From: a virus
Virus record (IMG/VR): IMGVR_UViG_3300045988_104912
Coordinates: 1 to 64,000 of that record
Length of the DNA: 64,000 nucleotides
Strand: one strand, 5' to 3'
The position numbers and the translations under genes are program-made. The notes beneath the pieces were generated by a model. That model did no database searches, had not been told where the DNA came from, and saw only the letters and a program-made list of their open reading frames with translations. The number at the start of each line of letters is the position of its first letter. Positions within the stretch are counted from its first letter, which is position 1. Below, in pieces: positions 1 through 64,000 of this stretch.

Positions 1-97
1 AGTAGCTACGTCACCTCACCTGCCATTCACGAATTACGTATTTATCCAATGGCTGTTGCTGTCTTAGTTACGCTTCAAGCAACTACTTTCTTTATAC

Positions 98-346
98 CTA
101 CATGAGACCTCTAACCTTCAGCTTACTCTGTAGATCTACTACAGCAGCTTCAGGGTCAGACATAGGTGTTGATTCAATAAAATCACTGTAGGATGCAACC
201 CACTTGCGATCTTCAGGTAGGTAATCCAGGGTTACACCAACTGAATAGTCATTATCCTGGTCATCAGTAACCAGAATATCACCTTCACCATCCTTAGGGC
301 TGGGATAGAGTACAGGACAGGAAAGTAAGAGATCTGTGAGATTCAT
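98..346 (-). CDS. hypothetical protein (82 aa)
   Basis: ORF track. Lies 2 nt downstream of ORF 349..609 on the same strand. No motif recognised. Confidence 0.5.
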   Translation of the reverse strand: MNLTDLLLSCPVLYPSPKDGEGDILVTDDQDNDYSVGVTLDYLPEDRKWVASYSDFIESTPMSDPEAAVVDLQSKLKVRGLM

Positions 347-348
347 GA

Positions 349-609
349 CTACTTCAGATTTGCGTGAATTTCCTGAATCTTCTTGAACTGATTCTCCGTG
401 AAAGAATTTTGAGCTTTCATATCCATGTAGAATCCCAGTTCAGCATCGCTGATACCATGATTCTTATGGAGGAACTGCAACTCACGGAATGTCAGAAAAC
501 GACCGATGTCCTGAAGAACACGATCTTTGGTGAAGACATTCTTATGCTTCGCCAAATAGGAGCTAAGGAGCGGTATGCTTGTTATCTCTGAATTCTGAAT
601 CTTTTTCAT
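349..609 (-). CDS. hypothetical protein (86 aa)
   Basis: ORF track. ATG start in a same-strand gene array. No motif recognised. Confidence 0.5.
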   Translation of the reverse strand: MKKIQNSEITSIPLLSSYLAKHKNVFTKDRVLQDIGRFLTFRELQFLHKNHGISDAELGFYMDMKAQNSFTENQFKKIQEIHANLK

Positions 610-790
610 GTGAAGTGAGAAAAGTAAGTATTAAACTCTTAGGATTGAGAATAAAAGCAATAATCCATCCCATTACAATATCTATTACTCTCATAAGTAA
701 CAGTACTAATAATGGAATAATAATTAAAGCTAGTATGGATACTAATTCGAAAGGCATACGAATATCATCCAGAACAAGGCTGCAACCCAC
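563..790 (-). CDS. possible small membrane protein (75 aa; alternative ATG at 757)
   Basis: Hydrophobic ORF that overlaps both neighbours by 47 and 49 nt. It could be an AT-rich artefact. Confidence 0.25.
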   Translation of the reverse strand: MGCSLVLDDIRMPFELVSILALIIIPLLVLLLMRVIDIVMGWIIAFILNPKSLILTFLTSHEKDSEFRDNKHTAP

Positions 791-966
791 ATGTAAAGCA
801 TGCGATCTATAGCCAGGGCATTCTTCTTCTTTTGGTACTTCTCATAGGTTGCTGTTGTACCTAAGCCAGGTTCATAGACATCCCTAGGGTTGTTCAGAGT
901 TTGTACCAAGTTGTCCAGGAAGCAAAATGTTGCTACCAGGGCAATGAGCAAAACAATCCAAATCAT
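742..966 (-). CDS. small membrane protein (74 aa)
   Basis: Hydrophobic N- and C-terminal segments. Its ATG shares one base with the stop of ORF 966..1214 (TAATG coupling). Confidence 0.5.
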   Translation of the reverse strand: MIWIVLLIALVATFCFLDNLVQTLNNPRDVYEPGLGTTATYEKYQKKKNALAIDRMLYMWVAALFWMIFVCLSN

Positions 967-1214
967 TATAAATCAGAATTAATGGTAATAGTGCCATGAA
1001 AGGCAGAGAATGAGTTTTTTTCTAATACACTAATTTCTCCAATCTGATAGTCCGGATAATTAGTGTATAATACTACTCCCATAAACTCACTTTCATCTAC
1101 TTCAATTTGACCTTCACACTCATCTGTAACCAAGAAGACTGCTGAATTATTAGTTACAATATCTCCTATGTTAAACTTAGGTTTACCATGAGGACTAATA
1201 CTTACCTTAGCCAT
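966..1214 (-). CDS. hypothetical protein (82 aa)
   Basis: ORF track. Coupled to the downstream ORF. Confidence 0.55.
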   Translation of the reverse strand: MAKVSISPHGKPKFNIGDIVTNNSAVFLVTDECEGQIEVDESEFMGVVLYTNYPDYQIGEISVLEKNSFSAFHGTITINSDL

Positions 1215-1313
1215 TTCTCGTAAATTTAAGTGTTATTGTACAAGATCTCCCACCCAAAAAATATTCCGGGCAGGAGAATCCTTGTATTTAGTTACTTTAG
1301 CGATGGTCATACA

Positions 1314-1541
1314 CTAATAGTGCTGGTCGTTAAAGTGGATGATGGTCTTGAGAATGATGGGATTACCCCATTTGTCCAATACCAGGGAACGTTTCTTCAG
1401 CTTGTCCTCACTGGTATACTTGAAGACATGCTGAATCCGGGAGAAGCGTTTCCCCGGACCGACATTGCTGGGTCGTACTTTGTACATATTTGCACCACGA
1501 CGTGCAGATCGTGCTGCACTTGCTCCTCTTGCTTTTGACAT
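1314..1541 (-). CDS. small basic protein (75 aa; N-terminus 'MSKARGASAARSARRG')
   Basis: Chosen over overlapping ORFs 1230..1538(+) and 1397..1702(-) because it starts 13 nt after the stop of the upstream same-strand gene. Locally G+C-elevated. Confidence 0.5.
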   Translation of the reverse strand: MSKARGASAARSARRGANMYKVRPSNVGPGKRFSRIQHVFKYTSEDKLKKRSLVLDKWGNPIILKTIIHFNDQHY

Positions 1542-1553
1542 GATAATGATGAT

Positions 1554-1841
1554 TTAGTTGGCCATCTTCTTGGCCTGGTTCCGAACGTAATCGTTGAATG
1601 TTTTCTCCATGAATTTCTTGTAGGAGATAGGCTTCTTTCCTGCAAAGAACTTGCAGTTGTAGGAGAGTCGCTGGAATCCCATATTCGATTCATCGATGCC
1701 AATCAGCTCCTGGAAGAGAGGCTTCTTGGTCTTGGGATTGGCGATGACCCTGTGGTTGTAAGAACAACCTCTAAGGTCCATGTTGAGGTCAAAACGCATC
1801 TTCGGTGATGCTTTTCCTGAATTGGGAATAATAGTAAGCAT
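1554..1841 (-). CDS. hypothetical protein (95 aa)
   Basis: ORF track. Same-strand array. G+C-elevated relative to neighbours. Confidence 0.55.
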   Translation of the reverse strand: MLTIIPNSGKASPKMRFDLNMDLRGCSYNHRVIANPKTKKPLFQELIGIDESNMGFQRLSYNCKFFAGKKPISYKKFMEKTFNDYVRNQAKKMAN

Positions 1842-2108
1842 AATGATTTGTGTAATTAAATGTTAGTGATTGTGTGATAAATTATTAAAAATTACTGCAT
1901 CTGACTTAGTTAATTGCTTCCCATTAGAACTATCTGCCGCATTAAAGGGGTGACGCTGGCACTGGTATCTCACGAAGTATACCGAGCTGATAGGCTAATG
2001 GGTTGTGTTCTATATTGACTCCAGATTGTATGTCTTATGAGCCATTATTTAGGGACTGCTACATTCAAAGCAAGTTTAAATAATTTGGATCTAGACAGTA
2101 ATAATTTG

Positions 2109-2288
2109 CTAATTTCTCAAAAAGGTAGGCATCTCTGAGATGTTTACCAATTTGCCAAAGACTCTGATATATTCACCAGCCTTAATACGAGGTCTTTTAG
2201 GACGTTTGTACTTGCTGAGTGCTGATAATACCAAAGCTTTCTTAGCAACCGTAGAATAGGCTAATTTAGCCCTTTTTATAGGTTGCAT
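2109..2288 (-). CDS. small hypothetical protein (59 aa, below the track cut-off)
   Basis: Hand translation 'MQPIKRAKLAYSTVAKKALVLSALSKYKRPKRPRIKAGEYIRVFGKLVNISEMPTFLRN'. ATG start, TAG stop. Confidence 0.3.
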   Translation of the reverse strand: MQPIKRAKLAYSTVAKKALVLSALSKYKRPKRPRIKAGEYIRVFGKLVNISEMPTFLRN

Positions 2289-2403
2289 GGCTCACAATCG
2301 TATCATTATGATTACGCGAAGGGCCCTTTTCGATACGACAGAGGACGAACTGCCGACATTCTTGCATCCTTGATACAAGTCCGTGATGAGTGAAATATTT
2401 CAT
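2266..2403 (-). CDS. small hypothetical protein (45 aa)
   Basis: Hand translation 'MKYFTHHGLVSRMQECRQFVLCRIEKGPSRNHNDTIVSHATYKKG'. Overlaps the next small ORF by 23 nt. Confidence 0.2.
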   Translation of the reverse strand: MKYFTHHGLVSRMQECRQFVLCRIEKGPSRNHNDTIVSHATYKKG

Positions 2404-2416
2404 CTCTTAATAGAGA

Positions 2417-2575
2417 TTAGTTTCTATAGAATATTATAGCTATAATTTCTGCTATTAATCCTATTATAGGAATAAATGCACAAAATTTAATCCAGTCGGG
2501 TATATTATACTCAGCTAAATTAACTAACACACATAGCTGTATACAATACGTTAGGAATAGAAATAATAACATCAT
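2417..2575 (-). CDS. small two-TM membrane protein (52 aa)
   Basis: Hand translation 'MMLLFLFLTYCIQLCVLVNLAEYNIPDWIKFCAFIPIIGLIAEIIAIIFYRN'. Lies directly downstream of tRNA-Met on the same strand. Confidence 0.3.
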   Translation of the reverse strand: MMLLFLFLTYCIQLCVLVNLAEYNIPDWIKFCAFIPIIGLIAEIIAIIFYRN

Positions 2576-2590
2576 AGAGTTAAAATTTAG

Positions 2591-2664
2591 TGGGCCTTAC
2601 CAGGTTTGAACTGATGACCTTCGGATTATGAGTCCGCTGCTCTAACCAGCTGAGCTAAAGGCCC
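2591..2664 (-). tRNA. tRNA-Met (anticodon CAT; could decode Ile if lysidine-modified)
   Basis: The reverse complement folds as GGGCCTT-TA-GCTC-AGCTGGTTA-GAGC-A-GCGGA-CTCATAA-TCCGA-AGGTC-ATCAG-TTCAAAC-CTGGT-AAGGCCC-A. This is a complete cloverleaf, folded by hand. Confidence 0.9.
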
Positions 2665-2671
2665 TAAATTA

Positions 2672-2785
2672 GTTCCTGTAGGGAGATTCGAACTCCCCTG
2701 TCTAAATTATCACCAGAAAGTTATAATGGTGACAAAGTAGCTCTCCATATACCACACAAAGCTAAAGGTGTGTGACTATCAGGAA
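2672..2785 (-). ncRNA. tRNA-like / tRNA-derived element, non-canonical (about 113 nt)
   Basis: The reverse complement has a perfect T-arm, GGGAG-TTCGAAT-CTCCC. A 6-bp acceptor-like closure is present (TTCCTG/CAGGAA). The body is two 7-bp hairpins with 10- and 11-nt loops, not D and anticodon arms. Confidence 0.3.
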
Positions 2786-3067
2786 TCATTTCTCAAGGCA
2801 AAATTATTACCTCGGGCATGATGCAGCTATGACAATTAGTCATACACTGACAGCATTTCAAGCCCAGCTATTGCAGTTAGCCTACCTGTTTATCATTAAC
2901 ATCTGCAAACTGTTAATATTATCAGGTAATATTCATCTTAGACAGGATAATTGGCCTATGATGATGTAGGATTATGCATACCGCCTATGTGAGACAGTTA
3001 AGAGTGCCAAATACGGTTAAAGAACGTTGACAGTATGCACCAGTAGTTAAACATCTCTCAATGGATA

Positions 3068-3436
3068 CTACTGTTTATAGTCTGTACTTGGAGAGTGATA
3101 ATACCAGTAACTAAGACAAGTATGCTCATCTGCAGTGAGACTAAAATCTTGTATGTTCTGGAGACACCATTTGACATACCCAGCATCACTCTTGATAACC
3201 TCTAAGTATGTCTTATACTTGTATTTACCAAAGGTAAATATTCGTAAATCTTCCAAGGTCTTCTGCTTATAATAAGTAATAATATCCTGTGATGGATAAG
3301 TCTTACTTATAGCAGGATTCGTACTCGCAATGACCATAGAACCACTCGTTACTATGATGTGAAAGTAACGCTTCTGATATTGTCCATGACCATATTTGGA
3401 CCTAATGCCTCCTACTAAGACATTATAAGTACTCAA
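3068..3436 (-). CDS. hypothetical protein with DUF3820-like C-terminal motif (122 aa)
   Basis: 'FTFGKYKYKTYLEVIKSDAGYVKWCLQN' resembles the FGKYKG..L.E....Y..W motif of DUF3820 / ExoX-C-terminal-like domains. The only upstream in-frame start is TTG. Confidence 0.55.
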   Translation of the reverse strand: MSTYNVLVGGIRSKYGHGQYQKRYFHIIVTSGSMVIASTNPAISKTYPSQDIITYYKQKTLEDLRIFTFGKYKYKTYLEVIKSDAGYVKWCLQNIQDFSLTADEHTCLSYWYYHSPSTDYKQ

Positions 3437-3646
3437 TTTAAGAGTTAGTGAACAAATTCCATACAGTATATCATTAGCTATTAACGCATATGTTTACATA
3501 AGATTAATACGAAAATGATTCTAAGGTATGAAATTTTGACTGAAATATTCCGAATGGACAGTTACTCCAAAATATATTTTGAGGCTGTAAAAAGTGCCTT
3601 AAAATGCGAAATATAGGGTATTGGGAGATAATCTCTCACTCTGAAC

Positions 3647-3838
3647 TCACAACTTTGCTTTCTTATGCAGAGATTTGGGTAGTTTGAACACTTCCTTGTA
3701 GATATCTACAGGTACAGCATAAGTAGAGTCAGGGCAAGGGTTTGCATTAGTTTCAATACAGAATCTGCATTCACTCCATCTGGGATGTTCCATGACTAAT
3801 TGAATCTCTGGCCAACCGACCATAACATAAGTCTTCAT
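3647..3838 (-). CDS. small Cys-containing protein (63 aa)
   Basis: ORF track. ATG start. Contains 'CRFCIETNANPC'. Confidence 0.45.
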   Translation of the reverse strand: MKTYVMVGWPEIQLVMEHPRWSECRFCIETNANPCPDSTYAVPVDIYKEVFKLPKSLHKKAKL

Positions 3839-3854
3839 GATATAGTAAATTTAT

Positions 3855-3966
3855 GGGGAAAACCTATTTAAAGAAAGGGGGAAAGAGGGGGGATTATAGG
3901 GGGGTAATAGGAGGAGGATTGTTAAGGGGGAGGGAAGAGGGGGGAAGAAAGGGGGGAGGAAGTAGA
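3855..3966. repeat. polypurine tract with multiple G5-G6 runs (plus strand)
   Basis: G runs at 3877-81, 3887-92, 3899-3904, 3926-30, 3939-44 and 3951-56. They are separated by A/G-rich spacers with very few pyrimidines. Confidence 0.9.
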
Positions 3967-4038
3967 GATATTTCTCCAGTTTCCTCACTCCTATTGGATA
4001 TTCCATGACCGAATCATGAGGTATGCCAACCTGAATTT

Positions 4039-4194
4039 TTAGAGCACATAAATGTTCTTCTTAACATCCAGAATCCTGTGGTATCTGCTCATGTAATCAT
4101 GCCAATGAGCGGTGACATATTTACGAGCATCCTTAAGCTGATGAAATGATGCTCGGAACTCTCCGTCGTTCATTTCAACCCGATAACGTTTCAT
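4039..4194 (-). CDS. small hypothetical protein (51 aa)
   Basis: Hand translation 'MKRYRVEMNDGEFRASFHQLKDARKYVTAHWHDYMSRYHRILDVKKNIYVL'. Confidence 0.3.
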   Translation of the reverse strand: MKRYRVEMNDGEFRASFHQLKDARKYVTAHWHDYMSRYHRILDVKKNIYVL

Positions 4195-4284
4195 AGTTTT
4201 GTAGATTATGGTGATGCATACTTGGAGAGATCCAAAAAATATCTCCCCACACCCAAGTGATGAGTGTGAGGAGAAAGAAGCGGC

Positions 4285-4737
4285 CTACTTCAGAGCGAAG
4301 TTGACCTTTCCCGAATTCAGTGCTTCGAGAGTGCTGGTGGCGACTACGACAGCATCGCCAGGGTTGTAGGCAACCATCGAGACCTGGATGCGATCCTCGT
4401 CATCCGTCCAGACAGTCATGCGGGCATTCAGACCCTTCTTGTAGTCCGTGATGGTCGGAACCTTACCGTCGGTGAACGTGTTGGTGAACACGAACTGACT
4501 GCGAGGCGTGTCATCCCCTTCAACCTTGAAGAAGATACGACGCCGGCGAGGATCCTCAACGGGATTGCCCTGCTCGTCACGTACGAACTCACGATCACCA
4601 GTGGGCTCACCATTGGCATCGAGTTTTGCGGTGGACTTGAAGACCGGCTCGATACGAGAGATCACGATGTCCAGATCCGTCTCGTCCTTCCGGAGATTCA
4701 CCGCATACAGCTTGCCGAGAATATCAGCTTTTGCCAT
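4285..4737 (-). CDS. hypothetical protein (150 aa) with strongly G+C-rich, C/G-ending codon usage
   Basis: Clean ORF. First gene of the leftward array. Its composition differs sharply from the rest of the window. Antisense shadow ORFs are typical of a real G+C-rich gene. Confidence 0.75.
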   Translation of the reverse strand: MAKADILGKLYAVNLRKDETDLDIVISRIEPVFKSTAKLDANGEPTGDREFVRDEQGNPVEDPRRRRIFFKVEGDDTPRSQFVFTNTFTDGKVPTITDYKKGLNARMTVWTDDEDRIQVSMVAYNPGDAVVVATSTLEALNSGKVNFALK

Positions 4738-4779
4738 AACTTGATAAGTTTATGATACGTTGTAACCTACTTTGTATTG

Positions 4780-4965
4780 GTGAGGCTACGATTAGACCAA
4801 GAGGTTTCCGTAACTACGGTGCAAGATGCACTGACCGTTCGGTCCTCCGAAGGCTGGCCGGGTCGCGGGCTTTAACACTCCTTGGAAACCTGACGGGGGG
4901 AGAACCCCAAAAGGGAGCCGGGAGGGGGCCTAAGTGGGGAATATGTCACCCTCAAACATTTTCTC
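4780..4965. ncRNA. candidate structured RNA or leader (G+C-rich, hairpin-dense)
   Basis: Hairpins are present at 4819-31 (GTGCA/TGCAC), 4833-44 (GACC/GGTC) and 4897-4908 (GGGG/CCCC). An 8-bp long-range pairing joins 4802-09 and 4884-91. There is no convincing ORF. The strand is undetermined. Confidence 0.3.
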
Positions 4966-5008
4966 CGGAAAAATTTTTTATTGTAGAAAAAATTTTCATT
5001 TTATAAAA

Positions 5009-5040
5009 TTTGGAAATATGGGAAATTTTTTGTATATTGC
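5009..5040 (+). promoter_or_regulatory. possible rightward promoter (degenerate Bacteroidetes type)
   Basis: TTTGGAAAT at 5009 and TATATTGC at 5033-40 have the same spacing as the promoters at 7524 and 15802. The -7 box deviates from TAnnTTTG. Confidence 0.3.
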
Positions 5041-5060
5041 AAAAGTTTTAAATTTACTTT

Positions 5061-5252
5061 ATGAGTAAGAAGAATAATTTAGAGAAGGTGATAGATACTC
5101 TAAGGAAGGAGCAGTCTAGGGCCAGGGAATTAAGTAGTCACAGTACTACTAATGGAGAATTTTACTTTTATGATAGCATTGCCGAGCATTTAGGTGAGGT
5201 TATTCATGAAGTAGCAAGAATTAATGATTTACTAAGTTATGAGCGATCGTAA
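5061..5252 (+). CDS. hypothetical protein (63 aa)
   Basis: ORF track. First rightward gene after the divergent region. Confidence 0.5.
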   Translation: MSKKNNLEKVIDTLRKEQSRARELSSHSTTNGEFYFYDSIAEHLGEVIHEVARINDLLSYERS

Positions 5253-5427
5253 GAAGGTTCTAACACTAGAAGATTTTGAAGAGTTTTTACGGGACTATCC
5301 TTGCTTCGTTGAGAGTTCTGAGAAGTATCCTTTAAGTGAGGATACTTTAACTAAGTTTTTTGAGTATGTTAAAGAAGGTATGCATTATGCGAAAAAGAAG
5401 TGTACAAGTAGGAGAAATAAGAGTTGA
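5239..5427 (+). CDS. hypothetical protein (62 aa)
   Basis: ORF track. ATG overlaps the previous gene end. Confidence 0.45.
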   Translation: MSDRKKVLTLEDFEEFLRDYPCFVESSEKYPLSEDTLTKFFEYVKEGMHYAKKKCTSRRNKS

Positions 5428-5584
5428 GGATTATGATCTTTCTTTAGATTATCTAAGGATCCAGAGACCCAAAGATCTTTTAGATTTACGGTTAACCTAT
5501 GAGGATGGTAAGTTAGTAGAAATATCTACAGATTATAGAATTTTAGTAAAGCCTAGTAAGCGGCATAAACGTAAGAGACGATGA
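5387..5584 (+). CDS. hypothetical protein (65 aa from ATG 5387; the track start at 5360 is TTG)
   Basis: In-frame ATG at 5387. The stop overlaps the next start (ATGA). Confidence 0.4.
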   Translation: MRKRSVQVGEIRVEDYDLSLDYLRIQRPKDLLDLRLTYEDGKLVEISTDYRILVKPSKRHKRKRR

Positions 5585-6006
5585 ATACATTAGTAAAGAT
5601 TAGGAGATGGACTTGGGAATTTCCGCAGAGTTTATTAGGGGCTATATTATTGCCTTTTTATGAGAAGACACGATTAAAAACCTTTGAGTATAGGGATCAG
5701 GAAGTGTATATTTACGATAAATTTCCTGGGGGTATTTCCTTAGGTTATTATGTACTATTAGACTATAATAGATATGATTGGAATAATCAGAATATCAGGC
5801 TTAGTTTAAAGAATTCTGTTAAGCATGAGAGTGGTCATGGCATTCAAAGTAAGTGGTTAGGTCCCTTATATTTACCCACTGTAGGATTGCTTAGTGGATG
5901 TCATAATCTTATTTGCAGGATTAAGGATCGTTATCATAAGCGTTATGATTATTACAAGTTTTTTGTAGAGAGGTCTGCAGATAAACTAGGGGGAGTTGTA
6001 CGATGA
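5581..6006 (+). CDS. small zincin-like protein (141 aa, HExxH)
   Basis: 'VKHESGHGIQS' (HESGH at 5824-5838). ATGA-coupled to both neighbours. Confidence 0.65.
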   Translation: MNTLVKIRRWTWEFPQSLLGAILLPFYEKTRLKTFEYRDQEVYIYDKFPGGISLGYYVLLDYNRYDWNNQNIRLSLKNSVKHESGHGIQSKWLGPLYLPTVGLLSGCHNLICRIKDRYHKRYDYYKFFVERSADKLGGVVR

Positions 6007-7472
6007 AGTGGGAAGAGTTATCGATGTCAGATAGATCTAATTTAATGAAAGCCTATCTACAGAATGGAGTGGTCCGGCTTAGTGATATGAGGGATCATTA
6101 TAACAAGTTCGTAAGTGGTGGTCCTTTAAGGAATGAATATGATAATCCAGAAAGTCCTGAGGAATATACTACTTTTCCTTATAAACCTACACTTCGTAGA
6201 GTAAATAGTTTTGATCGTGGAGGAGCTGTAGATCTTCCTGTGAGAGATTCTACGCAGCCTACAGTACGACCAATTTTTGCGGGTAATTTCCAAGTACAAG
6301 AACAGCCAGAGTATGCTGGTCCTATAGTAGGGGAAATTAGAGCAGACGAGCGGTCTAAAACTCAGAAATTTTTTGATAGAGTTAGGACTAACTATAATAC
6401 AAGTTCTTTTGGTAATAGTGCTGTTGCAGAAGTTTTATCAGCAACTACTCCTTATGGATTAGTTCATGAGTCTATGAGGGGTAATAATGATAGTGCTTTA
6501 TTAAGTGTAGTACCTTTTGGAGCTACTATTAAATCTGGTGCTAAAGTAGCTAAATCTGCTTATAAAGTGGGAAGAGCTGCCAGTAATAAGTTGCCCTCAC
6601 AAATAAATCAGGGTAAACTTAGAGCCAGTGATCTTAAGCAGCAACAAGATAGATTAGAATTATTTAGAGAATATTTGAATGATCCTGAGGTTAGGAAAAA
6701 AATCCCAGCGTTTTATGAACCCAGAATTAATAGACTTGAAGAAGATATTAATAACATGCAGAAGGTCTATAATGATGGTTTAAATAGTTATTATGATATT
6801 GAGGATGCTCCTTATTTTCTCGGATATAACACTAAAATAGTTAATCCTCCTAATCCTAACTGGGCAGGATGGTATGACCCTAATGATGATTTAATAAGGC
6901 TCACCCCTTCCTCTATAGATAAGGGGAGGACTACTACATGGGCTCATGAGTATAATCATTTTCTGGATCATAATATAGTATCAAGCCAAGGTTACATGGA
7001 TATTTCTCCAGAAATACTGGAATACTTAAAATCTTTAATTGATCCATACAGATATTCTTCCAGAAAGGAGTATTTCATAAATACCCAATTAGGGCCATTA
7101 AGTAAGAATTTCTATAAACTTTCCAACACAAGTTTAGGCAAACAGTTTTCTAAGGTTGTTCCTAAAAAACTTAAGGACTTGTCACGTAAAACCTATAAAC
7201 GGTTTTATAGGAATTCTGCTGCTAATATTAATGACTTTTCTTATCGGACCTCCCCACTTGAGGCCAGGGAATATATGAGCGAAAGAGCACAAACTCTATG
7301 GCAATTAAATAAGGAAAGAGGGGAGAATTATCTTATTCTATCTGAAAATGAGCCACTTCTTAGAGAAAATCCTGGTATTAGTGCATTATTGGATGGCATT
7401 CCAAAAAGGAACCGTAAAGCCTTTTTAAAGAATTTTGAAGAGAAAGGTTTTTCATATGGGGGTTACCTATAG
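6003..7472 (+). CDS. putative zinc metallopeptidase-like protein (489 aa, HExxH)
   Basis: 'TTWAHEYNHFLDH' (HEYNH at 6945-6959). Long clean ORF. Confidence 0.8.
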   Translation: MKWEELSMSDRSNLMKAYLQNGVVRLSDMRDHYNKFVSGGPLRNEYDNPESPEEYTTFPYKPTLRRVNSFDRGGAVDLPVRDSTQPTVRPIFAGNFQVQEQPEYAGPIVGEIRADERSKTQKFFDRVRTNYNTSSFGNSAVAEVLSATTPYGLVHESMRGNNDSALLSVVPFGATIKSGAKVAKSAYKVGRAASNKLPSQINQGKLRASDLKQQQDRLELFREYLNDPEVRKKIPAFYEPRINRLEEDINNMQKVYNDGLNSYYDIEDAPYFLGYNTKIVNPPNPNWAGWYDPNDDLIRLTPSSIDKGRTTTWAHEYNHFLDHNIVSSQGYMDISPEILEYLKSLIDPYRYSSRKEYFINTQLGPLSKNFYKLSNTSLGKQFSKVVPKKLKDLSRKTYKRFYRNSAANINDFSYRTSPLEAREYMSERAQTLWQLNKERGENYLILSENEPLLRENPGISALLDGIPKRNRKAFLKNFEEKGFSYGGYL

Positions 7473-7523
7473 ATGCTTAATTAGAAATAATTTTAGTGAT
7501 CTTGCAAAATAATTGGTAAAAAA

Positions 7524-7555
7524 TTTGGAAATGTCAAATATTTTACTTATCTTTG
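7524..7555 (+). promoter_or_regulatory. Bacteroidetes-type promoter (-33 TTTG, -7 TATCTTTG)
   Basis: TTTG at 7524-27, then 20 nt, then TATCTTTG at 7548-55, which matches TAnnTTTG. The 15-mer TTACTTATCTTTGTA is repeated at 15820-34. Confidence 0.5.
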
Positions 7556-7760
7556 TATAACATTTAAAACTTAAAGATATGGCTTGTAAAAAGAAGGGTA
7601 AAGGTAAAGTTAAGAAATAGGGTGAGGTGGGCTGAGCCTACTGAGCGATTGTCATAAACACTTTTTCATCATGTCAAATGCAGCAGGTTCTCTGCTGGCA
7701 CGGGTTAGGGGTACCCTTGGTAATGTAAAGTTCTTTACAAAGTCCATAAAACTCCTTCTT

Positions 7761-7833
7761 TGGGAGATGGCTGACTGGTCTAGGCACTTGACTGTTAATC
7801 AAGGTTACGCAGGTTCGAACCCTGTTCTCCCAG
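7761..7833 (+). tRNA. tRNA-Asn (anticodon GTT)
   Basis: Folds as TGGGAGA-TG-GCTG-ACTGGTCT-AGGC-A-CTTGA-CTGTTAA-TCAAG-GTTAC-GCAGG-TTCGAAC-CCTGT-TCTCCCA-G. Complete cloverleaf, folded by hand. Confidence 0.9.
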
Positions 7834-7851
7834 CTAATTAATTTTAACTTT

Positions 7852-8034
7852 ATGAGCAAGAAAACTTGGATTAAAATTGGGATTGGCACAGCTGTTGTTT
7901 TAGCTGTTGCCGCAATGATTAAAATTGTCCCTTTTTATGGGACATTGTTGAGTCTGTGCAGTTATGCTGCAGGTATCGCTTCCTACTGGGCTATTGATAA
8001 GTTTGGCAAGGAAGTAGTAAATAAGGAGAAATAA
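7852..8034 (+). CDS. small membrane protein (60 aa)
   Basis: Two hydrophobic segments ('IGIGTAVVLAVAAMI', 'LLSLCSYAAGIASYWAI'). Confidence 0.5.
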   Translation: MSKKTWIKIGIGTAVVLAVAAMIKIVPFYGTLLSLCSYAAGIASYWAIDKFGKEVVNKEK

Positions 8035-8047
8035 TCAATAATTAATT

Positions 8048-8440
8048 ATGGAAGCAAGAAGAAAGTATTACACCTTTGGCGAAGCCTTGGGTAAAATTCT
8101 GGAGGATCCCGACAATCTAGTCATGACAAAGTCCAAATATGCCTCAACCGGCAGTGTAATTATGGAAGTCCTACCTCGCGTAGATTGTGAGTATCCTAAG
8201 CAGCCTATGCTAATGCTGGTGACTCCCATTGGAGTAGTAGAATATACTCCCTCACAAGAGGATATTCACAGTATGCACTGGTTTATTCTTCATAGAGAAT
8301 GCCCTGATAAGGGAAAGGATGAGAAGATTCCTGAAGATTTAACAGAAGATGAATTTAGTCCTGCTAATCAAAAAGCCTTAGTTAAGGAACTGGCAGACGC
8401 TGTTACTGAAATGAATAAACTTATTAGTAAGCTTCTTTAA
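8048..8440 (+). CDS. DUF2829-like protein (130 aa; Tad2-type fold candidate)
   Basis: N-terminal 'YTFGEALGKI' and distal 'YTPSQEDIHSMHWFIL' match the FGEAL...(W/Y).(A/P)SQ.D(L/I)...(D/H)W.I pattern of DUF2829. The gene ends 1 nt before the GroEL-like gene. Confidence 0.5.
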   Translation: MEARRKYYTFGEALGKILEDPDNLVMTKSKYASTGSVIMEVLPRVDCEYPKQPMLMLVTPIGVVEYTPSQEDIHSMHWFILHRECPDKGKDEKIPEDLTEDEFSPANQKALVKELADAVTEMNKLISKLL

Positions 8441-8441
8441 T

Positions 8442-9956
8442 ATGAAGAGTAAGGATATAGTATTTGGTTTAGATGCCCTTTCTGAGGTTAAGAAAGGAGT
8501 TGACCTTTTAGCAGATGCTGTAAAGGTTACCTTCGGACCTAAAGGTAATACAGTAGTTATATATGAGGATAACTATCCAAAGGTTACGAAAGACGGTGTC
8601 ACTGTAGCCAGAGCTATAAATTCTTCAGAGCCACTATATGATGTAGGTGTACAGCTTGTCAAAGAAGCTGCTGCTAAGACAGCAGATATGGCAGGAGATG
8701 GAACTACAACATCAACTATCATCGCTCAAGCTTTAATCAATCTCATCTATCAGCAACTTGTCGCAGGTGCAGATCCTAAAGCTATAAGAGCGGAGTTAGA
8801 GAAATCCAATGAGGTTGCTAGGGAGGTTATTAAATCCCTAGCCACCAAAGTTGGGGATACTCCGGATAGCATCAAGCATATAGCTACTATTTCCGCTAAT
8901 GGGGATGAATTTATAGGTACGCTAATTGCAGATGTTATATCAAAGATAGGATATGATGGTGTTATTACTCTAGAAGAGTCTAATGGCTTTGATACATATG
9001 CCGAAACAGTAGAAGGGATGCAGATTAATAAGGGATATATCTCCCCTTATTTTATCAATGACCCTACTAATAGAGCAGTAGTATTAAATAATCCTAGAGT
9101 ACTAATTTATAATGGTATTCTAAATAATGTTAAGGATCTATTCTCAATCCTTGAATATATAGTACAAGATAATGAAGAAATCCTACTTATAGCTAATGAT
9201 TACTCACCTGAAGTAATTAATGCTATAGTTAGGAATGTCCAAAGAGGATTGCTTAAAATAGCAGCGATTCGAGCACCTGGTGTAGGTGAATATAAGAAAG
9301 ATCTTTTAGAAGATATTTCAATAATTACAGGATCTCCAGTATACGATAAACTGCCTATTATATCTTTAAAGGGATATCCATCATCAACAGATGATATTAA
9401 GTTAGGTACAGTTAAAAAAGTTGTAGTAACCTCAGACAATACTACTATTATTGGTTCAACCGAAGCTAATGAATCAATTAAAGCAAGAGTAGAGATGCTT
9501 AAGGAGTCATTAAAAAACGATTATCCTAAATATCTTATAGATGATATTAAATCTCGAATTGCTAAATTATCTGGTGGAGTAGCTGTTATTTATGTAGGAG
9601 CACCTACAGAAATTGAAATGTCTGAGAAGAAAGATAGGATTGAGGATGCAGTATGTGCTACTAGAGCTGCTATCGAAGAAGGAGTAGTTGTAGGAGCAGG
9701 TATTATACAGGAAGACATCTCCAAGACTTTAGAGAAGAAGGGATATCATATTTTAGCTAAAGCTCTCATGGCATGTAGAAAGCTTATTCTTGATACTATG
9801 CCTATCTATTATGAAGATGCTTTAGAGTCTAATATTTTAGACCCTGCTAAAGTAACAAGAGTCTCTATAGAGAATGCACTTTCTGTAGCATATATGTTCT
9901 TATCTACTAAATGTGTAATAATTAACGAGAATGAAGCATCTAACAGCTTATATTGA
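8442..9956 (+). CDS. groEL: GroEL/Cpn60-family chaperonin homologue (504 aa)
   Basis: The N-terminal 100 aa align by eye to E. coli GroEL ('LADAVKVTFGPKG', 'VTKDGVTVAR', 'AGDGTTTSTIIAQAL'). GDGTTT lies at 8694-8711. The protein is shorter than bacterial GroEL and lacks a GGM tail. Confidence 0.92.
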   Translation: MKSKDIVFGLDALSEVKKGVDLLADAVKVTFGPKGNTVVIYEDNYPKVTKDGVTVARAINSSEPLYDVGVQLVKEAAAKTADMAGDGTTTSTIIAQALINLIYQQLVAGADPKAIRAELEKSNEVAREVIKSLATKVGDTPDSIKHIATISANGDEFIGTLIADVISKIGYDGVITLEESNGFDTYAETVEGMQINKGYISPYFINDPTNRAVVLNNPRVLIYNGILNNVKDLFSILEYIVQDNEEILLIANDYSPEVINAIVRNVQRGLLKIAAIRAPGVGEYKKDLLEDISIITGSPVYDKLPIISLKGYPSSTDDIKLGTVKKVVVTSDNTTIIGSTEANESIKARVEMLKESLKNDYPKYLIDDIKSRIAKLSGGVAVIYVGAPTEIEMSEKKDRIEDAVCATRAAIEEGVVVGAGIIQEDISKTLEKKGYHILAKALMACRKLILDTMPIYYEDALESNILDPAKVTRVSIENALSVAYMFLSTKCVIINENEASNSLY

Positions 9957-10209
9957 GGCGTTTAATGAAGCTTATACTCCTCCCTATAAGTTAATATTAT
10001 GGGGTCCATTCTCAGCTGAAAATAATAAAATATCTATTGGTCTAGAACTTCAACTCTTATATGATAAAGGATTTCAGACACTTTTTATAGTAAGTGATGA
10101 ATCTGAGGATATGACAGAGAAGAATATTAGTTCTACTGAATTAAGAATTATTGATGCTTTTAGAAAAATAGATTTTAATCAATATCTTAAACAATGGAAG
10201 GAGAATTAA
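9931..10209 (+). CDS. hypothetical protein (92 aa)
   Basis: ORF track. Its ATG overlaps the GroEL-like 3' end. Confidence 0.5.
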   Translation: MKHLTAYIEAFNEAYTPPYKLILWGPFSAENNKISIGLELQLLYDKGFQTLFIVSDESEDMTEKNISSTELRIIDAFRKIDFNQYLKQWKEN

Positions 10210-10451
10210 TTAAGCCTAAATGTCCTCCTCTACAGTCTCCTTCCGATTTTGAGAAGGTTAAGTGGAGTAAAGAGGACTATAATAGAGAGCCTGTATTCTA
10301 CTGTAAAAAGTGCCTTAGTTTAGCAATTATGGCCTATAATGAATCAGGCATCTCTGAATACTGTAATGATTGTGGTAGTACAGATATATCTACAACATCT
10401 ATTAATGAATGGAATGCTCTCTATAGAGCTAAATATGGTAAAAATTTTTAA
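10194..10451 (+). CDS. zinc-ribbon protein (85 aa)
   Basis: CxxC pairs 'CKKC' and 'CNDC', about 25 aa apart. Confidence 0.55.
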   Translation: MEGELIKPKCPPLQSPSDFEKVKWSKEDYNREPVFYCKKCLSLAIMAYNESGISEYCNDCGSTDISTTSINEWNALYRAKYGKNF

Positions 10452-10453
10452 TT

Positions 10454-10777
10454 ATGGGAAAGAACATGGAAGCAAAACAGCAGGAAAAGCTCACTTATGA
10501 TCAAGTTAAGGACATTGCAAATAATCTTCAGACACAGCTACAAACTCTTCAGAAGGAGTATAATCGCCTTATGGTAGAGTATAACAGAGCTATGGAAGTT
10601 GTTATGGGTAAGCGAATAGATAGTTTGTTTAGTGTACTTAAGTATAGGGAGCTCTTTAATGAAGATTTCGTAAGTGATGCTATTAACAGCATTGAGGATA
10701 TGCTTACTATTAAAGAAGCTGAACCTGAGAATTACTCAGACGAGCCTTGCTGTGATGACCAGAAGAAAGTAGAGTAA
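10454..10777 (+). CDS. coiled-coil protein (107 aa)
   Basis: Heptad-like 'LQTQLQTLQKEYNRLMVEYNRAMEV'. Acidic tail. Confidence 0.55.
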   Translation: MGKNMEAKQQEKLTYDQVKDIANNLQTQLQTLQKEYNRLMVEYNRAMEVVMGKRIDSLFSVLKYRELFNEDFVSDAINSIEDMLTIKEAEPENYSDEPCCDDQKKVE

Positions 10778-11190
10778 TGAGTAAGAGAGATATGACTAAG
10801 AATACTGACATTGTATCTATTTCTACTAATTTAAAACCTACTAATCTTAATTTTTTTAAATTATGGTTAGAGTTTCTAAAACCTTTACATAGATTACCTG
10901 GTAGAGAACTTACAGTGTTAGCAGCATTATTACAACGTAGATTTGAGTTATCTAGAACGATTACAGATGATGATATACTGGATAAAGTTTTATTTACTGA
11001 TGAGATTAAAAAAGGTATTGTAGGAAGCTTAGGCATATCTCCGGGAAACTTTCAGTCAGTATTAACAAATCTACGAAAAGCAGGAGTTATTACTAATAAT
11101 ACAATTAGTAAAAGATACATTCCCTCTTTAGAATATGAAGAGGACTCTTATAGGCTATTACTAAATTTTAGGATTAATTATGATAAATAA
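10777..11190 (+). CDS. putative winged-helix DNA-binding protein (137 aa)
   Basis: 'ISPGNFQSVLTNLRKAGVI' resembles a wHTH recognition helix plus wing. TAATG-coupled. Confidence 0.45.
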   Translation: MSKRDMTKNTDIVSISTNLKPTNLNFFKLWLEFLKPLHRLPGRELTVLAALLQRRFELSRTITDDDILDKVLFTDEIKKGIVGSLGISPGNFQSVLTNLRKAGVITNNTISKRYIPSLEYEEDSYRLLLNFRINYDK

Positions 11191-11503
11191 TAAGACTCTT
11201 CAAGATATAATTTTGGCTGCTGCTAAGAAATTAGATATGCCAGATGACGTAGTAGAAATAGCTTATAGAGAATATTGGAATTGGGTTAAGGATACATTAG
11301 AAAATATTCCTGTAAATGAGGAAATGACAGAAGAAGAGTTTACAAAGATGCAGACTAGCATTAATGTTCCTAGCTTAGGCAAGTTTTATGCGACATATTC
11401 CCGAGCTCAATTCCTTAATAAGAGATTTAAAGAATATGCAGAGAAAGCAGTTCAAGATAAAGAAGGTGATGCCTCCGTTCACGAAGATGCTAGTGACGTC
11501 TAA
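11180..11503 (+). CDS. hypothetical protein (107 aa)
   Basis: ORF track. Acidic C-terminus. Confidence 0.5.
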   Translation: MINNKTLQDIILAAAKKLDMPDDVVEIAYREYWNWVKDTLENIPVNEEMTEEEFTKMQTSINVPSLGKFYATYSRAQFLNKRFKEYAEKAVQDKEGDASVHEDASDV

Positions 11504-11867
11504 TACTTACACGGAGGAAGAATGTGTTAGTGAGTCAGGTTTGATTGAGAAAGATTCTGTAGGTATGCTTAAGGACATACAAGAAGTTATCGCAGTTGGC
11601 CCTGGAGTACGAGAGTATAAACCTGGGGATTTAGTTCAAATTGACTTCTCAAAGTATGCAAGGAAGCGATACACTAAAGATGATACTAAAGCAGACCTGC
11701 CTGATGAATACTATAATGCAACTTTAGATTTCGAAATTCCTATGTTTGAAGTTGATAATAAGGTTGCATTACTTGTAGACAGTGCAAATATCTTCTTTAG
11801 AATAGATGAATTTGAGTGGGAAGTAACAGAAGTTACTCCTCCGAAGGCTAAGAAACTAGTATGTTAA
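11487..11867 (+). CDS. groES: GroES/Cpn10-like co-chaperonin candidate (126 aa from ATG 11487; the track start at 11388 overlaps the upstream gene)
   Basis: 'SGLIEKDSVGMLKDIQEVIAVGPGV', 'YKPGDLVQIDFSKY' and 'NKVALLVDSANIFFRI' follow the GroES pattern GGI...GEV.AVG.G / V.VGD.V.F..Y / ..L...E.DI.A.I. Followed by a strong terminator. Confidence 0.55.
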   Translation: MLVTSNTYTEEECVSESGLIEKDSVGMLKDIQEVIAVGPGVREYKPGDLVQIDFSKYARKRYTKDDTKADLPDEYYNATLDFEIPMFEVDNKVALLVDSANIFFRIDEFEWEVTEVTPPKAKKLVC

Positions 11868-11873
11868 TTTAAC

Positions 11874-11902
11874 GCTCCCTATCACAAGTAGGGAGCTTTT
11901 TT
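11874..11902 (+). terminator. intrinsic terminator
   Basis: GCTCCCTA-tcacaag-TAGGGAGC forms a perfect 8-bp stem. It is followed by TTTTTT. Confidence 0.8.
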
Positions 11903-11905
11903 GAT

Positions 11906-12478
11906 ATGAAGCTATTTACATATAAGGACTATAATTTAAAGATTTCTGAAGAGGCTTATGCTCTAAGGCCATTTAAGAAACTTGTAGATAGGGATAGAAC
12001 TAAGGATAAAACAAAGGCTATGAAAGAGTTAGCCTACTTGTATTTTATGTACGATCCAAGGTCAGATTTTTCCTTCGAAATTATAGAGGCAGACAGAGAT
12101 TTACGTGTTAAAGATAGTATAGGATTAGATGCTGATTGGAAGCCAGATAAGCAGGTTTTAGAAGCTATAGAACTTTATAAATACCTAACTACAACATCTT
12201 CTTCTTTACTATTACAAGATACAAGAGTTATTATTGATAATATTCGTAATACTTTTAGATCTATAGATTTAACAGAGAAAGACGCTAATGGTAAACTAGT
12301 GTTTAATATAGGTCAAGTTATGACCGCAGTAAAACAAGTCCCTAGTCTTGTTAAGGAACTTACGGATGCTGAAAAAGCTGTATCTAAAGAAATTGAAGAT
12401 ATGGGTACTATGAGAGGTATGAAGCAAAAGGCAATCCTTGAAGATGGGATGAAATCATTCTTAGGAGGAGGTGATTAA
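11906..12478 (+). CDS. hypothetical protein (190 aa), possible small terminase subunit by position
   Basis: Immediately upstream of TerL and TAATG-coupled to it. No motif recognised. Confidence 0.5.
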   Translation: MKLFTYKDYNLKISEEAYALRPFKKLVDRDRTKDKTKAMKELAYLYFMYDPRSDFSFEIIEADRDLRVKDSIGLDADWKPDKQVLEAIELYKYLTTTSSSLLLQDTRVIIDNIRNTFRSIDLTEKDANGKLVFNIGQVMTAVKQVPSLVKELTDAEKAVSKEIEDMGTMRGMKQKAILEDGMKSFLGGGD

Positions 12479-15400
12479 TGGTACTTATAGATACTAATAA
12501 ACATCAGACACCTATTACAGAAGAACTTAGAGATTCTTTATCTACAGAAGTATGGAATGATTTCTTAGAAATTATCACTAATGTAGAATTTATTAAGAAT
12601 CTTATCTCGCCAGATCGCCAACGAGCTAAAGATAGACCCCGTGACTCTTTTGGCAGGATTATAGTAGATATTTGTAAGCCACATATATTAGAGAATATGG
12701 ACTACTTTAGGCCAGCTGCTATACACTATCAAAAATATGGTTGTTATACTAAGCTTCGTCCTGATGCAAATCCTAAATCAGAGTTTGGTATGTGGCTAAC
12801 ACGAGAAGTTCGTAGGTGCTTAGATGGTATGGTCAGACCTGAAGATGGGGAATGGATTCCTGGAGATTTTTATTTCTACTTAAATTATTTGCCTATTATT
12901 CAGACTAAGATACGTAAAGGTACTCGCATAGGTGATCGTGTTGTAGACTTTCCTGAATGCTGGGAAGGTGTTTATCTTAGGGCTCACTATCAATATCAAG
13001 CTCGTAATGGTGGTTTATATGATGATTTTGTAGGGGGAAAGCATTCTGTTGAGATTGCTTCTCGTGGTAAATCAAAGTCATACTATGCAGCTGCCATCCT
13101 ATGTAAATTCTTCCTCTTAGGAGAGAATTCTATTTCTTATGATAAGGTTAAATGTCTTGTAACAGCATATCAGAAGGAGTATCTTATTAAGGACGGTACT
13201 CTTAACAAATTTATTGATGGTATAGATTTCTGTGCTAAAAATACTCAATTTCCTCGTGCTAGACTTAAGAATTCTCTTTCAGAGATGCAGTGGATTTCAG
13301 GGTATATCGATAAGGATTCAATGATTCCTAGGGGTTCTCAAAATGAAGTATTAGGGGTAGCTGTTAAAGATGATCCTGACAAGATTCGTGGTAAACGTTC
13401 AAATAGAATGCTTTATGAAGAGTTTGGTACTTTCCCGAAATTTCTAGATGTATGGCAGACGGCTTTACCTAATGTTCAGGAGAATGCAGCTGCTGCTTTT
13501 GGGCAAGCAATAGCCTTTGGTACAGGAGGTTCTGAGGGTTCAGATTTTATGGGAGCTCTTGAGATGATTAATTATCCGGATGGTTATTCAGTATATTCTC
13601 TACCAAATGTTTTTGATAAAGGAGCTGTAGGAGCTAGGCGAACAATATTCTTCTTTCCTAGTTATCTTAATTCTAAAGGTTTTTACAATGAAGATGGTGT
13701 ATCTGATGTTGTAGGAGCTATTTTAGAAGAGATTAAACATCGTGTAATCCTAAAATATAACTCATCTGATCCTATTCAGCTCACACGTCGTAAAGCTGAG
13801 TATGCATTTACTATCACAGATGCTATTATGCGTAGGGATAGTAATATCTTTCCTTCTGATAAATTAAATGACCGTATTCTAGAATTAGATCAGAATCCTA
13901 AGAGTTTAGACGATATGTGGGTTGGAAGACTTGTTCAGACTAAAGAAGGGAAAGTTGAATTTACTCCAGATGCGGATGTAAAGCCTATTTTAGATTATCC
14001 TCATAAAGATAATAAGCTTGAAGGAGCTGTACATATTAATAAGATGCCCATTAAAGGTCCTGATGGCAAGGTACCTTGGGGACGTTATATAGCAGGTGCT
14101 GACCCTTATGATGATGATGTATCTGACACTATGTCTCTTGGATCAATCTATGTACTAGATTTATTTACTGATGAGCTAGTTTGTGAATATGTAGGTAGAC
14201 CTATGTTTGCAGAGGATTATTATGAAACCTGTAGACGTATTTGTTTATTCTATAATGCTGAATTACTCTATGAGAATAATAAGAAGGGTTTATTTACGTA
14301 TTTTTCTAAAACAAACTGTCTGTATTTGCTATCTGACATTCCTGAGTTTTTAAAAGATAAAGAGATTGTTAAGGGAAATTTCTTTGGTAATAAGGCTCAC
14401 CCATATTCACAGTTAGTATATACTCCAGAGGGACCTAAACTATGGGGAGATATAAAAATAGGAGATAAGTTGTTTAATACTTATGGTGGTATTACTACAG
14501 TGATAGATATTCCATATAATGATAAAACTGATATATACGAAATATATTTACGGGATGGTAGAAAAGTAAAAGCTTCTGCTAATCATTTATGGAATGTTAT
14601 TACTAATGGAAAGACCTACAAAACTATTTCCACTAAAGAAATGAGTCTTTCCTTAACCAGAGATAAAGGAAAATATAAGGAAGCTAAATATTATGTAATA
14701 GGTAATTTAGGTGCTAATTTTAAGGAAGTTCCTTTAAAATTACCAGCTTATTTTATGGGTCTAATGTTAGGAGATGGGTGTTTTACAAGGTCTAGACATC
14801 ACCAAGCTAATTTTGCATCTTCTATATCAGATTTAGATACATATAAAAAATATGTTCCTTATTCTTGTAAAACAATAGATGATAGGCATCATTGGTGGCG
14901 TGTAAAAAATATCGGAAACATACTACAAGAGTTAGGTCTTTCTAAATGTAAATCTCGTACTAAGTTTATTCCAGATTGTTATAAATTCAATTCAATAGAA
15001 AATAGACTAGAACTTCTTAGAGGTCTTCTAGATACAGATGGGTGCATAGGTTATGGAGGAAACCCGGAATATACAACAACTTCAGAGCAGTTAGCACTAG
15101 ATGTTGAATTTGTAGCTAGGAGTTGCGGTATTAATTGTAACATACAAAAATCAACAAATGCGTTTGGACTAGTTTATAAAGTAATTTTTTATACAGATAT
15201 TCCAATGTTTCATTTAGAAAGGAAGTATACTAAGCAAAAACTTACTAAAACTAGAGCTTTTAAGACAGCTATAGTAGATATTAAACTAATTGGGCAAGAG
15301 CTAGCTAAATGTGTTACCGTTGATTCAAAAGATGGATGCTATTTAATTGGAGATTTTGTAACTACACATAACAGTAAAGGAGTTAATGCTACACAACCAG

Positions 15401-15759
15401 TTCAAACATATGGCCGTACACGCATCAGAGACTGGCTTTTAAAGCCTCTTAAGGTTGTAACGAAGGTTACTATAGATGGACATGAAGAAGAGGCAGAAAT
15501 CACTATAAATAACATTAATAGGTGTTATTATAGGGCTCTAATGAAAGAGTTATCTATGTGGAATCCCGATAGCAACTTTGACCGATATGATGCCTTACTA
15601 ATGTTAATGTTACTTCGAGAGCAAAAACTCATGCTTTGTGGTAATTTATCTCCTTCTGAGGTTATCAATGTAGATCAAGCAGATTACTTAGGTAATGATG
15701 ATTTCTTTACCAGGAACTATGATTATAGGTTTGCTAAATACCTACATAAGGATAATTAG
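12478..15759 (+). CDS. terL: terminase large subunit precursor containing an intein (1093 aa)
   Basis: Walker-A-like 'ASRGKSKS'. Typical size once about 326 aa of Hint plus LAGLIDADG insert are removed. Sits upstream of the portal. Confidence 0.88.
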   Translation: MVLIDTNKHQTPITEELRDSLSTEVWNDFLEIITNVEFIKNLISPDRQRAKDRPRDSFGRIIVDICKPHILENMDYFRPAAIHYQKYGCYTKLRPDANPKSEFGMWLTREVRRCLDGMVRPEDGEWIPGDFYFYLNYLPIIQTKIRKGTRIGDRVVDFPECWEGVYLRAHYQYQARNGGLYDDFVGGKHSVEIASRGKSKSYYAAAILCKFFLLGENSISYDKVKCLVTAYQKEYLIKDGTLNKFIDGIDFCAKNTQFPRARLKNSLSEMQWISGYIDKDSMIPRGSQNEVLGVAVKDDPDKIRGKRSNRMLYEEFGTFPKFLDVWQTALPNVQENAAAAFGQAIAFGTGGSEGSDFMGALEMINYPDGYSVYSLPNVFDKGAVGARRTIFFFPSYLNSKGFYNEDGVSDVVGAILEEIKHRVILKYNSSDPIQLTRRKAEYAFTITDAIMRRDSNIFPSDKLNDRILELDQNPKSLDDMWVGRLVQTKEGKVEFTPDADVKPILDYPHKDNKLEGAVHINKMPIKGPDGKVPWGRYIAGADPYDDDVSDTMSLGSIYVLDLFTDELVCEYVGRPMFAEDYYETCRRICLFYNAELLYENNKKGLFTYFSKTNCLYLLSDIPEFLKDKEIVKGNFFGNKAHPYSQLVYTPEGPKLWGDIKIGDKLFNTYGGITTVIDIPYNDKTDIYEIYLRDGRKVKASANHLWNVITNGKTYKTISTKEMSLSLTRDKGKYKEAKYYVIGNLGANFKEVPLKLPAYFMGLMLGDGCFTRSRHHQANFASSISDLDTYKKYVPYSCKTIDDRHHWWRVKNIGNILQELGLSKCKSRTKFIPDCYKFNSIENRLELLRGLLDTDGCIGYGGNPEYTTTSEQLALDVEFVARSCGINCNIQKSTNAFGLVYKVIFYTDIPMFHLERKYTKQKLTKTRAFKTAIVDIKLIGQELAKCVTVDSKDGCYLIGDFVTTHNSKGVNATQPVQTYGRTRIRDWLLKPLKVVTKVTIDGHEEEAEITINNINRCYYRALMKELSMWNPDSNFDRYDALLMLMLLREQKLMLCGNLSPSEVINVDQADYLGNDDFFTRNYDYRFAKYLHKDN
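14395..15372 (+). mobile_element. intein with LAGLIDADG homing-endonuclease domain (about 326 aa; the N-terminal boundary could be 14407)
   Basis: Block A 'AHPYSQLVYTPEG'. Block B 'GRKVKASANHLW'. LAGLIDADG motifs 'YFMGLMLGDGCF' and 'LLRGLLDTDGCIG'. Block F 'AKCVTVDSKDGCYLIG'. Block G 'FVTTHN', followed by Ser. Confidence 0.8.
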
Positions 15760-15801
15760 TAGTAGATATTTATGAAAAATATTAGTAAACTTTTGAACGC
15801 C

Positions 15802-15832
15802 TTGGAAATCTAAAGATAATTACTTATCTTTG
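15802..15832 (+). promoter_or_regulatory. Bacteroidetes-type promoter (-7 TATCTTTG)
   Basis: TTGGAAAT at 15802 and TATCTTTG at 15825-32. Shares the 15-mer with the promoter at 7543-57. Confidence 0.5.
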
Positions 15833-15874
15833 TACAAATTATGTAATTAAGTTAATGCTATATATAAAGTATAC

Positions 15875-16543
15875 ATGCACAAGAATAAGTTGAATGGGAA
15901 AGTATACATAGGAATTACTTCTAAAGATGACCCTAATAAAAGGTGGTTAAATGGAAAAGGTTATAACCATTCAACTCTTTTTAAGAAGGCTGTTAAAAAA
16001 TATGGATGGGATTCTTTTGAGCATATAATTTTATTTGATAACTTAAATAAAATCTCTGCTTGTTTAATTGAAATAGACTTAATATTTTATTATCAGAAAA
16101 TCCAGATGTCTTATAATATCAATCTAGGAGGTGAAGGTAGTGAATCTATGTCTAGCGAAACTAAGCAGAAAATTTCTCAAACCTTAAAGAATCATCCTGT
16201 TTCAGAGGAGACGAGAGCTAAAATTTCTAAAAAAGTTTCTGGAGAGAGACATGGGAATTGGGGCAAACCTCTATCTCCGGAAACTAGAGCTCGTATAGGA
16301 AAGGCTAATTCTGGAGAAAAGAACGGAATGTATGGACATAAATTTACTCCTGAGGAAATAGAGAGGATGCGCTTTCAAAGAGCTAAACCAATTCTTCAAT
16401 ATTCTAAAGAAGGTACGTTTATAAAAGAATGGCCTTCTGCTGGAGAAGTTGGTCGGACTTGGGGAGTATGTTATAAGAGTATAAGTAAGTGTTGTCTAGG
16501 AAAGAGGAAGACAGCTCTTGGGTATGTTTGGAAATATAAATAA
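15875..16543 (+). CDS. free-standing GIY-YIG homing endonuclease with NUMOD3-like repeats (222 aa from the first ATG)
   Basis: 'NGKVYIGIT' (YIG), repeated 'ETRAKIS / ETRARIG' helices, and C-terminal 'GYVWKY'. The GIY-like 'AIYKVY' is encoded in frame just upstream of the ATG. Confidence 0.85.
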   Translation: MHKNKLNGKVYIGITSKDDPNKRWLNGKGYNHSTLFKKAVKKYGWDSFEHIILFDNLNKISACLIEIDLIFYYQKIQMSYNINLGGEGSESMSSETKQKISQTLKNHPVSEETRAKISKKVSGERHGNWGKPLSPETRARIGKANSGEKNGMYGHKFTPEEIERMRFQRAKPILQYSKEGTFIKEWPSAGEVGRTWGVCYKSISKCCLGKRKTALGYVWKYK

Positions 16544-16545
16544 TT

Positions 16546-18942
16546 ATGATTGATTTAAGAAATTTACCCCCGCAAATGCTTCCTTATAGTAAGAAAACAA
16601 AGGCTTGGAGGAAACAGCATTGTGATTGGGCCGACCGTCGTACTTACTATTTTGGCAATATGGTGCGGAATTCTCTGTTGAAGAAGAGAATTAACTATAA
16701 TCTCATAAATGGTGTTTTAGATATGAGAGACGTAGAGTTAATTCTTAATCCAGACAATGTCAATGCATTATATGTTCCAGAATCTATTCAGCATTTCCCT
16801 ATTATGAACTCAAAGCTTCATGTTCTTCAAGGAGAAGAAGCGAAGAGAAGATTCGAATTTAAAGTTGTTGTAACTAATCCTAATTCTATTTCAGAGATAG
16901 AGAATAGTAAATTAGTAATGCTCCAAGAACAAGTTCAGTCGATGATAGAAGATGAAAACTTGTCAGAGGAGGAGTTTAATAAAGAACTAGATAAGTTATC
17001 TTACTATTTTGATTATCAATGGCAAGATATTATCGAAATGAGAGCTAGTACTGTTCTTTCTCATTACATGAAAGAGCTAAACATACCCAAAATATTTAAT
17101 GATGGGTTTATGGATGCAATGATTTGTGGTGAGGAAATCTATCAATGTGATATTGTTGGGGGAGAACCTACTTTTGAAAGACTTAATCCTTTAAAAGTTC
17201 ATATTTTCAAAAATGGTTTTTCTAATAAAGTTGAGGATGCAGATCTAATAATACTTATAGACTTTTGGAGTCCAGGTAGAATCTTAGATACTTACTTTGA
17301 TGTTCTATCTAAAAAAGATGTTGACAGTATAGATAAGCTAGCTAGTACTTTTAGTAGTGATTCTATGTACAATATTGATGAAAGAAATGCCTTTATTAAT
17401 ACTGCTGAGATTGATGGTACAGACATCTCAGGAGGTACTATAATAGAGAATTTTCTACTGATGGGACAATCTGGATTTTCAGCAACGAGTAATTACTATG
17501 ATCTTCAAGGTAATATTAGAGTATTAAGACTTTATTGGAAAAGTAAGAGAAAGATCAAGAAGGTAAAATCTTATGATCCGGAGACTGGCGAAGAGCTCTT
17601 TGATTTTTATCCAGAAACCTACATTATAGATAAAGGAGCTGGTGAAGAAGAGGAGATCTTTTGGATTAATGAAGCATGGGAAGGTACTAAAATAGGTCCA
17701 GATATTTATGTTAACATGAGACCTAGGATAGTACAGTATAATAGACTTTCTAATCCATCTAGATGTCATTTTGGTATTGTAGGATCTATGTATAACCTTA
17801 ATGATTCTAGACCTTTCTCTTTAGTAGATATGATGAAGCCTTTTGCTTATTTTTACGACGTTATCTACGATAGACTTAATAAAGCTATTGCTGCTAACTG
17901 GGGTAAAATTGTAAAGCTAGATCTTGCTATGGTTCCTAAAGGTTGGGAGATAGATAAGTGGTTATACTATGCAAAAGTAAATCATGTTGCTGTTACAGAT
18001 AGCTTTAAGGAGGGAAATGGAGGAGCTGCTCAAGGTAAGATTGTAGGAGCTCTAAATACTCAGTCTAATGGTGTTATAGATGCTGAACAGGGTAATTATA
18101 TTCAGGAACACATTAATCTCCTAGAATTCATTAAAAATGAGATGGGAGAGGTTGCTGGTATTACTCGACAGCGAGAGGGTCAGATTAGTAATCGTGAAAC
18201 TGTTGGTGGTGTTGAAAGATCAAATTTACAATCTTCTCATATTACAGAATGGTTATTTACGATGCATGATGATGTTAAAAGGAGAGCTCTTGAATGTTTC
18301 TTAGAGACAGCTAAAATAGCTATGAGAGGTAGGAATAAGAAATTCCAGTATATCACCTCTGATGGGGCTATAAAATCTCTTGAAATTGATGGAGACACTT
18401 TTGCAGATAGCGACTATGGAATTGTAGTAGATGCCTCTCCTGAAACTCAGAATCTCGCTTCAAAACTTGATGCTTTAGCACAAGCTGCTTTGCAGAATCA
18501 AACTCTCTCATTCTCTTCAATAATGAAGATTTATACTTCATCATCTCTGTCAGAGATTCGTAGGACTATTGAAAAAGACGAGCAGGCTATTCAAGAACGT
18601 CAAGCTGAACAAGCTCAGCAGGAACAAGAAATAGCACAGCAACAGATGCAGACTCAGATGGAAATGAAGCAGGCTGAGATGAATTTCCAAGATATGCTTA
18701 ATCAGCGCGATAATGATACTAAGATTCTTATTGAGCATATTAAACAATCTGGAAATACAGAGAATGAAGTCCCAGAAGTTCAAGACAACTCTATGGAACG
18801 AGCGAAGTTAGATGAACAGATAAGGCAGTTTAATGAAAGATTAGCTTTTGATAAAACTAAGTTATCAAAGGAGATAGACATTAAAGAAAAAGATCTTGCT
18901 ATTAAACGTGCCAAGCCTAAACCATCTAGCAATAGTAAATAA
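16546..18942 (+). CDS. portal protein candidate (798 aa)
   Basis: Size and position next to TerL. Gln/Glu-rich coiled C-terminus. The assignment rests on synteny only. Confidence 0.65.
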   Translation: MIDLRNLPPQMLPYSKKTKAWRKQHCDWADRRTYYFGNMVRNSLLKKRINYNLINGVLDMRDVELILNPDNVNALYVPESIQHFPIMNSKLHVLQGEEAKRRFEFKVVVTNPNSISEIENSKLVMLQEQVQSMIEDENLSEEEFNKELDKLSYYFDYQWQDIIEMRASTVLSHYMKELNIPKIFNDGFMDAMICGEEIYQCDIVGGEPTFERLNPLKVHIFKNGFSNKVEDADLIILIDFWSPGRILDTYFDVLSKKDVDSIDKLASTFSSDSMYNIDERNAFINTAEIDGTDISGGTIIENFLLMGQSGFSATSNYYDLQGNIRVLRLYWKSKRKIKKVKSYDPETGEELFDFYPETYIIDKGAGEEEEIFWINEAWEGTKIGPDIYVNMRPRIVQYNRLSNPSRCHFGIVGSMYNLNDSRPFSLVDMMKPFAYFYDVIYDRLNKAIAANWGKIVKLDLAMVPKGWEIDKWLYYAKVNHVAVTDSFKEGNGGAAQGKIVGALNTQSNGVIDAEQGNYIQEHINLLEFIKNEMGEVAGITRQREGQISNRETVGGVERSNLQSSHITEWLFTMHDDVKRRALECFLETAKIAMRGRNKKFQYITSDGAIKSLEIDGDTFADSDYGIVVDASPETQNLASKLDALAQAALQNQTLSFSSIMKIYTSSSLSEIRRTIEKDEQAIQERQAEQAQQEQEIAQQQMQTQMEMKQAEMNFQDMLNQRDNDTKILIEHIKQSGNTENEVPEVQDNSMERAKLDEQIRQFNERLAFDKTKLSKEIDIKEKDLAIKRAKPKPSSNSK

Positions 18943-18943
18943 A

Positions 18944-18978
18944 GTTAGGGGGGGGGCAGGAGCTCCTCCCTTTATTAT
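18944..18978 (+). terminator. possible terminator containing a G9 tract
   Basis: G9 at 18948-56. The sequence CAGGAGCTCCTCCC can form a hairpin. It is followed by TTTATTATT. Confidence 0.4.
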
Positions 18979-18995
18979 TATAATTAATTATAACT

Positions 18996-20687
18996 ATGAC
19001 TAACGAGAAAATACTTTTACAGCTAGAGAAAGGTTATGACATTAAGAATCCTCAACTAGCTCAAGCGTTATCTAATCTAGAGGATAAGATAGGAATTACT
19101 AAAGCTGAACTTGAAGAGGCTATAGAGGCAAAAGCTAATCTTGTAGGTGGGAAAGTTCCTGCTGAAGAGCTACCGAGTTATGTAGATGATGTTATTGAGT
19201 TTAACGGACTATTGGACCCCAGTACAAGAATTTCAACCATAGTAGGTAACAGTTCCAATAAGAACAGAACTTATTTTATAAATGGTTCTGATCCTAACTC
19301 TGGTAGAGTCGGTAGTTCTAATAAATATCCTTACATGTTTGTTAACTTCGGAGAGAACACTTCTGAAGAAGATTGGATCTCCGAAACTCCTGAGAGAGGG
19401 AAGATATATTTGAATATATCCAATGACCATTCTTACAGATGGACCGGATCTGAGTTATTGGATTTGGATAAAAATTGGAGCACTGCTATAGTAGGACTCA
19501 GCCAAAATACTATAAGAACGGATACTCCTCAGGATTTCTCTACTGAGAGAGAAAATCAAGCTTTATCCAATATCGGTTCTGGATTATTTGTCGTAGATCT
19601 TATAGATGGGAAAGCTACACTTACTGCAGACCAAGAAGCTAAATTGCTTAGTAGTTCAGGTGTAATTTTACGTGGTACTGTAAATGCGGGCAAAGAAGTT
19701 TTAACCAAGATATATTTTGCTGATTATCAGCAAGGAGATCAAGTAAGTTTTTGGGCAGTAAGAAATAACAGATATATTTTACAGTGTATTTACACTAAGT
19801 CAACTAAAATCTTTCAATTTCTTACATCTGGAAGTTATATAGACCCTAATGCAGTATCTATAAAATCTCAAACTTTAACGAGTGCTCAGCAGGATGTAGC
19901 TCTATCTAATATAGGACTTGATTTTGTACATGTAGATCATTCCCTCTTAGGAACTACTCTTACAGATGCTCAGGTAGAAAGTGTTTCTAATTCAAGAGGT
20001 ATAATTCTAACTAATGTATCTAATTATGATGGTCCTACAGTGTTCATAAAAGGACACACTGGTTCAACTGGACAGTTATTTTTTGCTCAAGATTCTTCTT
20101 CTGTAGTTAGACAAATTAGTTTTAATCTAAACAATAAGACGTTATCTACTATATCAAGTATAGAATTGCATTTTGATTCTGTAAGATATAGTGTGACTCA
20201 AAATCTTACTGATGCTCAAAAGCAACTAGCAAGAGATAACATTGGAGCTATTAGTAGTGATGATATTCCTTCAGGAGGTGGTTTATCAGAGAGTGATTTA
20301 GTATCTATAGACTCTGATAGAAACATAGTAGTAGCTTCAGAATCTGTAGAAAGTGACTATCCTTATCCTAAGCTCATAGTACCTGAATCAAGTCAGCCTC
20401 AACAAGGTAGCTCATTAACATTAACAGATAGTCAGATTTTAGGAACTCTGAAACAAACTGTTGGCGGTAATGATGTTCTTCCGAGTAGGGTACTACTTAT
20501 ATTTACAGGAAGCGACTCACATCAGTATCAGTACATTCTTTATAGGTCTTATACTTACTTAGAAGTTTCTGATACATTATATCAGTACGTTTACTATGAA
20601 TCTATTGGAGGAGAGTGGTCTTTCCGCTTTGATGCTAATAATATGGACCCTTCTAAGATATTGTCAAGAAAAGCTGCAAATAGCTAG
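18996..20687 (+). CDS. tail fibre protein (563 aa)
   Basis: N-terminal 'GGKVPAEELPSYVDDVIEF' is a fibre-type motif. Modules headed by '..Q.ALSNIG' recur. Paralogous to ORF 20715. Confidence 0.75.
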   Translation: MTNEKILLQLEKGYDIKNPQLAQALSNLEDKIGITKAELEEAIEAKANLVGGKVPAEELPSYVDDVIEFNGLLDPSTRISTIVGNSSNKNRTYFINGSDPNSGRVGSSNKYPYMFVNFGENTSEEDWISETPERGKIYLNISNDHSYRWTGSELLDLDKNWSTAIVGLSQNTIRTDTPQDFSTERENQALSNIGSGLFVVDLIDGKATLTADQEAKLLSSSGVILRGTVNAGKEVLTKIYFADYQQGDQVSFWAVRNNRYILQCIYTKSTKIFQFLTSGSYIDPNAVSIKSQTLTSAQQDVALSNIGLDFVHVDHSLLGTTLTDAQVESVSNSRGIILTNVSNYDGPTVFIKGHTGSTGQLFFAQDSSSVVRQISFNLNNKTLSTISSIELHFDSVRYSVTQNLTDAQKQLARDNIGAISSDDIPSGGGLSESDLVSIDSDRNIVVASESVESDYPYPKLIVPESSQPQQGSSLTLTDSQILGTLKQTVGGNDVLPSRVLLIFTGSDSHQYQYILYRSYTYLEVSDTLYQYVYYESIGGEWSFRFDANNMDPSKILSRKAANS

Positions 20688-20714
20688 ACTTTAAGGCAGA
20701 TAAATTAACAAAAT

Positions 20715-22754
20715 ATGTATTCATATAAAACAGGATTAGGGCAAGTTTGGGTAGGGGCTAAACTCCCTCCCAACCCTGCCAGTAATATTATTTGGTTAAA
20801 ACCTTCTGATGATCATAGGGTATTATGGGAAATTAGGACCTATAATATCTATAAAGAGAAGTGGGAGGTTCTAACTAGCGCAGCTCTTACTGCAGAAGGA
20901 TTATTAAAGCTTATATATGAACTTGAGAAGAGGGTAGATTCTTTAGAGGAATTAAAAGTAGTACTTTACGATCGAGTGCAGTCTCTTACTGATGATGAGA
21001 AGAAGACTGCTAGGGAAAATATAGGAGCTTTAGGTGAGGAAGATTTACCGGAGATTGTACAAGAGCCTGGAAGTGATCAGAAATCTGTCATGTCACAGGA
21101 TGCTGTAACAAAATATACTAAGACTGCTGTAGATAATAATCTTTTAGCAGCTAAACAATATACAGATGTTATTGTTAGAGGTCATAATACTTCTACTACA
21201 GCTCACACTGATATTCGGGAGTTAATAGATAAGTGTACTACATTACCTACTTACGATCCTAACACTTATAAAATAACTTTCACTACTAATGATGGAGCTA
21301 CTTTAGAGATAGATCTTCCTATAGAAGAATTAGGACTATCTTACAATCCTGAGACTGAGTCTATAGAGTTTACTAATCATGCTGGTGAAGTTGAAAGTAT
21401 TCCAGTAAGTGCTTTTGTAAAAGAGTATTTAGGTTCTATAGGTGATGCTATTCAGATCACGATTGATAACAATAATGTTATTCATGCAGTACTTTTAAAT
21501 AACTCTATAAACTGGGATAATCTTAGTAGGGAGTTACAAGAGAAGATTAATAATGCTATTAGTCTTGAAGAGCTTGAGAAGCATGCTGTATTATATGATA
21601 AGGCTCAGGATTTAACCACATCGGAGCAGAATCAAGCATTGGAAAATATCGGCGCCGATCTGATGGTTATTGATCTTGTCAATGGTCAGGCTGTACTTAC
21701 AGAGGAACAGGAGACCAGATTGCTGTCGTGTAAAGGTGTCATTTTGCGGGGCACGGTAAATGCGGGCAAGGAGGTACTTACTAAAATATATTTTAGTGAC
21801 TATCAAGGAGGAGATGTAGTCAGTTTCAATACAATCCGAAACAGCGAGTTTTGTCTTAGGTGTTCTTATACCAAATCGACAAAAATTTTCAGGTTTATTA
21901 GTGGCATCAGATGGTCCAATCCCACCTATGTTTCGACTGCTTCTTCTCAGAATTTTTCTGCTACTGAACAGGCACAGGCGTTTGAGAATCTTGGTTGGAA
22001 GGTCCACGTGATTTCGGAGTCTGCTATTGGTTCCTCGGATGCAGTTTCTGATGATGAGAAAGCTGCACGTCTTTCGGCCACCGCCTTATTGGTGCAGGAG
22101 ACAGGCTTACTCTATAATTTTTCTATCTCGTCGGGTGGTAGCCGTCGTTTTTACGGACAGTTCAGCAACAGTTTCTGTACGGCTTTGAATGTCAACGAGA
22201 CGACCGGGGTTATTACTGAGGCTTTTGCATACTTATACGATCCGAGTGCGGTTTCTTTTGACAGGAATCAGAGTAGTGTTTCTGATGATAATAAGAATAA
22301 AGCCTTAGGTAATATAGGTATTGATCTTGTTAGAATTCCGTACTCTCTTTTGGGCACTACGCTGTCGGACGAGATGCTTGCAGTTGTTGATAATGCCCGA
22401 GGTATTGTTTTAGTTGATACACCATCCGATTACAGGAATCCGACGGTTTTCATTAAAGGCAATAATACATCTGGGTCTTGTATCTTCGTATCTTTTGTTA
22501 CGGGAAATACGTATTGTATGTTCACGTTGCAGAAGTCTACAAAATTATTGTCAGGTCTAAGTTCCAGTTTAACTTATACAGGTTCGGTAAGATACGTCGA
22601 GGCTCAGAGTCTAACTGATACCCAAAAGCAACTAGCAAGGTCTAATATTGATGCTGTAGGATCCAGTGGAATTAAGGGGGTAGAGATAGTATATAGTACT
22701 GCTCCTATGCAACAGGACAATATACTCTATATAGAGTTAGAAGAAACTACTTAA
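20715..22754 (+). CDS. tail fibre protein (679 aa), paralogue of 18996..20687
   Basis: Shares about 100-aa modules with the upstream fibre (for example 'GVILRGTVNAGKEVLTKIYF'). Its N-terminus is homologous to that of ORF 26432. Confidence 0.75.
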   Translation: MYSYKTGLGQVWVGAKLPPNPASNIIWLKPSDDHRVLWEIRTYNIYKEKWEVLTSAALTAEGLLKLIYELEKRVDSLEELKVVLYDRVQSLTDDEKKTARENIGALGEEDLPEIVQEPGSDQKSVMSQDAVTKYTKTAVDNNLLAAKQYTDVIVRGHNTSTTAHTDIRELIDKCTTLPTYDPNTYKITFTTNDGATLEIDLPIEELGLSYNPETESIEFTNHAGEVESIPVSAFVKEYLGSIGDAIQITIDNNNVIHAVLLNNSINWDNLSRELQEKINNAISLEELEKHAVLYDKAQDLTTSEQNQALENIGADLMVIDLVNGQAVLTEEQETRLLSCKGVILRGTVNAGKEVLTKIYFSDYQGGDVVSFNTIRNSEFCLRCSYTKSTKIFRFISGIRWSNPTYVSTASSQNFSATEQAQAFENLGWKVHVISESAIGSSDAVSDDEKAARLSATALLVQETGLLYNFSISSGGSRRFYGQFSNSFCTALNVNETTGVITEAFAYLYDPSAVSFDRNQSSVSDDNKNKALGNIGIDLVRIPYSLLGTTLSDEMLAVVDNARGIVLVDTPSDYRNPTVFIKGNNTSGSCIFVSFVTGNTYCMFTLQKSTKLLSGLSSSLTYTGSVRYVEAQSLTDTQKQLARSNIDAVGSSGIKGVEIVYSTAPMQQDNILYIELEETT

Positions 22755-22756
22755 CT

Positions 22757-23137
22757 ATGAGTCATAGAATAAAGACTATTACCCTAAATGGTAAAGTATT
22801 AGCCACAAATGATAATACTCTTATTAAGAGGGTTGTTTATAATGGAGTAATAATATGGCCTTATACTCCTCCTGTATCCCCAGATCTTGTAGTTGCTACT
22901 TATGAGGATGGGACATATAGTCTTTATGATGAGACTAAAGCAGGCCATCTTACAGGATCTTCTTCAGGAGATACTCCAAGTACTATTAAGAGAATTGTTT
23001 ATAATGGAGAACAAATTTGGCCTAGTACTACTGAAGATTATCTAAATATTGAAAAAGATCATGTTTATCTTAATTGGACTAATAACTATACCGATACTAA
23101 TACAATATATACTAATTTAACATTTACAATTAATTAA
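22757..23137 (+). CDS. hypothetical fibre-associated protein (126 aa)
   Basis: Internal duplication: 'RVVYNGVIIWPYT' and 'RIVYNGEQIWPST'. Confidence 0.6.
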   Translation: MSHRIKTITLNGKVLATNDNTLIKRVVYNGVIIWPYTPPVSPDLVVATYEDGTYSLYDETKAGHLTGSSSGDTPSTIKRIVYNGEQIWPSTTEDYLNIEKDHVYLNWTNNYTDTNTIYTNLTFTIN

Positions 23138-23141
23138 AACT

Positions 23142-23765
23142 ATGGCAGTTACTAAACAAAACATTAATGTTGACCCTTCGACAGGTTCTGGTAATACTAC
23201 CCTTACCTTTACAGCAAGTCCTGCTTCGTTGGGAAACCGTGTTGCTAAAGAAGCAACATTTACAATTACCGCTCCTGGCGTAACTCCTAACAAGACCATT
23301 ACAGCAACTCTAGAAGCTGCAGCTGAATTTGTATTGTTCGACGATGGTGTTGAAATGGCCGTTGCTAAGGATGGAGGTTCTGTGGTTATTACAGGTTCTT
23401 CAAACTCAGACAAACTTACGTTTACTAAAGGATCTGGTAATATTATTGGAGCTGACATTACGTCAGTTACTTATAAGGTTAATACTTCTACTAATGCAAC
23501 TAATGGTACAGCTATTACTGGCGACCCTGGTGCTTCTGCTAAATACACCTTCTCACTAACATTAACTGCTGCTAAGAATACAACTATCGACGAGCGTACA
23601 CAGCAGATTACTGTTACTACTACTGGTAATAAGACAGCAACTATTTCTCTTAAACAAGCTGCTGGAGATGCATATCTTAACCTTTCCACTACAACTATTA
23701 CAGTACCGCAGACTGGTTCGGTTACCATCGATGTTACCACTAACACAACCTTCACCGTATCCTAA
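23142..23765 (+). CDS. Ig-like / BACON-like repeat protein (207 aa)
   Basis: Thr/Ser-rich beta-strand repeats: 'GSGNTTLTFTAS', 'QITVTTTGNKTATISL', 'GSVTIDVTTNTTFTVS'. Confidence 0.65.
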   Translation: MAVTKQNINVDPSTGSGNTTLTFTASPASLGNRVAKEATFTITAPGVTPNKTITATLEAAAEFVLFDDGVEMAVAKDGGSVVITGSSNSDKLTFTKGSGNIIGADITSVTYKVNTSTNATNGTAITGDPGASAKYTFSLTLTAAKNTTIDERTQQITVTTTGNKTATISLKQAAGDAYLNLSTTTITVPQTGSVTIDVTTNTTFTVS

Positions 23766-23852
23766 GCGGAGTAATTTTTGTAAATTAGGATTATTAGTAG
23801 GGGGGGGGTATAACTGCCACCTTCCCCTATTTTAACTTAATAAAATTGTATT

Positions 23853-24554
23853 ATGAGTATCCAGACGATTTCAATTCCTTGGGCATCTGATACTTCAGAT
23901 TCTATTCATCTTCAGTGGGATGATAGTAGTATTACTGGTGGGCAGCGAGTGACTCTACCTACTACTATTACATCAGATTATAACTATACTGGAGAGGATA
24001 GGGAGAAGACTGTACTTTTTCATACTACTGAGCCTAATAATATTGTTCTTAGTCCTCATAGTGATTGGGTTGCGGCAAAATTTAATGCTTCGGGCTTCGA
24101 TGCAGCTGATACTGTACTTTATCTCGATCATACAGTAATGAGAGGGAAACAGATCACTTATCGAGTAGAACTGAAGGGAGAGAACGCGCAGGCTTCGTCA
24201 CTGGGATTTGAAATCAAAGTACATTTCACGGACAACACGGATCAATGGCTTGCTCGATATGCGACACCCGATATTCCGGATAGAGGAACCTTTGAAAAGA
24301 CATACACTTTCAGTTCACAGATTCAAGATAAAGAGATCGAATATTCGCGAATGTATCCGGTATTCAGATCATTGGATGGAGGCGAAGTATCCGGAAAACT
24401 TTACATGCGATGTGAATGTGTCGCTATAGGAGATAAATTACCAGCAGGAAAAACACTTAAGATTATTCAGACATCTGATAATTTAATTATAGCTACATAT
24501 ACTGATGTATATAGTATACATTCATCTAATAAAGCTGGTTTTAAACAAAATTAA
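23853..24554 (+). CDS. fibre-block protein (233 aa) with a G+C-shifted central segment
   Basis: Ig-like N-terminus ('TISIPWASDTSDSIHLQW'). Composition shifts at about 24060-24440. Confidence 0.65.
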   Translation: MSIQTISIPWASDTSDSIHLQWDDSSITGGQRVTLPTTITSDYNYTGEDREKTVLFHTTEPNNIVLSPHSDWVAAKFNASGFDAADTVLYLDHTVMRGKQITYRVELKGENAQASSLGFEIKVHFTDNTDQWLARYATPDIPDRGTFEKTYTFSSQIQDKEIEYSRMYPVFRSLDGGEVSGKLYMRCECVAIGDKLPAGKTLKIIQTSDNLIIATYTDVYSIHSSNKAGFKQN

Positions 24555-24562
24555 TTTCAAAT

Positions 24563-26308
24563 ATGGCTAATGTTTTTAAAGATATTTCCCAGTTTACATT
24601 AAAGTCTGCAGCTACTGGTACAGAAGAATTCCAAGTTTCAGCTACAGAGAAGGTTACTGCACAACAAATTGCTGATTTGGCCCCTGCTAAGGGGGTTAAA
24701 CAAGTTGTCGTCACTAATTTTCAAACTAACACATGGACACTCAGTGACGGAGGAAGTGTTAGTTTCCCAAACGATATTAAGGTCGGCGAAATTGTCACAT
24801 TTACAAGTGCACAAGATGCAACTAATGGCCCCGGTGTTGCGTTGTTTGGTTATGCCATTAAACACAGTAGTCTGATAGCTTCGTATGTTGGCATGACAAT
24901 GAGCAATAAACTTAATGGTATACCGACGATATATACATATAAATCAGCCGGGGCGTATGCTACCGCATGGCAACAGTTACCTGATGCAAGTGTTAAAACA
25001 GTTGAAATTACTGACTTTGCAATTCCTGGACTTAATATAACTAAGGATGGGGAGAGTTTCTTATTCTATGCCAATGATGCATCTAACATCCCTAATTCTA
25101 ATCATGGAGCTATTTCATTTGTAGGTGTAGCCATTGCAAGTCCTATCTTCATAACCGGAGACCAAAGATTGCTGTATTATATGATGATAGATACAGCAAA
25201 GGCTATGTTTTATACAGGGTATGCAAATCTGGAAGATGATACTGTAACATGGAGTAATACTCCAGTTACTCGGTTAGGACAGGCCGTACAGGTTACTGCC
25301 TTTACTGAGAGCGCGTTATCTTCACTACTTTACACTTACAAAGCAGGTGATTTTATACCTTTCTACACAGGGAATGTTACGACTTCTACGGCGAACCAAT
25401 TCCCGGAGTCTGGAGTTTTCAATGGCTTTATCTCCATGGGTAGCAACGAAGGAGATTATTTCCAAATCTTTGCTTTCAAGACAGGTTCTCCCAATGCTTA
25501 CATTGGAGCTTGTATTGGTAGTACCACAAGGTGGACCCAGATAGGAGGGGGCTCAAGTAATCTTATTGTCGTAGCAGATGCAGAAAATGTAGGAGCGGTA
25601 GTAGCTGCATACAAAGGATTTGAGGGTTCGAATAAATATGGAGTATCAGTACCTATCTACATAGAAGCCACGTCCGATATTTATGATGTACTACCAGCTA
25701 TAATGGATCAGAGCTTTACAAAAGATGAATCTACTATATGCGGATATGCCCAATATGTCTACGACGGAGGAGATTATTATCACATAGGGTTAAGCCTGCT
25801 TATATATCCATCAAGTGGAGATAGTCCCAAATATAGAGCGGAGCTTGTTGTAGACAACAGCGGGGAAGTAGTTAGCAGTAGTCTTACCCCTATTAGCAGT
25901 GCACGTGCTCCCATCCCGGGATTCACTAGAATTACTTACTTGTCTGGTCAAACTGACTACTCCCTCACAAAAGGATCTATGGGCGTTATTAACTTTAGCA
26001 CTGAGGTAAATGCGAATACTATAATGTTTATAGAAGCAGAGGTCCGATCATCTGCTGCTATATCTGCTGATGTCAGATCTGTGTGTATCCCTGTCTCTTT
26101 CTTCAATCCTAAAGAAGGTGCCACACTCATGGATTTGAATACTCGTACTTTAGCTTCTGGAACCAATATTGCTCAAGTTAAGCTAAATGTTGCTTCTGTT
26201 GTCACAGGAGCTAATGGTGTACAGGGATTAAATTGTATAGTTACTTCGAACAATCTTGGAAATCCCTCTGATATTCTGAGAATAAAAGCCGTATATGCCA
26301 ATATCTAA
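24563..26308 (+). CDS. tail fibre / receptor-binding candidate (581 aa)
   Basis: Long ORF in the fibre block, followed by a strong terminator. Confidence 0.7.
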   Translation: MANVFKDISQFTLKSAATGTEEFQVSATEKVTAQQIADLAPAKGVKQVVVTNFQTNTWTLSDGGSVSFPNDIKVGEIVTFTSAQDATNGPGVALFGYAIKHSSLIASYVGMTMSNKLNGIPTIYTYKSAGAYATAWQQLPDASVKTVEITDFAIPGLNITKDGESFLFYANDASNIPNSNHGAISFVGVAIASPIFITGDQRLLYYMMIDTAKAMFYTGYANLEDDTVTWSNTPVTRLGQAVQVTAFTESALSSLLYTYKAGDFIPFYTGNVTTSTANQFPESGVFNGFISMGSNEGDYFQIFAFKTGSPNAYIGACIGSTTRWTQIGGGSSNLIVVADAENVGAVVAAYKGFEGSNKYGVSVPIYIEATSDIYDVLPAIMDQSFTKDESTICGYAQYVYDGGDYYHIGLSLLIYPSSGDSPKYRAELVVDNSGEVVSSSLTPISSARAPIPGFTRITYLSGQTDYSLTKGSMGVINFSTEVNANTIMFIEAEVRSSAAISADVRSVCIPVSFFNPKEGATLMDLNTRTLASGTNIAQVKLNVASVVTGANGVQGLNCIVTSNNLGNPSDILRIKAVYANI

Positions 26309-26310
26309 GA

Positions 26311-26338
26311 AAATCCCCCAGTTACGGGGATTTTGTTA
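26311..26338 (+). terminator. intrinsic terminator
   Basis: AAATCCCC-cagttac-GGGGATTT forms an 8-bp stem. It is followed by TTGTT. Confidence 0.8.
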
Positions 26339-26431
26339 ATGGGGCTGCATATGGCCCAAGTTACCTATTAACCGGAGTCTATAATATCTCAGGAAAGTAG
26401 TAATATTCCCTCCAAAATAGTTATAGATATT

Positions 26432-29212
26432 ATGTATCATTATATAAATGAATTTGGAAAAGTATGGGTAGGCACCAACCCCCCCCCTGAAGAAACTCTT
26501 AATATTACTTGGCTACATCCTACGACTAGTGGTTCTCCTTTGTGGGAACTACTAGCCTTTGATTGTAATCAAGATAAGTGGGTTTTAGTAGGAGGTCAGG
26601 GAGGAGATGCTCCTGAAAATTTCGAAGCTACAGTAGACCAAGTAGAGTCTACTAGCCAAGCAGACGCCTCTGTTGTATTAGACGGAAACATCTTTAAGTT
26701 CCGCTTTGGACTACCAAAGGGATCTGATGGTGCTCCCGGACCTGAAGGCCCTCCAGGAAAGAATGGAACTGATGGAAAAGATGGCGTTGACGGTAGACCA
26801 GGTAGTGATGGATCAGATGGTACTAGTATTAAGATAATGTATGCTAAGACTAGTACAGCTGATACACCTCCTGTAGTTGTTAAGGATAATGCTAACCCTG
26901 GTTCTACATGGGGTTCTGCAGTTCCTATACATACTACCTCAGAGAGTATTTGGTCTATTACAGCATCTTTCAGAGATGCTACGTTAATAGGAGAGTGGAG
27001 TGATCCTCTTCTTATGACAGGTACTAAAGGAGATAAGGGTGATAAGGGAGATCAAGGCCCTGAGGGGCCAGTAGGGCCAGCCGGAAGTGCTCCTAATTAT
27101 AAGACTTATGTTTATAAGTTAAGTAATACTAAGCCTGAGCCTCCTACTGGTACAGATCCTAATCCTGAAGGGTGGGAAGATTATCCTACTACTAGTGGTA
27201 ACTGGTGGCAGTGTATTGGTACAGTAATAGGATCTACAGGTCTTGTATCTGAATGGTCTGAAGTATTACCTGTAAATGGTCGTGATGGTACTGCTCAGGA
27301 TGGTAAATATACAGAGTTTCGCTTTGCAATAAACTTCAGTAATATTACTCCTCCTGCTCTTGATAAGACTATGAGGACTCCTACAGGATGGTCTATGACC
27401 CCTGCTGTTAAGGCTACTCAGGAGTTTATGTGGATGATTGTAGCCACAATTAATCCTGATGATACCTTATATACCAATTGGTCTACACCTACTGTTATTA
27501 GTGGTGAAGCAGGTCCTCAAGGACCTCCGGGACAAGATGGTCAAGATGGGGAACCTGGTCCTGCAGGAAATCCTGGTCCAGCTGGTAAGGATGGAGTATC
27601 AGGAATCCCTGGAGTAGGTATTGAAGTACAGTACTGTCTTGGTACGGAATCTACATATACTGGTAGTACAGATTTAGGATCTAATAGAAATCCTGATGGA
27701 TGGGATACTACTGTTCCCACAGTTACTGAAGCTAATCCTTATATATGGTTTATACAGGCTCGCATTAACTATGAAGACAATTCTGATAGAGTTGGTTCTG
27801 TAGATGGAGCATGGTCTATACCTGCTAAACTAAGTGGTACTAATGGCTTAGATGGAGCTCCTGGAACACCTGGTGCTCCTGGTTCTAAAGGTCAGATTGT
27901 TTATCCTGAAGGTATTTATAATGTAAATACTACCTATTTATGTGATGAGTATAAGGCTCCGTATGTATATGATTCTGGGGATGCTAATTACTATGTATTA
28001 AACAAAGTAGGATCTTGGCAAGGAACTTTACATAATAATGAAAGCCCTAGTACGGATACTAGTGGAAGTTGGGTTAAGCTTGAAGCATTCGAAGCTATTT
28101 ATGCTAAGATTGGTATTATTGCTAATGGTTTAATTGGCTCCGCAGTATTTAATGGAGACTACATGTTTAGTCAGCAAGGTATAGATAATGATGGAAATAT
28201 TTCTACACAATATACTCTGTTTACCCCAGACGAACCTATAGGAGGAGCGTTTACTCCAAATATAATGTTTAACTTCGCTACTGGAGCAGGTCACCTTGCA
28301 GCAGGTAAAATTAAGTTTGATGCTAATGGTACAATAGTTGCGGATTACCTGCAATTAGGTAGTAGTATATCTCAGAGTTATACGTATGCTGACAAAACTA
28401 TAGATAGTAATGCAGCTATTACTACATTTTATAGCTCTATAGGATCCGATGACACTGCATATTTTAACTTTAATTTATCTCCTGAGATAGTATCTACCTT
28501 AGAAGTTGGGAAAGCTTATAGTGGATCTATTTATAATCATTCAATATATAATCAACAAATCTCTGGTATTCATGTTCATGTAGGCGGAGATGCTCAATTT
28601 AATGATGAAGGAGATTTAAGTGATGTTGACAGTACTAGCGTGTTATTAGGACCGAATTGTGTTTTTGACTACATATATGTCGTAAACTCGATAAGTGAAG
28701 GTGTAGCATCTGGAACAGTGTTATGTCGCAATGTTGGAGATTTCACACTAACAAATAGGTTAGGAGTTGCAACTCTTGCTTCTAGAGGAGTTGGTATGTC
28801 TCTACCTTCAAATGTTATTGCTAGAGGCCGAATAACTCTTCAGGGAACAAACACGTCTAGGATATTCTTAGATTATAGAAGTATTCCAGGAATTAGTTTA
28901 ACTTTAGGTGGTACGACTCAAGAAAATACTAGATTGCTGATACAGGTAAGAGTAGTTAATAGTAGAAATGCTAATAGTTATCCATCTAAATTACAGTATA
29001 ATGGCATTGCTCGTCAAGTATTCGACACAACTAGTATGTGGACAAATACTCCTATTTGTAATGTAGGAGTATCGACTAGTAACAGTAAAGTAGATGGTAC
29101 TAATACTGGAGCATACGTTGGAATTATGATTGATCCTGGTTCGTTTGTTCCATCAACTTCTCATGAATTACTGATAGATTTTGATATACTTATAGAAAGA
29201 TATATGGCTTAA
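26432..29212 (+). CDS. collagen-like-repeat tail fibre (926 aa)
   Basis: Four G-x-y blocks, for example 'GAPGPEGPPGKNGTDGKDGVDGRPGSDGSDG' and 'GEAGPQGPPGQDGQDGEPGPAGNPGPAGKDGVSGIPG'. The N-terminus is homologous to ORF 20715. Confidence 0.85.
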   Translation: MYHYINEFGKVWVGTNPPPEETLNITWLHPTTSGSPLWELLAFDCNQDKWVLVGGQGGDAPENFEATVDQVESTSQADASVVLDGNIFKFRFGLPKGSDGAPGPEGPPGKNGTDGKDGVDGRPGSDGSDGTSIKIMYAKTSTADTPPVVVKDNANPGSTWGSAVPIHTTSESIWSITASFRDATLIGEWSDPLLMTGTKGDKGDKGDQGPEGPVGPAGSAPNYKTYVYKLSNTKPEPPTGTDPNPEGWEDYPTTSGNWWQCIGTVIGSTGLVSEWSEVLPVNGRDGTAQDGKYTEFRFAINFSNITPPALDKTMRTPTGWSMTPAVKATQEFMWMIVATINPDDTLYTNWSTPTVISGEAGPQGPPGQDGQDGEPGPAGNPGPAGKDGVSGIPGVGIEVQYCLGTESTYTGSTDLGSNRNPDGWDTTVPTVTEANPYIWFIQARINYEDNSDRVGSVDGAWSIPAKLSGTNGLDGAPGTPGAPGSKGQIVYPEGIYNVNTTYLCDEYKAPYVYDSGDANYYVLNKVGSWQGTLHNNESPSTDTSGSWVKLEAFEAIYAKIGIIANGLIGSAVFNGDYMFSQQGIDNDGNISTQYTLFTPDEPIGGAFTPNIMFNFATGAGHLAAGKIKFDANGTIVADYLQLGSSISQSYTYADKTIDSNAAITTFYSSIGSDDTAYFNFNLSPEIVSTLEVGKAYSGSIYNHSIYNQQISGIHVHVGGDAQFNDEGDLSDVDSTSVLLGPNCVFDYIYVVNSISEGVASGTVLCRNVGDFTLTNRLGVATLASRGVGMSLPSNVIARGRITLQGTNTSRIFLDYRSIPGISLTLGGTTQENTRLLIQVRVVNSRNANSYPSKLQYNGIARQVFDTTSMWTNTPICNVGVSTSNSKVDGTNTGAYVGIMIDPGSFVPSTSHELLIDFDILIERYMA

Positions 29213-29214
29213 TA

Positions 29215-29826
29215 ATGCGGTGGAAGATAATAGCAATTCAAGGATTAGTAATACTAGCTCTTGGTGGGCTATGCTTCGGAGCTTATAATAAAATTAATAG
29301 TTTACGAGAAGAAGTCTCTGTTGCATATACTAATATAAAGGCGTATGCAGCAGAGAAAGATTCTCTGACTAACGAGAATAGAGCTTTTAAGTTTACTATT
29401 GAAGAGCTTAGGCAAAGTAATGATTCTGTTAATAAAAAGTTGTTAGAAGCTAAGAAGAAGCTTAAAATCAAGGATAAGGATATTAAATATTTAGAATATC
29501 AGCTAAGTATTGCATCCAAGAAGGATAGTGTAATTTTGAGAGATACAGTATTTCAACCCAATGTGAATATTGATACTACTATTAGGGATAAGTGGTATAG
29601 TCTTCACCTAGGTTTGATGTATCCTAATAAGGTATCTATAGAACCTAAGTTTAAGAGTGAGAGATCTGTCATAGGACATCTTAAGAAAGAGACTATTAAG
29701 CCTCCGAAAAAGTTTTTCTTATGCAGATGGTTTCAACGTAAACATAAGGTTTTACTTGTAGATATAGTTGAGGGGAGTCCCTATATTTACTCCGAAACTG
29801 AGAGATATATTCAGATAATTGAATAA
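29215..29826 (+). CDS. membrane-anchored coiled-coil protein (203 aa), lysis-cassette candidate
   Basis: N-terminal TM segment 'IIAIQGLVILALGGLCFGAY' followed by a coiled coil. Adjacent to the lysin-like gene. Confidence 0.5.
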   Translation: MRWKIIAIQGLVILALGGLCFGAYNKINSLREEVSVAYTNIKAYAAEKDSLTNENRAFKFTIEELRQSNDSVNKKLLEAKKKLKIKDKDIKYLEYQLSIASKKDSVILRDTVFQPNVNIDTTIRDKWYSLHLGLMYPNKVSIEPKFKSERSVIGHLKKETIKPPKKFFLCRWFQRKHKVLLVDIVEGSPYIYSETERYIQIIE

Positions 29827-30092
29827 TGGATTGGCTAACATTACTGGGTGCTTTGGGAGTATCTAACCTACTTTCTATTATAGTTACGTGGAAATTAGGT
29901 GGTAAAAGAACTTCAGATGCTAACGCAACTCTTGTTGAAATTGAGGCTCTTGTTAAAGTGAGAGAATTTTATAGAGATGAAATAGCACGCCTCCTGAAAG
30001 TTAATGAAGAACTTCATGCAACAGTAAATGAATTGAGAGCAGAACTGAAAGAAGTTAAGGGTGAGAATTATTCTCATGCAGATATTCCTTAG
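29826..30092 (+). CDS. small TM coiled-coil protein (88 aa), holin/spanin-like candidate
   Basis: N-terminal TM segment 'LTLLGALGVSNLLSIIVTW' followed by a coiled coil. TAATG-coupled. Confidence 0.5.
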   Translation: MDWLTLLGALGVSNLLSIIVTWKLGGKRTSDANATLVEIEALVKVREFYRDEIARLLKVNEELHATVNELRAELKEVKGENYSHADIP

Positions 30093-30094
30093 TT

Positions 30095-30538
30095 ATGGAG
30101 TTACTTTTACAACGTATAGATAGACAAAATTCATATACTGGAGGTAAGTTATATGTGAATGGTGTATATGAATGTGATACTGTTGAAGATGCTGATAGAG
30201 ATCAAAATCGTAATGGCATCTTTGACAATGATGAGAAGAAAGTTATGCACGAAACTGCTATACCGAATGGGAGATATAAAATTACTTTAGTGCATTCTCC
30301 CAAGTTTAGTCCTAAGGTAAATAACAGAAATATGCCTTTGTTAAATAATGTTCCTTCATTTACAGGAATATTAATACATTGGGGAAACAGTGCATCAGAT
30401 TCATCGGGTTGTATTTTAGTAGGCAAACACTATTTAAATGGAAGAATCTCTGATAGTAAAATAACTTTCTTAGCTCTTTTAGATAAGATGGATAAGTCTG
30501 TAGCTGCTGGTGAGCAGATATGGATTACTGTTAAATAG
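30095..30538 (+). CDS. putative cell-wall peptidase / endolysin (DUF5675 or YkuD-like motif, 147 aa)
   Basis: 'GILIHWGNSASDSSGCILVG' resembles the H.G....S.GC catalytic signature of L,D-peptidase folds. Confidence 0.5.
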   Translation: MELLLQRIDRQNSYTGGKLYVNGVYECDTVEDADRDQNRNGIFDNDEKKVMHETAIPNGRYKITLVHSPKFSPKVNNRNMPLLNNVPSFTGILIHWGNSASDSSGCILVGKHYLNGRISDSKITFLALLDKMDKSVAAGEQIWITVK

Positions 30539-30593
30539 GAAATAAAGTAGTAATTATTGGTGTAATTTATTAGTGAATTTCTAAAAGTATTTT

Positions 30594-30620
30594 ATATATG
30601 AAAAAATATTCATATATTTG
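30594..30620 (+). promoter_or_regulatory. Bacteroidetes-type promoter (-7 TATATTTG), 27-nt module
   Basis: ATATATGAAAAAATATTCATATATTTG matches the module at 40074-40100 at 24 of 27 positions. Confidence 0.5.
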
Positions 30621-30673
30621 CATTAATCTATGTAAAGAGATTAACTAATTAAGATTAAAAATTTTGGAGAAGT

Positions 30674-31834
30674 ATGGAAGAAACTTTATCAATGGATTTA
30701 CTCAATGCGTTCGGAGACGACGCTATTGATATTAAAATTGAGGAGGAAGATCTGGAGTTTGGAGCTCCCGATAATGATCCTCCTACAGATACCAGTACAG
30801 ATGCGGACCCTGATCCTAATGGGATTTTTAAGGGTAAGCAAGAGGGCGGAGGTGCTGAGGATGGAGAAGGAGAAGATCCTGATCCTAGCTTAAGCGGGGA
30901 AGATACCACTAAGGACAAGGATCCTAGCGATAAAACTTCTCCCAATACACCAATACTTGCTTCCGTCGCACTGGCTTGTTACGAAGATGGTATTTTCCCG
31001 GACTTAAGCGAAGATGAAATCAAGGAGATAAAGGATAGTGAATCTTTCGCTGCAGCTTTAAAGAAGCAGATAGATGCAGGTCTAGATGCTGAGCAGAAAC
31101 GTATCCGAGATATGCTTAATGCAGGTGTTGAACCTGATGTTATTCAGCGTTATGAAGGAGCTATTCAGTATCTCTCTGATATATCTGAAGAGGAGCTTGA
31201 AGCTGAATCTGACGATGCAGAAACACTTCGTAAGAAGATTATATACAACGATTATATTAATCGTGGATTTAAGAAAGAACGTGCTCAGCGTGAAGTAGAG
31301 AGATCTATTAATGCTGGTACAGATATTGAAGATGCTAAGGCAGCTCTTGAAAGCTGTTTAGACTTCTATAAAGAAGAGTATCATTCTATTGTTGAGGAAA
31401 GAAAAGCTGCTGCTGCTGCTGCAAAAGCTGCTCAGGAGAAACAGCTTAAAGAGTTTAAAGCTAAGGTGCTAAATACTGATAAACCTTTCGATGGTATTAA
31501 CCTTGATAAGGGTACTAGAGAGAAGGTCTATAATAATATGACTAAGGCTAGTTACAAAGATGAGGATGGTCATATTATGACTCCTATTCAGAAGTATATT
31601 AGAGAGAATTCTTTGGATGCTCAATACTACCTTTCTCTAATGTATACACTTACAGACGGCTTTAAGAATATTGATAAGCTAGTTAATCAGAAGTTAACTA
31701 AAGCTAAGAAAGGAGCTTTACGAGAATTAGAGCATAAACTCAACAATACTAGAACTTTGGATGATGGTAGCGTTAACTTTAATATGGAGCCTGAGGAAGA
31801 ATCCTTTGACTTCATTGATAGAATTGACGTTTAA
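30674..31834 (+). CDS. acidic protein upstream of the capsid gene (386 aa), scaffold-like candidate
   Basis: Asp/Glu/Pro-rich N-terminus with a helical remainder. Assigned by position only. Confidence 0.55.
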   Translation: MEETLSMDLLNAFGDDAIDIKIEEEDLEFGAPDNDPPTDTSTDADPDPNGIFKGKQEGGGAEDGEGEDPDPSLSGEDTTKDKDPSDKTSPNTPILASVALACYEDGIFPDLSEDEIKEIKDSESFAAALKKQIDAGLDAEQKRIRDMLNAGVEPDVIQRYEGAIQYLSDISEEELEAESDDAETLRKKIIYNDYINRGFKKERAQREVERSINAGTDIEDAKAALESCLDFYKEEYHSIVEERKAAAAAAKAAQEKQLKEFKAKVLNTDKPFDGINLDKGTREKVYNNMTKASYKDEDGHIMTPIQKYIRENSLDAQYYLSLMYTLTDGFKNIDKLVNQKLTKAKKGALRELEHKLNNTRTLDDGSVNFNMEPEEESFDFIDRIDV

Positions 31835-31849
31835 TTAAATTAATAAATT

Positions 31850-32206
31850 ATGCAACTAGGTAAATTTCAAATGAAAGCCTTCACTTCGTGGAAAGGCTTA
31901 ACCCGAGATAACCACATCGGAGCTATTTTTGGTCGTGCACCTCAGAAAGCTACTAATATTATGGTACAGCTTCTGGCTCAGCATCGTGGTAAGAGCCTCG
32001 ATAGTTATCTCCAGAGATTCCCTGTTAAGTACTTTGAAACTGATGATGAGTACACTTGGGAAGTCATTGGCAGTTCTCGTCGTAATATTCCCCTTGTAGA
32101 GGCTCGTGATATGAGTGATCAGGTTCTTGAGAATACTGGGGATACCGAGACTTTTGCTGGTGTCAATGGGCAGCCCTTCAAGGTTGTTTTCCCCGAAGAC
32201 TGGTTT
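31850..32206 (+). CDS. major capsid protein, exon 1 (3' boundary provisional: 32206 or 32209)
   Basis: The ORF ends six codons after '...FPEDWF'. Coding of the same character resumes about 880 nt downstream. Confidence 0.65.
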
Positions 32207-33085
32207 GCTAGACCCAGTGTAGCGTAGCTACAGAAATTGGCACTTTATACAGTAATGTATATTGAAAATTGGGCAAAATCGGTGAAGGCCGCTATCTTAG
32301 TCCTACATTAAGATTGGCTAATACCGAGCTAACCTATTAAATAATATTAATAGGTAGTGTAGAGAGTAGAAGATGAACCTATGCTAGGTATTATCTACAT
32401 TATTACAAATGATATTAATAATAAAGTTTATATAGGACAAACAATTCAGGAGTTGCAGAAAAGGTGGCATAGGCATTGTCAAAAATCTTGTTCTAAAGCT
32501 GAAAGGAGAATGGCTATTAAACAAGCTATTTTAAAATATGGTAAAGAACATTTTAAGATTCAAGAATTATGTAAATGCCCTGTTGAAGAATTAAATGATA
32601 AAGAAATTTATTATATCAATTTATACAATTCTTACAAAAAAGGTTATAACTCTACCATCGGAGGACAATCTTCAACAAAGCCTTTAAAGTTAATTTCAGA
32701 ACAAGAACCTATAATAGAGCTTTATAAATTAGGATTTTCTCTAAGAGAAATTGCTAATGAATATCAAGTAGATAAAGAAACCATTAAACATATTATTGAG
32801 ATAAATAACATTCCATTTAGGACGACTAGAACTTATAAGTTTTCTGCAGAAGATAGATTAAGTATTTTAGATGCATATAATAATGGAGTTTCTAGAAAGC
32901 AGATTATGAATGAATGGAATATTTCAAAAAGTTATTTATCTCAACTAATAAGTGGAAAGCGTAGAATATAATTCTTCCAAGAGTGTCCAGATCCTATATG
33001 TTAATAGGATTAAAATGTACTCCGAACTATAGAGATAGTAAATCTATAGAGCTAGAGGATAAAGAGCCTCTAGGATAACAAATTG
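32207..33085 (+). mobile_element. group I intron candidate carrying a GIY-YIG endonuclease gene
   Basis: A P1 candidate with U.G at 32206 and a terminal G at 33085. Hairpin-rich flanks. Shares AATTGGGCAA and an ...ATTG 3' end with the intron at 61928-62840. Confidence 0.65.
32381..32971 (+). CDS. intron-encoded GIY-YIG homing endonuclease (196 aa)
   Basis: 'GIIYIITNDINNKVYIGQT' provides GIY...YIG. The C-terminus is HTH-like ('ISKSYLSQLISGKRR'). Confidence 0.85.
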   Translation: MLGIIYIITNDINNKVYIGQTIQELQKRWHRHCQKSCSKAERRMAIKQAILKYGKEHFKIQELCKCPVEELNDKEIYYINLYNSYKKGYNSTIGGQSSTKPLKLISEQEPIIELYKLGFSLREIANEYQVDKETIKHIIEINNIPFRTTRTYKFSAEDRLSILDAYNNGVSRKQIMNEWNISKSYLSQLISGKRRI

Positions 33086-34240
33086 GATGGCGAGGTAATT
33101 GTAGGTGAACTTAATGAGGTTTATCCCCTGCGTATTCTGGGTCAGCCGAGACTTGAAGGTTCGAATGCAGTTTATACCGTAGAACTTATGGGAGGCGTCC
33201 TTGATGGTATGCCCGTAAGTCAGCTTGTTGCTGGTAAGCGGTTTAGCTGGGAATATGCTCCTGTTGAGGATACGATGTCGCTGGAAGTAGGTGATGTTCG
33301 TTATACTAGCTCTACTGCTATGCGTAATGAGTGGTCACACATTCGTATCCAGACTAAGGTTCCTGGAAATATTCTTGATAAGAAGCTGGCTATTGGTATA
33401 CCTTTTGTAGATAAGGCTGGTAACAAGCAAGTAGCAAATTCATGGATTCACCATGTAGACTATAAGCTGGAGGAAACCTTCTCAGAATATAAGTCGAACA
33501 TTATAATGTTTGGCCGCTCGAACCGTAATAAGAACGGTGAGTATCTGAACTTTGGTAAGTCTGGCAATGTCATTAAGATGGGTGATGGTATCCGTGCTCA
33601 GATGTCTGTAGGTAATACTCGTTATTACACTAAGTTTAATCTAAAGACTCTTGAAGATGCTCTCTTCGAGCTGTCAGAGTCTAAGCTTGATTACTCGGAT
33701 CGTACCTTTGTTATTGAGACTGGTTCTCGTGGTGCTGTACAGTTCCATAAGGCAGTTCTTGATGTAGTATCTGGATGGACTGTATTCCAGTATCTTGGTG
33801 GCAATGCAGCTAATCCTGCTATTATTTCAAAGACTTCGAGCAAGCTACATGAGAATGCTCTGAGTGCAGGTTTCCAGTTCGTAGAGTACAAAGCTCCTAA
33901 TGGTGTAACTATTAAGATTGATGTTAATCCTCTCTACGACGATCAGGTACGTAACAAGATCATGCACCCGAATGGCGGTGTTGCAGAGTCGTACCGTTAT
34001 GATATTATGTGCATTGGTACTACTGAGGAGCCTAATATTCAGCTAGCTAAGGTTCGTGGTAAGGAAGAGTATCGTGGTTACATGTGGGGTCTTCGTAACC
34101 CGTTCACAGGTGGCATGAACAACCCGTACATGTCGTATCCTGAGGATTCTGCACAGATCCACAAGATGGCTACTCTGGGTGTATTCATCCTGGATCCTAC
34201 TCGTACCATGAGTCTGATTCCGAATATTCTTACTGAGTAA
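33086..34240 (+). CDS. major capsid protein, exon 2 (5' boundary provisional)
   Basis: No ATG start. The frame is open from 33074. Long, codon-biased ORF followed by a 12-bp terminator hairpin. Exons 1 and 2 together give about 503 aa. Confidence 0.7.
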   Translation, partial: DGEVIVGELNEVYPLRILGQPRLEGSNAVYTVELMGGVLDGMPVSQLVAGKRFSWEYAPVEDTMSLEVGDVRYTSSTAMRNEWSHIRIQTKVPGNILDKKLAIGIPFVDKAGNKQVANSWIHHVDYKLEETFSEYKSNIIMFGRSNRNKNGEYLNFGKSGNVIKMGDGIRAQMSVGNTRYYTKFNLKTLEDALFELSESKLDYSDRTFVIETGSRGAVQFHKAVLDVVSGWTVFQYLGGNAANPAIISKTSSKLHENALSAGFQFVEYKAPNGVTIKIDVNPLYDDQVRNKIMHPNGGVAESYRYDIMCIGTTEEPNIQLAKVRGKEEYRGYMWGLRNPFTGGMNNPYMSYPEDSAQIHKMATLGVFILDPTRTMSLIPNILTE

Positions 34241-34252
34241 CAAATCATTTAT

Positions 34253-34288
34253 AGGTAGGTGGGAGTTAAATCCCACTTACCTTCATTT
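34253..34288 (+). terminator. intrinsic terminator after the capsid gene
   Basis: AGGTAGGTGGGA-gttaaa-TCCCACTTACCT forms a 12-bp stem with one G.T pair. It is followed by TCATTT. Confidence 0.8.
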
Positions 34289-34305
34289 AAATAAAGGGAG
34301 AAGTT

Positions 34306-35304
34306 ATGGATAAAAATTTTAGCAATATTGGTGATATTGATATTGACACCTCAGTTGAGGAAGTAAAAGTTGAGGTACCTAAACCTACGAAAAGTTCTAA
34401 AGTAGATAAGAAGAGTTCTACAACGTCTGTAGAAGATGAGCCGATAGTAAACTGTCTCAGGAATGAGAAAGTTATTGTAAGGTGTATCCTTAAGCCTACT
34501 GGTAATATTGACAAACCCTCTCACGCTCTCTATGGAGGAATGGCTGAAACCGCAGTAAAAATCTATACGCTACCGCTTCTGATGTCGGGTTCATACAAGA
34601 ATGCTCTTACTAAAGCTGAGAAGAAATTCTTAGAAATGGCCATGGGTCTTGAGGATAATGCTCTTTCTATCTATCGAAAAGAAGATAACTATTGGGAGTC
34701 TGATAATGCTATTGTTAGACTTGGTAAGATGGATACTATTCTAGATCTTTCCACTCCTGATGGTTATATTAAATATAAGATTCTGCTAGCTAATTCTGAT
34801 ACTATTGCTCCTAGTCTTGATACTCTTAAGACCAGTCCTAAAGCAACCTATAGGTATGTGCTTATCAGAGAGGGAGAAGAGGTTAAGACTCTCAATAAGG
34901 AGATGAATGTAGCTATGCAAGCATCCTTTGAATTAGGCAAATTCCTAGAGAATAAGCCTGTACTACGGTTTGCAGTAGAGACTCTTGAGGGTAAGCCTGT
35001 TTCAGAATCTAGTACTCTTGATTGGCTCCAGGCACAGGCATTTAAGAATATGCAGAGCAATCCTAAATTGTTCATACAGATTCTTCAGGATCCGTATCTT
35101 GAAACTAAGGTAATGATTAAGGATGCAATTTATGCAGGTCTTATTAAGAAGCGAGGAGACCTTTATTACAAAGCTGACAATACTCCTTTGTGTGAAGGTA
35201 TGGATGATCCTACTCTTGCTAATGCTGCTAGGTATATCAATGCTGTCAAGAATCAAGAATACAAATTAATGCTTGAGGCTAAGATCAAAGCTTCGAAGAA
35301 ATAA
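34306..35304 (+). CDS. capsid-module protein (332 aa)
   Basis: Clean ORF between the capsid gene and other head genes. Confidence 0.7.
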   Translation: MDKNFSNIGDIDIDTSVEEVKVEVPKPTKSSKVDKKSSTTSVEDEPIVNCLRNEKVIVRCILKPTGNIDKPSHALYGGMAETAVKIYTLPLLMSGSYKNALTKAEKKFLEMAMGLEDNALSIYRKEDNYWESDNAIVRLGKMDTILDLSTPDGYIKYKILLANSDTIAPSLDTLKTSPKATYRYVLIREGEEVKTLNKEMNVAMQASFELGKFLENKPVLRFAVETLEGKPVSESSTLDWLQAQAFKNMQSNPKLFIQILQDPYLETKVMIKDAIYAGLIKKRGDLYYKADNTPLCEGMDDPTLANAARYINAVKNQEYKLMLEAKIKASKK

Positions 35305-35312
35305 TTTACATT

Positions 35313-36098
35313 ATGACTGCAGCGGAACTGATTCAGAAATTTAATCTACATTATGATAATATCTTAAGTGCAGCTGCACCAGGTCTTAATGAGTATGAAA
35401 TATCATTATTCTTAACTCAAGCGCACAGAGAGGTTGTTTCAAGTTATTATAATGGTACTATGGGTGGTAACACCATTGATAGTACAGAAGCTGTTAAATC
35501 TCTTCTTCCACGTTATATTCTCACAGGAACAGCTGTTATTACACAGCTTATTCCTAATCAGATAGAAGGGCTTAATTCTTATGTTATAGATTTAGATGCT
35601 AATGTACTTCAGCTGTTAGCTGAGCGTATAAAGGGTCCAATTGATCCTACTCTAAAGGCTCGTAATATAGTAGTTAAACCTGTTGATATTGATGAAGCCT
35701 ATAGGCTTATGAGAAATCCTTTTAGGAGACCATCTGATTTAAGAGTATGGCGTGTTGATGAGACAACAAATGCTGATACTACAGTACGTCAGGTTACCCT
35801 AATATCTAATGAAGATCTTACTTCCACAGAATTCCAATATATTTACACTTATATGAAAGAACCTGAGCCTATCATACTGGTAGATTTAGATTCTGAGGAA
35901 TGGACTAGTATCGGGGATCTCTCTATTATGGGAGAGCAGAAAGCTAATGTAGATAAGGATACAATAGCTCAATTAGGAGATAAGATTTCACCAACTTTAT
36001 GGGAATTAATTATTAATCGTGCTGTAGAGTTAGCTACACGTGATTATAAAGAGAATAGTTTGAATACACAAATAGCTCTGAATCGCAGAGTAGAATAA
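35313..36098 (+). CDS. capsid-module protein (261 aa)
   Basis: Clean ORF. Confidence 0.7.
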   Translation: MTAAELIQKFNLHYDNILSAAAPGLNEYEISLFLTQAHREVVSSYYNGTMGGNTIDSTEAVKSLLPRYILTGTAVITQLIPNQIEGLNSYVIDLDANVLQLLAERIKGPIDPTLKARNIVVKPVDIDEAYRLMRNPFRRPSDLRVWRVDETTNADTTVRQVTLISNEDLTSTEFQYIYTYMKEPEPIILVDLDSEEWTSIGDLSIMGEQKANVDKDTIAQLGDKISPTLWELIINRAVELATRDYKENSLNTQIALNRRVE

Positions 36099-36116
36099 TT
36101 TAATTAATGTTATAAT

Positions 36117-37133
36117 ATGGCAAATTTTAGTACAAATGCTGTGCAACATATCATCATGGCTAAGTCAGCTGATGTAAAGGTTATTGATGCTAAGACTGGT
36201 CTACCGGCTGCTTCTGGTAATACTGTAGATAAATTTTATATTCAGTATCTGAACGCCTTTGGTGATAAGATGAAATCGGATCTTATCGAAGTTGACAAGA
36301 TTCGTGCTTATAACCCCAAAAAGTATGTTGCAGGTACGCAGCGTACGGTAACTATCAAGGTTAACAAAGATGAACTTGCTCCTAATACTGAGTATAGCCT
36401 TCGTGTTATGATCCGTGAGGTTATGTCTGGCTCACAGGAAGATCAGATGGTTGGAGTAGTATCATATACTACAAGTTCTGCAACTGCAGCTGCTACTCTG
36501 TCGAAAGAACTGACGGATGGTCTTGCAAATCAGATCAACAAGATGTATGGTGTATCTGGTAAGAAGTACAATAAGCTTGACTGGCCGGTTCTTACAGCTA
36601 AAGGTGAAACTGGAGGTACTGCAGATACTATTGTTATTGAGGAAGTTGCAAATGACCTGAAACCTTGGATTATTGGTAAGGTACAGCTTCGTCCTTATAA
36701 CTTTGATATCTACCCCAACCCTGTTCTTTCGATTTCGTCGACTGGTAATACGAACTTTGAGTCGTATGACTGGATTAATACTTCAGATGTAGATAAGGGC
36801 CTCTTTACAAAGACTGTAGGTGGTTCGCTTGGTCATGGTAATGGTAAAGTTGTTGCTGACCTTGAATACTTCTATCACGGTGATCTTGGTGACTTCTATC
36901 GTATGAACAACTATCCTCTGAATATTAATACAGAGTATATGGCAGATCATACGAAGTGGTATGACTCGATTAACCTTGCATTTTTCTATCGTGGAGAGGC
37001 TACCTCACCGCAGGCTTCGGAGAAACAGTTGCTTATTGAGTGCGAGCGTGCAGCTGAAGGTATGGTTAGTCCGTATTTCACTACGCTGACTGCAGTACTT
37101 GATAAGATTGTAGCAGGTGAAGCTGTCGCTTAA
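36117..37133 (+). CDS. abundant structural protein candidate (338 aa; auxiliary capsid-like by position)
   Basis: Codon-biased and G+C-elevated like the capsid gene. Followed by a terminator hairpin. Confidence 0.7.
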   Translation: MANFSTNAVQHIIMAKSADVKVIDAKTGLPAASGNTVDKFYIQYLNAFGDKMKSDLIEVDKIRAYNPKKYVAGTQRTVTIKVNKDELAPNTEYSLRVMIREVMSGSQEDQMVGVVSYTTSSATAAATLSKELTDGLANQINKMYGVSGKKYNKLDWPVLTAKGETGGTADTIVIEEVANDLKPWIIGKVQLRPYNFDIYPNPVLSISSTGNTNFESYDWINTSDVDKGLFTKTVGGSLGHGNGKVVADLEYFYHGDLGDFYRMNNYPLNINTEYMADHTKWYDSINLAFFYRGEATSPQASEKQLLIECERAAEGMVSPYFTTLTAVLDKIVAGEAVA

Positions 37134-37205
37134 TTTATAGTTTAGGGCAATTACTATAATTAAGTAGTTATTTAAGAGTTAGTGAAAGTTGATTAGAGTA
37201 ATATT

Positions 37206-37231
37206 GGGCTACTACTTACGGGTAGTAGTCC
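37206..37231 (+). terminator. terminator hairpin
   Basis: GGGCTACTAC-ttacgg-GTAGTAGTCC forms a 10-bp stem with one G.T pair. A T-rich tail follows. Confidence 0.6.
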
Positions 37232-37303
37232 TATTACATATATATTTTGCGCGAAATATATCATTTATTTAGTTCAAATTAACTTTTAAAACTTTCACTA
37301 ATT

Positions 37304-37837
37304 ATGGCAGAATTTGCTTCTAAAGGCGTTGGTAATGCTGGATTAACTCTTGGCATTATAGGTACCGCAGGATGGCTCCTTCGTGGTAGTGGTTGCGGTA
37401 ATGGACTGTTTGGTGGCCTCTTTGGCGGAGGTAATTGCAACGGTCAATCGGAGTTGGTATCTGCATACCAAGCCGCTGCTGCTAATTTAGCAGCTGAAAA
37501 ATATGCTGACAATGTTGGCATAGAATTATACAGAGAAATTATTTCTCAGTCGAACAGAGCTGATCAGAGACTTGGTGAGTATGCCAACCAGCTGGCTCAG
37601 GGTATTATAAACCTTGACAAGAAGGTTGCTGCTATCGAAGCCACACAACCTCTGTTAGCAGAGATTTCAGCTCTTAAGTCTGAGAGATACACGGATGCCC
37701 GCACCTGCAATAAGGTTGAGGGTGAACTCCGGCTTCCCTACAGAGAGATTTGCTATCCGCCCTATCCGCAGGTAGCTGTTCCTGTGAACAATCCCTTTGG
37801 TTTCGGATGTGGCTCCTCTACTACTGTAGTTCAGTAA
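37304..37837 (+). CDS. Gly-zipper protein (177 aa)
   Basis: Contains 'GLTLGIIGTAGWLL' and 'GLFGGLFGGG', then a coiled coil. G+C-elevated. Confidence 0.65.
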   Translation: MAEFASKGVGNAGLTLGIIGTAGWLLRGSGCGNGLFGGLFGGGNCNGQSELVSAYQAAAANLAAEKYADNVGIELYREIISQSNRADQRLGEYANQLAQGIINLDKKVAAIEATQPLLAEISALKSERYTDARTCNKVEGELRLPYREICYPPYPQVAVPVNNPFGFGCGSSTTVVQ

Positions 37838-37859
37838 TTGAATCTAATTAATTGGGATC

Positions 37860-38321
37860 ATGATGGAACGAACAGTAATAACTAACTTTGGTGAGGGAAC
37901 TACATTAAATCAAGTAGTTGAATTTAATGTATGTTTACCCACTCCTGCTAGGACTGACGTAGCACCTACGTCTACGTTAATTCCTACTATTCGTTATACT
38001 AGTGAGTTCACGTTGGATTCAACTACTTACTATTTAACGAAAGTAGATCTAGCTTTACAGGTAAGCTATACAGACGTAACCAATATGAGTAGAACTTTTA
38101 CAGTACATTCTAGCAATGCTGCTGTAATCCAGAGTTCAACAGTTCCTACTGTTGAGGATATTACTTCTGAGAAGATTATAGGGATGATAATTCCTCCTTG
38201 TGTATGCAAGGTTACTCAGAATGTGATAAACTCTACTCCCACTGCAGCTATGTTAGCATCTAACAGAGGTTACTTCGTATATGCTGTATCTACGAAAGGG
38301 ACATCCGCTCCTACTTCGTAG
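37860..38321 (+). CDS. hypothetical protein (153 aa)
   Basis: ORF track. Confidence 0.6.
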   Translation: MMERTVITNFGEGTTLNQVVEFNVCLPTPARTDVAPTSTLIPTIRYTSEFTLDSTTYYLTKVDLALQVSYTDVTNMSRTFTVHSSNAAVIQSSTVPTVEDITSEKIIGMIIPPCVCKVTQNVINSTPTAAMLASNRGYFVYAVSTKGTSAPTS

Positions 38322-38342
38322 TAATTAGTAATCTTTACAACT

Positions 38343-38783
38343 ATGTATGGATATCCAGTAGGGTCTGCTTATCAAGGTTTCCAATCACCGTTGACTAAGG
38401 AGAACCAGTTACGAATGTTAGAGGGACAGATAGAGGCGCTTAAGTCTATGGGAAGTGGTACTCCTCAATATTCATTACTTGAGGAGATTAATAATATCTC
38501 ATCTAATTTAACAGAGGATGAGAAGAAATTAATTGAGAAATCTCCTGAATATTCTGAGGCTAAGAATGTCTATGAATCAGGGTTTATGAATTTTTTAGGC
38601 AATAAATTCAGTAATGAATACATTACTACCCCTGAAGGAAGGATAGCCGGTGAACGGTTATTAAGTGTGATTAAAGATGTTAAATCCAAGGCACAGCAAG
38701 AGATTGCTGTTAAGCAAGAGAAGCTCCAGAAAGTAGCAGATCTATTGGACAAGCATCCTGAGTTACTAGATAAAATTAAGTAA
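38343..38783 (+). CDS. hypothetical protein (146 aa)
   Basis: ORF track. Confidence 0.6.
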   Translation: MYGYPVGSAYQGFQSPLTKENQLRMLEGQIEALKSMGSGTPQYSLLEEINNISSNLTEDEKKLIEKSPEYSEAKNVYESGFMNFLGNKFSNEYITTPEGRIAGERLLSVIKDVKSKAQQEIAVKQEKLQKVADLLDKHPELLDKIK

Positions 38784-38785
38784 AC

Positions 38786-39103
38786 ATGTCTGATTTAGAG
38801 ATATTAAAAGCCGCATTAAATTCGTCGATTCGTACTATTGCCATGAACTTAGGAGTGCCTTATTTGGCACCGGTAGCAATGTATGGCGCTAATAACATAC
38901 TTAGCAAGCCTAAGTATAAGTTTATTATGGACGCCTTAACGGATGGGAATGATAACATCGACATTGAGTCATTGTCTAATGCTCTGAAGGATATGATGAG
39001 ATCGATGCCTAATAAGCCGACCTTGCTGGGTATTACTTTTGGGCCAGAAGACATTGACTTGTTTAAGAGAGAGTTCTTAAACATTAAGAGTAAGAATGCC
39101 TAG
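38786..39103 (+). CDS. hypothetical protein (105 aa)
   Basis: ORF track. Confidence 0.55.
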   Translation: MSDLEILKAALNSSIRTIAMNLGVPYLAPVAMYGANNILSKPKYKFIMDALTDGNDNIDIESLSNALKDMMRSMPNKPTLLGITFGPEDIDLFKREFLNIKSKNA

Positions 39104-39362
39104 TGTAACTTTTATTCAGAAGATGAAGGATTTCTTCACTCCTAACAGAGAGATTAAAGCTCTTTTAGCAGAGATTCTAATTCTCCAGGATGACGTAAAA
39201 AATTATCTTGGTCATATTGATTCATCTCAGAAAGAAATGATCGAAACTTTAAAGGATGTGAAGGTAAGTATACTGAGTCTCAAAAGAAGTCATAGCGGTA
39301 GAGATAATAAGCACAAATCACTTAAATCTCGTAGTTATGATGAAGAAACACCTGCACGTTAA
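39096..39362 (+). CDS. hypothetical protein (88 aa)
   Basis: ORF track. Has an 8-nt overlap with the upstream gene. Confidence 0.5.
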   Translation: MPSVTFIQKMKDFFTPNREIKALLAEILILQDDVKNYLGHIDSSQKEMIETLKDVKVSILSLKRSHSGRDNKHKSLKSRSYDEETPAR

Positions 39363-39633
39363 TCTATCTGCTGAGTCAATACTTGAGATGATATCTGAAG
39401 CTGCACACAATGCTATGAAGAAAAGTTTAGAAGGTCACTATCTTAGTGAGGAAGAGTATAAAGAGATTATTCACTCGAACTCTAGGGATCTTCATGAACT
39501 TATTCGAGAAAATCTGCATGGCACTGTAGAATGCAAGCTTTTGGATGTTCTTAAGCTAATCGAGGCTTACTTTGATGCCAGAGAAATGGATGAAGAGATG
39601 CTGATGGTTATGCTTGACAAAAGCAGGGAGTAA
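39337..39633 (+). CDS. hypothetical protein (98 aa)
   Basis: ORF track. Confidence 0.5.
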   Translation: MMKKHLHVNLSAESILEMISEAAHNAMKKSLEGHYLSEEEYKEIIHSNSRDLHELIRENLHGTVECKLLDVLKLIEAYFDAREMDEEMLMVMLDKSRE

Positions 39634-39646
39634 TTATATATCTAGT

Positions 39647-40027
39647 ATGGAAATGGATTTCGAGAGAGTTATAACCTTCGTTAACGAACTTTATGGCTCA
39701 TACTTTAAACTTAAGGAGATTCATTGGAATACTTATAGTAAATCTTTACATCTACTGATAGATGAAATAAATGAAGATTTATTAGAGTATGTTGATGATA
39801 TTACTGAGAATATTATGGGTCTTAATGACAGTCGTGTTGGCTATAACATTATCAATCCTAATATTCCTAATACTACTGATCCTAAGGAGATCTTAAAGGT
39901 TCTAGCTGCAAAAGCTGAGTATTTAAAGTCTGGCATGACTGCTGGCAGATATGCTGGTATTGTAAATATCTTAGATGATTTTGCTCAAACTATGAATCGT
40001 TATATCTACCTTAGTTCCGATAGATAA
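39647..40027 (+). CDS. Dps/ferritin-like four-helix protein candidate (126 aa from ATG 39647; the track start at 39614 is TTG)
   Basis: 'LKEIHWNTYSKSLHLLIDEINEDLLEYVDDITENIMGL' follows the Dps pattern HWNV.G..F..LH......E..D.IAER...LG. Confidence 0.45.
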   Translation: MEMDFERVITFVNELYGSYFKLKEIHWNTYSKSLHLLIDEINEDLLEYVDDITENIMGLNDSRVGYNIINPNIPNTTDPKEILKVLAAKAEYLKSGMTAGRYAGIVNILDDFAQTMNRYIYLSSDR

Positions 40028-40073
40028 TTACCAAAAATAATAGAAATTATTATTTTTTTACAAAAGTCCTTGG

Positions 40074-40100
40074 ATATATGAAAAATTTTTCGTATATTTG
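40074..40100 (+). promoter_or_regulatory. Bacteroidetes-type promoter (-7 TATATTTG), 27-nt module
   Basis: ATATATGAAAAATTTTTCGTATATTTG, with TTGG 20 nt upstream of the -7 box. Confidence 0.5.
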
Positions 40101-40155
40101 AGGACTTTTAGTTTATAAGCTATTATAGCTAATTAATAATTTAAATTAATTTAAT

Positions 40156-41085
40156 ATGAACGTTAATGAGATTTTAGAGGTATTTAAGGTTAAACCATAC
40201 CTAGTACGTATGGGTAAAGGATCCTTATCGAGACGACTTCATGCTTCTAAGGAAGATATTGTTGAAGCAAAGAGACTTTATCGTAACTCAGGAATAGTTA
40301 AGTCTGTTATAAAAGCTCCTAAGATTCTTATTCTTGACATTGAGACTGCTCCTATGAAGGGTTATGTATTTAGTCTATGGAAAGATTCTGTAAATCTAGA
40401 TAAGCTTCTTGCAGACTGGTATATCATCTGTTGGTCAGCTAAGTGGCTCTTTGGCAGAGAAGTTCTAGGAGGGTGTTTAACTAGTGAAGAAGCTAAGGTC
40501 CAGGATGATCGTAGAATTGTTATGAGCTTAGCTAAACTTTTAAATGAGGCAGACATTGTTATTACTCATAATGGTAAGAAGTTTGACTTGTTAAAGATTA
40601 ATGCTAGGATGTTGATACATAGACTTCCTCCTGTTAAACCTTATCAGAATATTGATACTTTAGAAGTTGCTAAGAAGCAGTTTGGCTTTACATCGAATAA
40701 GTTAGATTACTTAGCTAAGATTCTTGGTGTAGATACTAAGTTAGAGACTAATTTCCAATTATGGTCAGACTGTGTTGATGGTAAGCCTGAGGCTCTAGAA
40801 TATATGTTTAAGTATAATAATTGGGATGTTGAATGTCTAGAAGCTGTTTATCTCAGACTTAGACCTTGGATACGGAATCATCCTAACCTTAATCTATATT
40901 ATGAGTGTGATGAGCCTATTTGTCCTAACTGTGGTTCTAAGCATTTAACACCCGAAGGATTCTACTATACTTCGGTTAATAAATATCAGGTCTTCCGATG
41001 TGAGTGTGGTGCAACCTCTCGCATGAGAACTTCAGCTGTTGATCCTGAAGTTAAGGAAGTAATTCTTAATAATAATATGGCCTAA
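40156..41085 (+). CDS. DnaQ/PolB-exo-like 3'-5' exonuclease with C-terminal zinc ribbon (309 aa)
   Basis: Exo I 'ILILDIETAP'. Exo II 'ITHNGKKFDL'. Exo III 'YNNWDVECLEAVY'. Zinc ribbon 'CPNCGS...CECG'. Confidence 0.75.
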   Translation: MNVNEILEVFKVKPYLVRMGKGSLSRRLHASKEDIVEAKRLYRNSGIVKSVIKAPKILILDIETAPMKGYVFSLWKDSVNLDKLLADWYIICWSAKWLFGREVLGGCLTSEEAKVQDDRRIVMSLAKLLNEADIVITHNGKKFDLLKINARMLIHRLPPVKPYQNIDTLEVAKKQFGFTSNKLDYLAKILGVDTKLETNFQLWSDCVDGKPEALEYMFKYNNWDVECLEAVYLRLRPWIRNHPNLNLYYECDEPICPNCGSKHLTPEGFYYTSVNKYQVFRCECGATSRMRTSAVDPEVKEVILNNNMA

Positions 41086-41861
41086 TGATTACGTACCGTG
41101 AAGCGGTATTTATCGTATTTGATGAGCTCAAACTTTCCTCGGATGATAGTCCCTGGGAAGTTGAGCACATCATATTCTTGCTTAATAAATATCGTGCTAT
41201 TTTAACAAAACAGCGTTATGGAGGTGCTAAAAAAGATGTCCCTCTTGAGTACTACCAAATCTGGGAACTGGGTCATCTAGATTTACCTACTAACAATACT
41301 GATGTTCGTCGAACATTTAGCTTTAAGAAACCAGTTCCACCTATTCTAAATCTACATGGTGTACTACTAGAGACTTCTATCTCTTACCATACCTCTCCGT
41401 TAGAGGAGCATTGCATTATTGATGGTACACCGATTCCTATTTACACACAGTCTACGGATTATGTAGAGAATAACATTGATGTTAACTTTATAAATCCTGA
41501 TAGATTTAAATATCTTGGTTATAACAAATGGTTATCGTCTCAGCCGTATGCTACCATTGGTTATGACCATAAGTTGTATATAAGCTCTACTGCTGATTTC
41601 CTCAATGGCAAATACTTTAGAATACAAGGAGTTTTTGAGAATCCTACAGATTTCCAAGATACCACTGATGGTAAATTAGATATGTATTTTCCTGTAGAGC
41701 AAGCTTTAGTTCAGCCTATTATAGACTTAATTGTTAAAGAGCTTGGTAATGTATTATACTTACCTAAGGATGGGGAAAATAATTCATCTGATGACTTATC
41801 TATACCTATGGGTAATTATCAACCTCCTAAGACAAAGTCTAAAACAACTGTTGATGAATAA
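41085..41861 (+). CDS. virion/tail-module protein (258 aa)
   Basis: TAATG-coupled clean ORF. Confidence 0.65.
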   Translation: MITYREAVFIVFDELKLSSDDSPWEVEHIIFLLNKYRAILTKQRYGGAKKDVPLEYYQIWELGHLDLPTNNTDVRRTFSFKKPVPPILNLHGVLLETSISYHTSPLEEHCIIDGTPIPIYTQSTDYVENNIDVNFINPDRFKYLGYNKWLSSQPYATIGYDHKLYISSTADFLNGKYFRIQGVFENPTDFQDTTDGKLDMYFPVEQALVQPIIDLIVKELGNVLYLPKDGENNSSDDLSIPMGNYQPPKTKSKTTVDE

Positions 41862-42427
41862 TGGAGTACAGTGAATTTTTGAAGCAAGTAAAGAAAGTAA
41901 GTAGTTCTCGAACTTTCAAGATTACGAATTCTTTCAGTATTAAAGGAGCATATAAGTGGTATCGTCATCACAGACCTAAGAAGTCTAAGTATGTACTACT
42001 AGAAGGCCAATTTTATGCGATTATACGCACTATAAATGATATGCTGGCTGATGCCCTTGTTCGAGGAGAAGAAGTGAAATTTCCGGCTCGTATGGGCCTT
42101 TTAGAGATTCGTAAATATCATATTGAACCTTATATTAATAAGGATGGAGAATTTGTTTATAAAGCTCCTATTGATTGGGGTAAGACATTAAGGTTCTGGT
42201 ATGAGAATCCCGAAGCCTATAAAAATAAGATTACTATTAAGGTTGAGAAGCATGATAATTACAAGATTGAGTACAATAAGTCTAAAGCTTGTTTTAAGAA
42301 AAAATCTTATTATATGTTTCAGCCTAATAGGGCTCTTAGAATAAAGGTACATCAGGCAGCTAAAGAAGGGAAGCTTGATGCATTTGAATATAAATATAGA
42401 CCCGATGGCAGCAGAAAGATACGTTAG
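41861..42427 (+). CDS. HU/IHF-like DNA-binding protein candidate (188 aa)
   Basis: 'INDMLADALVRGEEVKFPARMGLLEIRKY' resembles the HU/IHF helix-2 to beta-arm segment (..A...G..V.L.GFG.F.V..R). An IHF-like gene is known in crAss-like structural modules. Confidence 0.45.
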   Translation: MEYSEFLKQVKKVSSSRTFKITNSFSIKGAYKWYRHHRPKKSKYVLLEGQFYAIIRTINDMLADALVRGEEVKFPARMGLLEIRKYHIEPYINKDGEFVYKAPIDWGKTLRFWYENPEAYKNKITIKVEKHDNYKIEYNKSKACFKKKSYYMFQPNRALRIKVHQAAKEGKLDAFEYKYRPDGSRKIR

Positions 42428-43124
42428 TCTAAAGGTTGTTGCAGACCAGCTACATAGAAATCCGCTAATGAATGGTATAGCCTTTGAAGCTATCCTAGAT
42501 TACACTGTAGATTTCTTGCAGATTGTAGGAGTTCCTGCAGATTTTATAGATAAGTATTACTCTATAGAATATACAGATTATAGGGCTCCTTTGCCTGAAG
42601 ATTATGTAGAATGTAATCAATTAATGATTGATAATCGTGTAGCACGATGGGCTACAGATACCTTTCATAATCTTTATGGTGATACAAAAACTACTGGTAA
42701 CTATTGCATTAATGATAAGTTACCTAGGTCTGTAGATTATACTTTTACTATTAATAATAGTTACATATATTTATCTAAGGAGAAAGGTAAGATTGAGATG
42801 TCTTACAAGGCTATTCCTGTAGATGAAGATGGGTATCCAATGATTCCTGATAATCCCGTATTCCAGCGAGCTCTTCGTATGTTTATTGAGAAGGAGCATG
42901 CTAGAATACTTTATTTAAATGATAAATTGGATGGCAATAAATTCAGCAAGATAGAGCAAGACTACTGGTGGGCAGTTGGTCAATGGGAGACTGATTCTCG
43001 TAAGCTTAATCTATCCAAAGCTGAGGCACTCTTTAACTCTTATAGAACTCTTATTGTACGAGATACAGAGTTCAAGAACCGTTTTAGAAATGATGGAACT
43101 AAAGAGCACTTAATACGTCATTAA
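42405..43124 (+). CDS. tail-module protein (239 aa from ATG 42405; the track start at 42375 is TTG)
   Basis: Clean ORF immediately upstream of the 2031-aa giant gene. Confidence 0.6.
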   Translation: MAAERYVSLKVVADQLHRNPLMNGIAFEAILDYTVDFLQIVGVPADFIDKYYSIEYTDYRAPLPEDYVECNQLMIDNRVARWATDTFHNLYGDTKTTGNYCINDKLPRSVDYTFTINNSYIYLSKEKGKIEMSYKAIPVDEDGYPMIPDNPVFQRALRMFIEKEHARILYLNDKLDGNKFSKIEQDYWWAVGQWETDSRKLNLSKAEALFNSYRTLIVRDTEFKNRFRNDGTKEHLIRH

Positions 43125-43126
43125 TT

Positions 43127-46100
43127 ATGGAGATTAAAAGAACACAGCTGGTTCCTAGGGGTATGCAGCAGGATCTTAGTATCTCAAAGTTTAATCCTGA
43201 GTTCTCCTATGAGAATCGTAACATAAGAATCACTGCTCGTGAGGATAGCTCATTATTATCCATAACTAATGAGCGTGGCAATAAGATTATAGAATTTACT
43301 GATGCTGAAGATACAAAGTTTACTAGCTTTAAAGGAACTTGTATAGGCTATGCATCTTTAAATAGTTACATCATTCTTTTCACACATTCTGAAGAAGATA
43401 AGGAAGCTCCTGATAGGATTTATAGGATTGAAAATCTTGATAAGACAACTCTAATGTTTGAAGGTAATCTAAACTTCTCATTAGATCATCTTATTGAAAC
43501 ATTACCAGTCTATGAATCTGAAGGAGTTCAGAAGGTTTATTGGACTGATAGCTATAATCAACCTCGGGTTATAAACTTTATGAATGATCCCGAGCCTGAG
43601 AAGTGGGGAGAAACTACTTATTATGATTTCTCTCCTAGTATGGACCCTTACAGCTTCATAGATGTTGAGAAGAATAGTACAGGAGGTCAATTTGCTCCTG
43701 GAGTAATTCAATATGCTTTTACCTACATTACTGATTGGCATGGTGTTGAAAGTAATATTGTAGACACGAGTAGTCTCAATTATATATCGTATGATAAGAG
43801 AGCTGCTAAGGAAGATGAAACTTGCTATAATAGTTTTAGTATAAGACTCTCAGGACTTGATGCTAGGTATAAGTATGTTAGGGTTTATTCTATACATAGA
43901 ACATCTTTAGATACTACTCCTACTGTTAAGATTTTAGGAGAATATGAGATTCTTAAACCTGAGGGAGATCCTGTAGAATATCAAGATTTACGGAAAGAAC
44001 TTCTTACAGTTGTTAATAAGTTTAACAGTTCAGTCTATAAGCCTACATGGTATGATGAACTTCCTAAATTAGATCCAGAATATGATTCTTTTGCTGAAGC
44101 TATTAATTCCGCCTTTAATGTAAATATTAGTTCTATAGGTAATGGAATCTTTACTTTACAGGAAGTATTTGAATATATTTGGAAGCAAAAATCTAGCTAT
44201 GTAGAACTAGTAGATACTGGTGTTGTAGGAGTTAATGAAGATCCCACATCTTTACTTTACAAAGATTCTAGTAATTCCATTGTAACTACAATGGCTGTTA
44301 AAGATTCCACTCTCTTTGTAGGAGGTTATACCATTCCCCAAGATTCTAATACCGAAGAAGATAGAATTGAGTCTATTAATATTTATAAAGAGTATGGAAC
44401 TACAGTTGTTGCCTTAGTTTATCTTTATACCTATATTCCAGGTGACACTGGAAGTATGGTTTCTGCAATTAAGATTAGGACTAGAGATTATCTTATAAAT
44501 GGGGTAAGCTCTACTATAAAATTACGTGTGCAGTGTAATAATTCAATAGTACCTGTAGATGTGGAAATTGCTGAAGGAGAGAGTGAAGTAGCCTTTCCCC
44601 AGGGAGATAAGGGTGATGTACAAACTATAGTAATCCTTAATGATAAGCATGGTAATGCATATTATAGTGATGAAGATCATATATATTACTTAGTGGACTT
44701 TGAGCCTTATCCAAGTGATTCTTTAATTCTGAATGGGGCAGATGGAACTTATAAATGGGGTTATAAAGATTACATTACGGTTGAAGAGTCTCGGGATGTA
44801 AATACTTATACATATACTCCTTATATTCTGCAAAATGGTTCTGCATGTACTCAGTTTAAGAAGGGTCAGCCCTATAGATTTGCGCTACAAGGACAATATG
44901 CAAATGGGCATTGGGGTGATCCAATTCTTATTAAAAATCTTGAGAATGCTAAGGAAATATATGAATCTAATGGATCTTTAGAAGAGAGAGATGATAATAA
45001 GTTTTATGTGCTAGATAATCAGTGTACAACCTCATTTCTTATAGATCCCATACTGTCTCAGAAGATTACTCCACAGTATACTTTAACTGACATAGTAACA
45101 ACTAAGTATTCTGACCGGTATGAGAAAGTCTCTAATCTAATGAACAAGGTAACGTCTGAATGGTTTACTCTTACTTCTCCACCTTTAGGAGGGTCATTCT
45201 GGTATTTTCCTACAAGTTGTTATCAAGGATCTAATAAAATTGATTCTACAACTGACCTTTATAGTATGTTAATTTCGATGGGGGGCAATAACATTAAGTG
45301 TAACCCGTGGATGTTAATTTATAATAAAGAGTATTTTACAGATGTAGAGAATGAGCCTAATAATGACACAGGGGAGTCTGATTATTTATGGACTTTACCA
45401 ATAGATGATATACATAAATATATCCTCTTTAGATCTAATTATACAGTTAATGGGAAGGAGTTCTTTTCCATGTGGGCAGGTAATCTTCATAGACCACAGA
45501 CTCAATCCTATGCAATAAAGTTTAGTGGCCATAGTCATTGGCTTAATGATGAGGGCAAGTTTAGAAATTCTATTGATATTCCGAATAATAACTTTGAAGG
45601 TAATTTTACAACTTTATATTTAAATAAGTTGTCAATTACTCTTAGCCCTAATATGTGTAAAGCCTTATATAATAAGGGTTATAGAAGAGTAAGATTATTA
45701 TACGTAAAGCCTACCAAAGTTAATCGTAAATATCCTGCTCAAGGTATTGTAACTAATACTATATTTTTACCTACTAGGAGATCTAATAATGCGTGCTGGG
45801 CTTATACAGATTATCTATCTAGACCTAAAGAAGTTTATAGAGTATGGAATGAATATTCTAAGTTCTTTAAGAACTGGTCTGTCAGAATAGGAGATATGAG
45901 TTTAATGTTAGGAGATTCTACAACTCAGTCTTCAGAGACTAGATTTCTAGCATCTCCCTATTTCTATCCCTTTATTCATAGATTTTATACAGACTACTCT
46001 GATGGAGATACCTCTTCTGTATGGAATGCAGTATGGAATACTCGTCCTAATTATGGTCATTTAATGACTACATTTCATGAAGTGGGAGGTTCAACGGATA

Positions 46101-49100
46101 CTACAGCTACCGAACGTCTTCCTAGTGATGATGGAGAATTTTTTAAGAAGGATACTAGTGAAGTAGATTCTTTTAATTATAATCCAAAGTATCAGTTATT
46201 TACTCCAAATATTAAAGTTAACAGCTTAATTACAAGTGGTAATAAAAGTGACTTTATTGCATTTGATGAAAATATTGTAGACTTTTGGAGTCCTGACGTT
46301 GAATATCAAGAGGTTGATAAAAACTACTTTGAAAATACTGTAGAAGGATTTCAACTGAGAGGGATGTCTTGTGTGGTAAGTACTACTAATAGTAACTATA
46401 AGACTAAAGAAGATGGTACGGTTTTAGGTCTATTAGGATACTCTGATTCTGCCAACTATTATCCTTTCCAAGACTTAGAATCTTTAGATGGGAAGAATGA
46501 CTTCACGAAAGGGGATTATACTAAAACTTCTGATGGAGTTCCTTATTTAACAAGTCCTCAGATTGTTGGATTATCGCCTAATGTACATCGTCTTTATGTA
46601 TCTAAATTAGGTACATGGAGCATGGATAATGCGGGTCAAAATTATCCTCATATGTGGGAAGACTTAGGATATAAAAAAGATGCTCTTTCTACGAGCAAGA
46701 GAGACAAGGATTCTCAGTTTTCATATAAAAAGTATTGCTTAAATACTTTAATGTTTAAAGATCTTAAGAGTTTATATTATGATATAAATCAACCCTCTTT
46801 ATTTATAAAAGGAGATCCTATCAGTTCTCTTAGTTATTATAAGACTGCTTATTCTGGTAGTACTATAGTATATAATCCAGGAATGGATGAATTACTATTT
46901 AAAGCTAGTGAAAATACTGGTTATAATGTTCCTATCCAGTATAAGGCTAACACGCATCTAGCATTTTCTTTAGCTAAGGGAAAGACTCTTAAGTATACCA
47001 CTGATATTGGATTATATGATAGAGAAATAAATACTTTCCCAGTTATGCCTGAGCTAAGTGCTTATGCTAAATATCATGATAGTAATGTAGTTATTGGATC
47101 GGCAGATGGTAAGATTATCTTCCTGAATTTATATTGGTGGCCTTCTAAAAAGTCTCAGCGTCCAGACATTTATAAGAATGAGGCTTATAGTGTAACAGAT
47201 TCAAGGAATGGTGGAGTTAATGGTGCAGTATGGAAAGTGGCCTTAGAAGCTAATGTTCCTCTTCCTATAGATATTACTGTAGATCTTTCATACCGGTTAG
47301 GCTTCTGGAAATCTGATAAGGAGTCTCAACTTGGCAGAACCTCAATTTCTTTAAAAGCAGGTCAAAAGTCCGCACTTAAAATCTTTAAGGAAGATTTTAC
47401 TACACTAAGAGATTGGTCTACTATTAATGTAAAATCTTTTAGAATTTCTAAATCTAACATACCTACAGGTTGGACTATTGACCAAGGTCAAATGTCTGTT
47501 AGTAATAATAGTTCTACTAGACCTATTATTATACTTTTAGTTGATAATAATAGTTATATTAATGGAGAGGAACCTACTGGTTCAGATCCTTTCTGGATAG
47601 GTTCAGAAGGAGTTTACACTAAGGATTTATATGATCCTTTACAAGAAGAATTATTAGCTTCTGAGTATGATAATGTAGGAATACAATCTATTATTTGGCA
47701 TCGTAATCTCCCTCATTTCTTATTGGTTGATTTAGTAAGATCTGATGCATTTTTATATGCTGACTGGACTGACAGTGGAATATATCAACAGATGTGGATT
47801 CCTTGCGGTAAACCTACAGTATTACCTATTCCTGATTCAGAAAAGCCTCAATCTTGTATAGTAGAAGCTACTGAAGGAGATGTTTTTGTAGGACGATACG
47901 ACTGCTTAAGAACAGCTTCAGATAGTGATAAGATCGAGAAGGTGAATGACATAGTATCCTTTATCTGTGAGTCCTATGTTAACCCTGATGGTAGGGCTGA
48001 CGTTAACAGGTATAATACTGATACTAGGGCTATGAACTTTGATAACTGGAATGTATGGAATCCTGTATATAGTCAAGCTAATAACTTCTTTAATTATACT
48101 AAGAATGATTATAGAGTCTTGGAGCATAGTGGACAATTCCCTAATCAGTTCTCGTGGACATTACCTAAATATCCTGATAGCTTAGTAGATAATTGGACTA
48201 ATCTAACCTTTGCATCTACTTATAATCTTGATGGAGAATATGGTAAGCTTACAAAGATTGTAGCTCATAATAATCAGCTATATGCATTCCAAGATAAAGC
48301 AATTTCCAATATATTATTTAACACTAGAGTTCAAGTTCCAGTATCTGATGGGCTTCCTATTGAATTAGGAAACAGCAATAAAGTTGACGGTGTAAGATAT
48401 ATTACTACAACATCTGGAGCTCAGAATAAATGGTCAATAGCTGCTACTCGTAGTGGTATCTATTATATAGATCATATTAGGAAAAAGCTGAATCTTATTA
48501 CTGCAGAAAGTATTCGGGAAGTTACAAACTCCTCAGGATTTTCTAAGTGGGCTTTAAATAATTTTGGATACTCTCTTAATGAGCTTAATCTACAAGATGG
48601 TATGTCTAATTGGATGGTAAGTAAAGATAGTATTCATGATGATGTTTATATCCACGACAAAAATGAATGTCTTGTATTCTCTGAAAAACTTGCAGCTTTT
48701 ACAAGCTTCTTTGACTACAAAGATATTCCCTTCATGTTTAGGTGGGATAATAAATTCTTAAGTATATTCTCAGAGAATAACTCTACTGAAATCTATGAAC
48801 AAAACGTTGGGCAATATAATCAATTCTATGGGAAGCCTAAGGTAAGTTCTTATATAGATTATATAGTAAATCCTGAAATATCTAGGGATAAAATTTTCAA
48901 CAATATTGAATTCAGGGCTGATGCATTTAGCAGTGAAAATGGGGATTACACTAAGTATGTTTCTAATCGAACCTTAGATCATATACATGTTAGAAATGAA
49001 TTCCAAGATACAGGAGATGTAGCACTCAAGCAATATAAGAATCTTCAGAAGAAGTTTAGAATCTGGAGAGCTTATATACCGAGGGATGTTAAAGAAGTTG

Positions 49101-49222
49101 AGAATTATAAACTTAATAGAATTCGAAATCCTTGGATAAAGATGAAGTTATCTTATACTCCTACCGAGGAGGAAGATAATAAGCTTGTCCTGCATGATTT
49201 AATTGTTAATTATACAGTATAA
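43127..49222 (+). CDS. giant tail structural protein (2031 aa; its position matches the crAss-like 'muzzle' protein)
   Basis: Uninterrupted 6.1-kb ORF. The function is assigned by synteny only. Confidence 0.8.
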   Translation: MEIKRTQLVPRGMQQDLSISKFNPEFSYENRNIRITAREDSSLLSITNERGNKIIEFTDAEDTKFTSFKGTCIGYASLNSYIILFTHSEEDKEAPDRIYRIENLDKTTLMFEGNLNFSLDHLIETLPVYESEGVQKVYWTDSYNQPRVINFMNDPEPEKWGETTYYDFSPSMDPYSFIDVEKNSTGGQFAPGVIQYAFTYITDWHGVESNIVDTSSLNYISYDKRAAKEDETCYNSFSIRLSGLDARYKYVRVYSIHRTSLDTTPTVKILGEYEILKPEGDPVEYQDLRKELLTVVNKFNSSVYKPTWYDELPKLDPEYDSFAEAINSAFNVNISSIGNGIFTLQEVFEYIWKQKSSYVELVDTGVVGVNEDPTSLLYKDSSNSIVTTMAVKDSTLFVGGYTIPQDSNTEEDRIESINIYKEYGTTVVALVYLYTYIPGDTGSMVSAIKIRTRDYLINGVSSTIKLRVQCNNSIVPVDVEIAEGESEVAFPQGDKGDVQTIVILNDKHGNAYYSDEDHIYYLVDFEPYPSDSLILNGADGTYKWGYKDYITVEESRDVNTYTYTPYILQNGSACTQFKKGQPYRFALQGQYANGHWGDPILIKNLENAKEIYESNGSLEERDDNKFYVLDNQCTTSFLIDPILSQKITPQYTLTDIVTTKYSDRYEKVSNLMNKVTSEWFTLTSPPLGGSFWYFPTSCYQGSNKIDSTTDLYSMLISMGGNNIKCNPWMLIYNKEYFTDVENEPNNDTGESDYLWTLPIDDIHKYILFRSNYTVNGKEFFSMWAGNLHRPQTQSYAIKFSGHSHWLNDEGKFRNSIDIPNNNFEGNFTTLYLNKLSITLSPNMCKALYNKGYRRVRLLYVKPTKVNRKYPAQGIVTNTIFLPTRRSNNACWAYTDYLSRPKEVYRVWNEYSKFFKNWSVRIGDMSLMLGDSTTQSSETRFLASPYFYPFIHRFYTDYSDGDTSSVWNAVWNTRPNYGHLMTTFHEVGGSTDTTATERLPSDDGEFFKKDTSEVDSFNYNPKYQLFTPNIKVNSLITSGNKSDFIAFDENIVDFWSPDVEYQEVDKNYFENTVEGFQLRGMSCVVSTTNSNYKTKEDGTVLGLLGYSDSANYYPFQDLESLDGKNDFTKGDYTKTSDGVPYLTSPQIVGLSPNVHRLYVSKLGTWSMDNAGQNYPHMWEDLGYKKDALSTSKRDKDSQFSYKKYCLNTLMFKDLKSLYYDINQPSLFIKGDPISSLSYYKTAYSGSTIVYNPGMDELLFKASENTGYNVPIQYKANTHLAFSLAKGKTLKYTTDIGLYDREINTFPVMPELSAYAKYHDSNVVIGSADGKIIFLNLYWWPSKKSQRPDIYKNEAYSVTDSRNGGVNGAVWKVALEANVPLPIDITVDLSYRLGFWKSDKESQLGRTSISLKAGQKSALKIFKEDFTTLRDWSTINVKSFRISKSNIPTGWTIDQGQMSVSNNSSTRPIIILLVDNNSYINGEEPTGSDPFWIGSEGVYTKDLYDPLQEELLASEYDNVGIQSIIWHRNLPHFLLVDLVRSDAFLYADWTDSGIYQQMWIPCGKPTVLPIPDSEKPQSCIVEATEGDVFVGRYDCLRTASDSDKIEKVNDIVSFICESYVNPDGRADVNRYNTDTRAMNFDNWNVWNPVYSQANNFFNYTKNDYRVLEHSGQFPNQFSWTLPKYPDSLVDNWTNLTFASTYNLDGEYGKLTKIVAHNNQLYAFQDKAISNILFNTRVQVPVSDGLPIELGNSNKVDGVRYITTTSGAQNKWSIAATRSGIYYIDHIRKKLNLITAESIREVTNSSGFSKWALNNFGYSLNELNLQDGMSNWMVSKDSIHDDVYIHDKNECLVFSEKLAAFTSFFDYKDIPFMFRWDNKFLSIFSENNSTEIYEQNVGQYNQFYGKPKVSSYIDYIVNPEISRDKIFNNIEFRADAFSSENGDYTKYVSNRTLDHIHVRNEFQDTGDVALKQYKNLQKKFRIWRAYIPRDVKEVENYKLNRIRNPWIKMKLSYTPTEEEDNKLVLHDLIVNYTV

Positions 49223-51315
49223 TGGATAATGCTAAATTACAAAAGGGTGTAGGAATAGCCTCAGCAGTAACTGGGGTTACTTCCTCAATCCTTGGGAATT
49301 TTCAAGACAATGGTGAAGTTGATGCTATTGAAGCTCAGGGTGAAGCCTCAGCTAAAGAAGCTAAGAGCCAGATGTCTAAAAGTTCTCTCTCTAATTGGAT
49401 TGCAGATTGGACACCTCAAGAATTAGAAAGTGTGAGCGCTGCAGGTACATCTGGAGCTATTTCAGGCACTTTAAGTGGTGCAAGTGCAGGGCTCTCTGCA
49501 GGACCTTGGGGAGCATTAGCTGGAGGTGTTGCAGGGCTTTTTGGAGGGCTTTTTGGTGGCAAGAGTGCTGCACGGAGCCGTAATCGTGCTAGAGAGGAAG
49601 CTAATGAAAGAGTTCGTACTGCTTTAAGTGCACAGAATGCTTATCTTAGTCAGAAAGAGGCAAGAGATGCTCTTGCGAATATTGTAGCTTTTGGTGGCTG
49701 GGTTAATGCTCATGGTGGAGATTATCCTACAGGTTTTAATGAATTCAATGAAGGAGATTCACATGAGCGTAATATCAATGGTGGAGTTCCTCAGGGTATT
49801 GATTCTAATGGTGTCCCTAACCTTGTTGAAGAGGGTGAAACCAAATGGGATAATTACATCTTTTCTAAGAGATTAAAGATTCCCAAAGGATTTAGTAAAG
49901 CATATGATTTAGGAAATGTAGATAAAAGATCCTATGCAGATGCTTCAAAGAGCTTATCTAAGGAGAGTAAAGAAAGACCTTTCGATCCTATTAGTAAAAG
50001 AGGTAGAGATGCTATGTTAAATCGTTTACAGCAGGCTCAAGAAGCTCAGAAGTATATAGATAAAGCTGATGAAGCTATGAATGAAATATTTGATTTAAAT
50101 GAAATTAGTGACGTTCTCTATGCCGAAGGTGGTGGTATACATATTAAGCCTTCAAAGCGTGGTACATTTACTGCAGCTGCTAAGAAACATGGTAAAGGGG
50201 TTCAAGAATTTGCTCGTCAAGTCTTAGCTAATAAAGAGAATTATTCTTCTGCTATGGTTAAGAAAGCTAACTTTGCTCGTAATGCTTCTAAGTGGCATGC
50301 TGGTGGGGGCCGACTGTTAGCTGAAGGAAATTATCTTTATAAGTCAGACTGGATGACTCCTGTAGATAATAGGTATTCTGCAGGATCAGCTTATGATGTA
50401 GGTCCTAAAGTAGGATACAATCCTATAGGAAGAGTAGGAATGAGAGTACCTACTTATGACTATGATTCTCAACCTGCTATTAACCTAAGAAATAGGTCTA
50501 CTGAGTCTATTGCTTCTGGAACTTTATTAAATAATTTTAATAATGATTTTAATACTCGAATAGCAGGCAATACTTCTGTACCAACAGATACATCTTTTAT
50601 AGATGTAGAAGATAACTCTGAAGGTCCTAAGAAGTCTCAGAAGCAAAATTCCTGGCTAGAATCTTTGGGATTATTTGCTCCTGCCTTAGCTAACACAGGT
50701 TTAGCAATATCTGATGCCTTTAGTACTCCTGAGGAAGTATCTTATGGTAAAATGGACTTGAGTCCTTATATGACTAGGCGCCGTTTACCTTATGAACCTA
50801 TAGATAGAGAATACATGGCTAATAAGTATAGAGCACAAGCTAATGCTACAGCTAGGAATATTATTAATACTTCTGCAGGTAATCCTGCTTCGGCTAGAGC
50901 AGCTTTAGTAGCTCATAATTATAATGCTCTTAATGCATTAGGAGACATGTATATTAAGTCAGATGAAATTAATAGACAGCGTAAGAAAGAGTCTATTATG
51001 TTTGATGCTGAGCAAGATCGTCAATTAGCTACTTTAGCAGAACAACAGCAGAAGTTTAATATTATGACTGACATTAACGAACAGCAAGTTAATGCTCAGA
51101 ATAGGGCCGCTGCTCGTAATGCTCGTAGATCTGGCATCTCCCAAACTGGAGAAACTCTAGGAGAAATTGCTAAGTATATTGGTAACCTCAGACGAGTCAA
51201 TAATATGTCTGACTATAATACATGGGGAGAATGGCAAAATAAAGCTGATGGAGGATTTCTCTTCGATCCTGAGATTGGCAAGTTTTTGAAAGGTATTAAG
51301 AAAGGAGGTAAGTAA
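49222..51315 (+). CDS. ejection/cargo-like protein (697 aa)
   Basis: Gly-zipper 'AGLFGGLFGG'. Contains the motif 'KRGTFTAAAKKHGKGVQEFARQVLANKENYSSAMVKKANFARNASKW', which I recall from internal/tail proteins of other phages (recollection only, not searched). TAATG-coupled. Confidence 0.75.
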   Translation: MDNAKLQKGVGIASAVTGVTSSILGNFQDNGEVDAIEAQGEASAKEAKSQMSKSSLSNWIADWTPQELESVSAAGTSGAISGTLSGASAGLSAGPWGALAGGVAGLFGGLFGGKSAARSRNRAREEANERVRTALSAQNAYLSQKEARDALANIVAFGGWVNAHGGDYPTGFNEFNEGDSHERNINGGVPQGIDSNGVPNLVEEGETKWDNYIFSKRLKIPKGFSKAYDLGNVDKRSYADASKSLSKESKERPFDPISKRGRDAMLNRLQQAQEAQKYIDKADEAMNEIFDLNEISDVLYAEGGGIHIKPSKRGTFTAAAKKHGKGVQEFARQVLANKENYSSAMVKKANFARNASKWHAGGGRLLAEGNYLYKSDWMTPVDNRYSAGSAYDVGPKVGYNPIGRVGMRVPTYDYDSQPAINLRNRSTESIASGTLLNNFNNDFNTRIAGNTSVPTDTSFIDVEDNSEGPKKSQKQNSWLESLGLFAPALANTGLAISDAFSTPEEVSYGKMDLSPYMTRRRLPYEPIDREYMANKYRAQANATARNIINTSAGNPASARAALVAHNYNALNALGDMYIKSDEINRQRKKESIMFDAEQDRQLATLAEQQQKFNIMTDINEQQVNAQNRAAARNARRSGISQTGETLGEIAKYIGNLRRVNNMSDYNTWGEWQNKADGGFLFDPEIGKFLKGIKKGGK

Positions 51316-53030
51316 TGGCTGCTGTTAATGCTTACGATAAAATAACATATGGGGAGTTTAAGTTACCATCTTTGCAAGAGCTAATGGTTGCTCCCATGTA
51401 CATGCAGCAGTTGCATAATAAAGCGGAGGAGGAGTTTCTTCAAAATCAGGCTTTAGCTGCTGATGCTGCTACAAGATTCCAGCCTGGGATCGATGATGCT
51501 GCTATACAAGCTAATCAACAATTCCAATCCTCGGTTCAAGCTGATATAAATGATCTCTCTAAGAATGGTCTTACTCCTGGTATTAGACGTAGATTAATTC
51601 AGCGTAAGACTGACTTTACTAATAATATTCTACCTTTGAATAAGGCAGCTGTTGATAGAGAACAGTGGGCAAAAGCTGCTAAGGAAGCACAACTAAGAAA
51701 TCCTTCTCTCATAATAAAAGATCCTATGCAAGTAGGACTTGATAGATGGATTGCGGATCCCACTTCTCATGAGCTTCATCCCATTAGTGGTCAAGAGATT
51801 TATGAGAGAACTCGCCAAGAAATGATTCCTATTAGTAAGTATATTTCTCAGAATCTTCCTCAACTAGCCAAGACAGGGCTTCCTTTCCAATACTTTACTG
51901 TAGCCCAAGCAGGGGCTACTGCTGAAGAAATCGCATCTTTAATGGGTCGTCAATATAAGGATATTGATCCTAATCTATTAAGCCCTTTAGCTAATCTCAT
52001 TAAGAACGCTGCTGATAGAGTTGTTACATCTACAGGAGTATATGATTACTACGGAGCTGATTCAAATGAAGCTCGTAGAGCTAATGAATATGCTGCTAGT
52101 GCTTTTAACCATGCCTTAGGAACTAAATCTTTTGGAAATATGTCTGATAGATATGGAATGGAAATGAGTTTATTAAGGGCTAAGTTAGCTGCCAAGGGTC
52201 AAGAGGAAGCAGGACTTCCAAGTATTAGAGGATTTAACTATACTAAGGTAGGAGAAACTGCTGAGGGTAAAGCTATTGATAAACGTATTAAGGCTTTAAA
52301 TGATCTTAAGAAAGAGGGAGTAGGGTTATCTCGTGATGAAATTATCGCAAGGCTTCAGAAAGCTAAAGGTGATGTACAGTCGTATGCTCCTAGTGGAGAT
52401 CCTGGTGTTGCAGGACGTAAACCTGTAAATTCTGCTAAGTATAATGATGCTGTTAAAGATATGCAGAAGTATGAGGATCTACTGGAGACTTTAGATATGT
52501 ATGAAGCTAGTGATGCTGATACAGCATTACAAGGGCTACAAAGCGACAGAAATGCTTTAGTCCAAAGATACAAGTTCTATAGTCCTGACCTCACATCTTC
52601 TGAGATGTTAACTAATATTATTAAAGATTATTTTGCTACTCAGACCGACGATGAACTTCCTTTATTAGATTCTGAATATAACCCTAATAAGAATATCTTT
52701 GGGTCTGAAAGAACTGTAGGATATAATGGTAAGTTTAAACCTGAGGAATTCTTTAATAAGGATGTAAGATATCAATATTCCCCAGGTTTTGGTATAGTAG
52801 CAACTAACGGTGAAAATAAGGTTATTATTAAACCTGAAATGCTTGGTGATAGTTTTACTGATAGGTATAATATGATTCAAGAGATGATTGACCAATTACT
52901 TGAGACTCGTCCTGAGGGATATGGAGAAGCTATTGGACGATTATCTATGGGATTAGTAAACTCTGTTAAGAATGAGCAAGCAATTCTTAATCAAATTATA
53001 GGTAAGACGTCATCTAAAGCTAATAAATAA
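51315..53030 (+). CDS. virion-associated protein (571 aa)
   Basis: TAATG-coupled clean ORF upstream of the RNAP-like gene. Confidence 0.75.
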   Translation: MAAVNAYDKITYGEFKLPSLQELMVAPMYMQQLHNKAEEEFLQNQALAADAATRFQPGIDDAAIQANQQFQSSVQADINDLSKNGLTPGIRRRLIQRKTDFTNNILPLNKAAVDREQWAKAAKEAQLRNPSLIIKDPMQVGLDRWIADPTSHELHPISGQEIYERTRQEMIPISKYISQNLPQLAKTGLPFQYFTVAQAGATAEEIASLMGRQYKDIDPNLLSPLANLIKNAADRVVTSTGVYDYYGADSNEARRANEYAASAFNHALGTKSFGNMSDRYGMEMSLLRAKLAAKGQEEAGLPSIRGFNYTKVGETAEGKAIDKRIKALNDLKKEGVGLSRDEIIARLQKAKGDVQSYAPSGDPGVAGRKPVNSAKYNDAVKDMQKYEDLLETLDMYEASDADTALQGLQSDRNALVQRYKFYSPDLTSSEMLTNIIKDYFATQTDDELPLLDSEYNPNKNIFGSERTVGYNGKFKPEEFFNKDVRYQYSPGFGIVATNGENKVIIKPEMLGDSFTDRYNMIQEMIDQLLETRPEGYGEAIGRLSMGLVNSVKNEQAILNQIIGKTSSKANK

Positions 53031-53035
53031 TTATT

Positions 53036-56000
53036 ATGGGAGAAAATGATGTAAAAGATCCTAGAGAGACTGGAGTAGGGGGAATGAAAGGCATTCCCTC
53101 TCTTATCCAGCAGGCTAATACTATAGCTGACATTTTAATGGGGACATCTCCTACTCAGTATAAGGCTGAGAATGTTGAAAGGTTATCTGAAAAACCTGCT
53201 ATAGAGGAAATCGGCTATATGCTTCCTAACTTTAGTAAGTATGATGAATCTATTCATACAGATGAAGACTTACTAAACTATCAAGAGCATAGAGCTAAAG
53301 AACAATCGGGTTTCCTTAAAGCTACCAATGCTGTTGTGGGTGGTGTAGTAAGTGGTCTTGCTACAGCTCTTGAGGACATTGGTTATATCCTTGACCTTGA
53401 GGGTCATTACAATACCTGGAATAAGCTTGATAATGACCGTGATAATTGGTTGTCTAAAGCTATGAGACAATTTAAAGAAGGTCTTAATGAAGCTATGCCT
53501 ATATATGAGACTGAGAGTGATAGTGCTTTAGGCCAGTTCTTTAAGTTCAGTACTCTAAAGGGCATGATTGACTCTGTAGTAGGCTTTGCTATCCCAGGAG
53601 GTCTTGTATCTAAAGGTATTGGTGCAGCTGTTAAACTTAGTAGAGTAGGATCTTTAGCTGCTATAGGACTTGCTAAGCTGAATGCTTCTGCAGGTACTAA
53701 AGTACTTGCAAATTCTTTAGGAGAGATTGCTAAAGATGTTACAGCTGGTGCTATTACTAACTATGCTGAAGGCCAGATGATGGCTATTGAGTTAGGAGAA
53801 AATGCTAAGCAGCATTACATTGAATCTAAGGCTCAGGAATACTATGAGCAATATAAAGATGCTCCTATTCCTCTTAGTATTGAGAATGCTCGTAAGTTAG
53901 CAGAAGATGAGTTTAATAACGACACTGAGGTACAAGCTAGAATAGGCAAAGAACAAGCTGAATTCGTCCGTAACAATAGAATATTCATGCTAACAGATGC
54001 CATAGGTCTTCATGGTCTTGTTAAGAGTAAAGGAGCTTTTAGGCAAGCACTTCTTACTAATCCTAAGGAGAAACTTAAGGCTATTAAGAACCTAGGTAAG
54101 CTTTCTGCAGATAATATACTCATTCAGGGAGCTAAGGAAGGTGCCGAAGAAATTGGGCAGAATATTCTTCAGATGGAGGGAGAATATCAGGTTCGTAAAG
54201 CTGCTGGTACTTTAACTGAGGAAGATGAGAAGCTGGGGGATACTTTCTGGGATAGAGCTCTTGCCTTTGGTACTTCAAAGCAGGCTATTGTAGAAGGTCT
54301 TATGGGAGCCGTTACAGGCCCTGGACAAAGAGCTGTGTCTAGAGTTGTGGCTAATGTAACTTCTGGAGATATTCTAGGTCGTAAACGTCGTGATGAGGAA
54401 TATCAATCGTATGTTAAGCAACAAGAATTTATTAAAGGAATTAATAATAAGCTTAATAATATTCTCCAAGCCGAGGCATTAAAAGCTGAAGCTATCTCTA
54501 GGGGAGATGATGTAACAGCGGATGCCATGTGGAATAAGGAGGCTGCAGATCTCATTACTGAATCTATCCAGAATGGTACTATTACAGCATTAGAGAGATC
54601 TACAGAAGATATTATTAATGATACTAGCAGAACTCCTGAGGAAAGAGAGCAAGCTCAGAAGTTGAAAGAATACATTAATGAATCTGAGAATGAGTATATC
54701 TTAGCTTCACATAATCCTAATAGTCAAGATATCTTTGACAATCGTATTCGACATAATACTCTTCAAACCTGGAGTAAAGATTTATATAGGGATATTCAAA
54801 ATAAACTTACAGATTTAAATGAATCCTTAAGTGCGAAATCTCCTGTTTATAATGTGAGCTTAGATAAAGATCTTAATTTCGAAGCTAATGCAAAAACCTT
54901 AGCACAATCTGAAGCTCCTGAAGCTTATAAAACTCTTACTGACCGTATTAAGCAGTATCGAGATGTTAAGAAAGCTTTAGATGATGTTGATAAGGAATAT
55001 AAGGAGATTACTAAGAAGGAGTATCAAGAGAAGTGGCTTGAGAACGAAGTTGAGAGGCTGCAAAAAATAGCTGCTGAAGCTGAAAAGCAGGCAGTTGAAT
55101 CTAAGGTAAATAAGCCTTTAGTACAGTATGATGATAATAATCAACCTATACTTACTAATAGAGCTCAAGTAGTTAAGGATGGGGATAATTATTTCCTTCG
55201 TGGCTATGATGATGAGCTCGGTACTTATAGTATACCTTTACTAGAAGAGAATGGTGTTGAGCGTCCTGTAAATTCTGCAGACTTAGAATCTTATAGAGAG
55301 GAAAATATTGAATCTGCTGAAACTACGGAAGCAACTGAGCCTACCCCTACTACTCCTGAAGTCAAATTTTTTACTCCTGCCGAACGTAAGGAACTTCGTA
55401 AGGAAGTAGATGAACTTAAGAGTCTGGATGATCTAGCTATTTGGAGAGAGCGATATAAGAATGACTCAACTCTTAGTGAAGAAGCTATCGAAGAAATTGA
55501 TGATTTATATCATCGAGCTCAAGATAGGATTATTAAAGCATCTGGAGAAGAAATTAAGGATGCTAATCCTGAGAATAACGATGCTCAGGAGATCGAATTT
55601 GTACGTTCTGATAGCTTTGATACTCCTGAAGCCAATGATGCTTTGTGGGATCCTCCTAAGAGATCTGCAGAGAATTACTGGCGAGGTTCTAAGGGCTCTG
55701 ATATAGCCAGCCGTGAGAATGGCAATGTAGATCAAATACGATGGTTTGACTTCCTTGATAAACATGATGCTTCTCAATATAGAGGTATTATAGTACCTTT
55801 CAAATATGAAGGTAAGACTGCTGGTAGATTAATTCTCACAGATCACGAAGGGAATTATATAGATGCTGATGGTAACTCTATTGGAAAAGAATTTGATCCT
55901 AATAGAGCTATCTACACTACTGTAGCAGATCCTACAACTGATGCTGATGGTAAGTACTATGGTACTCAGAAAAGCTTTGATTACTATAGAGCTATTTACA

Positions 56001-59000
56001 TTAGAGATGTTTGGGAACATCTACAAGATGGCGTAAGTGTACCTGTTGTTATTCAAGGAACAAGTGCTGGTATTATTGATGATAAGTACAAAAATGATGT
56101 TATCAAGAAGCCTGCACAGCTTAAGCCTTTAGCTGAGAGCTTACCTGCTAATATGGATATAAATACTTTAACGGTTTATATCTCAAATATTGGTAGAATT
56201 ATTACAGAGAATGGCCAAACCTTTACTGTTCCTGCAGGAACAATGGCTATCCATGATGCTACAAATAATAATTTCTATAGGGCTAACTCAGTACCCATTC
56301 AAGCAGGAACTAGGCAGTTCTTAGTAGATTTATTTAGGCATTATATTGCTAAATCTATTAAAGGAAAGACTTTTGTAAGTAACGATAAGTATACTCTTAG
56401 GAGTGGTAAAGAATTTGTACATTACGACTTTTTTGGAGTTCTGCGAGATTTACTTAGGTATAATAGTCATGGTGATCCTGCTCGTACTTTATATAATATT
56501 AAGGATGAGAATGGTCAGAATACTGTAAGGTGGAATATTGGAGATAAAGAGATAGATGCTGCTGTAAGAGATGAAAATGGTAACTATGTTATTAACGAAG
56601 AGTTTCTTACAGAGGTTAATAACTTCTTAAGTAAGGCTTTCTATAATCCTCGTTATTCAAAGATTAATCCTGCAAGTAAAGATTCTTATTACTTCCCTAC
56701 TAAAATTAATAAAGATGGTACGTTAGGAGCTAAAAAATACCAAAATTACCATACTTTTGTTAGAGAAAATTTAGTAGACTTTGTAGTAGATCCTAATAGC
56801 CCTTACGCGCATGCTGAGCGATATGTGACATATGATCCTTTGAATGTAGAAACTGTTACTTCTGATGAAGTCTCAGAGGCTAAAGAAGAGGTTTCTAAGG
56901 AGAAGTCTTTAGCAAGTGTTATTGATACTATTAGATCAGGTACTCCTGTAAAGATGATACTTGAGGTTACCAATCCCGCGAATGGTAATATTAATAGGTT
57001 TGACTTTGAAGCTCAATATGATGGTAAGAGTATTGTTAGCTCTGATCAGGAGAATGCTTTCCCTATAGTTGTTGCGGATCAGCTTAATCAATATGCGGGT
57101 AGAGAGGGAGCTACTTTAGCAGATGTTGCGAATGCTGCTCAAGCATACCTTGCTAACAGGATGGGTATTAAGGATCCTACTCAATTTAATGCTAAACTTA
57201 CTCTTGTAGAGGATAAGAAATCCCCTGTTTCAGAACCTACTCCACAGTCTAGTAATCCTGCTATAGCAGCACTTCAACGGCAACTTGAAAGTACTACAGA
57301 TCCTAAGACTAGAGCTCAACTTCAGAGAGCCCTAGATATGGCTAACAATCTAAACGCTACACCACAGAAGTCTAATGATAGTGTTCGTATTTCTACAGTT
57401 ACAAAATTCCGTAGGACATATGAACAAATGAGTAATTCTGCAAATGAGGAATTAGATAAAGCAGGAGAATGGTTTAAGAAGAAGTTTCCTGATATTGACT
57501 TCAAGATTGTTAAGTCTGCTATTGCTAAGAATGTAGTTGGTAAATTTGAGAATAGTGTAGTTACTGTATATCAAGGTACTGGTACAGAAGCTGTATATCA
57601 TGAGGCATTTCACGTTATTTTAGACTGCTTACTTACAGCAGATGAGAAAGCTAACTTAGTAAGGGAAGCTCTTAATAATGATGAATATAAAAGTTATTTT
57701 GATTCATTAAAACCTCTATATCCTGAGTTAGGCAGTGAAGAATTAGCCGAAGAGGTTCTAGCAGAAGCTTTTGCAGACTTTATGGTAACTGAGGATGAAG
57801 ATAATAATTTTATTAAGAAGATCTTTAAGTATATCAAGTATCAATTAACAAGGTTATATAATAGTATTCGGCATCTTGGTAAACCTAATAGGGAATGGAC
57901 TCAAAGTATACAATCTATTGTAGAGAGAGTTCGTAATAAAGATTTTCTTATGAATGATTATCTTACATTAAAGGCAACATCTCCTCACTATAAGGTTATC
58001 CCAGGTTTAGATGCTATTACTACAGCAGACGCTGTAAATAGTTTACACTATTGGTTTCTACAGTACTTTAAGGAGAATGGTAATCTAATTGATATACTAC
58101 AGTCAGAAAATGCTAAGATTGTGTCTGAGGCTTATGAATTTGCTCATAATGAGTTTGTAGGTCGATACAATGAAATCCTATCTTCTATAGCTTTCGCAGA
58201 TCCTAATTTGATGGAGCAGTATCTCTCTGATCTTGAGAAGTTACAAAAAGTTCTAGAAACTTGGAATGATCCCAAGGGAATCAAAGCTTTACATCAGCAA
58301 GAGCGGCTAGCACAATATAAATTAGAGTTAAATACTTCTGAAGATTATCAAGAATCCGCCTCTGAGATCTCAGGTGGTGAGAATAATCAAGGTCGAGACT
58401 CTGCGGCTTTATTTGCAGAATCTATTACTGTAAGTAGTAAGATGAACTCTAATAAGATCATAAAGCTACTTCTTAGTACCTTACCTAAGAAGCATTATGA
58501 TTTTAAGACTCGGGAAGCTATACCTTATAAGAATAGCTTAGGAATGCCTGAGGTTGAACCTTTTGGTAAGGTCTTTAATATCTTAGCAAATAAGTTAGCT
58601 AATCTTCCTACTAGCATTTCTATGCAAGAGCTGCAGAAGAGATTATCTCAAGTTGCTGAAGAATATCCTGCTATTTATCCTCTCATTCGAGATGAGGTTG
58701 TTTCACTTAGAACTCCCGAAGGAGAGATAACTACTCAAGTAGTTCCTTCTTGGCTCAAGTTAGATAAGGTTGATTCCTGGTCTGCTTCAGATATGCTCCA
58801 GGTTGTACAGTTCATGCAGGCATTTAATAATAACAAGAATAATTATCTTATAGGTATTACTAAAGCTAATGGGCAGTACACTATCTTCAATGCTTCTACT
58901 GTAGGTCATAGAGCTCGCATTGCAGGAGCATGGAGAGCTCAGTTATCTAAGTGGTTGTTAGAAGGTAACCCTGATATCATTAAATTTTATAACCGTAATA

Positions 59001-61927
59001 AATATAAAGTTTGGCAATATAATGCAGATGCTATTAAGAAAGCTTTTCCTCGTATCCCTACTGCTGATAATGCTGAAGAGTTCTTACGTATCTTAGGAAT
59101 AACCTATGATATCAATAATCCTGAGACTCTTCAAAAAGCTTTGCATACTAAGAGATTCTTAGATAAGATAGGGCAGGTTTACTATCAGATACTCAAGGGA
59201 TCTTTAAAAACTCCTATTGTTAATGAGAATCGTGATGGAGAGAACGAGAACTTAGACGCTTTCTTAGATATACAATCAGATCTTGGTATCGAAACTCTGG
59301 AAAATTCTCACATTTCACTTGGAGATGAAAGAATTTATGATCTTCAAAAACCTGGTTATATTAATCAGACAATCAATAAGATTAATCGAGTTATAGATAA
59401 TCCTGAGAAGCTATATTCAGAGATGCCTCATCTAGATCCTTCTCACAATATTTACGTAACACACTCTTTATTACTTAATAGAGCTCTTGTAGATAGAAGA
59501 ACTCCTAAATTATCAATCTTGATACATGAGGGTAATAGAGAGAATTCTAATGGTACAGGAACGGATTATAAGGATATGAAGCTTATAGATAAGCTTTCTA
59601 CAGTCCTTAATATGACTATGGAAGGTAGAGATAATATTATGAGACCTGCTGATAATGGTCAAGAGCGATTCCTAGATCATGGAGATACTTGGATTAATGT
59701 AAATACTACTCGTGGAGAAGTTATAGATATTTTCAGAGGCTACTTATGGGATGAAATTGCTAGATCTCATATCAAGGATAGAGCATTTACGAACTTTAAC
59801 AAGAACTATACTAAGGGTACAGTAATTGAAAGTTTGTTAACTCCTAATGAGATTAAAGAATTCTTAGTAGACACTGCTGAATCTCCTAATGATTTTGCAG
59901 ATAGAGTTCTTAATACTATAGGTAGAGATGTGTTATCTACTCGTATAGAGAGGATGATTAATACTTGGACTAGCAATGCTTATGATAAGCTAATAGACCT
60001 AGGAGGTCTTAAAGAACTAGCTAATGATCAAGTATTGAATATGTCTCTAAAGCTAAGTACTAATCCTACTACTAATCAGTACTCTAAATCTAACGTCATA
60101 AGCTGGATACGTCACGCAGTAGTAAATTATGCTATCGGTAATATTGAGCAAAGTAAGATATTATATGGAGATAATATATTCTATAAATCTTTAGGTGATG
60201 AATTCAAACGCCACAATGGTGCCATGGGTTCTAAGAAAACCTGCTTAACATCTGATGGTATTAATACTACTATAGCACGTGACTTTAAGCGTATGGATGG
60301 TGCTGAAAATCTCACTGATGAAAGTGGTAAGCCTATACTTAAAACTGCTGTATTCTCAGATGTTTCTAGCTATTCTAAGCAGTTATATCAGATTGCTGAG
60401 ATTGTAGATGCTGAGAGTAATAAATATAAGACACTTCGTAATGATGTTCTTGAGGCTTATGAGCACTCTGATAAGAGTAAATCTTTTGAGGATATGATGA
60501 CAGAAGCTCTTATTAAGAATGCAGATAAGTTAGGTCTCAATAGTGCTCCTTATGCAGATATGACTGAGGGTGATGGTTTCGGAATGATTTCATTAGATGC
60601 TTACCGAGAATTCAAAGTTAGAGTAGGAGATTGGAATCTTGATTCTGAAAAGCTTTATCAATGGGAAGTACAAGAAAGAGCAGGAGTTCCTGTTGAGGAG
60701 AGAGTGTTTGTAGATTTTGATGGTAATAAATCTCCTTTAACTCGTGGTAGTTGGGGTTCTCAGGTATTTAATTCCTTAAAACCTCAACACTTTGGTCCTT
60801 TAGCTAATGTTGAAGGATTTAAACCATCTTTCTATAAACTCTCGTTGATGCCTCTCATACCTTCTGTTCTGAAGGCTTTAGGAGATACTAACCTCTCTAA
60901 GCTTCATGAACTGATGATCAAGAATCAGGTTAGTGTAGCCGTACACTATTCAGCTAATAAAGGTGTAACTACTAAGACTAATTCGGTTACTAATGAGGAA
61001 GGTGTATTAGTTACAAATACAGAGCATCCTTTTAATGACTTCTACGATAAAGAAGGTAACTTCTTAGTAGATACTGAAGGTAATTATACTGGGCCTTTAG
61101 ATCTCCTTACTCAAGATACTTATTGGGAATATTGGGGTATTCAAGTAGACACTGGTGAACATAAACACCATGATGTAGTTACTGGTACTCAGATGATGGT
61201 GCAGATTCTTAACGGTCTATTTGATGCTGGAGAGATTAGTGAACACTTTGAGGAGAATACTCCTAAAGTTAAAGCTTTAGCTGAGGAGTATATTAGTCTG
61301 AATAATCAACGTATTGCTATAGGTAGAGATCAACTTGTTAAGGAGTTAGGTCTTGTAGCAACTAAGAAGGGATGGAAGATTTCTGAAGAGGGTATTGTAA
61401 GTCTCGTTAATTCTCTACGTCGAGAAGCTATTGAAAGGGGATTAGCGGATAATTACATTACTGCTATAGAACTCTTAGACAATCTCGATGATGGTACTAC
61501 TAATATAGATATTCTTCCTACACGTGAGAAGATTGAGAGTATTCTTATGAGTAGAGCTGCAAGTATGACTACTTCTCAGAAGCGTCATGGTACAGCAGCA
61601 TTCCAGGTACCCTCAACTATGTGGGAGACTAAGGCAAGCCGTACATATAATGAAGGTAAGTATAAATCTTCAGACTTAGACTTCGTAGTAAAATATGTAG
61701 ATGGTAAGCCTAAGATTACATCTATGGAAGTATATCTTCCCTCACCATTTAAGGGTATTACAAATGTAGGTAAAGTACCTCCTGAATTGCTACAGCTTAT
61801 AGGATTCCGTATCCCTACGCAGGGACTTAGCTCAATAGAAACTATTGTTGTTAAAGATTTCCTCCCTGAAGCAGCTGGAGATATTATAGTCTTACCTACA
61901 GAGATTGTTGCTAAGGCAGGCTCGGAT
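53036..61927 (+). CDS. giant virion RNA polymerase-like protein, exon 1 (2964 codons)
   Basis: Ends '...AKAGSD'. Splicing completes the sequence as 'GSDYDIDK'. Contains HEAFH at 57598-57612. Confidence 0.8.
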
Positions 61928-62840
61928 TAATATCATGGTTCGAGTAAAATTCTGTTAATTGCGGGGACCCCCTGAGAGTCTAAACTACCGAAGTGTAACA
62001 ATGTTTAGAATTGGGCAATCCGCAGCCAAGCCCCATATGGGGAAGGCTCAACGACTAATACTTAAATAACGTTTCCTTAATGGATAACAAAGCGTATGAA
62101 AACTAAGTTAAATAAAGATTCAAGAAATTTATTAATTGCATTATTACTAGGAGATGGAACTATTAGTAATAATAATGTATTTAAATTATCTCATTCTGAG
62201 GCACAGAGAGATTATTTAGAGTGGAAAGTTAAGCAACTTAATAATGCGGGTATTCGTAATAATGGAATACATGAATATGTTAGTACATGCGGATATAATA
62301 CTGGTCAAAAAGTTTTATATACTCAATTAGGAATAACAACTTTCATTAAATTGCTTAGGAGGATATTTTATAAGCCTAAGAAGTATCTTGGTAATAGACG
62401 TCTTCTAAATAGGTTAGATGCAAGAGGTATTGCTATCTGGTATATGGATGATGGATGTATCAATTATCGAATTACTAAAGGTAAATGCCATGGATTCTAT
62501 ATAAGAATATCCCTATGTGAGGATAAAGAAACCATTCAGAATGTAATAAATTTCTTTAAGGAAGAATGGAATATTTCTTTCTATCCTATATCAGAAGGTA
62601 GAGGTACTTATTCTTTATGCTGTGGTACTAAAGAAGGTATTAAATTTCTTGAAATTGTCAAACCATTTGTATCAGAAGTTCCATGTATGATACATAAAAT
62701 TACATACGACTTAAGTCAAAGATCTAGATCATTGTATGATAAAGAATCTTTGGGTAGGGCTTTAGAGCCTGAAATGCAGAACACTACTATTAGTAGTGAA
62801 GATATAGTCTAAACTTATATGAAAGTATAAGAGATTATTG
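61928..62840 (+). mobile_element. group I intron carrying a LAGLIDADG endonuclease gene
   Basis: 7-bp P1 with U.G at 61927/61938. Contiguous 7-bp P10 with 62841-47. Terminal G at 62840. Structured core at 61961-62090. Confidence 0.85.
62096..62812 (+). CDS. intron-encoded double-motif LAGLIDADG homing endonuclease (238 aa)
   Basis: 'LIALLLGDGTIS' and 'IAIWYMDDGCIN'. Confidence 0.85.
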   Translation: MKTKLNKDSRNLLIALLLGDGTISNNNVFKLSHSEAQRDYLEWKVKQLNNAGIRNNGIHEYVSTCGYNTGQKVLYTQLGITTFIKLLRRIFYKPKKYLGNRRLLNRLDARGIAIWYMDDGCINYRITKGKCHGFYIRISLCEDKETIQNVINFFKEEWNISFYPISEGRGTYSLCCGTKEGIKFLEIVKPFVSEVPCMIHKITYDLSQRSRSLYDKESLGRALEPEMQNTTISSEDIV

Positions 62841-64000
62841 TATGATATTGATAAAATGTACTTATATGTACCTAATTATTATAAGGTTAAGGGACAGCTT
62901 AAGTACATAGATTATTCTCATTGGGAAGAGCAATATGAGGAACTAGTTAACTCTTTAAAGGATGAAAAGAAGGAAGGTATCCTTGAAGCTCTAAGTGGAT
63001 TCTTTGGCAATAGTGAGCTACTACAAGAGCTTGCTGACACCAAGCAGACTCCTAAAGTATCTAAAGAAGAGTTTCATAAGAAAGCTATTGAGAATCGTAT
63101 TACTCAGATTCAGAAAGAGCTTGCTCATGTAGCTGAGAATGCTTCTAACTTTATAGCACCTATTCAGACCGACATCTTGGAAGCTTCTGCCAAGAGAGCT
63201 ATGAAAGCTGTCTTTGGAGATACTTATGAGATGGAGGCTGAGTATTATAAATCTAAAGCAGCTCTTCCTAGTATTCTAGATCCTACATATGTTCTACAGG
63301 TAGCTGAGAACTATATGGCTGGTAAGAAAGAGGTAGGTATTGCAGCTAATGCAGGTAAATTCTATGTATTTGCCTCCATGTATGACTTAGGGATACCTGC
63401 AGAAGAAGTTCAGATTAATTTTGAGCATAATGAGGAAAATGGTGTTGTTCAGCTTGGACGGAAGTTTACTGCTGGTACTAAGAAAATTCCTATTTCTGAG
63501 CTGTTAAATCAGTGGATTAGTGCTGCTGTGGACGCTGCTAAATCACCCTTTGGAGTGAATTTAGGAGCTACTCCTGCAACATTAGGAACGCTAACAATGC
63601 TTACTATGGCAGGAGTTCATCCTGATACTCTAGCACTCTTCATGAACCAGCCTATCATTCGTGAGTACCTGAAGCTACAGCAACAATATGAATCTCAGAT
63701 TGCTCAGGAGAACTATGTATCACCTAAATCAGCTAGGGTTAAGGCTGGCACAGCTATGGCTCGATATAATAAGAACGAGATTCGAGCATATCTGTCTATG
63801 AAATATCCTCCTATCGATGCAGCTGCTCCTGCTAAGGTTTTCACAGCTGATGAGCTTGAGAGTTATATTACTACTCAGAATTTAACTTATCAAAATCAGA
63901 TTCTTGATGATTTCATTCGGTATGTTGAATGGGGACGTAATGTTGCAGATGCTATGCAAGGTACTACCTATGATACTAAAGATGGTGGTAAAAATCTCTC
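62841..64000 (+). CDS. giant virion RNA polymerase-like protein, exon 2 (partial; runs off the window)
   Basis: The frame is open from 62823 to 64000. It begins 'YDIDKMYLYVPNYY...' and is absent from the ORF track because it has no stop. Confidence 0.8.

Follow-up and report, generated by a model that had tools for sequence, protein, structure and literature searches.

The gene encoding the large terminase subunit (TerL) considered here lies in a window of 64,000 nucleotides, which is the whole stretch of viral DNA that was analyzed (IMGVR_UViG_3300045988_104912:1-64000). According to the best TerL protein matches, the phage is crAss-like (Crassvirales, Steigviridae) and belongs to the crAss001-like group. 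Its nearest relative is the uncultured phage cr108_1, with a nucleotide identity of ~81% across the terminase-portal region. The TerL ORF is uninterrupted along its whole length. An intein-like insert separates the N-terminal and C-terminal exteins of the encoded protein (Table 1), and the product without the insert has a length of 767 aa. This product matches PHROG 6681 (terminase large subunit; E 4.4e-89) and is 78% identical to the annotated TerL of cr108_1, which is also 767 aa long. The N-extein contains the ATPase domain and reaches two-thirds of the way through the nuclease domain; its Walker A motif (ASRGKSKS) is empty, i.e., it carries no intein. The search of PDB sequences with the spliced 767 aa TerL gave no match at E up to 1.

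Table 1. Features of the intein-bearing TerL gene in the window, with the basis of each assignment.
Feature	Coordinates	Strand	Basis or comment
TerL precursor ORF, 1093 aa with the intein	12478..15759	+	ORF list; stop codon 15757..15759
N-extein, 639 aa, C-terminal end ...FFGNK	12478..14394	+	Alignment with the intein-free TerL of cr108_1
Intein, 326 aa, Hint splicing domain split by a predicted LAGLIDADG homing endonuclease	14395..15372	+	Gap relative to intein-free homologues; AF2; Foldseek; PDB profile
Ala1 (GCT), non-nucleophilic residue 1	14395..14397	+	Junction GNK/A in homologues; 1:1 register with MchDnaB1/MsmDnaB1
Ser5 codon	14407..14409	+	Proposed alternative class 1 start, rejected
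Block B, GRKVKASANHLW: Ser61 (B7), His64 (B10, at 14584), Trp66 (B12, at 14590)	14557..14592	+	Direct reading
LAGLIDADG endonuclease domain, limits approximate	14722..15264	+	Pfam LAGLIDADG_3; AF2 helices 123-132 and 206-220; Foldseek
LAGLIDADG motif LMLGDGCF	14761..14784	+	Acidic residue kept
LAGLIDADG motif LLDTDGCI	15025..15048	+	Acidic residue kept
Block F, AKCVTVD: Cys306 (F4) at 15310..15312	15304..15324	+	Aligned to MchDnaB1 Cys124
Block G, FVTTHN: Thr324 (G5, 15364..15366), His325 (G6), Asn326 (G7, AAC)	15355..15372	+	Aligned to MchDnaB1 Thr143-His144-Asn145
Ser+1 (AGT)	15373..15375	+	First C-extein residue
C-extein, 128 aa, ...SKGVNATQP	15373..15756	+	Alignment to TerL of cr108_1, cr111_1 and DAC15

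The position of the insert in the terminase was assessed using an AF2 model of an intein-free homologue, P0045 (pLDDT 79). According to the analysis in the Foldseek program, this model matches the terminase nuclease domains of T4 and RB49 gp17, G20c, E217 and P74-26. The insertion point is located ~40 residues past the invariant YENNKKG motif, the Glu of which is assumed to be the putative catalytic one, in a short turn that precedes a long helix.

In the insert itself, the Pfam model LAGLIDADG_3 was matched with E 1.2e-9, and the Pfam model Intein_splicing remained sub-threshold (17 bits versus a gathering score of 35.8). No intein model of NCBIfam was matched; the only intein-bearing model with a score was that of DnaB, far below threshold (29.7 bits versus a cut-off of 780). 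The AF2 model of the intein, built on 22 homologues, has a pLDDT of 92.3 and a pTM of 0.91. Comparison of this model with the PDB in Foldseek gave, as top matches, the bifunctional inteins TliVMA, PI-SceI, PhoVMA and PI-PfuI (E 7.7e-18 to 6e-11). These were followed by matches to I-DmoI, which covered the endonuclease part, and to gp41-1 and MchDnaB-1, which covered the Hint part. Together with the profile matches given below, the AF2 and Foldseek results support a Hint fold in which blocks A, B, F and G can all be recognized. Embedded in the intein is a probable LAGLIDADG homing endonuclease, an alpha-beta-beta-alpha-beta-beta-alpha pseudo-dimer whose two LAGLIDADG helices each bear an acidic residue. 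The first-pass annotation, made from the DNA alone, had proposed a Hint plus LAGLIDADG insert of roughly 326 aa in TerL, and the insert has exactly this length and is followed by Ser. The motifs of blocks B, F and G that it quoted were likewise recovered by direct reading, each where it had placed them. Block A, AHPYSQLVYTPEG, begins at Ala1 (14395).

The boundaries of the intein were derived from a four-way TerL alignment that included the intein-free sequences of cr108_1 (FFGNKA-RGVNAT), cr111_1 (YGNKS-KGVQAT) and DAC15 (VGNQS-KGFAAN). A six-residue motif, G-[NS]-x-x-K-G, is common to the C-termini of 119 intein-free crAss TerL proteins, its fourth residue being Ala in ~45 of these empty alleles, Ser in ~47 and other residues in the rest. 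Since only the parse GNK/A…HN/SKG (slashes mark the junctions) both keeps the length of this motif and ends the intein in Asn followed by a nucleophile, Ala is assigned as residue 1 of the intein and Ser as residue +1. The parse GNKA/H…HNS/KG, which would match the Ala of cr108_1, was rejected, as the intein would then end in Ser with Lys at +1. In addition, the start AHPY is constant at five TerL sites, and the preceding extein residue (-1) differs by site (K, N, T, E, G or V). Since the start is kept while the -1 residue changes, Ala travels with the intein.

The third line of evidence on position 1 comes from a mini-intein profile that was constructed from 13 members with the endonuclease removed and searched against all PDB sequences. 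The profile matches gp41-1 (E 7.5e-20 and 8.8e-17), class 3 MchDnaB1 (6rix; E 2.7e-16, positions 4-145 versus 4-145) and class 3 MsmDnaB1 (6bs8; E 3.8e-16); among solved relatives, gp41-1 gave the best score for the N-terminal lobe. The remaining solved inteins gave E of 5e-6 or worse, compared with 7.5e-20 to 1.5e-15 for the top hits. In the alignment, residue 1 falls on residue 1, and His64, Trp66, Cys306, Thr324 and Asn326 of the window intein correspond to His65, Trp67, Cys124, Thr143 and Asn145 of MchDnaB1. In the latter, Cys124, His65 and Thr143 form the catalytic triad, and Trp67 is the Trp of the WCT triplet (Beyer et al., PMC7664689). Position 1 is fixed in three independent ways, namely, the empty homologues, the constancy of AHPY across sites and the 1:1 profile register. 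The Ala that the first-pass annotation had put at position 1 is retained on the GNK/A junction and the MchDnaB1 register. Its W(B12)-C(F4)-T(G5) signature is also present and can be aligned with MchDnaB1 residue for residue.

The conservation of the key positions was analyzed in ~126 relatives, comprising 44 proteins from a search of 5.8 billion proteins, 80 IMG/VR loci, cr111_1 and DAC15; the positions were extracted with HMMs of the N-lobe and the C-lobe. In block B, all 110 relatives have His at B10, and 101 of 109 have Trp at B12, with Phe in 6. Cys occupies F4 in all 116 relatives where this position was extracted. Thr at G5 (115/115), His at G6 (113/115) and Asn at G7 (115/115) are similarly constant, this conservation being partly built in, since the 80 IMG/VR loci were retrieved by a pattern ending in THN; the pattern placed no constraint on F4, B12 or position 1. 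Residue +1 is Ser in 52 relatives, Thr in 49 and Cys in 14. As for position 1, it is a non-nucleophile in 103/108 relatives, Ala being found in 76. Among the 98 complete relatives, a non-nucleophilic residue 1 is combined with WCT in 89, and a position-1 nucleophile with WCT in 4. In one subgroup of relatives, Phe replaces Trp at B12. The profile, the Pfam LAGLIDADG_3 match, the AF2 and Foldseek results and the conservation among these relatives place the key-residue pattern beyond chance.

Class 3 inteins are defined by a non-nucleophilic residue 1 that co-varies with the WCT triplet and by Ser or Thr at +1 (Tori et al., PMC2807308). The window intein has Ala1, Trp at B12, Cys at F4, Thr at G5 and Ser at +1. 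Class 1 inteins have Cys, Ser or Thr at position 1, where the window intein has Ala; class 2 (KlbA-type) inteins have Ala1 without WCT, and WCT is present here. At the sequence level, the class 3 reading of the first-pass annotation is thus supported in all of these features, and the TerL insert of the window is very probably a mobile class 3 intein located in the nuclease domain. The anatomy, boundaries, key residues, fold and relatedness of the insert are established, and its membership of this family suggests that it would splice by the class 3 mechanism, with Cys306 as the likely initiating nucleophile. When WCT and Ala1 were grafted onto the class 1 intein gp41-1, no splicing occurred (PMC7664689), so the WCT motif alone is no proof of mechanism. 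The motif is required but does not suffice, and the mechanistic assignment draws on membership of a naturally occurring clade whose host gene is essential and would depend on splicing.

A class 2 route similar to that of KlbA inteins, with direct attack on the N-terminal junction by the +1 nucleophile and no intermediate block F thioester, agrees with the Ala at position 1, a residue that KlbA inteins share. KlbA inteins use Cys+1 in this direct attack, and Ser is a weaker nucleophile toward an amide. In contrast to this Cys+1, the window intein has Ser at +1. Moreover, its F4 Cys is invariant among the relatives, the solved inteins nearest to it belong to class 3, and the KlbA inteins form a group without an N-terminal nucleophile that lies outside the WCT triplet group (PMC2807308). 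The class 2 route is accordingly considered quite improbable.

It is similarly improbable that the insert is decayed and does not splice, with TerL either inactive in a defective phage or tolerating the insert in the mature protein. In favor of this explanation, splicing is so far a prediction from sequence, and a phage known from a metagenome may not be viable. Against it, all splicing blocks of the window intein and both acidic residues of the LAGLIDADG motifs are intact, the ORF is unbroken, and copies of the intein with 99-100% identity are found on three IMG/VR phage contigs of 70-103 kb, so that the element is intact and circulating. The insert also splits the conserved nuclease-domain motif that follows YENNKKG, and a sister intein interrupts the Walker A loop, which is essential, in the cultured phages DAC15 and DAC17.

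The Ser codon at 14407, which the first-pass annotation had counted as six residues after Ala1 and offered as an alternative class 1 start, encodes residue 5, four residues after Ala1, and an N-O acyl shift by this Ser with an incidental block F Cys can hardly be credited despite the mixed cases in the wider family (position-1 nucleophile with WCT), given that such a start would leave AHPY in mature TerL, four residues beyond the motif of the 119 empty alleles, that the close site-mates P0002, P0006, P0013 and L008 have D, Y or T in place of Ser5, and that Ala must be residue 1 for the spacing to the conserved T10-P11 to agree with that from Cys1 in gp41-1 and from residue 1 in MchDnaB1.

For the class 3 intein that is preferred here, the following route of splicing and homing can be proposed. 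TerL would be translated as the 1093 aa precursor, and the thiol of Cys306 (F4), positioned with His64 (B10) and Thr324 (G5), would attack the Lys639-Ala640 peptide bond, Trp66 (B12) probably assisting in the activation of the junction. The N-extein would thereby be transferred to Cys306 as a thioester and would then pass to Ser+1 (Ser966) by transesterification. Cyclization of Asn326, assisted by His325, would release the intein, and an O-to-N shift would produce a normal Lys-Ser bond in the 767 aa TerL (...FFGNK-SKGVNAT...). When phages co-infect a cell, the LAGLIDADG endonuclease of the excised intein presumably cleaves TerL alleles that lack the intein, and repair would copy the element into them.

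Most class 3 inteins sit at P-loop sites (PMC2807308), whereas the window intein is located in the nuclease domain. Inteins of its lineage, which has a signature of the start AHPY(S/D)xxV(Y)TPxG and the blocks KCVTVD and TTHN, are found in crAss-like phages at five or more sites within TerL. These are the Walker A loop (at three offsets), KDxPDx/xRGKR, a position that precedes the first Asp motif of the nuclease, YE/xNKKG, which adjoins the putative catalytic Glu, and GNK/SKG, which is occupied in the window; residue +1 at these sites is Ser or Cys. The P0013 protein contains inteins at two sites. In a neighbor-joining tree constructed without support values, the crAss TerL inteins are placed apart from PhoH and helicase inteins, and the inteins of site e (that of the window) and of site d form subclades.

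When the DNA flanking site e was compared with that flanking the Walker A site in cr111_1, only TAAR/AGTAA was found in common (~9/10 bases). This is a lead and not evidence, because Lys/Ser-Lys codons in an AT-rich genome would give the same. Whether a single class 3 intein lineage has spread within the one gene TerL of crAss-like phages is judged to be an evenly balanced question. If the intragenic jumps are true, crAss TerL would offer a natural series for the junction tolerance of class 3 inteins and for endonuclease retargeting, and the cultivable phage DAC15 could serve as a test bed.

Recognition of the intein yields the true 767 aa terminase and is thus of value for annotation. For the cultured phage DAC15, RefSeq labels the intein-bearing TerL "DarB-like antirestriction".

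The splicing mechanism itself would not be new. Phage large terminases with class 3 inteins were listed as early as 2009 (PMC2807308), and inteins in TerL of crAss-like phages have been known since 2021. The class 3 prototype, the DnaB intein of mycobacteriophage Bethlehem (PMC2807308), is likewise of phage origin and resembles the window intein in carrying the WCT triplet, in lacking a nucleophile at residue 1 and in having Ser or Thr at +1. It differs in having Pro1 and a helicase P-loop location, whereas the window intein has Ala1 and lies outside any nucleotide-binding loop. MchDnaB1 and MsmDnaB1 (PDB 6rix/6riy and 6bs8) can be aligned with the Hint part of the window intein from end to end (E about 1e-16) and in the same register at residue 1, His B10, Trp B12, Cys F4 and Thr-His-Asn, with ~23% identity across the aligned parts. 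Both are mini-inteins without an endonuclease, located in bacterial DnaB helicase, while the window intein contains LAGLIDADG motifs and interrupts a phage terminase nuclease domain. As for gp41-1 (PDB 6qaz; engineered WCT variant 6riz), it is phage-type and has Thr at G5; unlike the window intein, it belongs to class 1, is split in nature and has Cys1, with Phe at B12 and Asp at F4.

The inteins described in TerL of crAss-like phages by Yutin et al. (2021, PMC7886860) are similar to the window intein in phage order and host gene, and the description includes TerL genes bearing two inteins and TAG-recoded examples (compare P0013 and L013). The intein passages of that work present these inteins as typical of the Delta group and of "Hint-Hop type", whereas the window intein belongs to a phage of Steigviridae; the same passages give no splicing class.

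By description, the window intein can also be likened to the TerL1-c, -d and -e inteins of actinobacteriophages, which have the same host protein, class 3 assignment, LAGLIDADG endonuclease and several sites per gene (PMC5050341; bioRxiv 10.1101/2025.01.02.630785). Class 3 inteins are common at the mycobacteriophage TerL1 sites c, d and e (PMC5050341). In a survey of 2025, which includes 287 class 3 actinobacteriophage inteins, those with canonical LAGLIDADG endonucleases were almost all found in TerL and Cas4 (bioRxiv 10.1101/2025.01.02.630785). The two groups differ in their phages, namely, actinobacteriophages versus Crassvirales infecting Bacteroidota, and their TerL families are unrelated in sequence. 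In comparison with this literature, which mainly concerns actinobacteria and their phages, the window intein would extend class 3 inteins to the phage order that is most abundant in the human gut and would place one outside the P-loop sites that are typical of most of them (PMC2807308).

In addition, comparison of TerL alignments and of intein junctions showed that, among crAss-like phages, the intein lineage of the window has inserted into TerL at no fewer than five distinct positions (the vertical bar marks the insertion point). In the Walker A motif, insertions were found at three offsets, RGK|SKSY, RG|CSKSY and GxGK|SFS, and the other sites were KDNPDV|CRGKR, ...|CTGAIEIY, MYE|CNKKG and GNK|SKG, the last being the site used in the window. 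The Walker A of the window itself (ASRGKSKSY) contains no intein. Examples in the survey include L002:1486-4782 (cr111_1), L003:2495-5824 (phage DAC15) and the proteins P0009, P0011, P0014, P0016 and P0033.

The TerL fragment P0013, found on 18 contigs (the longest of 104,593 bp), is a TerL nuclease domain carrying two class 3-type inteins, because one intein ends at the YE|CNKKG site and a second starts approximately 45 residues downstream of the first, at the GNT|AHPY site. Four relatives at the Walker A site (P0015, P0021, P0026, and P0029) have Phe in place of Trp at block position B12 (GHLF), while residue 1 is still Ala. P0021, the sole complete member of this subgroup, retains Cys F4 and Thr G5. 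The subgroup represents a naturally occurring "FCT" version of the class 3 triplet.

The protein gp106 of phage DAC15 (NC_055832.1; L003:2495-5827; 1110 aa) bears the RefSeq name "DarB-like antirestriction". This protein is a TerL with a 346-aa intein in the Walker A loop, and the intein junctions read ATRGAGK|AHPYSEY…IVTHN|SFSCASML. DAC15 is a cultured Bacteroides phage.

The empty site of cr108_1 (L001), the closest intein-free relative, was compared with the window by counting identities by hand over 30 nt per side. The identity was 90% upstream of the insertion point and approximately 63% downstream of it (15373..15402 in the window), where cr108_1 has Ala-Arg (GCTCGT) immediately past the insertion point versus Ser-Lys (AGTAAA) in the window. 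This difference is compatible with co-conversion on homing, as well as with a resistant allele that would be unable to support splicing. The intein (14395..15372) is richer in AT than its host TerL gene, with a GC fraction of 0.31 versus 0.357 and 0.354 in the two exteins and 0.365 in the whole window.

A homing endonuclease gene is located between the TerL and portal genes of the window (see the table below). In DAC15, its homologue (34% identity) occupies the matching position, and cr108_1 lacks the gene, its TerL-portal spacing being approximately 100 nt. Upstream of its packaging module, the window also encodes two tRNAs.

Other genes in the window
Feature	Position	Strand	Evidence
GIY-YIG/NUMOD3 homing endonuclease gene, free-standing, 222 aa	15875..16543	+	PHROG 314, E 3e-29; Pfam NUMOD3, E 7.5e-15
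Portal gene	16546..18942		
tRNA-Met (CAT)	2590..2664	-	
tRNA-Asn (GTT)	7761..7834	+	

A related Walker A intein was also detected in the crAss-like TerL of the IMG/VR locus L013 (IMGVR_UViG_3300032038_001026, match 2501-3553). In-frame TAG codons occur in its intein as well as in its extein; one case is AHPYS*EIY, in which TAG stands where the relatives carry Gln. This suggests TAG recoding, which is described for some crAss-like phages in PMC7886860.

What the first reader, a model, noticed from the sequence alone, without database searches (positions are those of the whole stretch)
32207..33085. Major capsid gene split by a second, related group I intron carrying a GIY-YIG endonuclease
Seen in sequence. 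The capsid-like ORF from 31850 terminates six codons after '...FPEDWF'. Coding restarts without an ATG near 33086 ('DGEVIVGELNEVYPLRILGQPRLEG...') and runs to 34240. A GIY-YIG ORF (32381-32971) lies between, flanked by hairpin-dense noncoding RNA. Those hairpins include GTAGC-gta-GCTAC at 32219-31 and CTAGAGG/CCTCTAG at 33052-73. There are two 5' splice-site candidates. One follows U32206: P1 pairs 32199-206 ACTGGTTT with 32211-18 GACCCAGT, with U.G at the junction and one mismatch. The other follows U32209: TGCT/GGCA plus a 3-bp P10 with GAT 33086-88. The 3' end ...AAATTG|GAT parallels the RNAP intron end ...TTATTG|TAT. Both introns share AATTGGGCAA (32267-76 and 62009-18). I cannot fix the junction to better than about 5 nt by eye.
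Basis: partly seen in the sequence, partly recalled or inferred. Interest (0 to 1): 0.7.

Follow-up and report, generated by a model that had tools for sequence, protein, structure and literature searches.

The report
Group I intron splitting capsid gene
The major capsid gene of this crAss-like gut phage is interrupted by an 876-base self-splicing-type (group I) intron that carries its own homing endonuclease gene; this is a real but already familiar kind of selfish element in phage genes.

Summary
The crAss major capsid gene is split into 31850-32209 and 33086-34240. An intact I-TevI-like GIY-YIG endonuclease ORF (32381-32971) lies between the two parts.

An intron-less relative (cr108_1, 88.6% nt identity) fixes the junctions at ...TGGTTTGCT|AGACCC...AAATTG|GATGGC. 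The intron is therefore 32210-33085 (876 nt).

Rfam RF00028 stays below threshold: 16 bits here and 21 bits on a natural ORF-less copy. However, 13 related introns support a complete group I core: P3-P9.1 with the P3/P7 pseudoknot, 92% of cells paired, and 46 of 64 pairs with compensatory changes. P1 also covaries with the exon.

The endonuclease ORF fills the loop of a hairpin between P7 and P3'. Natural 320- and 332-nt ORF-less derivatives sit at the same site.

The claimed relatedness to the RNAP-gene intron is not supported.

Introns in crAss-like capsid genes are already published, so this is a new member of a known kind. Splicing itself is inferred, not shown.

The parts
31850..32209 (+). 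Major capsid protein exon 1 (120 codons, ends ...TGG TTT GCT = W F A)
   Evidence: Pfam Crass_capsid positions 3-121. Alignment to the intron-less cr108_1 MCP.
32210..33085 (+). Group I intron, 876 nt (starts AGACCC, ends AAATTG with terminal G)
   Evidence: The junction is fixed by the intron-less homologue. The core is supported by covariation. Rfam RF00028 gives only sub-threshold matches.
32206..32209 (+). P1, exon strand UGCU; U32209 forms the U.G wobble at the 5' splice site
   Evidence: It pairs with GGCA at 32239-42. There is a compensatory change: U32206-A32242 here becomes C-G in L010, L015 and others.
32219..32231 (+). Small hairpin inside the P1 loop (GUAGC-GUA-GCUAC)
   Evidence: Seen in the sequence. 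L023 has a different hairpin, UGCU/AGCA, at the same place.
32236..32242 (+). Internal guide sequence. GGCA (32239-42) pairs with exon 1 to form P1. AUU (32236-38) can pair with GAU 33086-88 to form P10.
   Evidence: Comparison across insertion sites: the IGS lies a few nt 5' of P2 and matches each exon.
32246..32261 (+). P2 hairpin UAUACA-GUAA-UGUAUA (GNRA-type loop, conserved in relatives)
32269..32275 (+). P3 5' strand UUGGGCA (pairs with 32984-32990)
   Evidence: Helix 1: 7 pairs, 5 with changes on both sides, 96.7% paired.
32279..32327 (+). P4 (UCGGU 32279-83 / ACCGA 32323-27) enclosing P5 (32287-90 / 32316-19) and P5a (32294-32314)
   Evidence: Helices 2-4. Also found in the MFE fold of the ORF-less copy.
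32328..32358 (+). P6 (GC...GU base plus CCUAUUAA/UUAAUAGG)
   Evidence: Helices 5-6. All 8 inner pairs show changes on both sides.
32362..32368 (+). P7 5' strand G-A(bulge)-GAGUA; pairs with 33018-33023 and forms a pseudoknot with P3
   Evidence: Helix 7: 100% paired, 3 of 6 pairs with double changes. The G-C pair next to the bulge is invariant.
32369..32373 (+). P7.1 5' strand GAAGA (pairs with UCUUC 32973-77)
   Evidence: Helix 8: 100% paired, 4 of 5 pairs with double changes.
32379..32385 (+). P7.2 5' strand CUAUGCU (pairs with AGCGUAG 32958-64); contains the endonuclease start codon AUG 32381
   Evidence: The stem is kept in ORF-bearing and ORF-less relatives, with compensatory changes at its distal pairs.
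32381..32971 (+). GIY-YIG homing endonuclease ORF, 196 aa: I-TevI-like catalytic domain plus two helix-turn-helix motifs
   Evidence: Pfam GIY-YIG E 2.3e-13 plus HTH_28/HTH_23/HTH_38. TIGR01453 scores 71.3 bits against a cut-off of 56. PDB 1mk0/1ln0 (I-TevI) match at E 6e-6, with equivalents of R27, E75 and N90 kept.
32958..32977 (+). P7.2 3' strand (32958-64), conserved internal loop AAUAUAAU containing the ORF stop codon UAA, and P7.1 3' strand (32973-77)
32984..32990 (+). P3 3' strand UGUCCAG
   Evidence: helix 1. The same pairing is proposed by the Rfam model on ORF-less L010.
32991..33010 (+). P8 hairpin AUCCUAU-AUGUUA-AUAGGAU
   Evidence: (helix 9).
33018..33023 (+). P7 3' strand UACUCC (S-element-like AAAUGUACUCCGAAC)
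   Evidence: helix 7. L004 has the canonical UAGUCC here.
33027..33073 (+).
   Evidence: Helices 10-11: both 100% paired, with 5 of 7 pairs each showing double changes.
33074..33085 (+). 3' tail GAUAACAAAUUG ending in the terminal G (omega-G) at 33085
   Evidence: GAUAACAAA is conserved across the family.
33086..34240 (+). Major capsid protein exon 2 (384 codons plus stop)
   Evidence: Pfam Crass_capsid positions 121-495. The joined 504-aa protein gives one match, residues 2-501 to profile 3-495, at 713 bits.

Best explanation
Positions 32210-33085 are a mobile group I intron inside the major capsid protein gene of a crAss-like phage (Steigviridae, close to cr108_1).

Proposed mechanism (inferred). 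In the pre-mRNA, the last four exon-1 bases (UGCU, 32206-09) pair with the internal guide GGCA (32239-42) to form P1, with a U.G wobble at the cleavage site. The core then folds: P3-P4-P5-P6, P7 pseudoknotted with P3, P8, P9 and P9.1. An external guanosine attacks after U32209. Exon 2 is aligned by a short P10 (GAU 33086-88 with AUU 32236-38). The terminal G33085 occupies the P7 guanosine pocket and the exons are ligated. The product is a 504-aa capsid protein reading ...FPEDWFA|DGEVIVGEL....

The 196-aa GIY-YIG endonuclease is encoded in the loop of a hairpin (P7.1/P7.2) between P7 and P3'. Its AUG lies in the P7.2 stem and its UAA lies in a conserved internal loop. It presumably cuts intron-less capsid alleles such as that of cr108_1 during co-infection, so that repair copies the intron in (homing).

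What is shown: the gene split, the junctions, the conserved and covarying RNA structure, the intact endonuclease under purifying selection, and ORF-less derivatives at the same site. What is inferred: splicing and homing themselves.
For: The gene is split cleanly at Pfam Crass_capsid position 121.

Intron-less cr108_1 reads TGGTTCGCT|GATGGCGAG. The joined protein gives one contiguous 713-bit match. Exon 1 ends in U and the intron ends in G.

Thirteen related introns support 11 helices. Of all cells, 92.2% are paired, against 31-47% when partners are slid. Forty-six of 64 pairs have changes on both sides, and 0 of 500 shuffles reach the observed values. This includes the P3/P7 pseudoknot.

P1 and the guide sequence covary with the exon at every insertion site: UGCU/GGCA; CGCU/GGCG; GCGGU/GCCGC; GCCGU/GCGGC; ACGGU/GCCGU; GGAGAU/GUCUCC. 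P10 is 4-8 bp in several relatives.

The Rfam group I model aligns full length to the natural ORF-less copy (21.3 bits, E 0.003) and proposes the same P3, P4, P6, P8 and P9.

Natural 320- and 332-nt ORF-less derivatives, 97% identical in the RNA parts, sit at the same site in five viral contigs. The MFE z-score of the ORF-less form is -3.9.

The endonuclease matches I-TevI and TIGR01453, with catalytic residues kept. Against a 94%-identical copy, 30 differing codons are synonymous and 10 are non-synonymous. The RNA parts differ by 1.8-4.1%, less than the ORF (7.3%) or exon 2 (9%).
Against: There is no transcript or biochemical evidence. Rfam RF00028 does not reach its gathering score of 50 bits: it gives 16.1 bits in the window and 21.3 bits on the ORF-less copy. 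P1 has only 4 exon pairs plus 2 intron-side pairs, and P10 has only 3 bp at this particular site. An alternative hairpin (32199-206 with 32211-18) spans the splice site and could compete with P1. Exon 2 is preceded by an in-frame TTG (33083), so separate translation cannot be formally excluded.
Confidence: 0.92

Rival explanations
1. The capsid gene is truly split. The two fragments are translated separately (the second from TTG 33083) and assemble non-covalently. The GIY-YIG gene is a free-standing homing endonuclease gene between them, and no RNA splicing occurs.
For: the ORF listing finds an in-frame TTG at 33083 just before exon 2. Free-standing GIY-YIG genes exist in this same window, for example 15875-16543.
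Against: The non-coding flanks are more conserved than the ORF and the exon. They fold into a covarying group I core. The guide sequence covaries with the exon. ORF-less 320-nt copies keep the RNA, which a free-standing endonuclease gene would not explain. The break falls in the middle of a conserved motif, FPEDWFA|DGE, that is contiguous in homologues.
Confidence: 0.03
2. It is a group I intron, but the 5' splice site follows U32206. P1 would be ACUGGUUU/GACCCAGU, giving WF|DGE with the Ala lost.
For: A 7-of-8 bp hairpin with a terminal U.G exists at 32199-206/32211-18. The joined sequence stays in frame.
Against: All homologues keep WFADG. Pfam aligns Ala120 and Asp to consecutive profile positions 120 and 121. 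The outer pairs of that hairpin are not maintained in L010 or L023. In contrast, the GGCA guide shows a compensatory U-A to C-G change. In every relative the guide sequence lies a few nt 5' of P2, not at intron positions +2 to +9.
Confidence: 0.02
3. It is a decayed or splicing-incompetent intron remnant, so this phage genome has a defective capsid gene (or the sequence is an assembly chimera).
For: The Rfam score is below threshold. P1 and P10 are short at this site.
Against: The same intron, with an intact ORF, occurs at 94% identity in three other viral contigs. ORF-less forms occur in five more, each inside otherwise intact capsid genes. Every core helix is intact in the window copy. The endonuclease is under purifying selection.
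Confidence: 0.03

Closest known systems
Group I introns in major capsid genes of crAss-like phages (Yutin et al. 2021, PMC7886860; also the RefSeq annotation of cr111_1 and cr128_1)
   Same: Same gene, same virus order, and the same element type (group I intron with a homing endonuclease ORF). The cr111_1, cr128_1 and bajarodcaudo virus 1 capsid introns belong to the same RNA family as the one here.
   Different: The paper found introns through endonuclease domains and emphasised the Delta and Zeta groups. This phage is a Steigviridae (Beta-group) relative of cr108_1, whose own capsid gene is intron-less. The insertion site (after Ala115 in cr108_1 numbering) differs from those of cr111_1 (after residue 144) and cr128_1 (about residue 285). 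It lies 6 nt from the site in bajarodcaudo virus 1.
Phage T4 td intron with I-TevI (subgroup IA2 group I intron plus GIY-YIG homing endonuclease; from established knowledge)
   Same: A phage group I intron in an essential gene that carries a GIY-YIG endonuclease. The catalytic domain aligns to I-TevI structures 1mk0 and 1ln0. There is extra structure between P7 and P3', as in subgroup IA. The start codon is buried in RNA structure.
   Different: The host gene is the capsid gene rather than thymidylate synthase. The ORF sits in the P7.1/P7.2 hairpin loop rather than in P6. The C-terminal DNA-binding part is two HTH motifs, not the I-TevI zinc finger, alpha-helix and HTH arrangement. There is no nucleotide similarity.
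ORF-less or otherwise ORF-bearing introns of the same RNA family in other phages: cr118_1 helicase gene, Clostridium phage phiCD211 and Arcanobacterium phage TPWB06 tape-measure genes, a split unannotated gene of Staphylococcus phage PT1-1, and an unannotated region of Clostridium phage phiCP39-O
   Same: They share the conserved core: AAAAUCGGUGAAGG, UAAUACCGAG, GUAGAGNGUAG, CCAAGAGUGUCC, AUGUACNCCGAAC, GGAUAAAGAGCC, GAUAACAAA. The 3' 120 nt is 70-77% identical, and the helices covary with the window's.
   Different: They lie in different host genes and different phage lineages. Most lack the ORF or carry it in P5 (an annotated HNH gene in phiCP39-O; an unannotated ORF in PT1-1).
The RNAP-gene group I intron in the same window (61896-62176; Rfam RF00028 at 55.6 bits) with a LAGLIDADG ORF
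   Same: Both are group I introns with homing endonuclease ORFs in essential genes of the same phage.
   Different: There is no detectable specific relationship. The core sequences differ: canonical AAUUGCGGG / AAUCCGCAGC / GACUA there, against AAUCGGUG / ACCGAGC / GAGUA here. The endonuclease families also differ.

Membership tests
Group I intron | 5' exon ends in U, which forms a U.G wobble in P1 with an internal guide sequence | tested here: met
   Exon 1 ends at U32209. UGCU pairs with GGCA at 32239-42. The U-A to C-G compensatory change and site-specific guide/exon matching in relatives support this.
Group I intron | Intron ends in G (omega-G) | tested here: met
   G33085 is the last intron base by alignment to intron-less cr108_1. 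The same holds for the eight relatives whose 3' junction could be placed: L010, L002, L014, L003, L011, L021, L018 and L004.
Group I intron | Conserved core topology: P3 enclosing P4-P5-P6, P7 pseudoknotted with P3, P8 between P3' and P7', then P9 | tested here: met
   64 pairs, 92.2% paired against 31-47% for slid controls, 46 pairs with double changes, and 0 of 500 shuffles reaching the observed values.
Group I intron | Guanosine-binding P7 with a bulged nucleotide next to a conserved G-C pair | tested here: met
   P7 is G-A(bulge)-GAGUA / UACUC-C. The G-C pair after the bulge is invariant in 13 of 13 sequences (columns 108/182). That this pair is the G-binding site is inferred by analogy with Tetrahymena G264-C311.
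Group I intron | Rfam RF00028 gathering score (50 bits) | tested here: not met
   16.1 bits (E 0.25) in the window. 21.3 bits (E 0.003, full-length alignment) on the ORF-less L010 copy. 10.7 bits on the ORF-less cr118_1 relative. The model is a poor fit to this lineage.
Group I intron | GTP-dependent self-splicing / exon ligation | not testable with these tools
   No transcript or biochemical data are available.
Group I intron subgroup IA (IA2-like) | Extra helices P7.1/P7.2 between P7 and P3' | tested here: inconclusive
   A covarying hairpin (GAAGA/UCUUC) with an inner stem (CUAUGCU/AGCGUAG) lies between P7 and P3'. It is one extended hairpin rather than two side-by-side helices, and no formal subgroup classification was done.
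GIY-YIG homing endonuclease (I-TevI type; TIGR01453) | GIY-YIG catalytic domain with the conserved Tyr, Tyr, Arg, Glu and Asn residues | tested here: met
   Pfam PF01541 E 2.3e-13. TIGR01453 scores 71.3 bits against a cut-off of 56. In the alignment to I-TevI 1mk0/1ln0, the IIY...VYIG motifs and the R27, E75 and N90 equivalents are all present.
GIY-YIG homing endonuclease (I-TevI type; TIGR01453) | Site-specific cleavage of the intron-less allele | not testable with these tools
   A candidate target exists: the cr108_1 MCP sequence TGGTTCGCT|GATGGCGAG.
Crassvirus major capsid protein (PF23898) | Full-length contiguous match after removing the intron | tested here: met
   Residues 2-501 match profile positions 3-495 of 496, at 713 bits.
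Intein | In-frame insertion without stop codons, with Hint domain blocks | tested here: not met
   The exon-1 frame hits a stop at 32225-27. The insert shows no Hint domain, only GIY-YIG plus HTH.
Group II intron | Domain V / RT-maturase ORF | tested here: not met
   No Rfam group II family matches at E<=10 in 32100-33200. The ORF is GIY-YIG, not a reverse transcriptase.

The most novel reading that the evidence does not exclude
The intron belongs to a distinct, widely spread lineage of phage group I introns. Members occur in crAss-like phages and in Staphylococcus, Clostridium and Arcanobacterium phages. The current Rfam model fails to call this lineage. It has repeatedly re-targeted itself within the crAss capsid gene: at least five insertion sites, two of them only 6 nt apart. 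Each move is accompanied by a rewritten guide sequence, while the RNA core and the ORF position in P7.2 stay the same. If so, the lineage would be a natural series for studying how an intron plus endonuclease pair shifts its target site.
Probability: 0.5. Interest if true: 0.45.

Novelty: new member of a known kind. Interest (0 to 1): 0.3.

Why it matters
For annotation: the capsid gene of this phage and its relatives should be recorded as one spliced 504-aa product, not as two 'major head protein' fragments plus a stray endonuclease, which is how several RefSeq crAss genomes currently show it. The standard Rfam group I model misses this intron lineage.

For biology: it adds a Steigviridae example to the known colonisation of crAss-like core genes by introns. 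With its ORF-less derivatives and its near-neighbour insertion sites, it offers a compact case of the gain, decay and site-shift cycle of a homing intron. It does not change any concept.

Tried and rejected
1. Rfam at gathering threshold finds only the RNAP-gene intron. At a permissive E-value the capsid intron scores 16 bits, because the 589-nt ORF loop separates the two halves of the core. Related loci, including ORF-less ones, also stay below threshold. Rfam was therefore not used as the arbiter; covariation was.

2. My first hand-drawn P3 (UUGGG/UCCAA) was wrong. It was replaced by UUGGGCA/UGUCCAG after the Rfam alignment of L010 and comparison with other members.

4. The shared 10-mer AATTGGGCAA was rejected as evidence that the two introns are related. 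It occurs three times in the window, one of them in coding sequence at 15288. It lies in P3/J3-4 in the capsid intron and in P5'/J5-4 in the RNAP intron. Local alignment is no better than shuffles, and the family model R1 finds nothing at 61896-62176.

5. I searched the window for further members of this intron family using two core motifs and model R1. None was found apart from a noise-level hit at 3500-3610 (11 bits, E 0.1).

6. Intein, group II intron and translational-bypass readings were rejected because of in-frame stops, domain content and length.

7. Two regular-expression attempts to extract cores failed for trivial reasons. One search failed on a file name.
Full report
**1. Observation.**
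- ORF 31850-32227 encodes 125 aa ending ...FPEDWFARPSVA*.
- A 196-aa ORF lies at 32381-32971.
- An open frame starting DGEVIVGELNEVYPLRILGQPRLEG runs from 33086 to 34240.

Pfam shows one gene cut cleanly in two. The first piece matches Crass_capsid (PF23898) profile positions 3-121 of 496 (E 1.7e-42). The last piece matches positions 121-495 (E 6.6e-165). The middle ORF is a GIY-YIG nuclease (E 2.3e-13) with C-terminal helix-turn-helix motifs. PHROGs agrees: major head protein and homing endonuclease.

**2. Junctions.**
The closest phage record is cr108_1 (MT774385; Crassvirales, Steigviridae, Asinivirinae, Pipoluvirus), 88.6% identical over the exons. Its capsid gene is uninterrupted.

Nucleotide registers on both sides give ...TGGTTCGCT|GATGGCGAGGTAATC... 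in cr108_1. The window reads ...TGGTTTGCT|AGACCC.....AAATTG|GATGGCGAGGTAATT.... No other placement reproduces the homologue.

The intron is therefore 32210-33085 (876 nt). Exon 1 ends in U32209 and the intron ends in G33085, as a group I intron requires.

The joined 1515-nt ORF encodes 504 aa. It gives a single Pfam match, residues 2-501 to profile positions 3-495, at 713 bits.

Of the two candidate 5' sites, the second (after U32209) is correct. The first (after U32206) would delete an Ala that every homologue keeps.

**3. Is it a group I intron?**
Rfam RF00028 reaches its gathering score only for the other intron in the window (61896-62176, 55.6 bits). In the capsid gap it gives 16.1 bits (E 0.25), aligning only the half that lies 5' of the ORF. 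I therefore looked for relatives.

- blastn against phage records found homologous ORF-bearing introns in the capsid genes of bajarodcaudo virus 1 (70% identity over 93% of the intron), cr111_1 and cr128_1.
- It also found 70-77% matches of the last ~120 nt to intron-like gaps in genes of Staphylococcus, Clostridium and Arcanobacterium phages and in the cr118_1 helicase gene.
- A pattern scan of IMG/VR returned 16 more loci.
- Three of these carry the same 876-nt intron at the same site, at 94% identity.
- Five carry natural ORF-less derivatives of 320 nt (four contigs) or 332 nt (one contig). These arose by two different deletions, equivalent to window 32393-32948 and 32402-32945, and are 97% identical in the RNA parts.

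On the 320-nt form, the Rfam model aligns end to end (21.3 bits, E 0.003) with sensible P3, P4-P6, P8 and P9. This is still below threshold, so this lineage is a poor fit to RF00028. The ORF-less cr118_1 relative scores only 10.7 bits.

**4. Structure by covariation.**
I excised the ORF loop from 13 non-redundant members, aligned them (A1), and tested a structure drawn on the window copy. The helices, in window coordinates:

| Helix | 5' strand | 3' strand |
|---|---|---|
| P3 | 32269-75 | 32984-90 |
| P4 | 32279-83 | 32323-27 |
| P5 (enclosing the P5a hairpin 32294-32314) | 32287-90 | 32316-19 |
| P6 | within 32328-58 | within 32328-58 |
| P7 (G-A bulge-GAGUA / UACUCC; pseudoknotted with P3) | 32362-68 | 33018-23 |
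| P7.1 | 32369-73 | 32973-77 |
| P8 | within 32991-33010 | within 32991-33010 |
| P9 | within 33027-49 | within 33027-49 |
| P9.1 | within 33052-73 | within 33052-73 |

Results of the test:
- 92.2% of 772 cells form standard pairs, against 31-47% when partners are slid by 1-3 columns.
- 46 of 64 pairs show changes on both sides.
- No shuffle out of 500 reaches the observed values.
- P3, P6, P7, P7.1, P9 and P9.1 are each 93-100% paired, with most pairs compensated.
- The lower figures for P5a and P8 reflect MAFFT misalignment of variable hairpins.

The G-C pair next to the bulged A in P7 is invariant. The MFE fold of the ORF-less allele recovers the nested hairpins, with z = -3.9. This topology is the defining group I core.

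**5. P1, P10 and the guide sequence.**
In every relative, the segment a few nt 5' of P2 is complementary to the last 4-6 nt of that intron's own 5' exon, with U.G at the junction:

| Locus | Exon strand / guide |
|---|---|
| window | UGCU / GGCA |
| L010 | CGCU / GGCG |
| L003 | GCGGU / GCCGC |
| L022 | GCCGU / GCGGC |
| L014 | ACGGU / GCCGU |
| L018 | GGAGAU / GUCUCC |

Between the window and its 94-97% identical copies, exon U32206→C is matched by guide A32242→G.

P10 is 3 bp here (GAU 33086-88 with AUU 32236-38). It is 4-8 bp in L003, L011, L014, L018, L021 and L022.

At most it is a competing structure.

**6. The endonuclease.**
The ORF matches TIGR01453, 'group I intron endonuclease' (71.3 bits against a cut-off of 56). 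It also matches the I-TevI catalytic-domain structures 1mk0 and 1ln0 (E about 6e-6). The GIY/YIG tyrosines and the equivalents of R27, E75 and N90 are all present. Two HTH motifs follow.

Against the 94% copy in L015, 30 differing codons are synonymous and 10 are non-synonymous. The flanking RNA parts differ by only 4.1% and 1.8%, against 7.3% for the ORF and 9% for exon 2.

The ORF fills the terminal loop of P7.2. Its AUG (32381) lies in the 5' strand, CUAUGCU. The 3' strand, AGCGUAG, together with the conserved internal loop AAUAUAAU, supplies the last codons and the UAA. The same arrangement holds in all ORF-bearing relatives, and the same stem with a short loop is found in ORF-less Firmicute-phage relatives. 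Burial of the start codon suggests that endonuclease translation and ribozyme folding are mutually exclusive. This is an inference, by analogy with T4 td/I-TevI.

**7. Relationship to the RNAP-gene intron.**
This claim is not supported.
- The best local alignment of the two RNAs is the shared 10-mer itself. Its score is 21, against 19.5 +/- 2.3 for shuffles, and 79 of 300 shuffles do as well.
- By contrast, the capsid intron scores 75-103 against cr118_1, phiCD211 and TPWB06 introns.
- The 10-mer occurs a third time, in coding sequence at 15288.
- It lies in P3/J3-4 in the capsid intron, but in P5'/J5-4 in the RNAP intron.
- A covariance model of the capsid intron's family (R1) finds only the two halves of the capsid intron in the window and nothing at 61896-62176, even at E<=10.
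- The two introns also carry different endonuclease families: GIY-YIG and LAGLIDADG.

**8. Wider picture.**
Members of this RNA family occupy several sites in crAss-like capsid genes (cr108_1 residue numbering):

| Site (after residue) | Loci |
|---|---|
| 115 | window, L010 group, L023 |
| 117 (6 nt downstream) | bajarodcaudo virus 1, L014 |
| 144 | cr111_1, L011, L021, L022 |
| 185 | L018 |
| about 285 | cr128_1 |

Each has a matching guide sequence. The window intron and the +6 intron are the closest pair: 70% nucleotide identity, with endonucleases 55% identical. This suggests a small shift of insertion point within the reach of one endonuclease. That reading is an inference.

**9. Comparison with what is known.**
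Yutin et al. 2021 (PMC7886860) already report group I introns in MCP, PolB and primase genes of crAss-like phages. They recognised the introns by their endonuclease domains and mainly in the Delta and Zeta groups. A 2023 review repeats this (PMC10136315). RefSeq annotates cr111_1 and cr128_1 capsid genes as fragments separated by 'homing endonuclease'. Group I introns carrying GIY-YIG endonucleases in essential phage genes are classical (T4 td/I-TevI; established knowledge).

The finding is therefore a new member of a known kind. The additions here are:
- exact junctions;
- a covariation-backed secondary structure;
- the ORF location in P7.2;
- the ORF-less alleles;
- the failure of the Rfam model on this lineage.

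**10. Verdict.**
This is a real, well-supported group I intron with a homing endonuclease. Confidence is about 0.92. The remaining doubt is only that splicing has not been observed. Interest is low to moderate (0.3).

Noticed in passing
window 12478-15759 (+): A 1093-aa ORF with an internal LAGLIDADG_3 domain (aa 843-894, Pfam E 2.4e-8). It contains GDGCF and LLDTDGCIG motifs. It looks like an intein-bearing late gene just upstream of the ORF at 16546-18942. One of the three AATTGGGCAA copies (15288) lies inside it.
   Followed up: partly
window 15875-16543 (+): A free-standing 222-aa ORF with a GIY-YIG-like N-terminus (KVYIGIT) and two NUMOD3 motifs (Pfam E 7.5e-15). It sits between two large late genes. 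It is a second homing-endonuclease-type gene in the window and is not inside an intron.
   Followed up: partly
window 61896-62840 (+): The RNAP-gene group I intron (Rfam 55.6 bits at 61896-62176) carries a LAGLIDADG_2 ORF at 62096-62812 (E 1.7e-18). The 3' part of the Rfam alignment overlaps that ORF and may be spurious. The cr108_1 match over window 61500-64000 covers only 68% of the query and spans about 620 fewer bases. That is compatible with cr108_1 lacking this intron, but I did not check it.
   Followed up: partly
L010 (reverse-complement orientation, as) 8923-9268; likewise L019, L020: The phages with the ORF-less 320-nt allele have a further insertion of about 346 nt, without an ORF, in the capsid gene at about residue 451. 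The window lacks it.
   Followed up: no
L002 (bajarodcaudo virus 1) 2040-2920 and L014: The nearest relatives of the window intron are inserted 6 nt further downstream (WFADG|EYIVG). Their guide sequences are rewritten accordingly (L014 ACGGU/GCCGU). L002 also keeps a GCCGC relic near its 5' end. This may be a case of insertion-site shift.
   Followed up: partly
L006 (Clostridium phage phiCD211) 1060-1329 and 1353-1618: The tape-measure gene appears to hold two introns in tandem. One is a member of the present family. About 23 nt later comes a separately annotated Intron_gpI.
   Followed up: no
L002 about 1375-1727 and L004 upstream of 1620: In bajarodcaudo virus 1 and cr128_1 the capsid alignment starts only at residue 17. 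This suggests yet another intron after about codon 16 of the capsid gene.
   Followed up: no
window 3500-3610 (+): A weak hit of the family covariance model R1 (11.3 bits, E 0.1). Probably noise.
   Followed up: no

Follow-up and report, generated by a model that had tools for sequence, protein, structure and literature searches.

Introduction

Group I introns that carry homing endonucleases are classical elements of phage genomes, with well-known examples in the td (I-TevI), nrdB and sunY genes of T4, in the lysin and DNA polymerase genes of Staphylococcus Twort/K-like phages, and in the DNA polymerase genes of SPO1 and Listeria A511-like phages. The endonucleases of the T4 introns are GIY-YIG or HNH enzymes. 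The locus described here resembles these systems in that a predicted self-splicing intron lies in the highly conserved catalytic region of an essential gene, an in-frame stop follows the 5' splice site, and the endonuclease ORF is looped out of the ribozyme core while overlapping it at the 3' end. However, the classical introns reside in genes for nucleotide metabolism, DNA polymerase or lysin, whereas the gene interrupted here encodes a predicted two-barrel RNA polymerase of the virion-packaged kind, and its intron specifies a LAGLIDADG protein rather than one of the GIY-YIG or HNH enzymes of T4.

Within the same virus order, Yutin et al. (2021, Nat Commun 12:1044; PMC7886860) described the same type of element: some core genes of crAss-like phages in the Delta and Zeta groups contain group I introns. 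The legend of their Fig. 3 names, among the genes of the transcription block, a LAGLIDADG 'intron-encoded endonuclease maturase'. For the Zeta group, the article describes disruptions 'within the DxDxD motif of RNAPB'', which it ascribes to unknown expression mechanisms. The portions of that article available to us, with the figure represented by its legend, give no ribozyme structure, splice junction or RNAP insertion site, and a search of its supplementary files for details of RNAP introns returned none. In contrast, the intron described here belongs to Steigviridae (a Pipoluvirus-like clade) and its site is defined to the nucleotide. Taking Fig. 3 of Yutin et al. by its legend, we found no description of this insertion site, D|YDID, in the literature.

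A structurally characterised homologue of the interrupted gene product is the crAss-like virion RNAP gp66 of phage phi14:2, in which every Asp of the DFDID motif is required for RNA synthesis (bioRxiv 10.1101/2020.03.07.982082). Packaging of the polymerase in the virion and its injection to transcribe early genes are known for phi14:2 only (bioRxiv 10.1101/2020.03.07.982082). Here we examined a 64-kb window, that is, the whole stretch of DNA analysed, and conclude that positions 61928-62840 are very likely a mobile, self-splicing group I intron of phage IA-like type in the giant virion RNA polymerase (vRNAP) gene. The type of element is well known; this intron has been left unannotated in databases and is evidently mobile.

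The interrupted polymerase gene

The phage that hosts this gene is crAss-like, and its nearest GenBank record is cr108_1 (Steigviridae, Pipoluvirus). According to the ORF list and its translation, exon 1 of the vRNAP gene occupies positions 53036-61927 on the plus strand. The corresponding ORF (53036-61930) has 2964 codons, the last of which, GAT, encodes the first Asp of D-Y-D-I-D, and is then closed by TAA at 61928-30. Exon 2 (62841-64000, plus strand) begins with TAT GAT ATT GAT AAA, encoding YDIDK, and its frame is open to 64000, where it runs off the window. An earlier note on this DNA had proposed that coding resumes in this way and that joining 61927 to 62841 gives GSDYDIDK. We verified both frames, and the translation and intron-less alleles agree on the join, which is in frame (...AKAGSD|YDIDKMYLY...) and free of stops to 64000 (3350 aa). 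The ligated-exon junction is GCTAAGGCAGGCTCGGAT|TATGATATTGATAAAATG and its product reads GGAUUAUGAU.

A tblastn search with the vRNAP gave matches in 144 phage records, many of them labelled RNAP. The spliced peptide aligned in a single piece with residues 1311-1552 of phi14:2 gp66 (BLASTP, E = 4e-23), with 32% identity over 254 aa around the active site. The tail of exon 1 aligns as far as D1361 and exon 2 with residues 1362-1552, which sets GSD|YDIDKMY over GSDFDIDKMY and D|YDID over 1361-DFDID-1365 with all three aspartates aligned. This alignment of catalytic motifs, which the earlier note had recommended, bears out its assignment of the insertion to the Asp-triad site of a giant virion-RNAP-like gene. 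By this alignment, the intron is inserted in the vRNAP gene just after the codon for the first Asp of D-Y-D-I-D and ahead of the Tyr codon. Although the two proteins are homologous at this motif, the phi14:2 gene g066 is uninterrupted and encodes 2180 aa, whereas the gene in the window holds an intron and would encode about 3760 aa once spliced, the greater length being due to extra N-terminal sequence. A single-sequence search of PDB with the last 1000 aa of exon 1 returned no match, gp66 included, and the homology of the vRNAP rests instead on tblastn and on BLASTP with the spliced junction peptide. Pfam searches of both exon segments found no family, only a sub-threshold match to DUF3584, and a protein homologue search with a 320-aa spliced peptide retrieved only seven short metagenomic fragments, which added nothing. 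The annotation of cr108_1 gives the homologous exon 2 as a CDS of 798 aa.

Structure and covariation of the ribozyme

The intron (61928-62840, plus strand, 913 nt, phase 0) opens with the TAA and closes with G62840, and a terminal G was present in 19/19 introns examined (15 at the site found in the window and 4 distant ones). A search with the Rfam covariance model Intron_gpI (RF00028), also proposed in the earlier note, identifies it as a group I intron, scoring 55.6 bits where the gathering threshold is 50 (E = 4.7e-13), with a separate second segment at 62797-62829 spanning J8/7-P7'-P9. It was the sole match to this model within the 64-kb window. An intein was ruled out: the first codon of the insert is a stop, its sequence does not stay in frame over the whole length, and the element belongs to the RNA level. 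The full-model Rfam alignment put P1 in exon 1, and P3' and P8 in the start of the endonuclease ORF; these misplacements arise from the 714-nt ORF insertion, which breaks the model, and we rejected this alignment. The assignment of helices given here is therefore our own, tested by covariation and backed by an ORF-less homologue.

All elements lie on the plus strand. The 5' strand of P1, exon bases 61921-61927 (CTCGGAT), pairs with 61938-61944 (GTTCGAG), with a U61927.G61938 wobble at the 5' splice site. The adjoining bases 61931-37 (TATCATG) pair with the 3' strand of P10 in exon 2 (TATGATA, 62841-47), and the two stretches together form an internal guide sequence of 14 nt (61931-61944). There is no P2. 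The 5' strand of P3 (TTCTGT, 61950-61955) pairs with GCAGAA at 62776-62781, across the endonuclease ORF. The P4-P5-P5a domain (61960-62024) consists of P4 (61960-65/62019-24), P5 (61970-72/62013-15) and P5a (TCTAAAC 61979-85 with GTTTAGA 62003-09), and is followed by the P6 hairpin (GCC..CCCC-ATAT-GGGG..GGC, 62025-62047, with CCCC/GGGG at 62031-42). The 5' strand of P7 (GACTA, 62053-62057) pairs with TAGTC at 62805-62809 to give the P3/P7 pseudoknot, and P7 fits the Rfam consensus UCAACGACUA ... GAUAUAGUC. The 3' half of the core (62776-62831), which contains the second Rfam segment, comprises P3' (62776-81), P8 (62782-88/62792-98), J8/7 (62799-804), P7' (62805-09) and P9 (62814-20/62825-31). 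The earlier note had given correct coordinates for P1, P10, the guide, the splice-site U.G and the last base G62840, all of which are conserved, P1 and P10 with compensatory changes. It had also placed a structured core ahead of the endonuclease ORF; P5a and P6 are indeed as it described, but only the 5' half of the core (P3 to the 5' strand of P7) precedes the ORF, while the 3' half covers the 3' end of the ORF and the bases that follow, and is overlapped by the last 12 codons and the stop.

The proposed structure comprises 62 pairs, and in 14 homologous introns 97.6% of the 842 helix cells were paired, compared to 33-44% in controls with slid partners. Compensatory changes were found at 26/62 pairs, including pairs in P1, P10, P3, P5a, P6 and P8, and none of 500 shuffles reached the observed covariation. 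P1 was maintained in 100% of cases, with three of its seven pairs compensatory and the U.G invariant (14/14); in one contig (L161), a U>C change in the guide converts a G.U pair of P1 to G-C. P10 has three compensatory pairs, and both P1 and P10 covary with the differing exon sequences of cr131_1, cr116_1 and bajarodcaudo virus. All cells of P3 were paired, with compensatory changes at four of six pairs (variants UUCUGU/GCAGAA, UACCGU/GCGGUA and UCGUG/CACGA). Compensatory changes also affect five of the seven pairs of P5a and all four inner pairs of P6, and P4 and P5 were 100% paired. P7 was invariant in all 14 introns and is therefore uninformative for covariation. The secondary structure is thus conserved, and from this conservation we infer that the 913-nt intron would catalyse its own splicing.

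In the window, the ORF occupies the place of P7.1/P7.2-like hairpins present in the ORF-less form of the intron. This P7.1/P7.2-like insert, together with sequence resemblance, suggests an IA2-like subgroup, as an informal placement. The core of the ORF-less intron is 69-73% identical over approximately 150-190 nt to introns of Staphylococcus, Enterococcus and Listeria phages, and those matches overlap endolysin and DNA polymerase CDSs.

Endonuclease, alleles and mobility

The intron ORF (62096-62812, plus strand) lies between the 5' strand of P7 and P3' and encodes a protein of 238 aa, called a LAGLIDADG endonuclease in the earlier note. Pfam agrees (LAGLIDADG_2, PF03161; 67.5 bits vs. a cut-off of 25, E = 1.7e-18), and a profile search against PDB matched residues 3-204 to the I-SceI family (1R7M and 6X1J, E = 5.6e-07 to 2.5e-06). 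The protein has the two-motif form, LLLGDGTI and IWYMDDGCI, with both acidic residues present, and LLLGD20GT and WYMD118D119GC are invariant in alignments of homologues. Like members of the I-SceI family, it is a predicted single-chain enzyme with two motifs, has a length of about 235 aa and is specified by a group I intron. Unlike theirs, its predicted target site is unrelated, and the similarity is remote (E ~0.1 in a single-sequence search). Its dN/dS of 0.05-0.10 demonstrates purifying selection.

We drew intron-bearing alleles from the window, GenBank and IMG/VR. There are 15 at this site, 7 with an endonuclease gene and 8 ORF-less forms of about 296 nt; the ORF-less form in GenBank cr108_1 (296 nt) scores 80 bits with Rfam Intron_gpI. 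Two intron-less alleles, L137 and L140, share 95-96% nucleotide identity with the spliced exons over 600 nt and read an unbroken GSDYDIDK, which fixes the splice junction and the boundaries of the intron. The earlier note had held that its reading would fail if related phages always encoded two separate proteins with no contiguous allele. That scenario is not borne out: besides L137 and L140, 69/80 vRNAP loci in an IMG/VR survey are contiguous at the motif. In that survey, two of the 13 loci flagged as interrupted turned out to be contiguous motif variants, DFDFD and DFDDD, with no introns. A generic core pattern, GGGCAATCCGCAGCCAAG, was also found in more than 120 unrelated viral contigs, including giant-virus bins, and these loci were excluded because the pattern marks the class of intron and not the element in the window.

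Within one genus, introns with an endonuclease, introns without one and empty sites all coexist. The intron of the window is identical at 913/913 positions to those of L126 and L132, while the flanking exons are only 83.8-85.8% identical; therefore, the intron moves horizontally. Full identity of the intron across exons of 84-86% identity is the result expected from endonuclease-driven homing and supports homing to this site indirectly. The target itself points the same way. The intron-less junction reads GCAGGCTCGGAT|TATGATATTGATAA; the site cognate to the intron is GGCTCGGAT|TATGAT, and its natural variant in L137 is GGTTCTGAC|TACGAT. Synonymous differences in the intron-less allele cluster exactly at the insertion site (P ~3e-7, L137 vs. 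L125), as expected for a target under attack, and may represent 'escape' substitutions. An ungapped comparison of L137 with L039 had given 28% divergence, which was spurious and due to an indel, and the comparison with L125 was used.

An unlikely alternative, in our judgement, is that the intron splices but its LAGLIDADG protein is mainly a maturase or an inactive endonuclease, and the intron spreads by general homologous recombination only. The low dN/dS would also fit a maturase, as it reflects selection on the protein and leaves the activity unspecified, and the legend of Yutin et al. uses the term 'endonuclease maturase' (PMC7886860). ORF-less introns, which lack an enzyme of their own, are discordant with their exons too: those of L001 and L127 are 94% identical in exons of 65-69% identity, and others reach 99.3% against 85-90%. 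Part of the spread may therefore be due to recombination or to an endonuclease acting in trans. However, the enzymes of ORF-bearing relatives could mobilise the ORF-less forms in just this way, and the catalytic acidic residues of both LAGLIDADG motifs are kept in 10/10 homologues. Together with the identical intron in divergent exons and the substitutions at the empty site, this argues against the alternative.

Proposed expression of the interrupted gene

We propose the following course of expression for an intron that both splices and homes. In the pre-mRNA, the in-frame TAA would form the first three intron bases, and unspliced RNA would therefore yield only the 2964-aa product, in which just one of the three catalytic aspartates is present. 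The 14-nt guide would pair with the last seven bases of exon 1 (P1, with U.G at the splice site) and with the first seven of exon 2 (P10). Transesterification started by guanosine, and then attack at the terminal G62840, would ligate 61927 to 62841; this would restore GSDYDIDK and give a polymerase of about 3760 aa. The 238-aa monomeric enzyme would cut intron-less alleles at the highly conserved site during co-infection, and repair from the intron-bearing genome would copy the intron into the cut allele. Since the 3' end of the ORF overlaps P3', P8 and P7', a given RNA molecule probably cannot be translated into the endonuclease while it is folded as the ribozyme. The cleavage specificity of the enzyme and any timing or regulatory role of the intron are likewise inferred.

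Databases present a different picture, as loci of this type have their vRNAP entered as split hypothetical proteins. GenBank shows two 'hypothetical protein' CDSs in cr108_1, cr116_1 and cr131_1, with a TTG or ATG annotated as a start at the end of the intron, and the two barrels of cellular RNA polymerases are on separate subunits, which also counts in favor of a polymerase assembled, with no RNA splicing, from separate chains of 2964 aa and about 800 aa, next to a decayed intron relic and a free-standing endonuclease gene. We regard this as very improbable. Rather than separating two domains, the break cuts through the Mg-binding loop of five residues (D|YDID), where gp66 requires every Asp. 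A relic would lose its compensatory changes, but the ribozyme core is under structural selection that maintains them, and at three separate points of insertion P1 and P10 change in step with the exons. Furthermore, the exon bases needed for P1 and P10 are invariant in the 14 intron-bearing alleles compared, but not in intron-less ones, and exon 2 has no conserved start codon, the annotated TTG lying in the intron tail. Assembly error, with 913 nt of foreign sequence wrongly joined into the contig, has nothing in its favor beyond the probably metagenomic origin of the window and is refuted, its probability being negligible, by insertions at the same nucleotide, in two length forms, in 14 other independent GenBank or IMG/VR contigs or records.

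Implications

In the RefSeq/GenBank records of cr108_1, cr116_1, cr131_1 and bajarodcaudo virus 1, the vRNAP is given as two 'hypothetical proteins' with starts inside the intron. Judging from the annotated CDS lengths, the true product in those records would be one protein of roughly 3,800-5,800 aa, and work on the families and structures of these vRNAPs should take the spliced sequence. The coexisting alleles offer a natural system for intron homing and resistance in gut phage populations, and the endonucleases, having a defined target, are candidates for rare-cutting enzymes. The vRNAP intron changes no general principle; it adds a clear case to the rule by which mobile introns take up residence in those codons of essential genes that are least free to mutate.

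At the same motif, four further phage introns encode homologues of the endonuclease, with 52-66% aa identity. Related pairs of intron and endonuclease are found there in cr131_1 (GSD|FDID), in MT835470 (GSDY|DID), and in cr116_1 and bajarodcaudo virus (GSDFD|VD). Tentatively, the DFDxD loop of Crassvirales vRNAPs might be a recurrent homing hotspot, entered at no fewer than three positions within 6 nt (D|YDID, DY|DID and DFD|VD) in at least two families (Steigviridae and Suoliviridae), and such introns, unrecognised, could explain part of the RNAP disruptions in the Zeta group; we hold this combined proposal to be possible, though somewhat doubtful. The crAss-like phages are an abundant group of human gut viruses. 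In their intron-bearing lineages, the enzyme that launches infection could be made only after the predicted RNA splicing, an extra step of expression, and if the loop is indeed a hotspot, splicing would be an obligatory gate on making the enzyme that starts every infection.

The split polymerase gene

The gene for the giant virion RNA polymerase of crAss-like phages (vRNAP) begins in the window with an ORF on the plus strand at 53036-61930 (2964 sense codons, then TAA at 61928-61930), and similar coding sequence resumes at 62841 in a frame that remains open up to the window end at 64000. When 61927 is joined to 62841, the translation is 3350 aa long, contains no stop and reads TEIVAKAGSD/YDIDKMYLYVPN at the junction (a slash marks the intron position in peptides). 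The ORF end, the stop and the in-frame join are all as the earlier note described them, and every base pairing it proposed was found in place when checked on the sequence. In a scan, the predicted ligated junction matched 11 intron-less contigs. Contiguous alleles, whose absence the earlier note would have held against an intron, thus do exist: GSDYDIDK is unbroken in the intron-less loci L137 and L140, which are 95.8% and 94.8% identical, respectively, to the spliced exons of the window. Among the best 80 vRNAP loci of a wider IMG/VR survey, D[FY]DxD is contiguous in 69, and the 11 interrupted loci all come from the window's own clade.

A 264-aa peptide spanning the spliced junction matched 144 phage records by tblastn, and among the matches listed all but uncultured phage cr108_1 cross the junction as one piece. 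Among these are p-crAssphage KP06_gp44 ('putative RNAP catalytic subunit...') and g066 of Cellulophaga phage phi14:2, whose product, gp66, is a structurally characterized vRNAP. BLASTP aligned the spliced peptide to gp66 (E = 4e-23, 32% identity over 254 aa) with the junction opposite TEIPTKTGSDFDIDKMYVMLPN, which supports the earlier proposal that the host gene is a crAss-like vRNAP and the site its Asp triad. The catalytic motif of gp66 is 1361-DFDID-1365, and alanine at any one of its three aspartates abolishes RNA synthesis (bioRxiv 10.1101/2020.03.07.982082). Mapped onto gp66 through the alignment, the intron separates D1361 from F1362. Unspliced RNA, ending at the intron's first codon, TAA, would yield a product without two of the three Mg-binding residues. 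Since the motif is split and its aspartates are essential in gp66, it follows that splicing would be required for an active vRNAP.

Intron structure and conservation

The Rfam Intron_gpI search that the earlier note recommended scored 61896-62176 above the gathering score (55.6 bits vs. 50; E = 4.7e-13) and separately matched the J8/7-P7'-P9 segment at 62797-62829; the element at 61928-62840 was the sole Rfam intron match in the 64-kb window. The window is ~84% identical to cr108_1 (MT774385; Crassvirales, Steigviridae, Pipoluvirus; GenBank), which has an ORF-less intron of 296 nt at exactly the same nucleotide, scoring 80 bits across the full Rfam model. The two forms, set side by side, show how the intron is built. 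Upstream of the endonuclease ORF, at 61921-62057 on the plus strand, is the 5' half of the ribozyme core (P1, 5' P3, P4, P5, P5a, P6 and 5' P7). The 3' half, on the same strand (P3' 62776-62781, P8 62782-62798, P7' 62805-62809, P9 62814-62831), sits under and beyond the last 12 codons of that ORF, which adds to the earlier description of a structured core preceding the ORF. The ORF stands at the position, between P7 and P3', that 45-46 nt of P7.1/P7.2-like hairpins fill in the ORF-less form. Rfam's placement of P1 in exon 1 and of P3'/P8 at the ORF start was discarded in favor of the assignment backed by the ORF-less cr108_1 form and by covariation.

An IMG/VR scan for the exon-intron junction found 12 more contigs with an intron at the identical site, and a later survey added one further contig, L161. 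In seven of the 15 intron-bearing alleles the intron is 912-913 nt long and encodes the endonuclease; in the other eight it is 296-297 nt long and lacks that gene. After removal of the variable insert, 11 of the same-site introns were aligned with three distantly related ones, and 62 hand-assigned pairs were tested on this alignment. Standard pairs filled 97.6% of 842 cells, compared to 33-44% when the 3' partners were slid by 1-3 columns; both-sided changes occurred at 26 of the 62 pairs, and none of 500 shuffles equaled the observed value on any of five measures. Compensatory pairs were seen in P1 (3), P10 (3), P3 (4/6), P5a (5/7), inner P6 (4/4) and P8 (5/7), while the splice-site U.G and P7 were both invariant across the 14 introns. 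A decaying intron relic would not retain this pattern of pairing and compensation. A U-to-C change in the L161 guide turns a G.U of P1 into G-C.

The LAGLIDADG endonuclease

The intron ORF (62096-62812, plus strand, 238 aa) matches Pfam LAGLIDADG_2 (E = 1.7e-18, 67.5 bits vs. a cut-off of 25) and both motifs, LLLGD20GT and WYMD118D119GC, are present with the acidic residues intact and are invariant across homologues, in agreement with its earlier identification. A single-sequence PDB search gave a marginal match only, whereas a five-homologue profile matched the monomeric I-SceI family (E = 5.6e-07 to 2.5e-06). Comparison of diverged copies gave a dN/dS of 0.05-0.10 at dS ~0.8-1.1, indicating strong purifying selection on the protein.

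About 15-30 nt upstream of the start codon, at 62066-62082, stands TTTCC(T/-)TAATGGATAA(C/T)AA, which also occurs at ~2483-2499 of phage locus L146 (bajarodcaudo virus 1) and ~2484-2500 of L144 (cr131_1), and is kept between otherwise diverged introns at different insertion points; it may form a P7.1-like hairpin or serve as an endonuclease expression signal. Elsewhere in the cr108_1 genome, away from the stretch that corresponds to the window end, a second, distantly related LAGLIDADG-like ORF (MT774385.1, 74916-75458, minus strand; 27.5% identical to the endonuclease of the window, E = 1e-4) may belong to another intron or be a free-standing homing endonuclease.

Mobility and the insertion site

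The intron is identical at 913 of 913 positions between the window and L126/L132, whereas the flanking exons are 83.8% (600 nt) and 85.8% (1100 nt) identical. The same discordance is seen in ORF-less pairs (L001, which is cr108_1, vs. L127: intron 94%, exons 65-69%; L039 vs. L128: 99.3% and 85-90%) and, in the opposite direction, between L001 and L128 (89.5% and 93-95%); it follows that the intron moves from one phage genome to another. Two variants of the 3' tail (window 62832-62840 equivalent) were observed, AAGAATATTTG in both ORF-bearing L113 and ORF-less L125 and AAGAGATTATTG in most other introns, and the two length forms differ in the P5 extension (31 vs. 76 nt) and in P6. The intron forms are therefore recombining mosaics rather than a simple ORF deletion series.

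Positions -9 to +14 around the site are invariant in all 14 intron-bearing alleles compared. Across 1700 exon positions, intron-less L137 and intron-bearing L125 differ at only 17. Six of these differences (-13, -10, -7, -4, -1 and +3) are at third codon positions near the site, and five of the six fall within -10 to +5 (binomial P ~3e-7). The changes at -4, -1 and +3 would weaken P1 or P10, and that at -7 merely converts C-G to U.G. The cluster fits a short co-conversion tract, or a P1/P10 constraint, that fixed these bases in intron-bearing alleles, and it equally fits substitution in the empty allele as an escape from cleavage. At three of these positions a more distant intron-less locus, L133, has the base of the intron-bearing alleles, which mildly favors escape.

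Related introns in other phages

Endonuclease homologues (52-66% aa identity) were found in four other phage records, each within an intron with a P1 ending in U.G, a P10 and a terminal G, and each interrupting the same motif: GSD/FDIDH in cr131_1 (Suoliviridae), at the same position as in the window, GSDY/DIDK in MT835470, and GSDFD/VDK in cr116_1 (Steigviridae, Pamirivirus) and bajarodcaudo virus 1. The window clade and these relatives thus have three insertion points spread over no more than 6 nt. Rfam intron matches fell under the gathering score for cr131_1 and bajarodcaudo virus 1 (44.9 and 47 bits), and none was reported for cr116_1 or MT835470. These comparisons point to the motif as a possible hotspot for homing at several sites, and every stage of the homing cycle is represented among gut phages.

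The intron of MT835470.1 (L147, a 117-kb unverified 'Bacteriophage sp.'), at 2130-3240, has a far larger P1 loop, P5 and P6 extensions and a td-like ACGGGGAACUCC in P4-P5, and lies in a divergent vRNAP-like gene (RIPAQT ... GSDY/DIDKAY). In cr131_1 (NC_055902.1) the intron-encoded LAGLIDADG ORF at 2501-3229 has two in-frame TAG codons, one aligned to Gln in the window's protein, and the upstream vRNAP exon has eight in 783 codons. The endonuclease gene has therefore taken up the TAG recoding of its Suoliviridae host, and its translation would depend on a phage suppressor tRNA. The window vRNAP reads through under the standard code, and of the two tRNA genes found in the 64-kb window, tRNA-Met(CAT) (2590-2664, minus strand) and tRNA-Asn(GTT) (7761-7834, plus strand), neither is a suppressor.

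Introns of Staphylococcus, Enterococcus and Listeria phages are 69-73% identical to this ribozyme core, in matches that overlap endolysin and DNA polymerase genes. In its logic the vRNAP intron resembles T4 td, nrdB and sunY and the introns of the SPO1 type: the interrupted gene is essential, the insertion falls in a catalytic motif, the endonuclease ORF is looped out and a stop comes early in frame. Yutin et al. (2021, PMC7886860) reported that group I introns and inteins are dense in Delta and Zeta crAss-like phages, and their Fig. 3 legend mentions a LAGLIDADG 'intron-encoded endonuclease maturase' in the block of transcription genes; neither the supplements to that paper nor later reviews describe the vRNAP site or its ribozyme. 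The kind of element is therefore already known, but the host gene and site are new to the published text. Exact copies of an 18-nt core string, GGGCAATCCGCAGCCAAG (P5'-P4'-P6), are present in more than 120 IMG/VR contigs, giant-virus bins included, and its four copies inside 5 kb of L063 suggest intron-dense regions elsewhere.

Genome annotation

In all four GenBank/RefSeq records (cr108_1, cr131_1, cr116_1 and bajarodcaudo virus 1), the vRNAP is entered as two 'hypothetical protein' CDSs, the downstream start being set in or at the intron 3' end (e.g., TTG at L001 12222). None of the four annotates an intron feature; that of cr108_1 stands as a gap between the two CDSs. Judged from sequence comparison, the element is very probably a group I intron that is functional and mobile, encodes a homing endonuclease and lies in the catalytic motif of the vRNAP. 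Recognizing it sets right how several reference genomes annotate a key enzyme.
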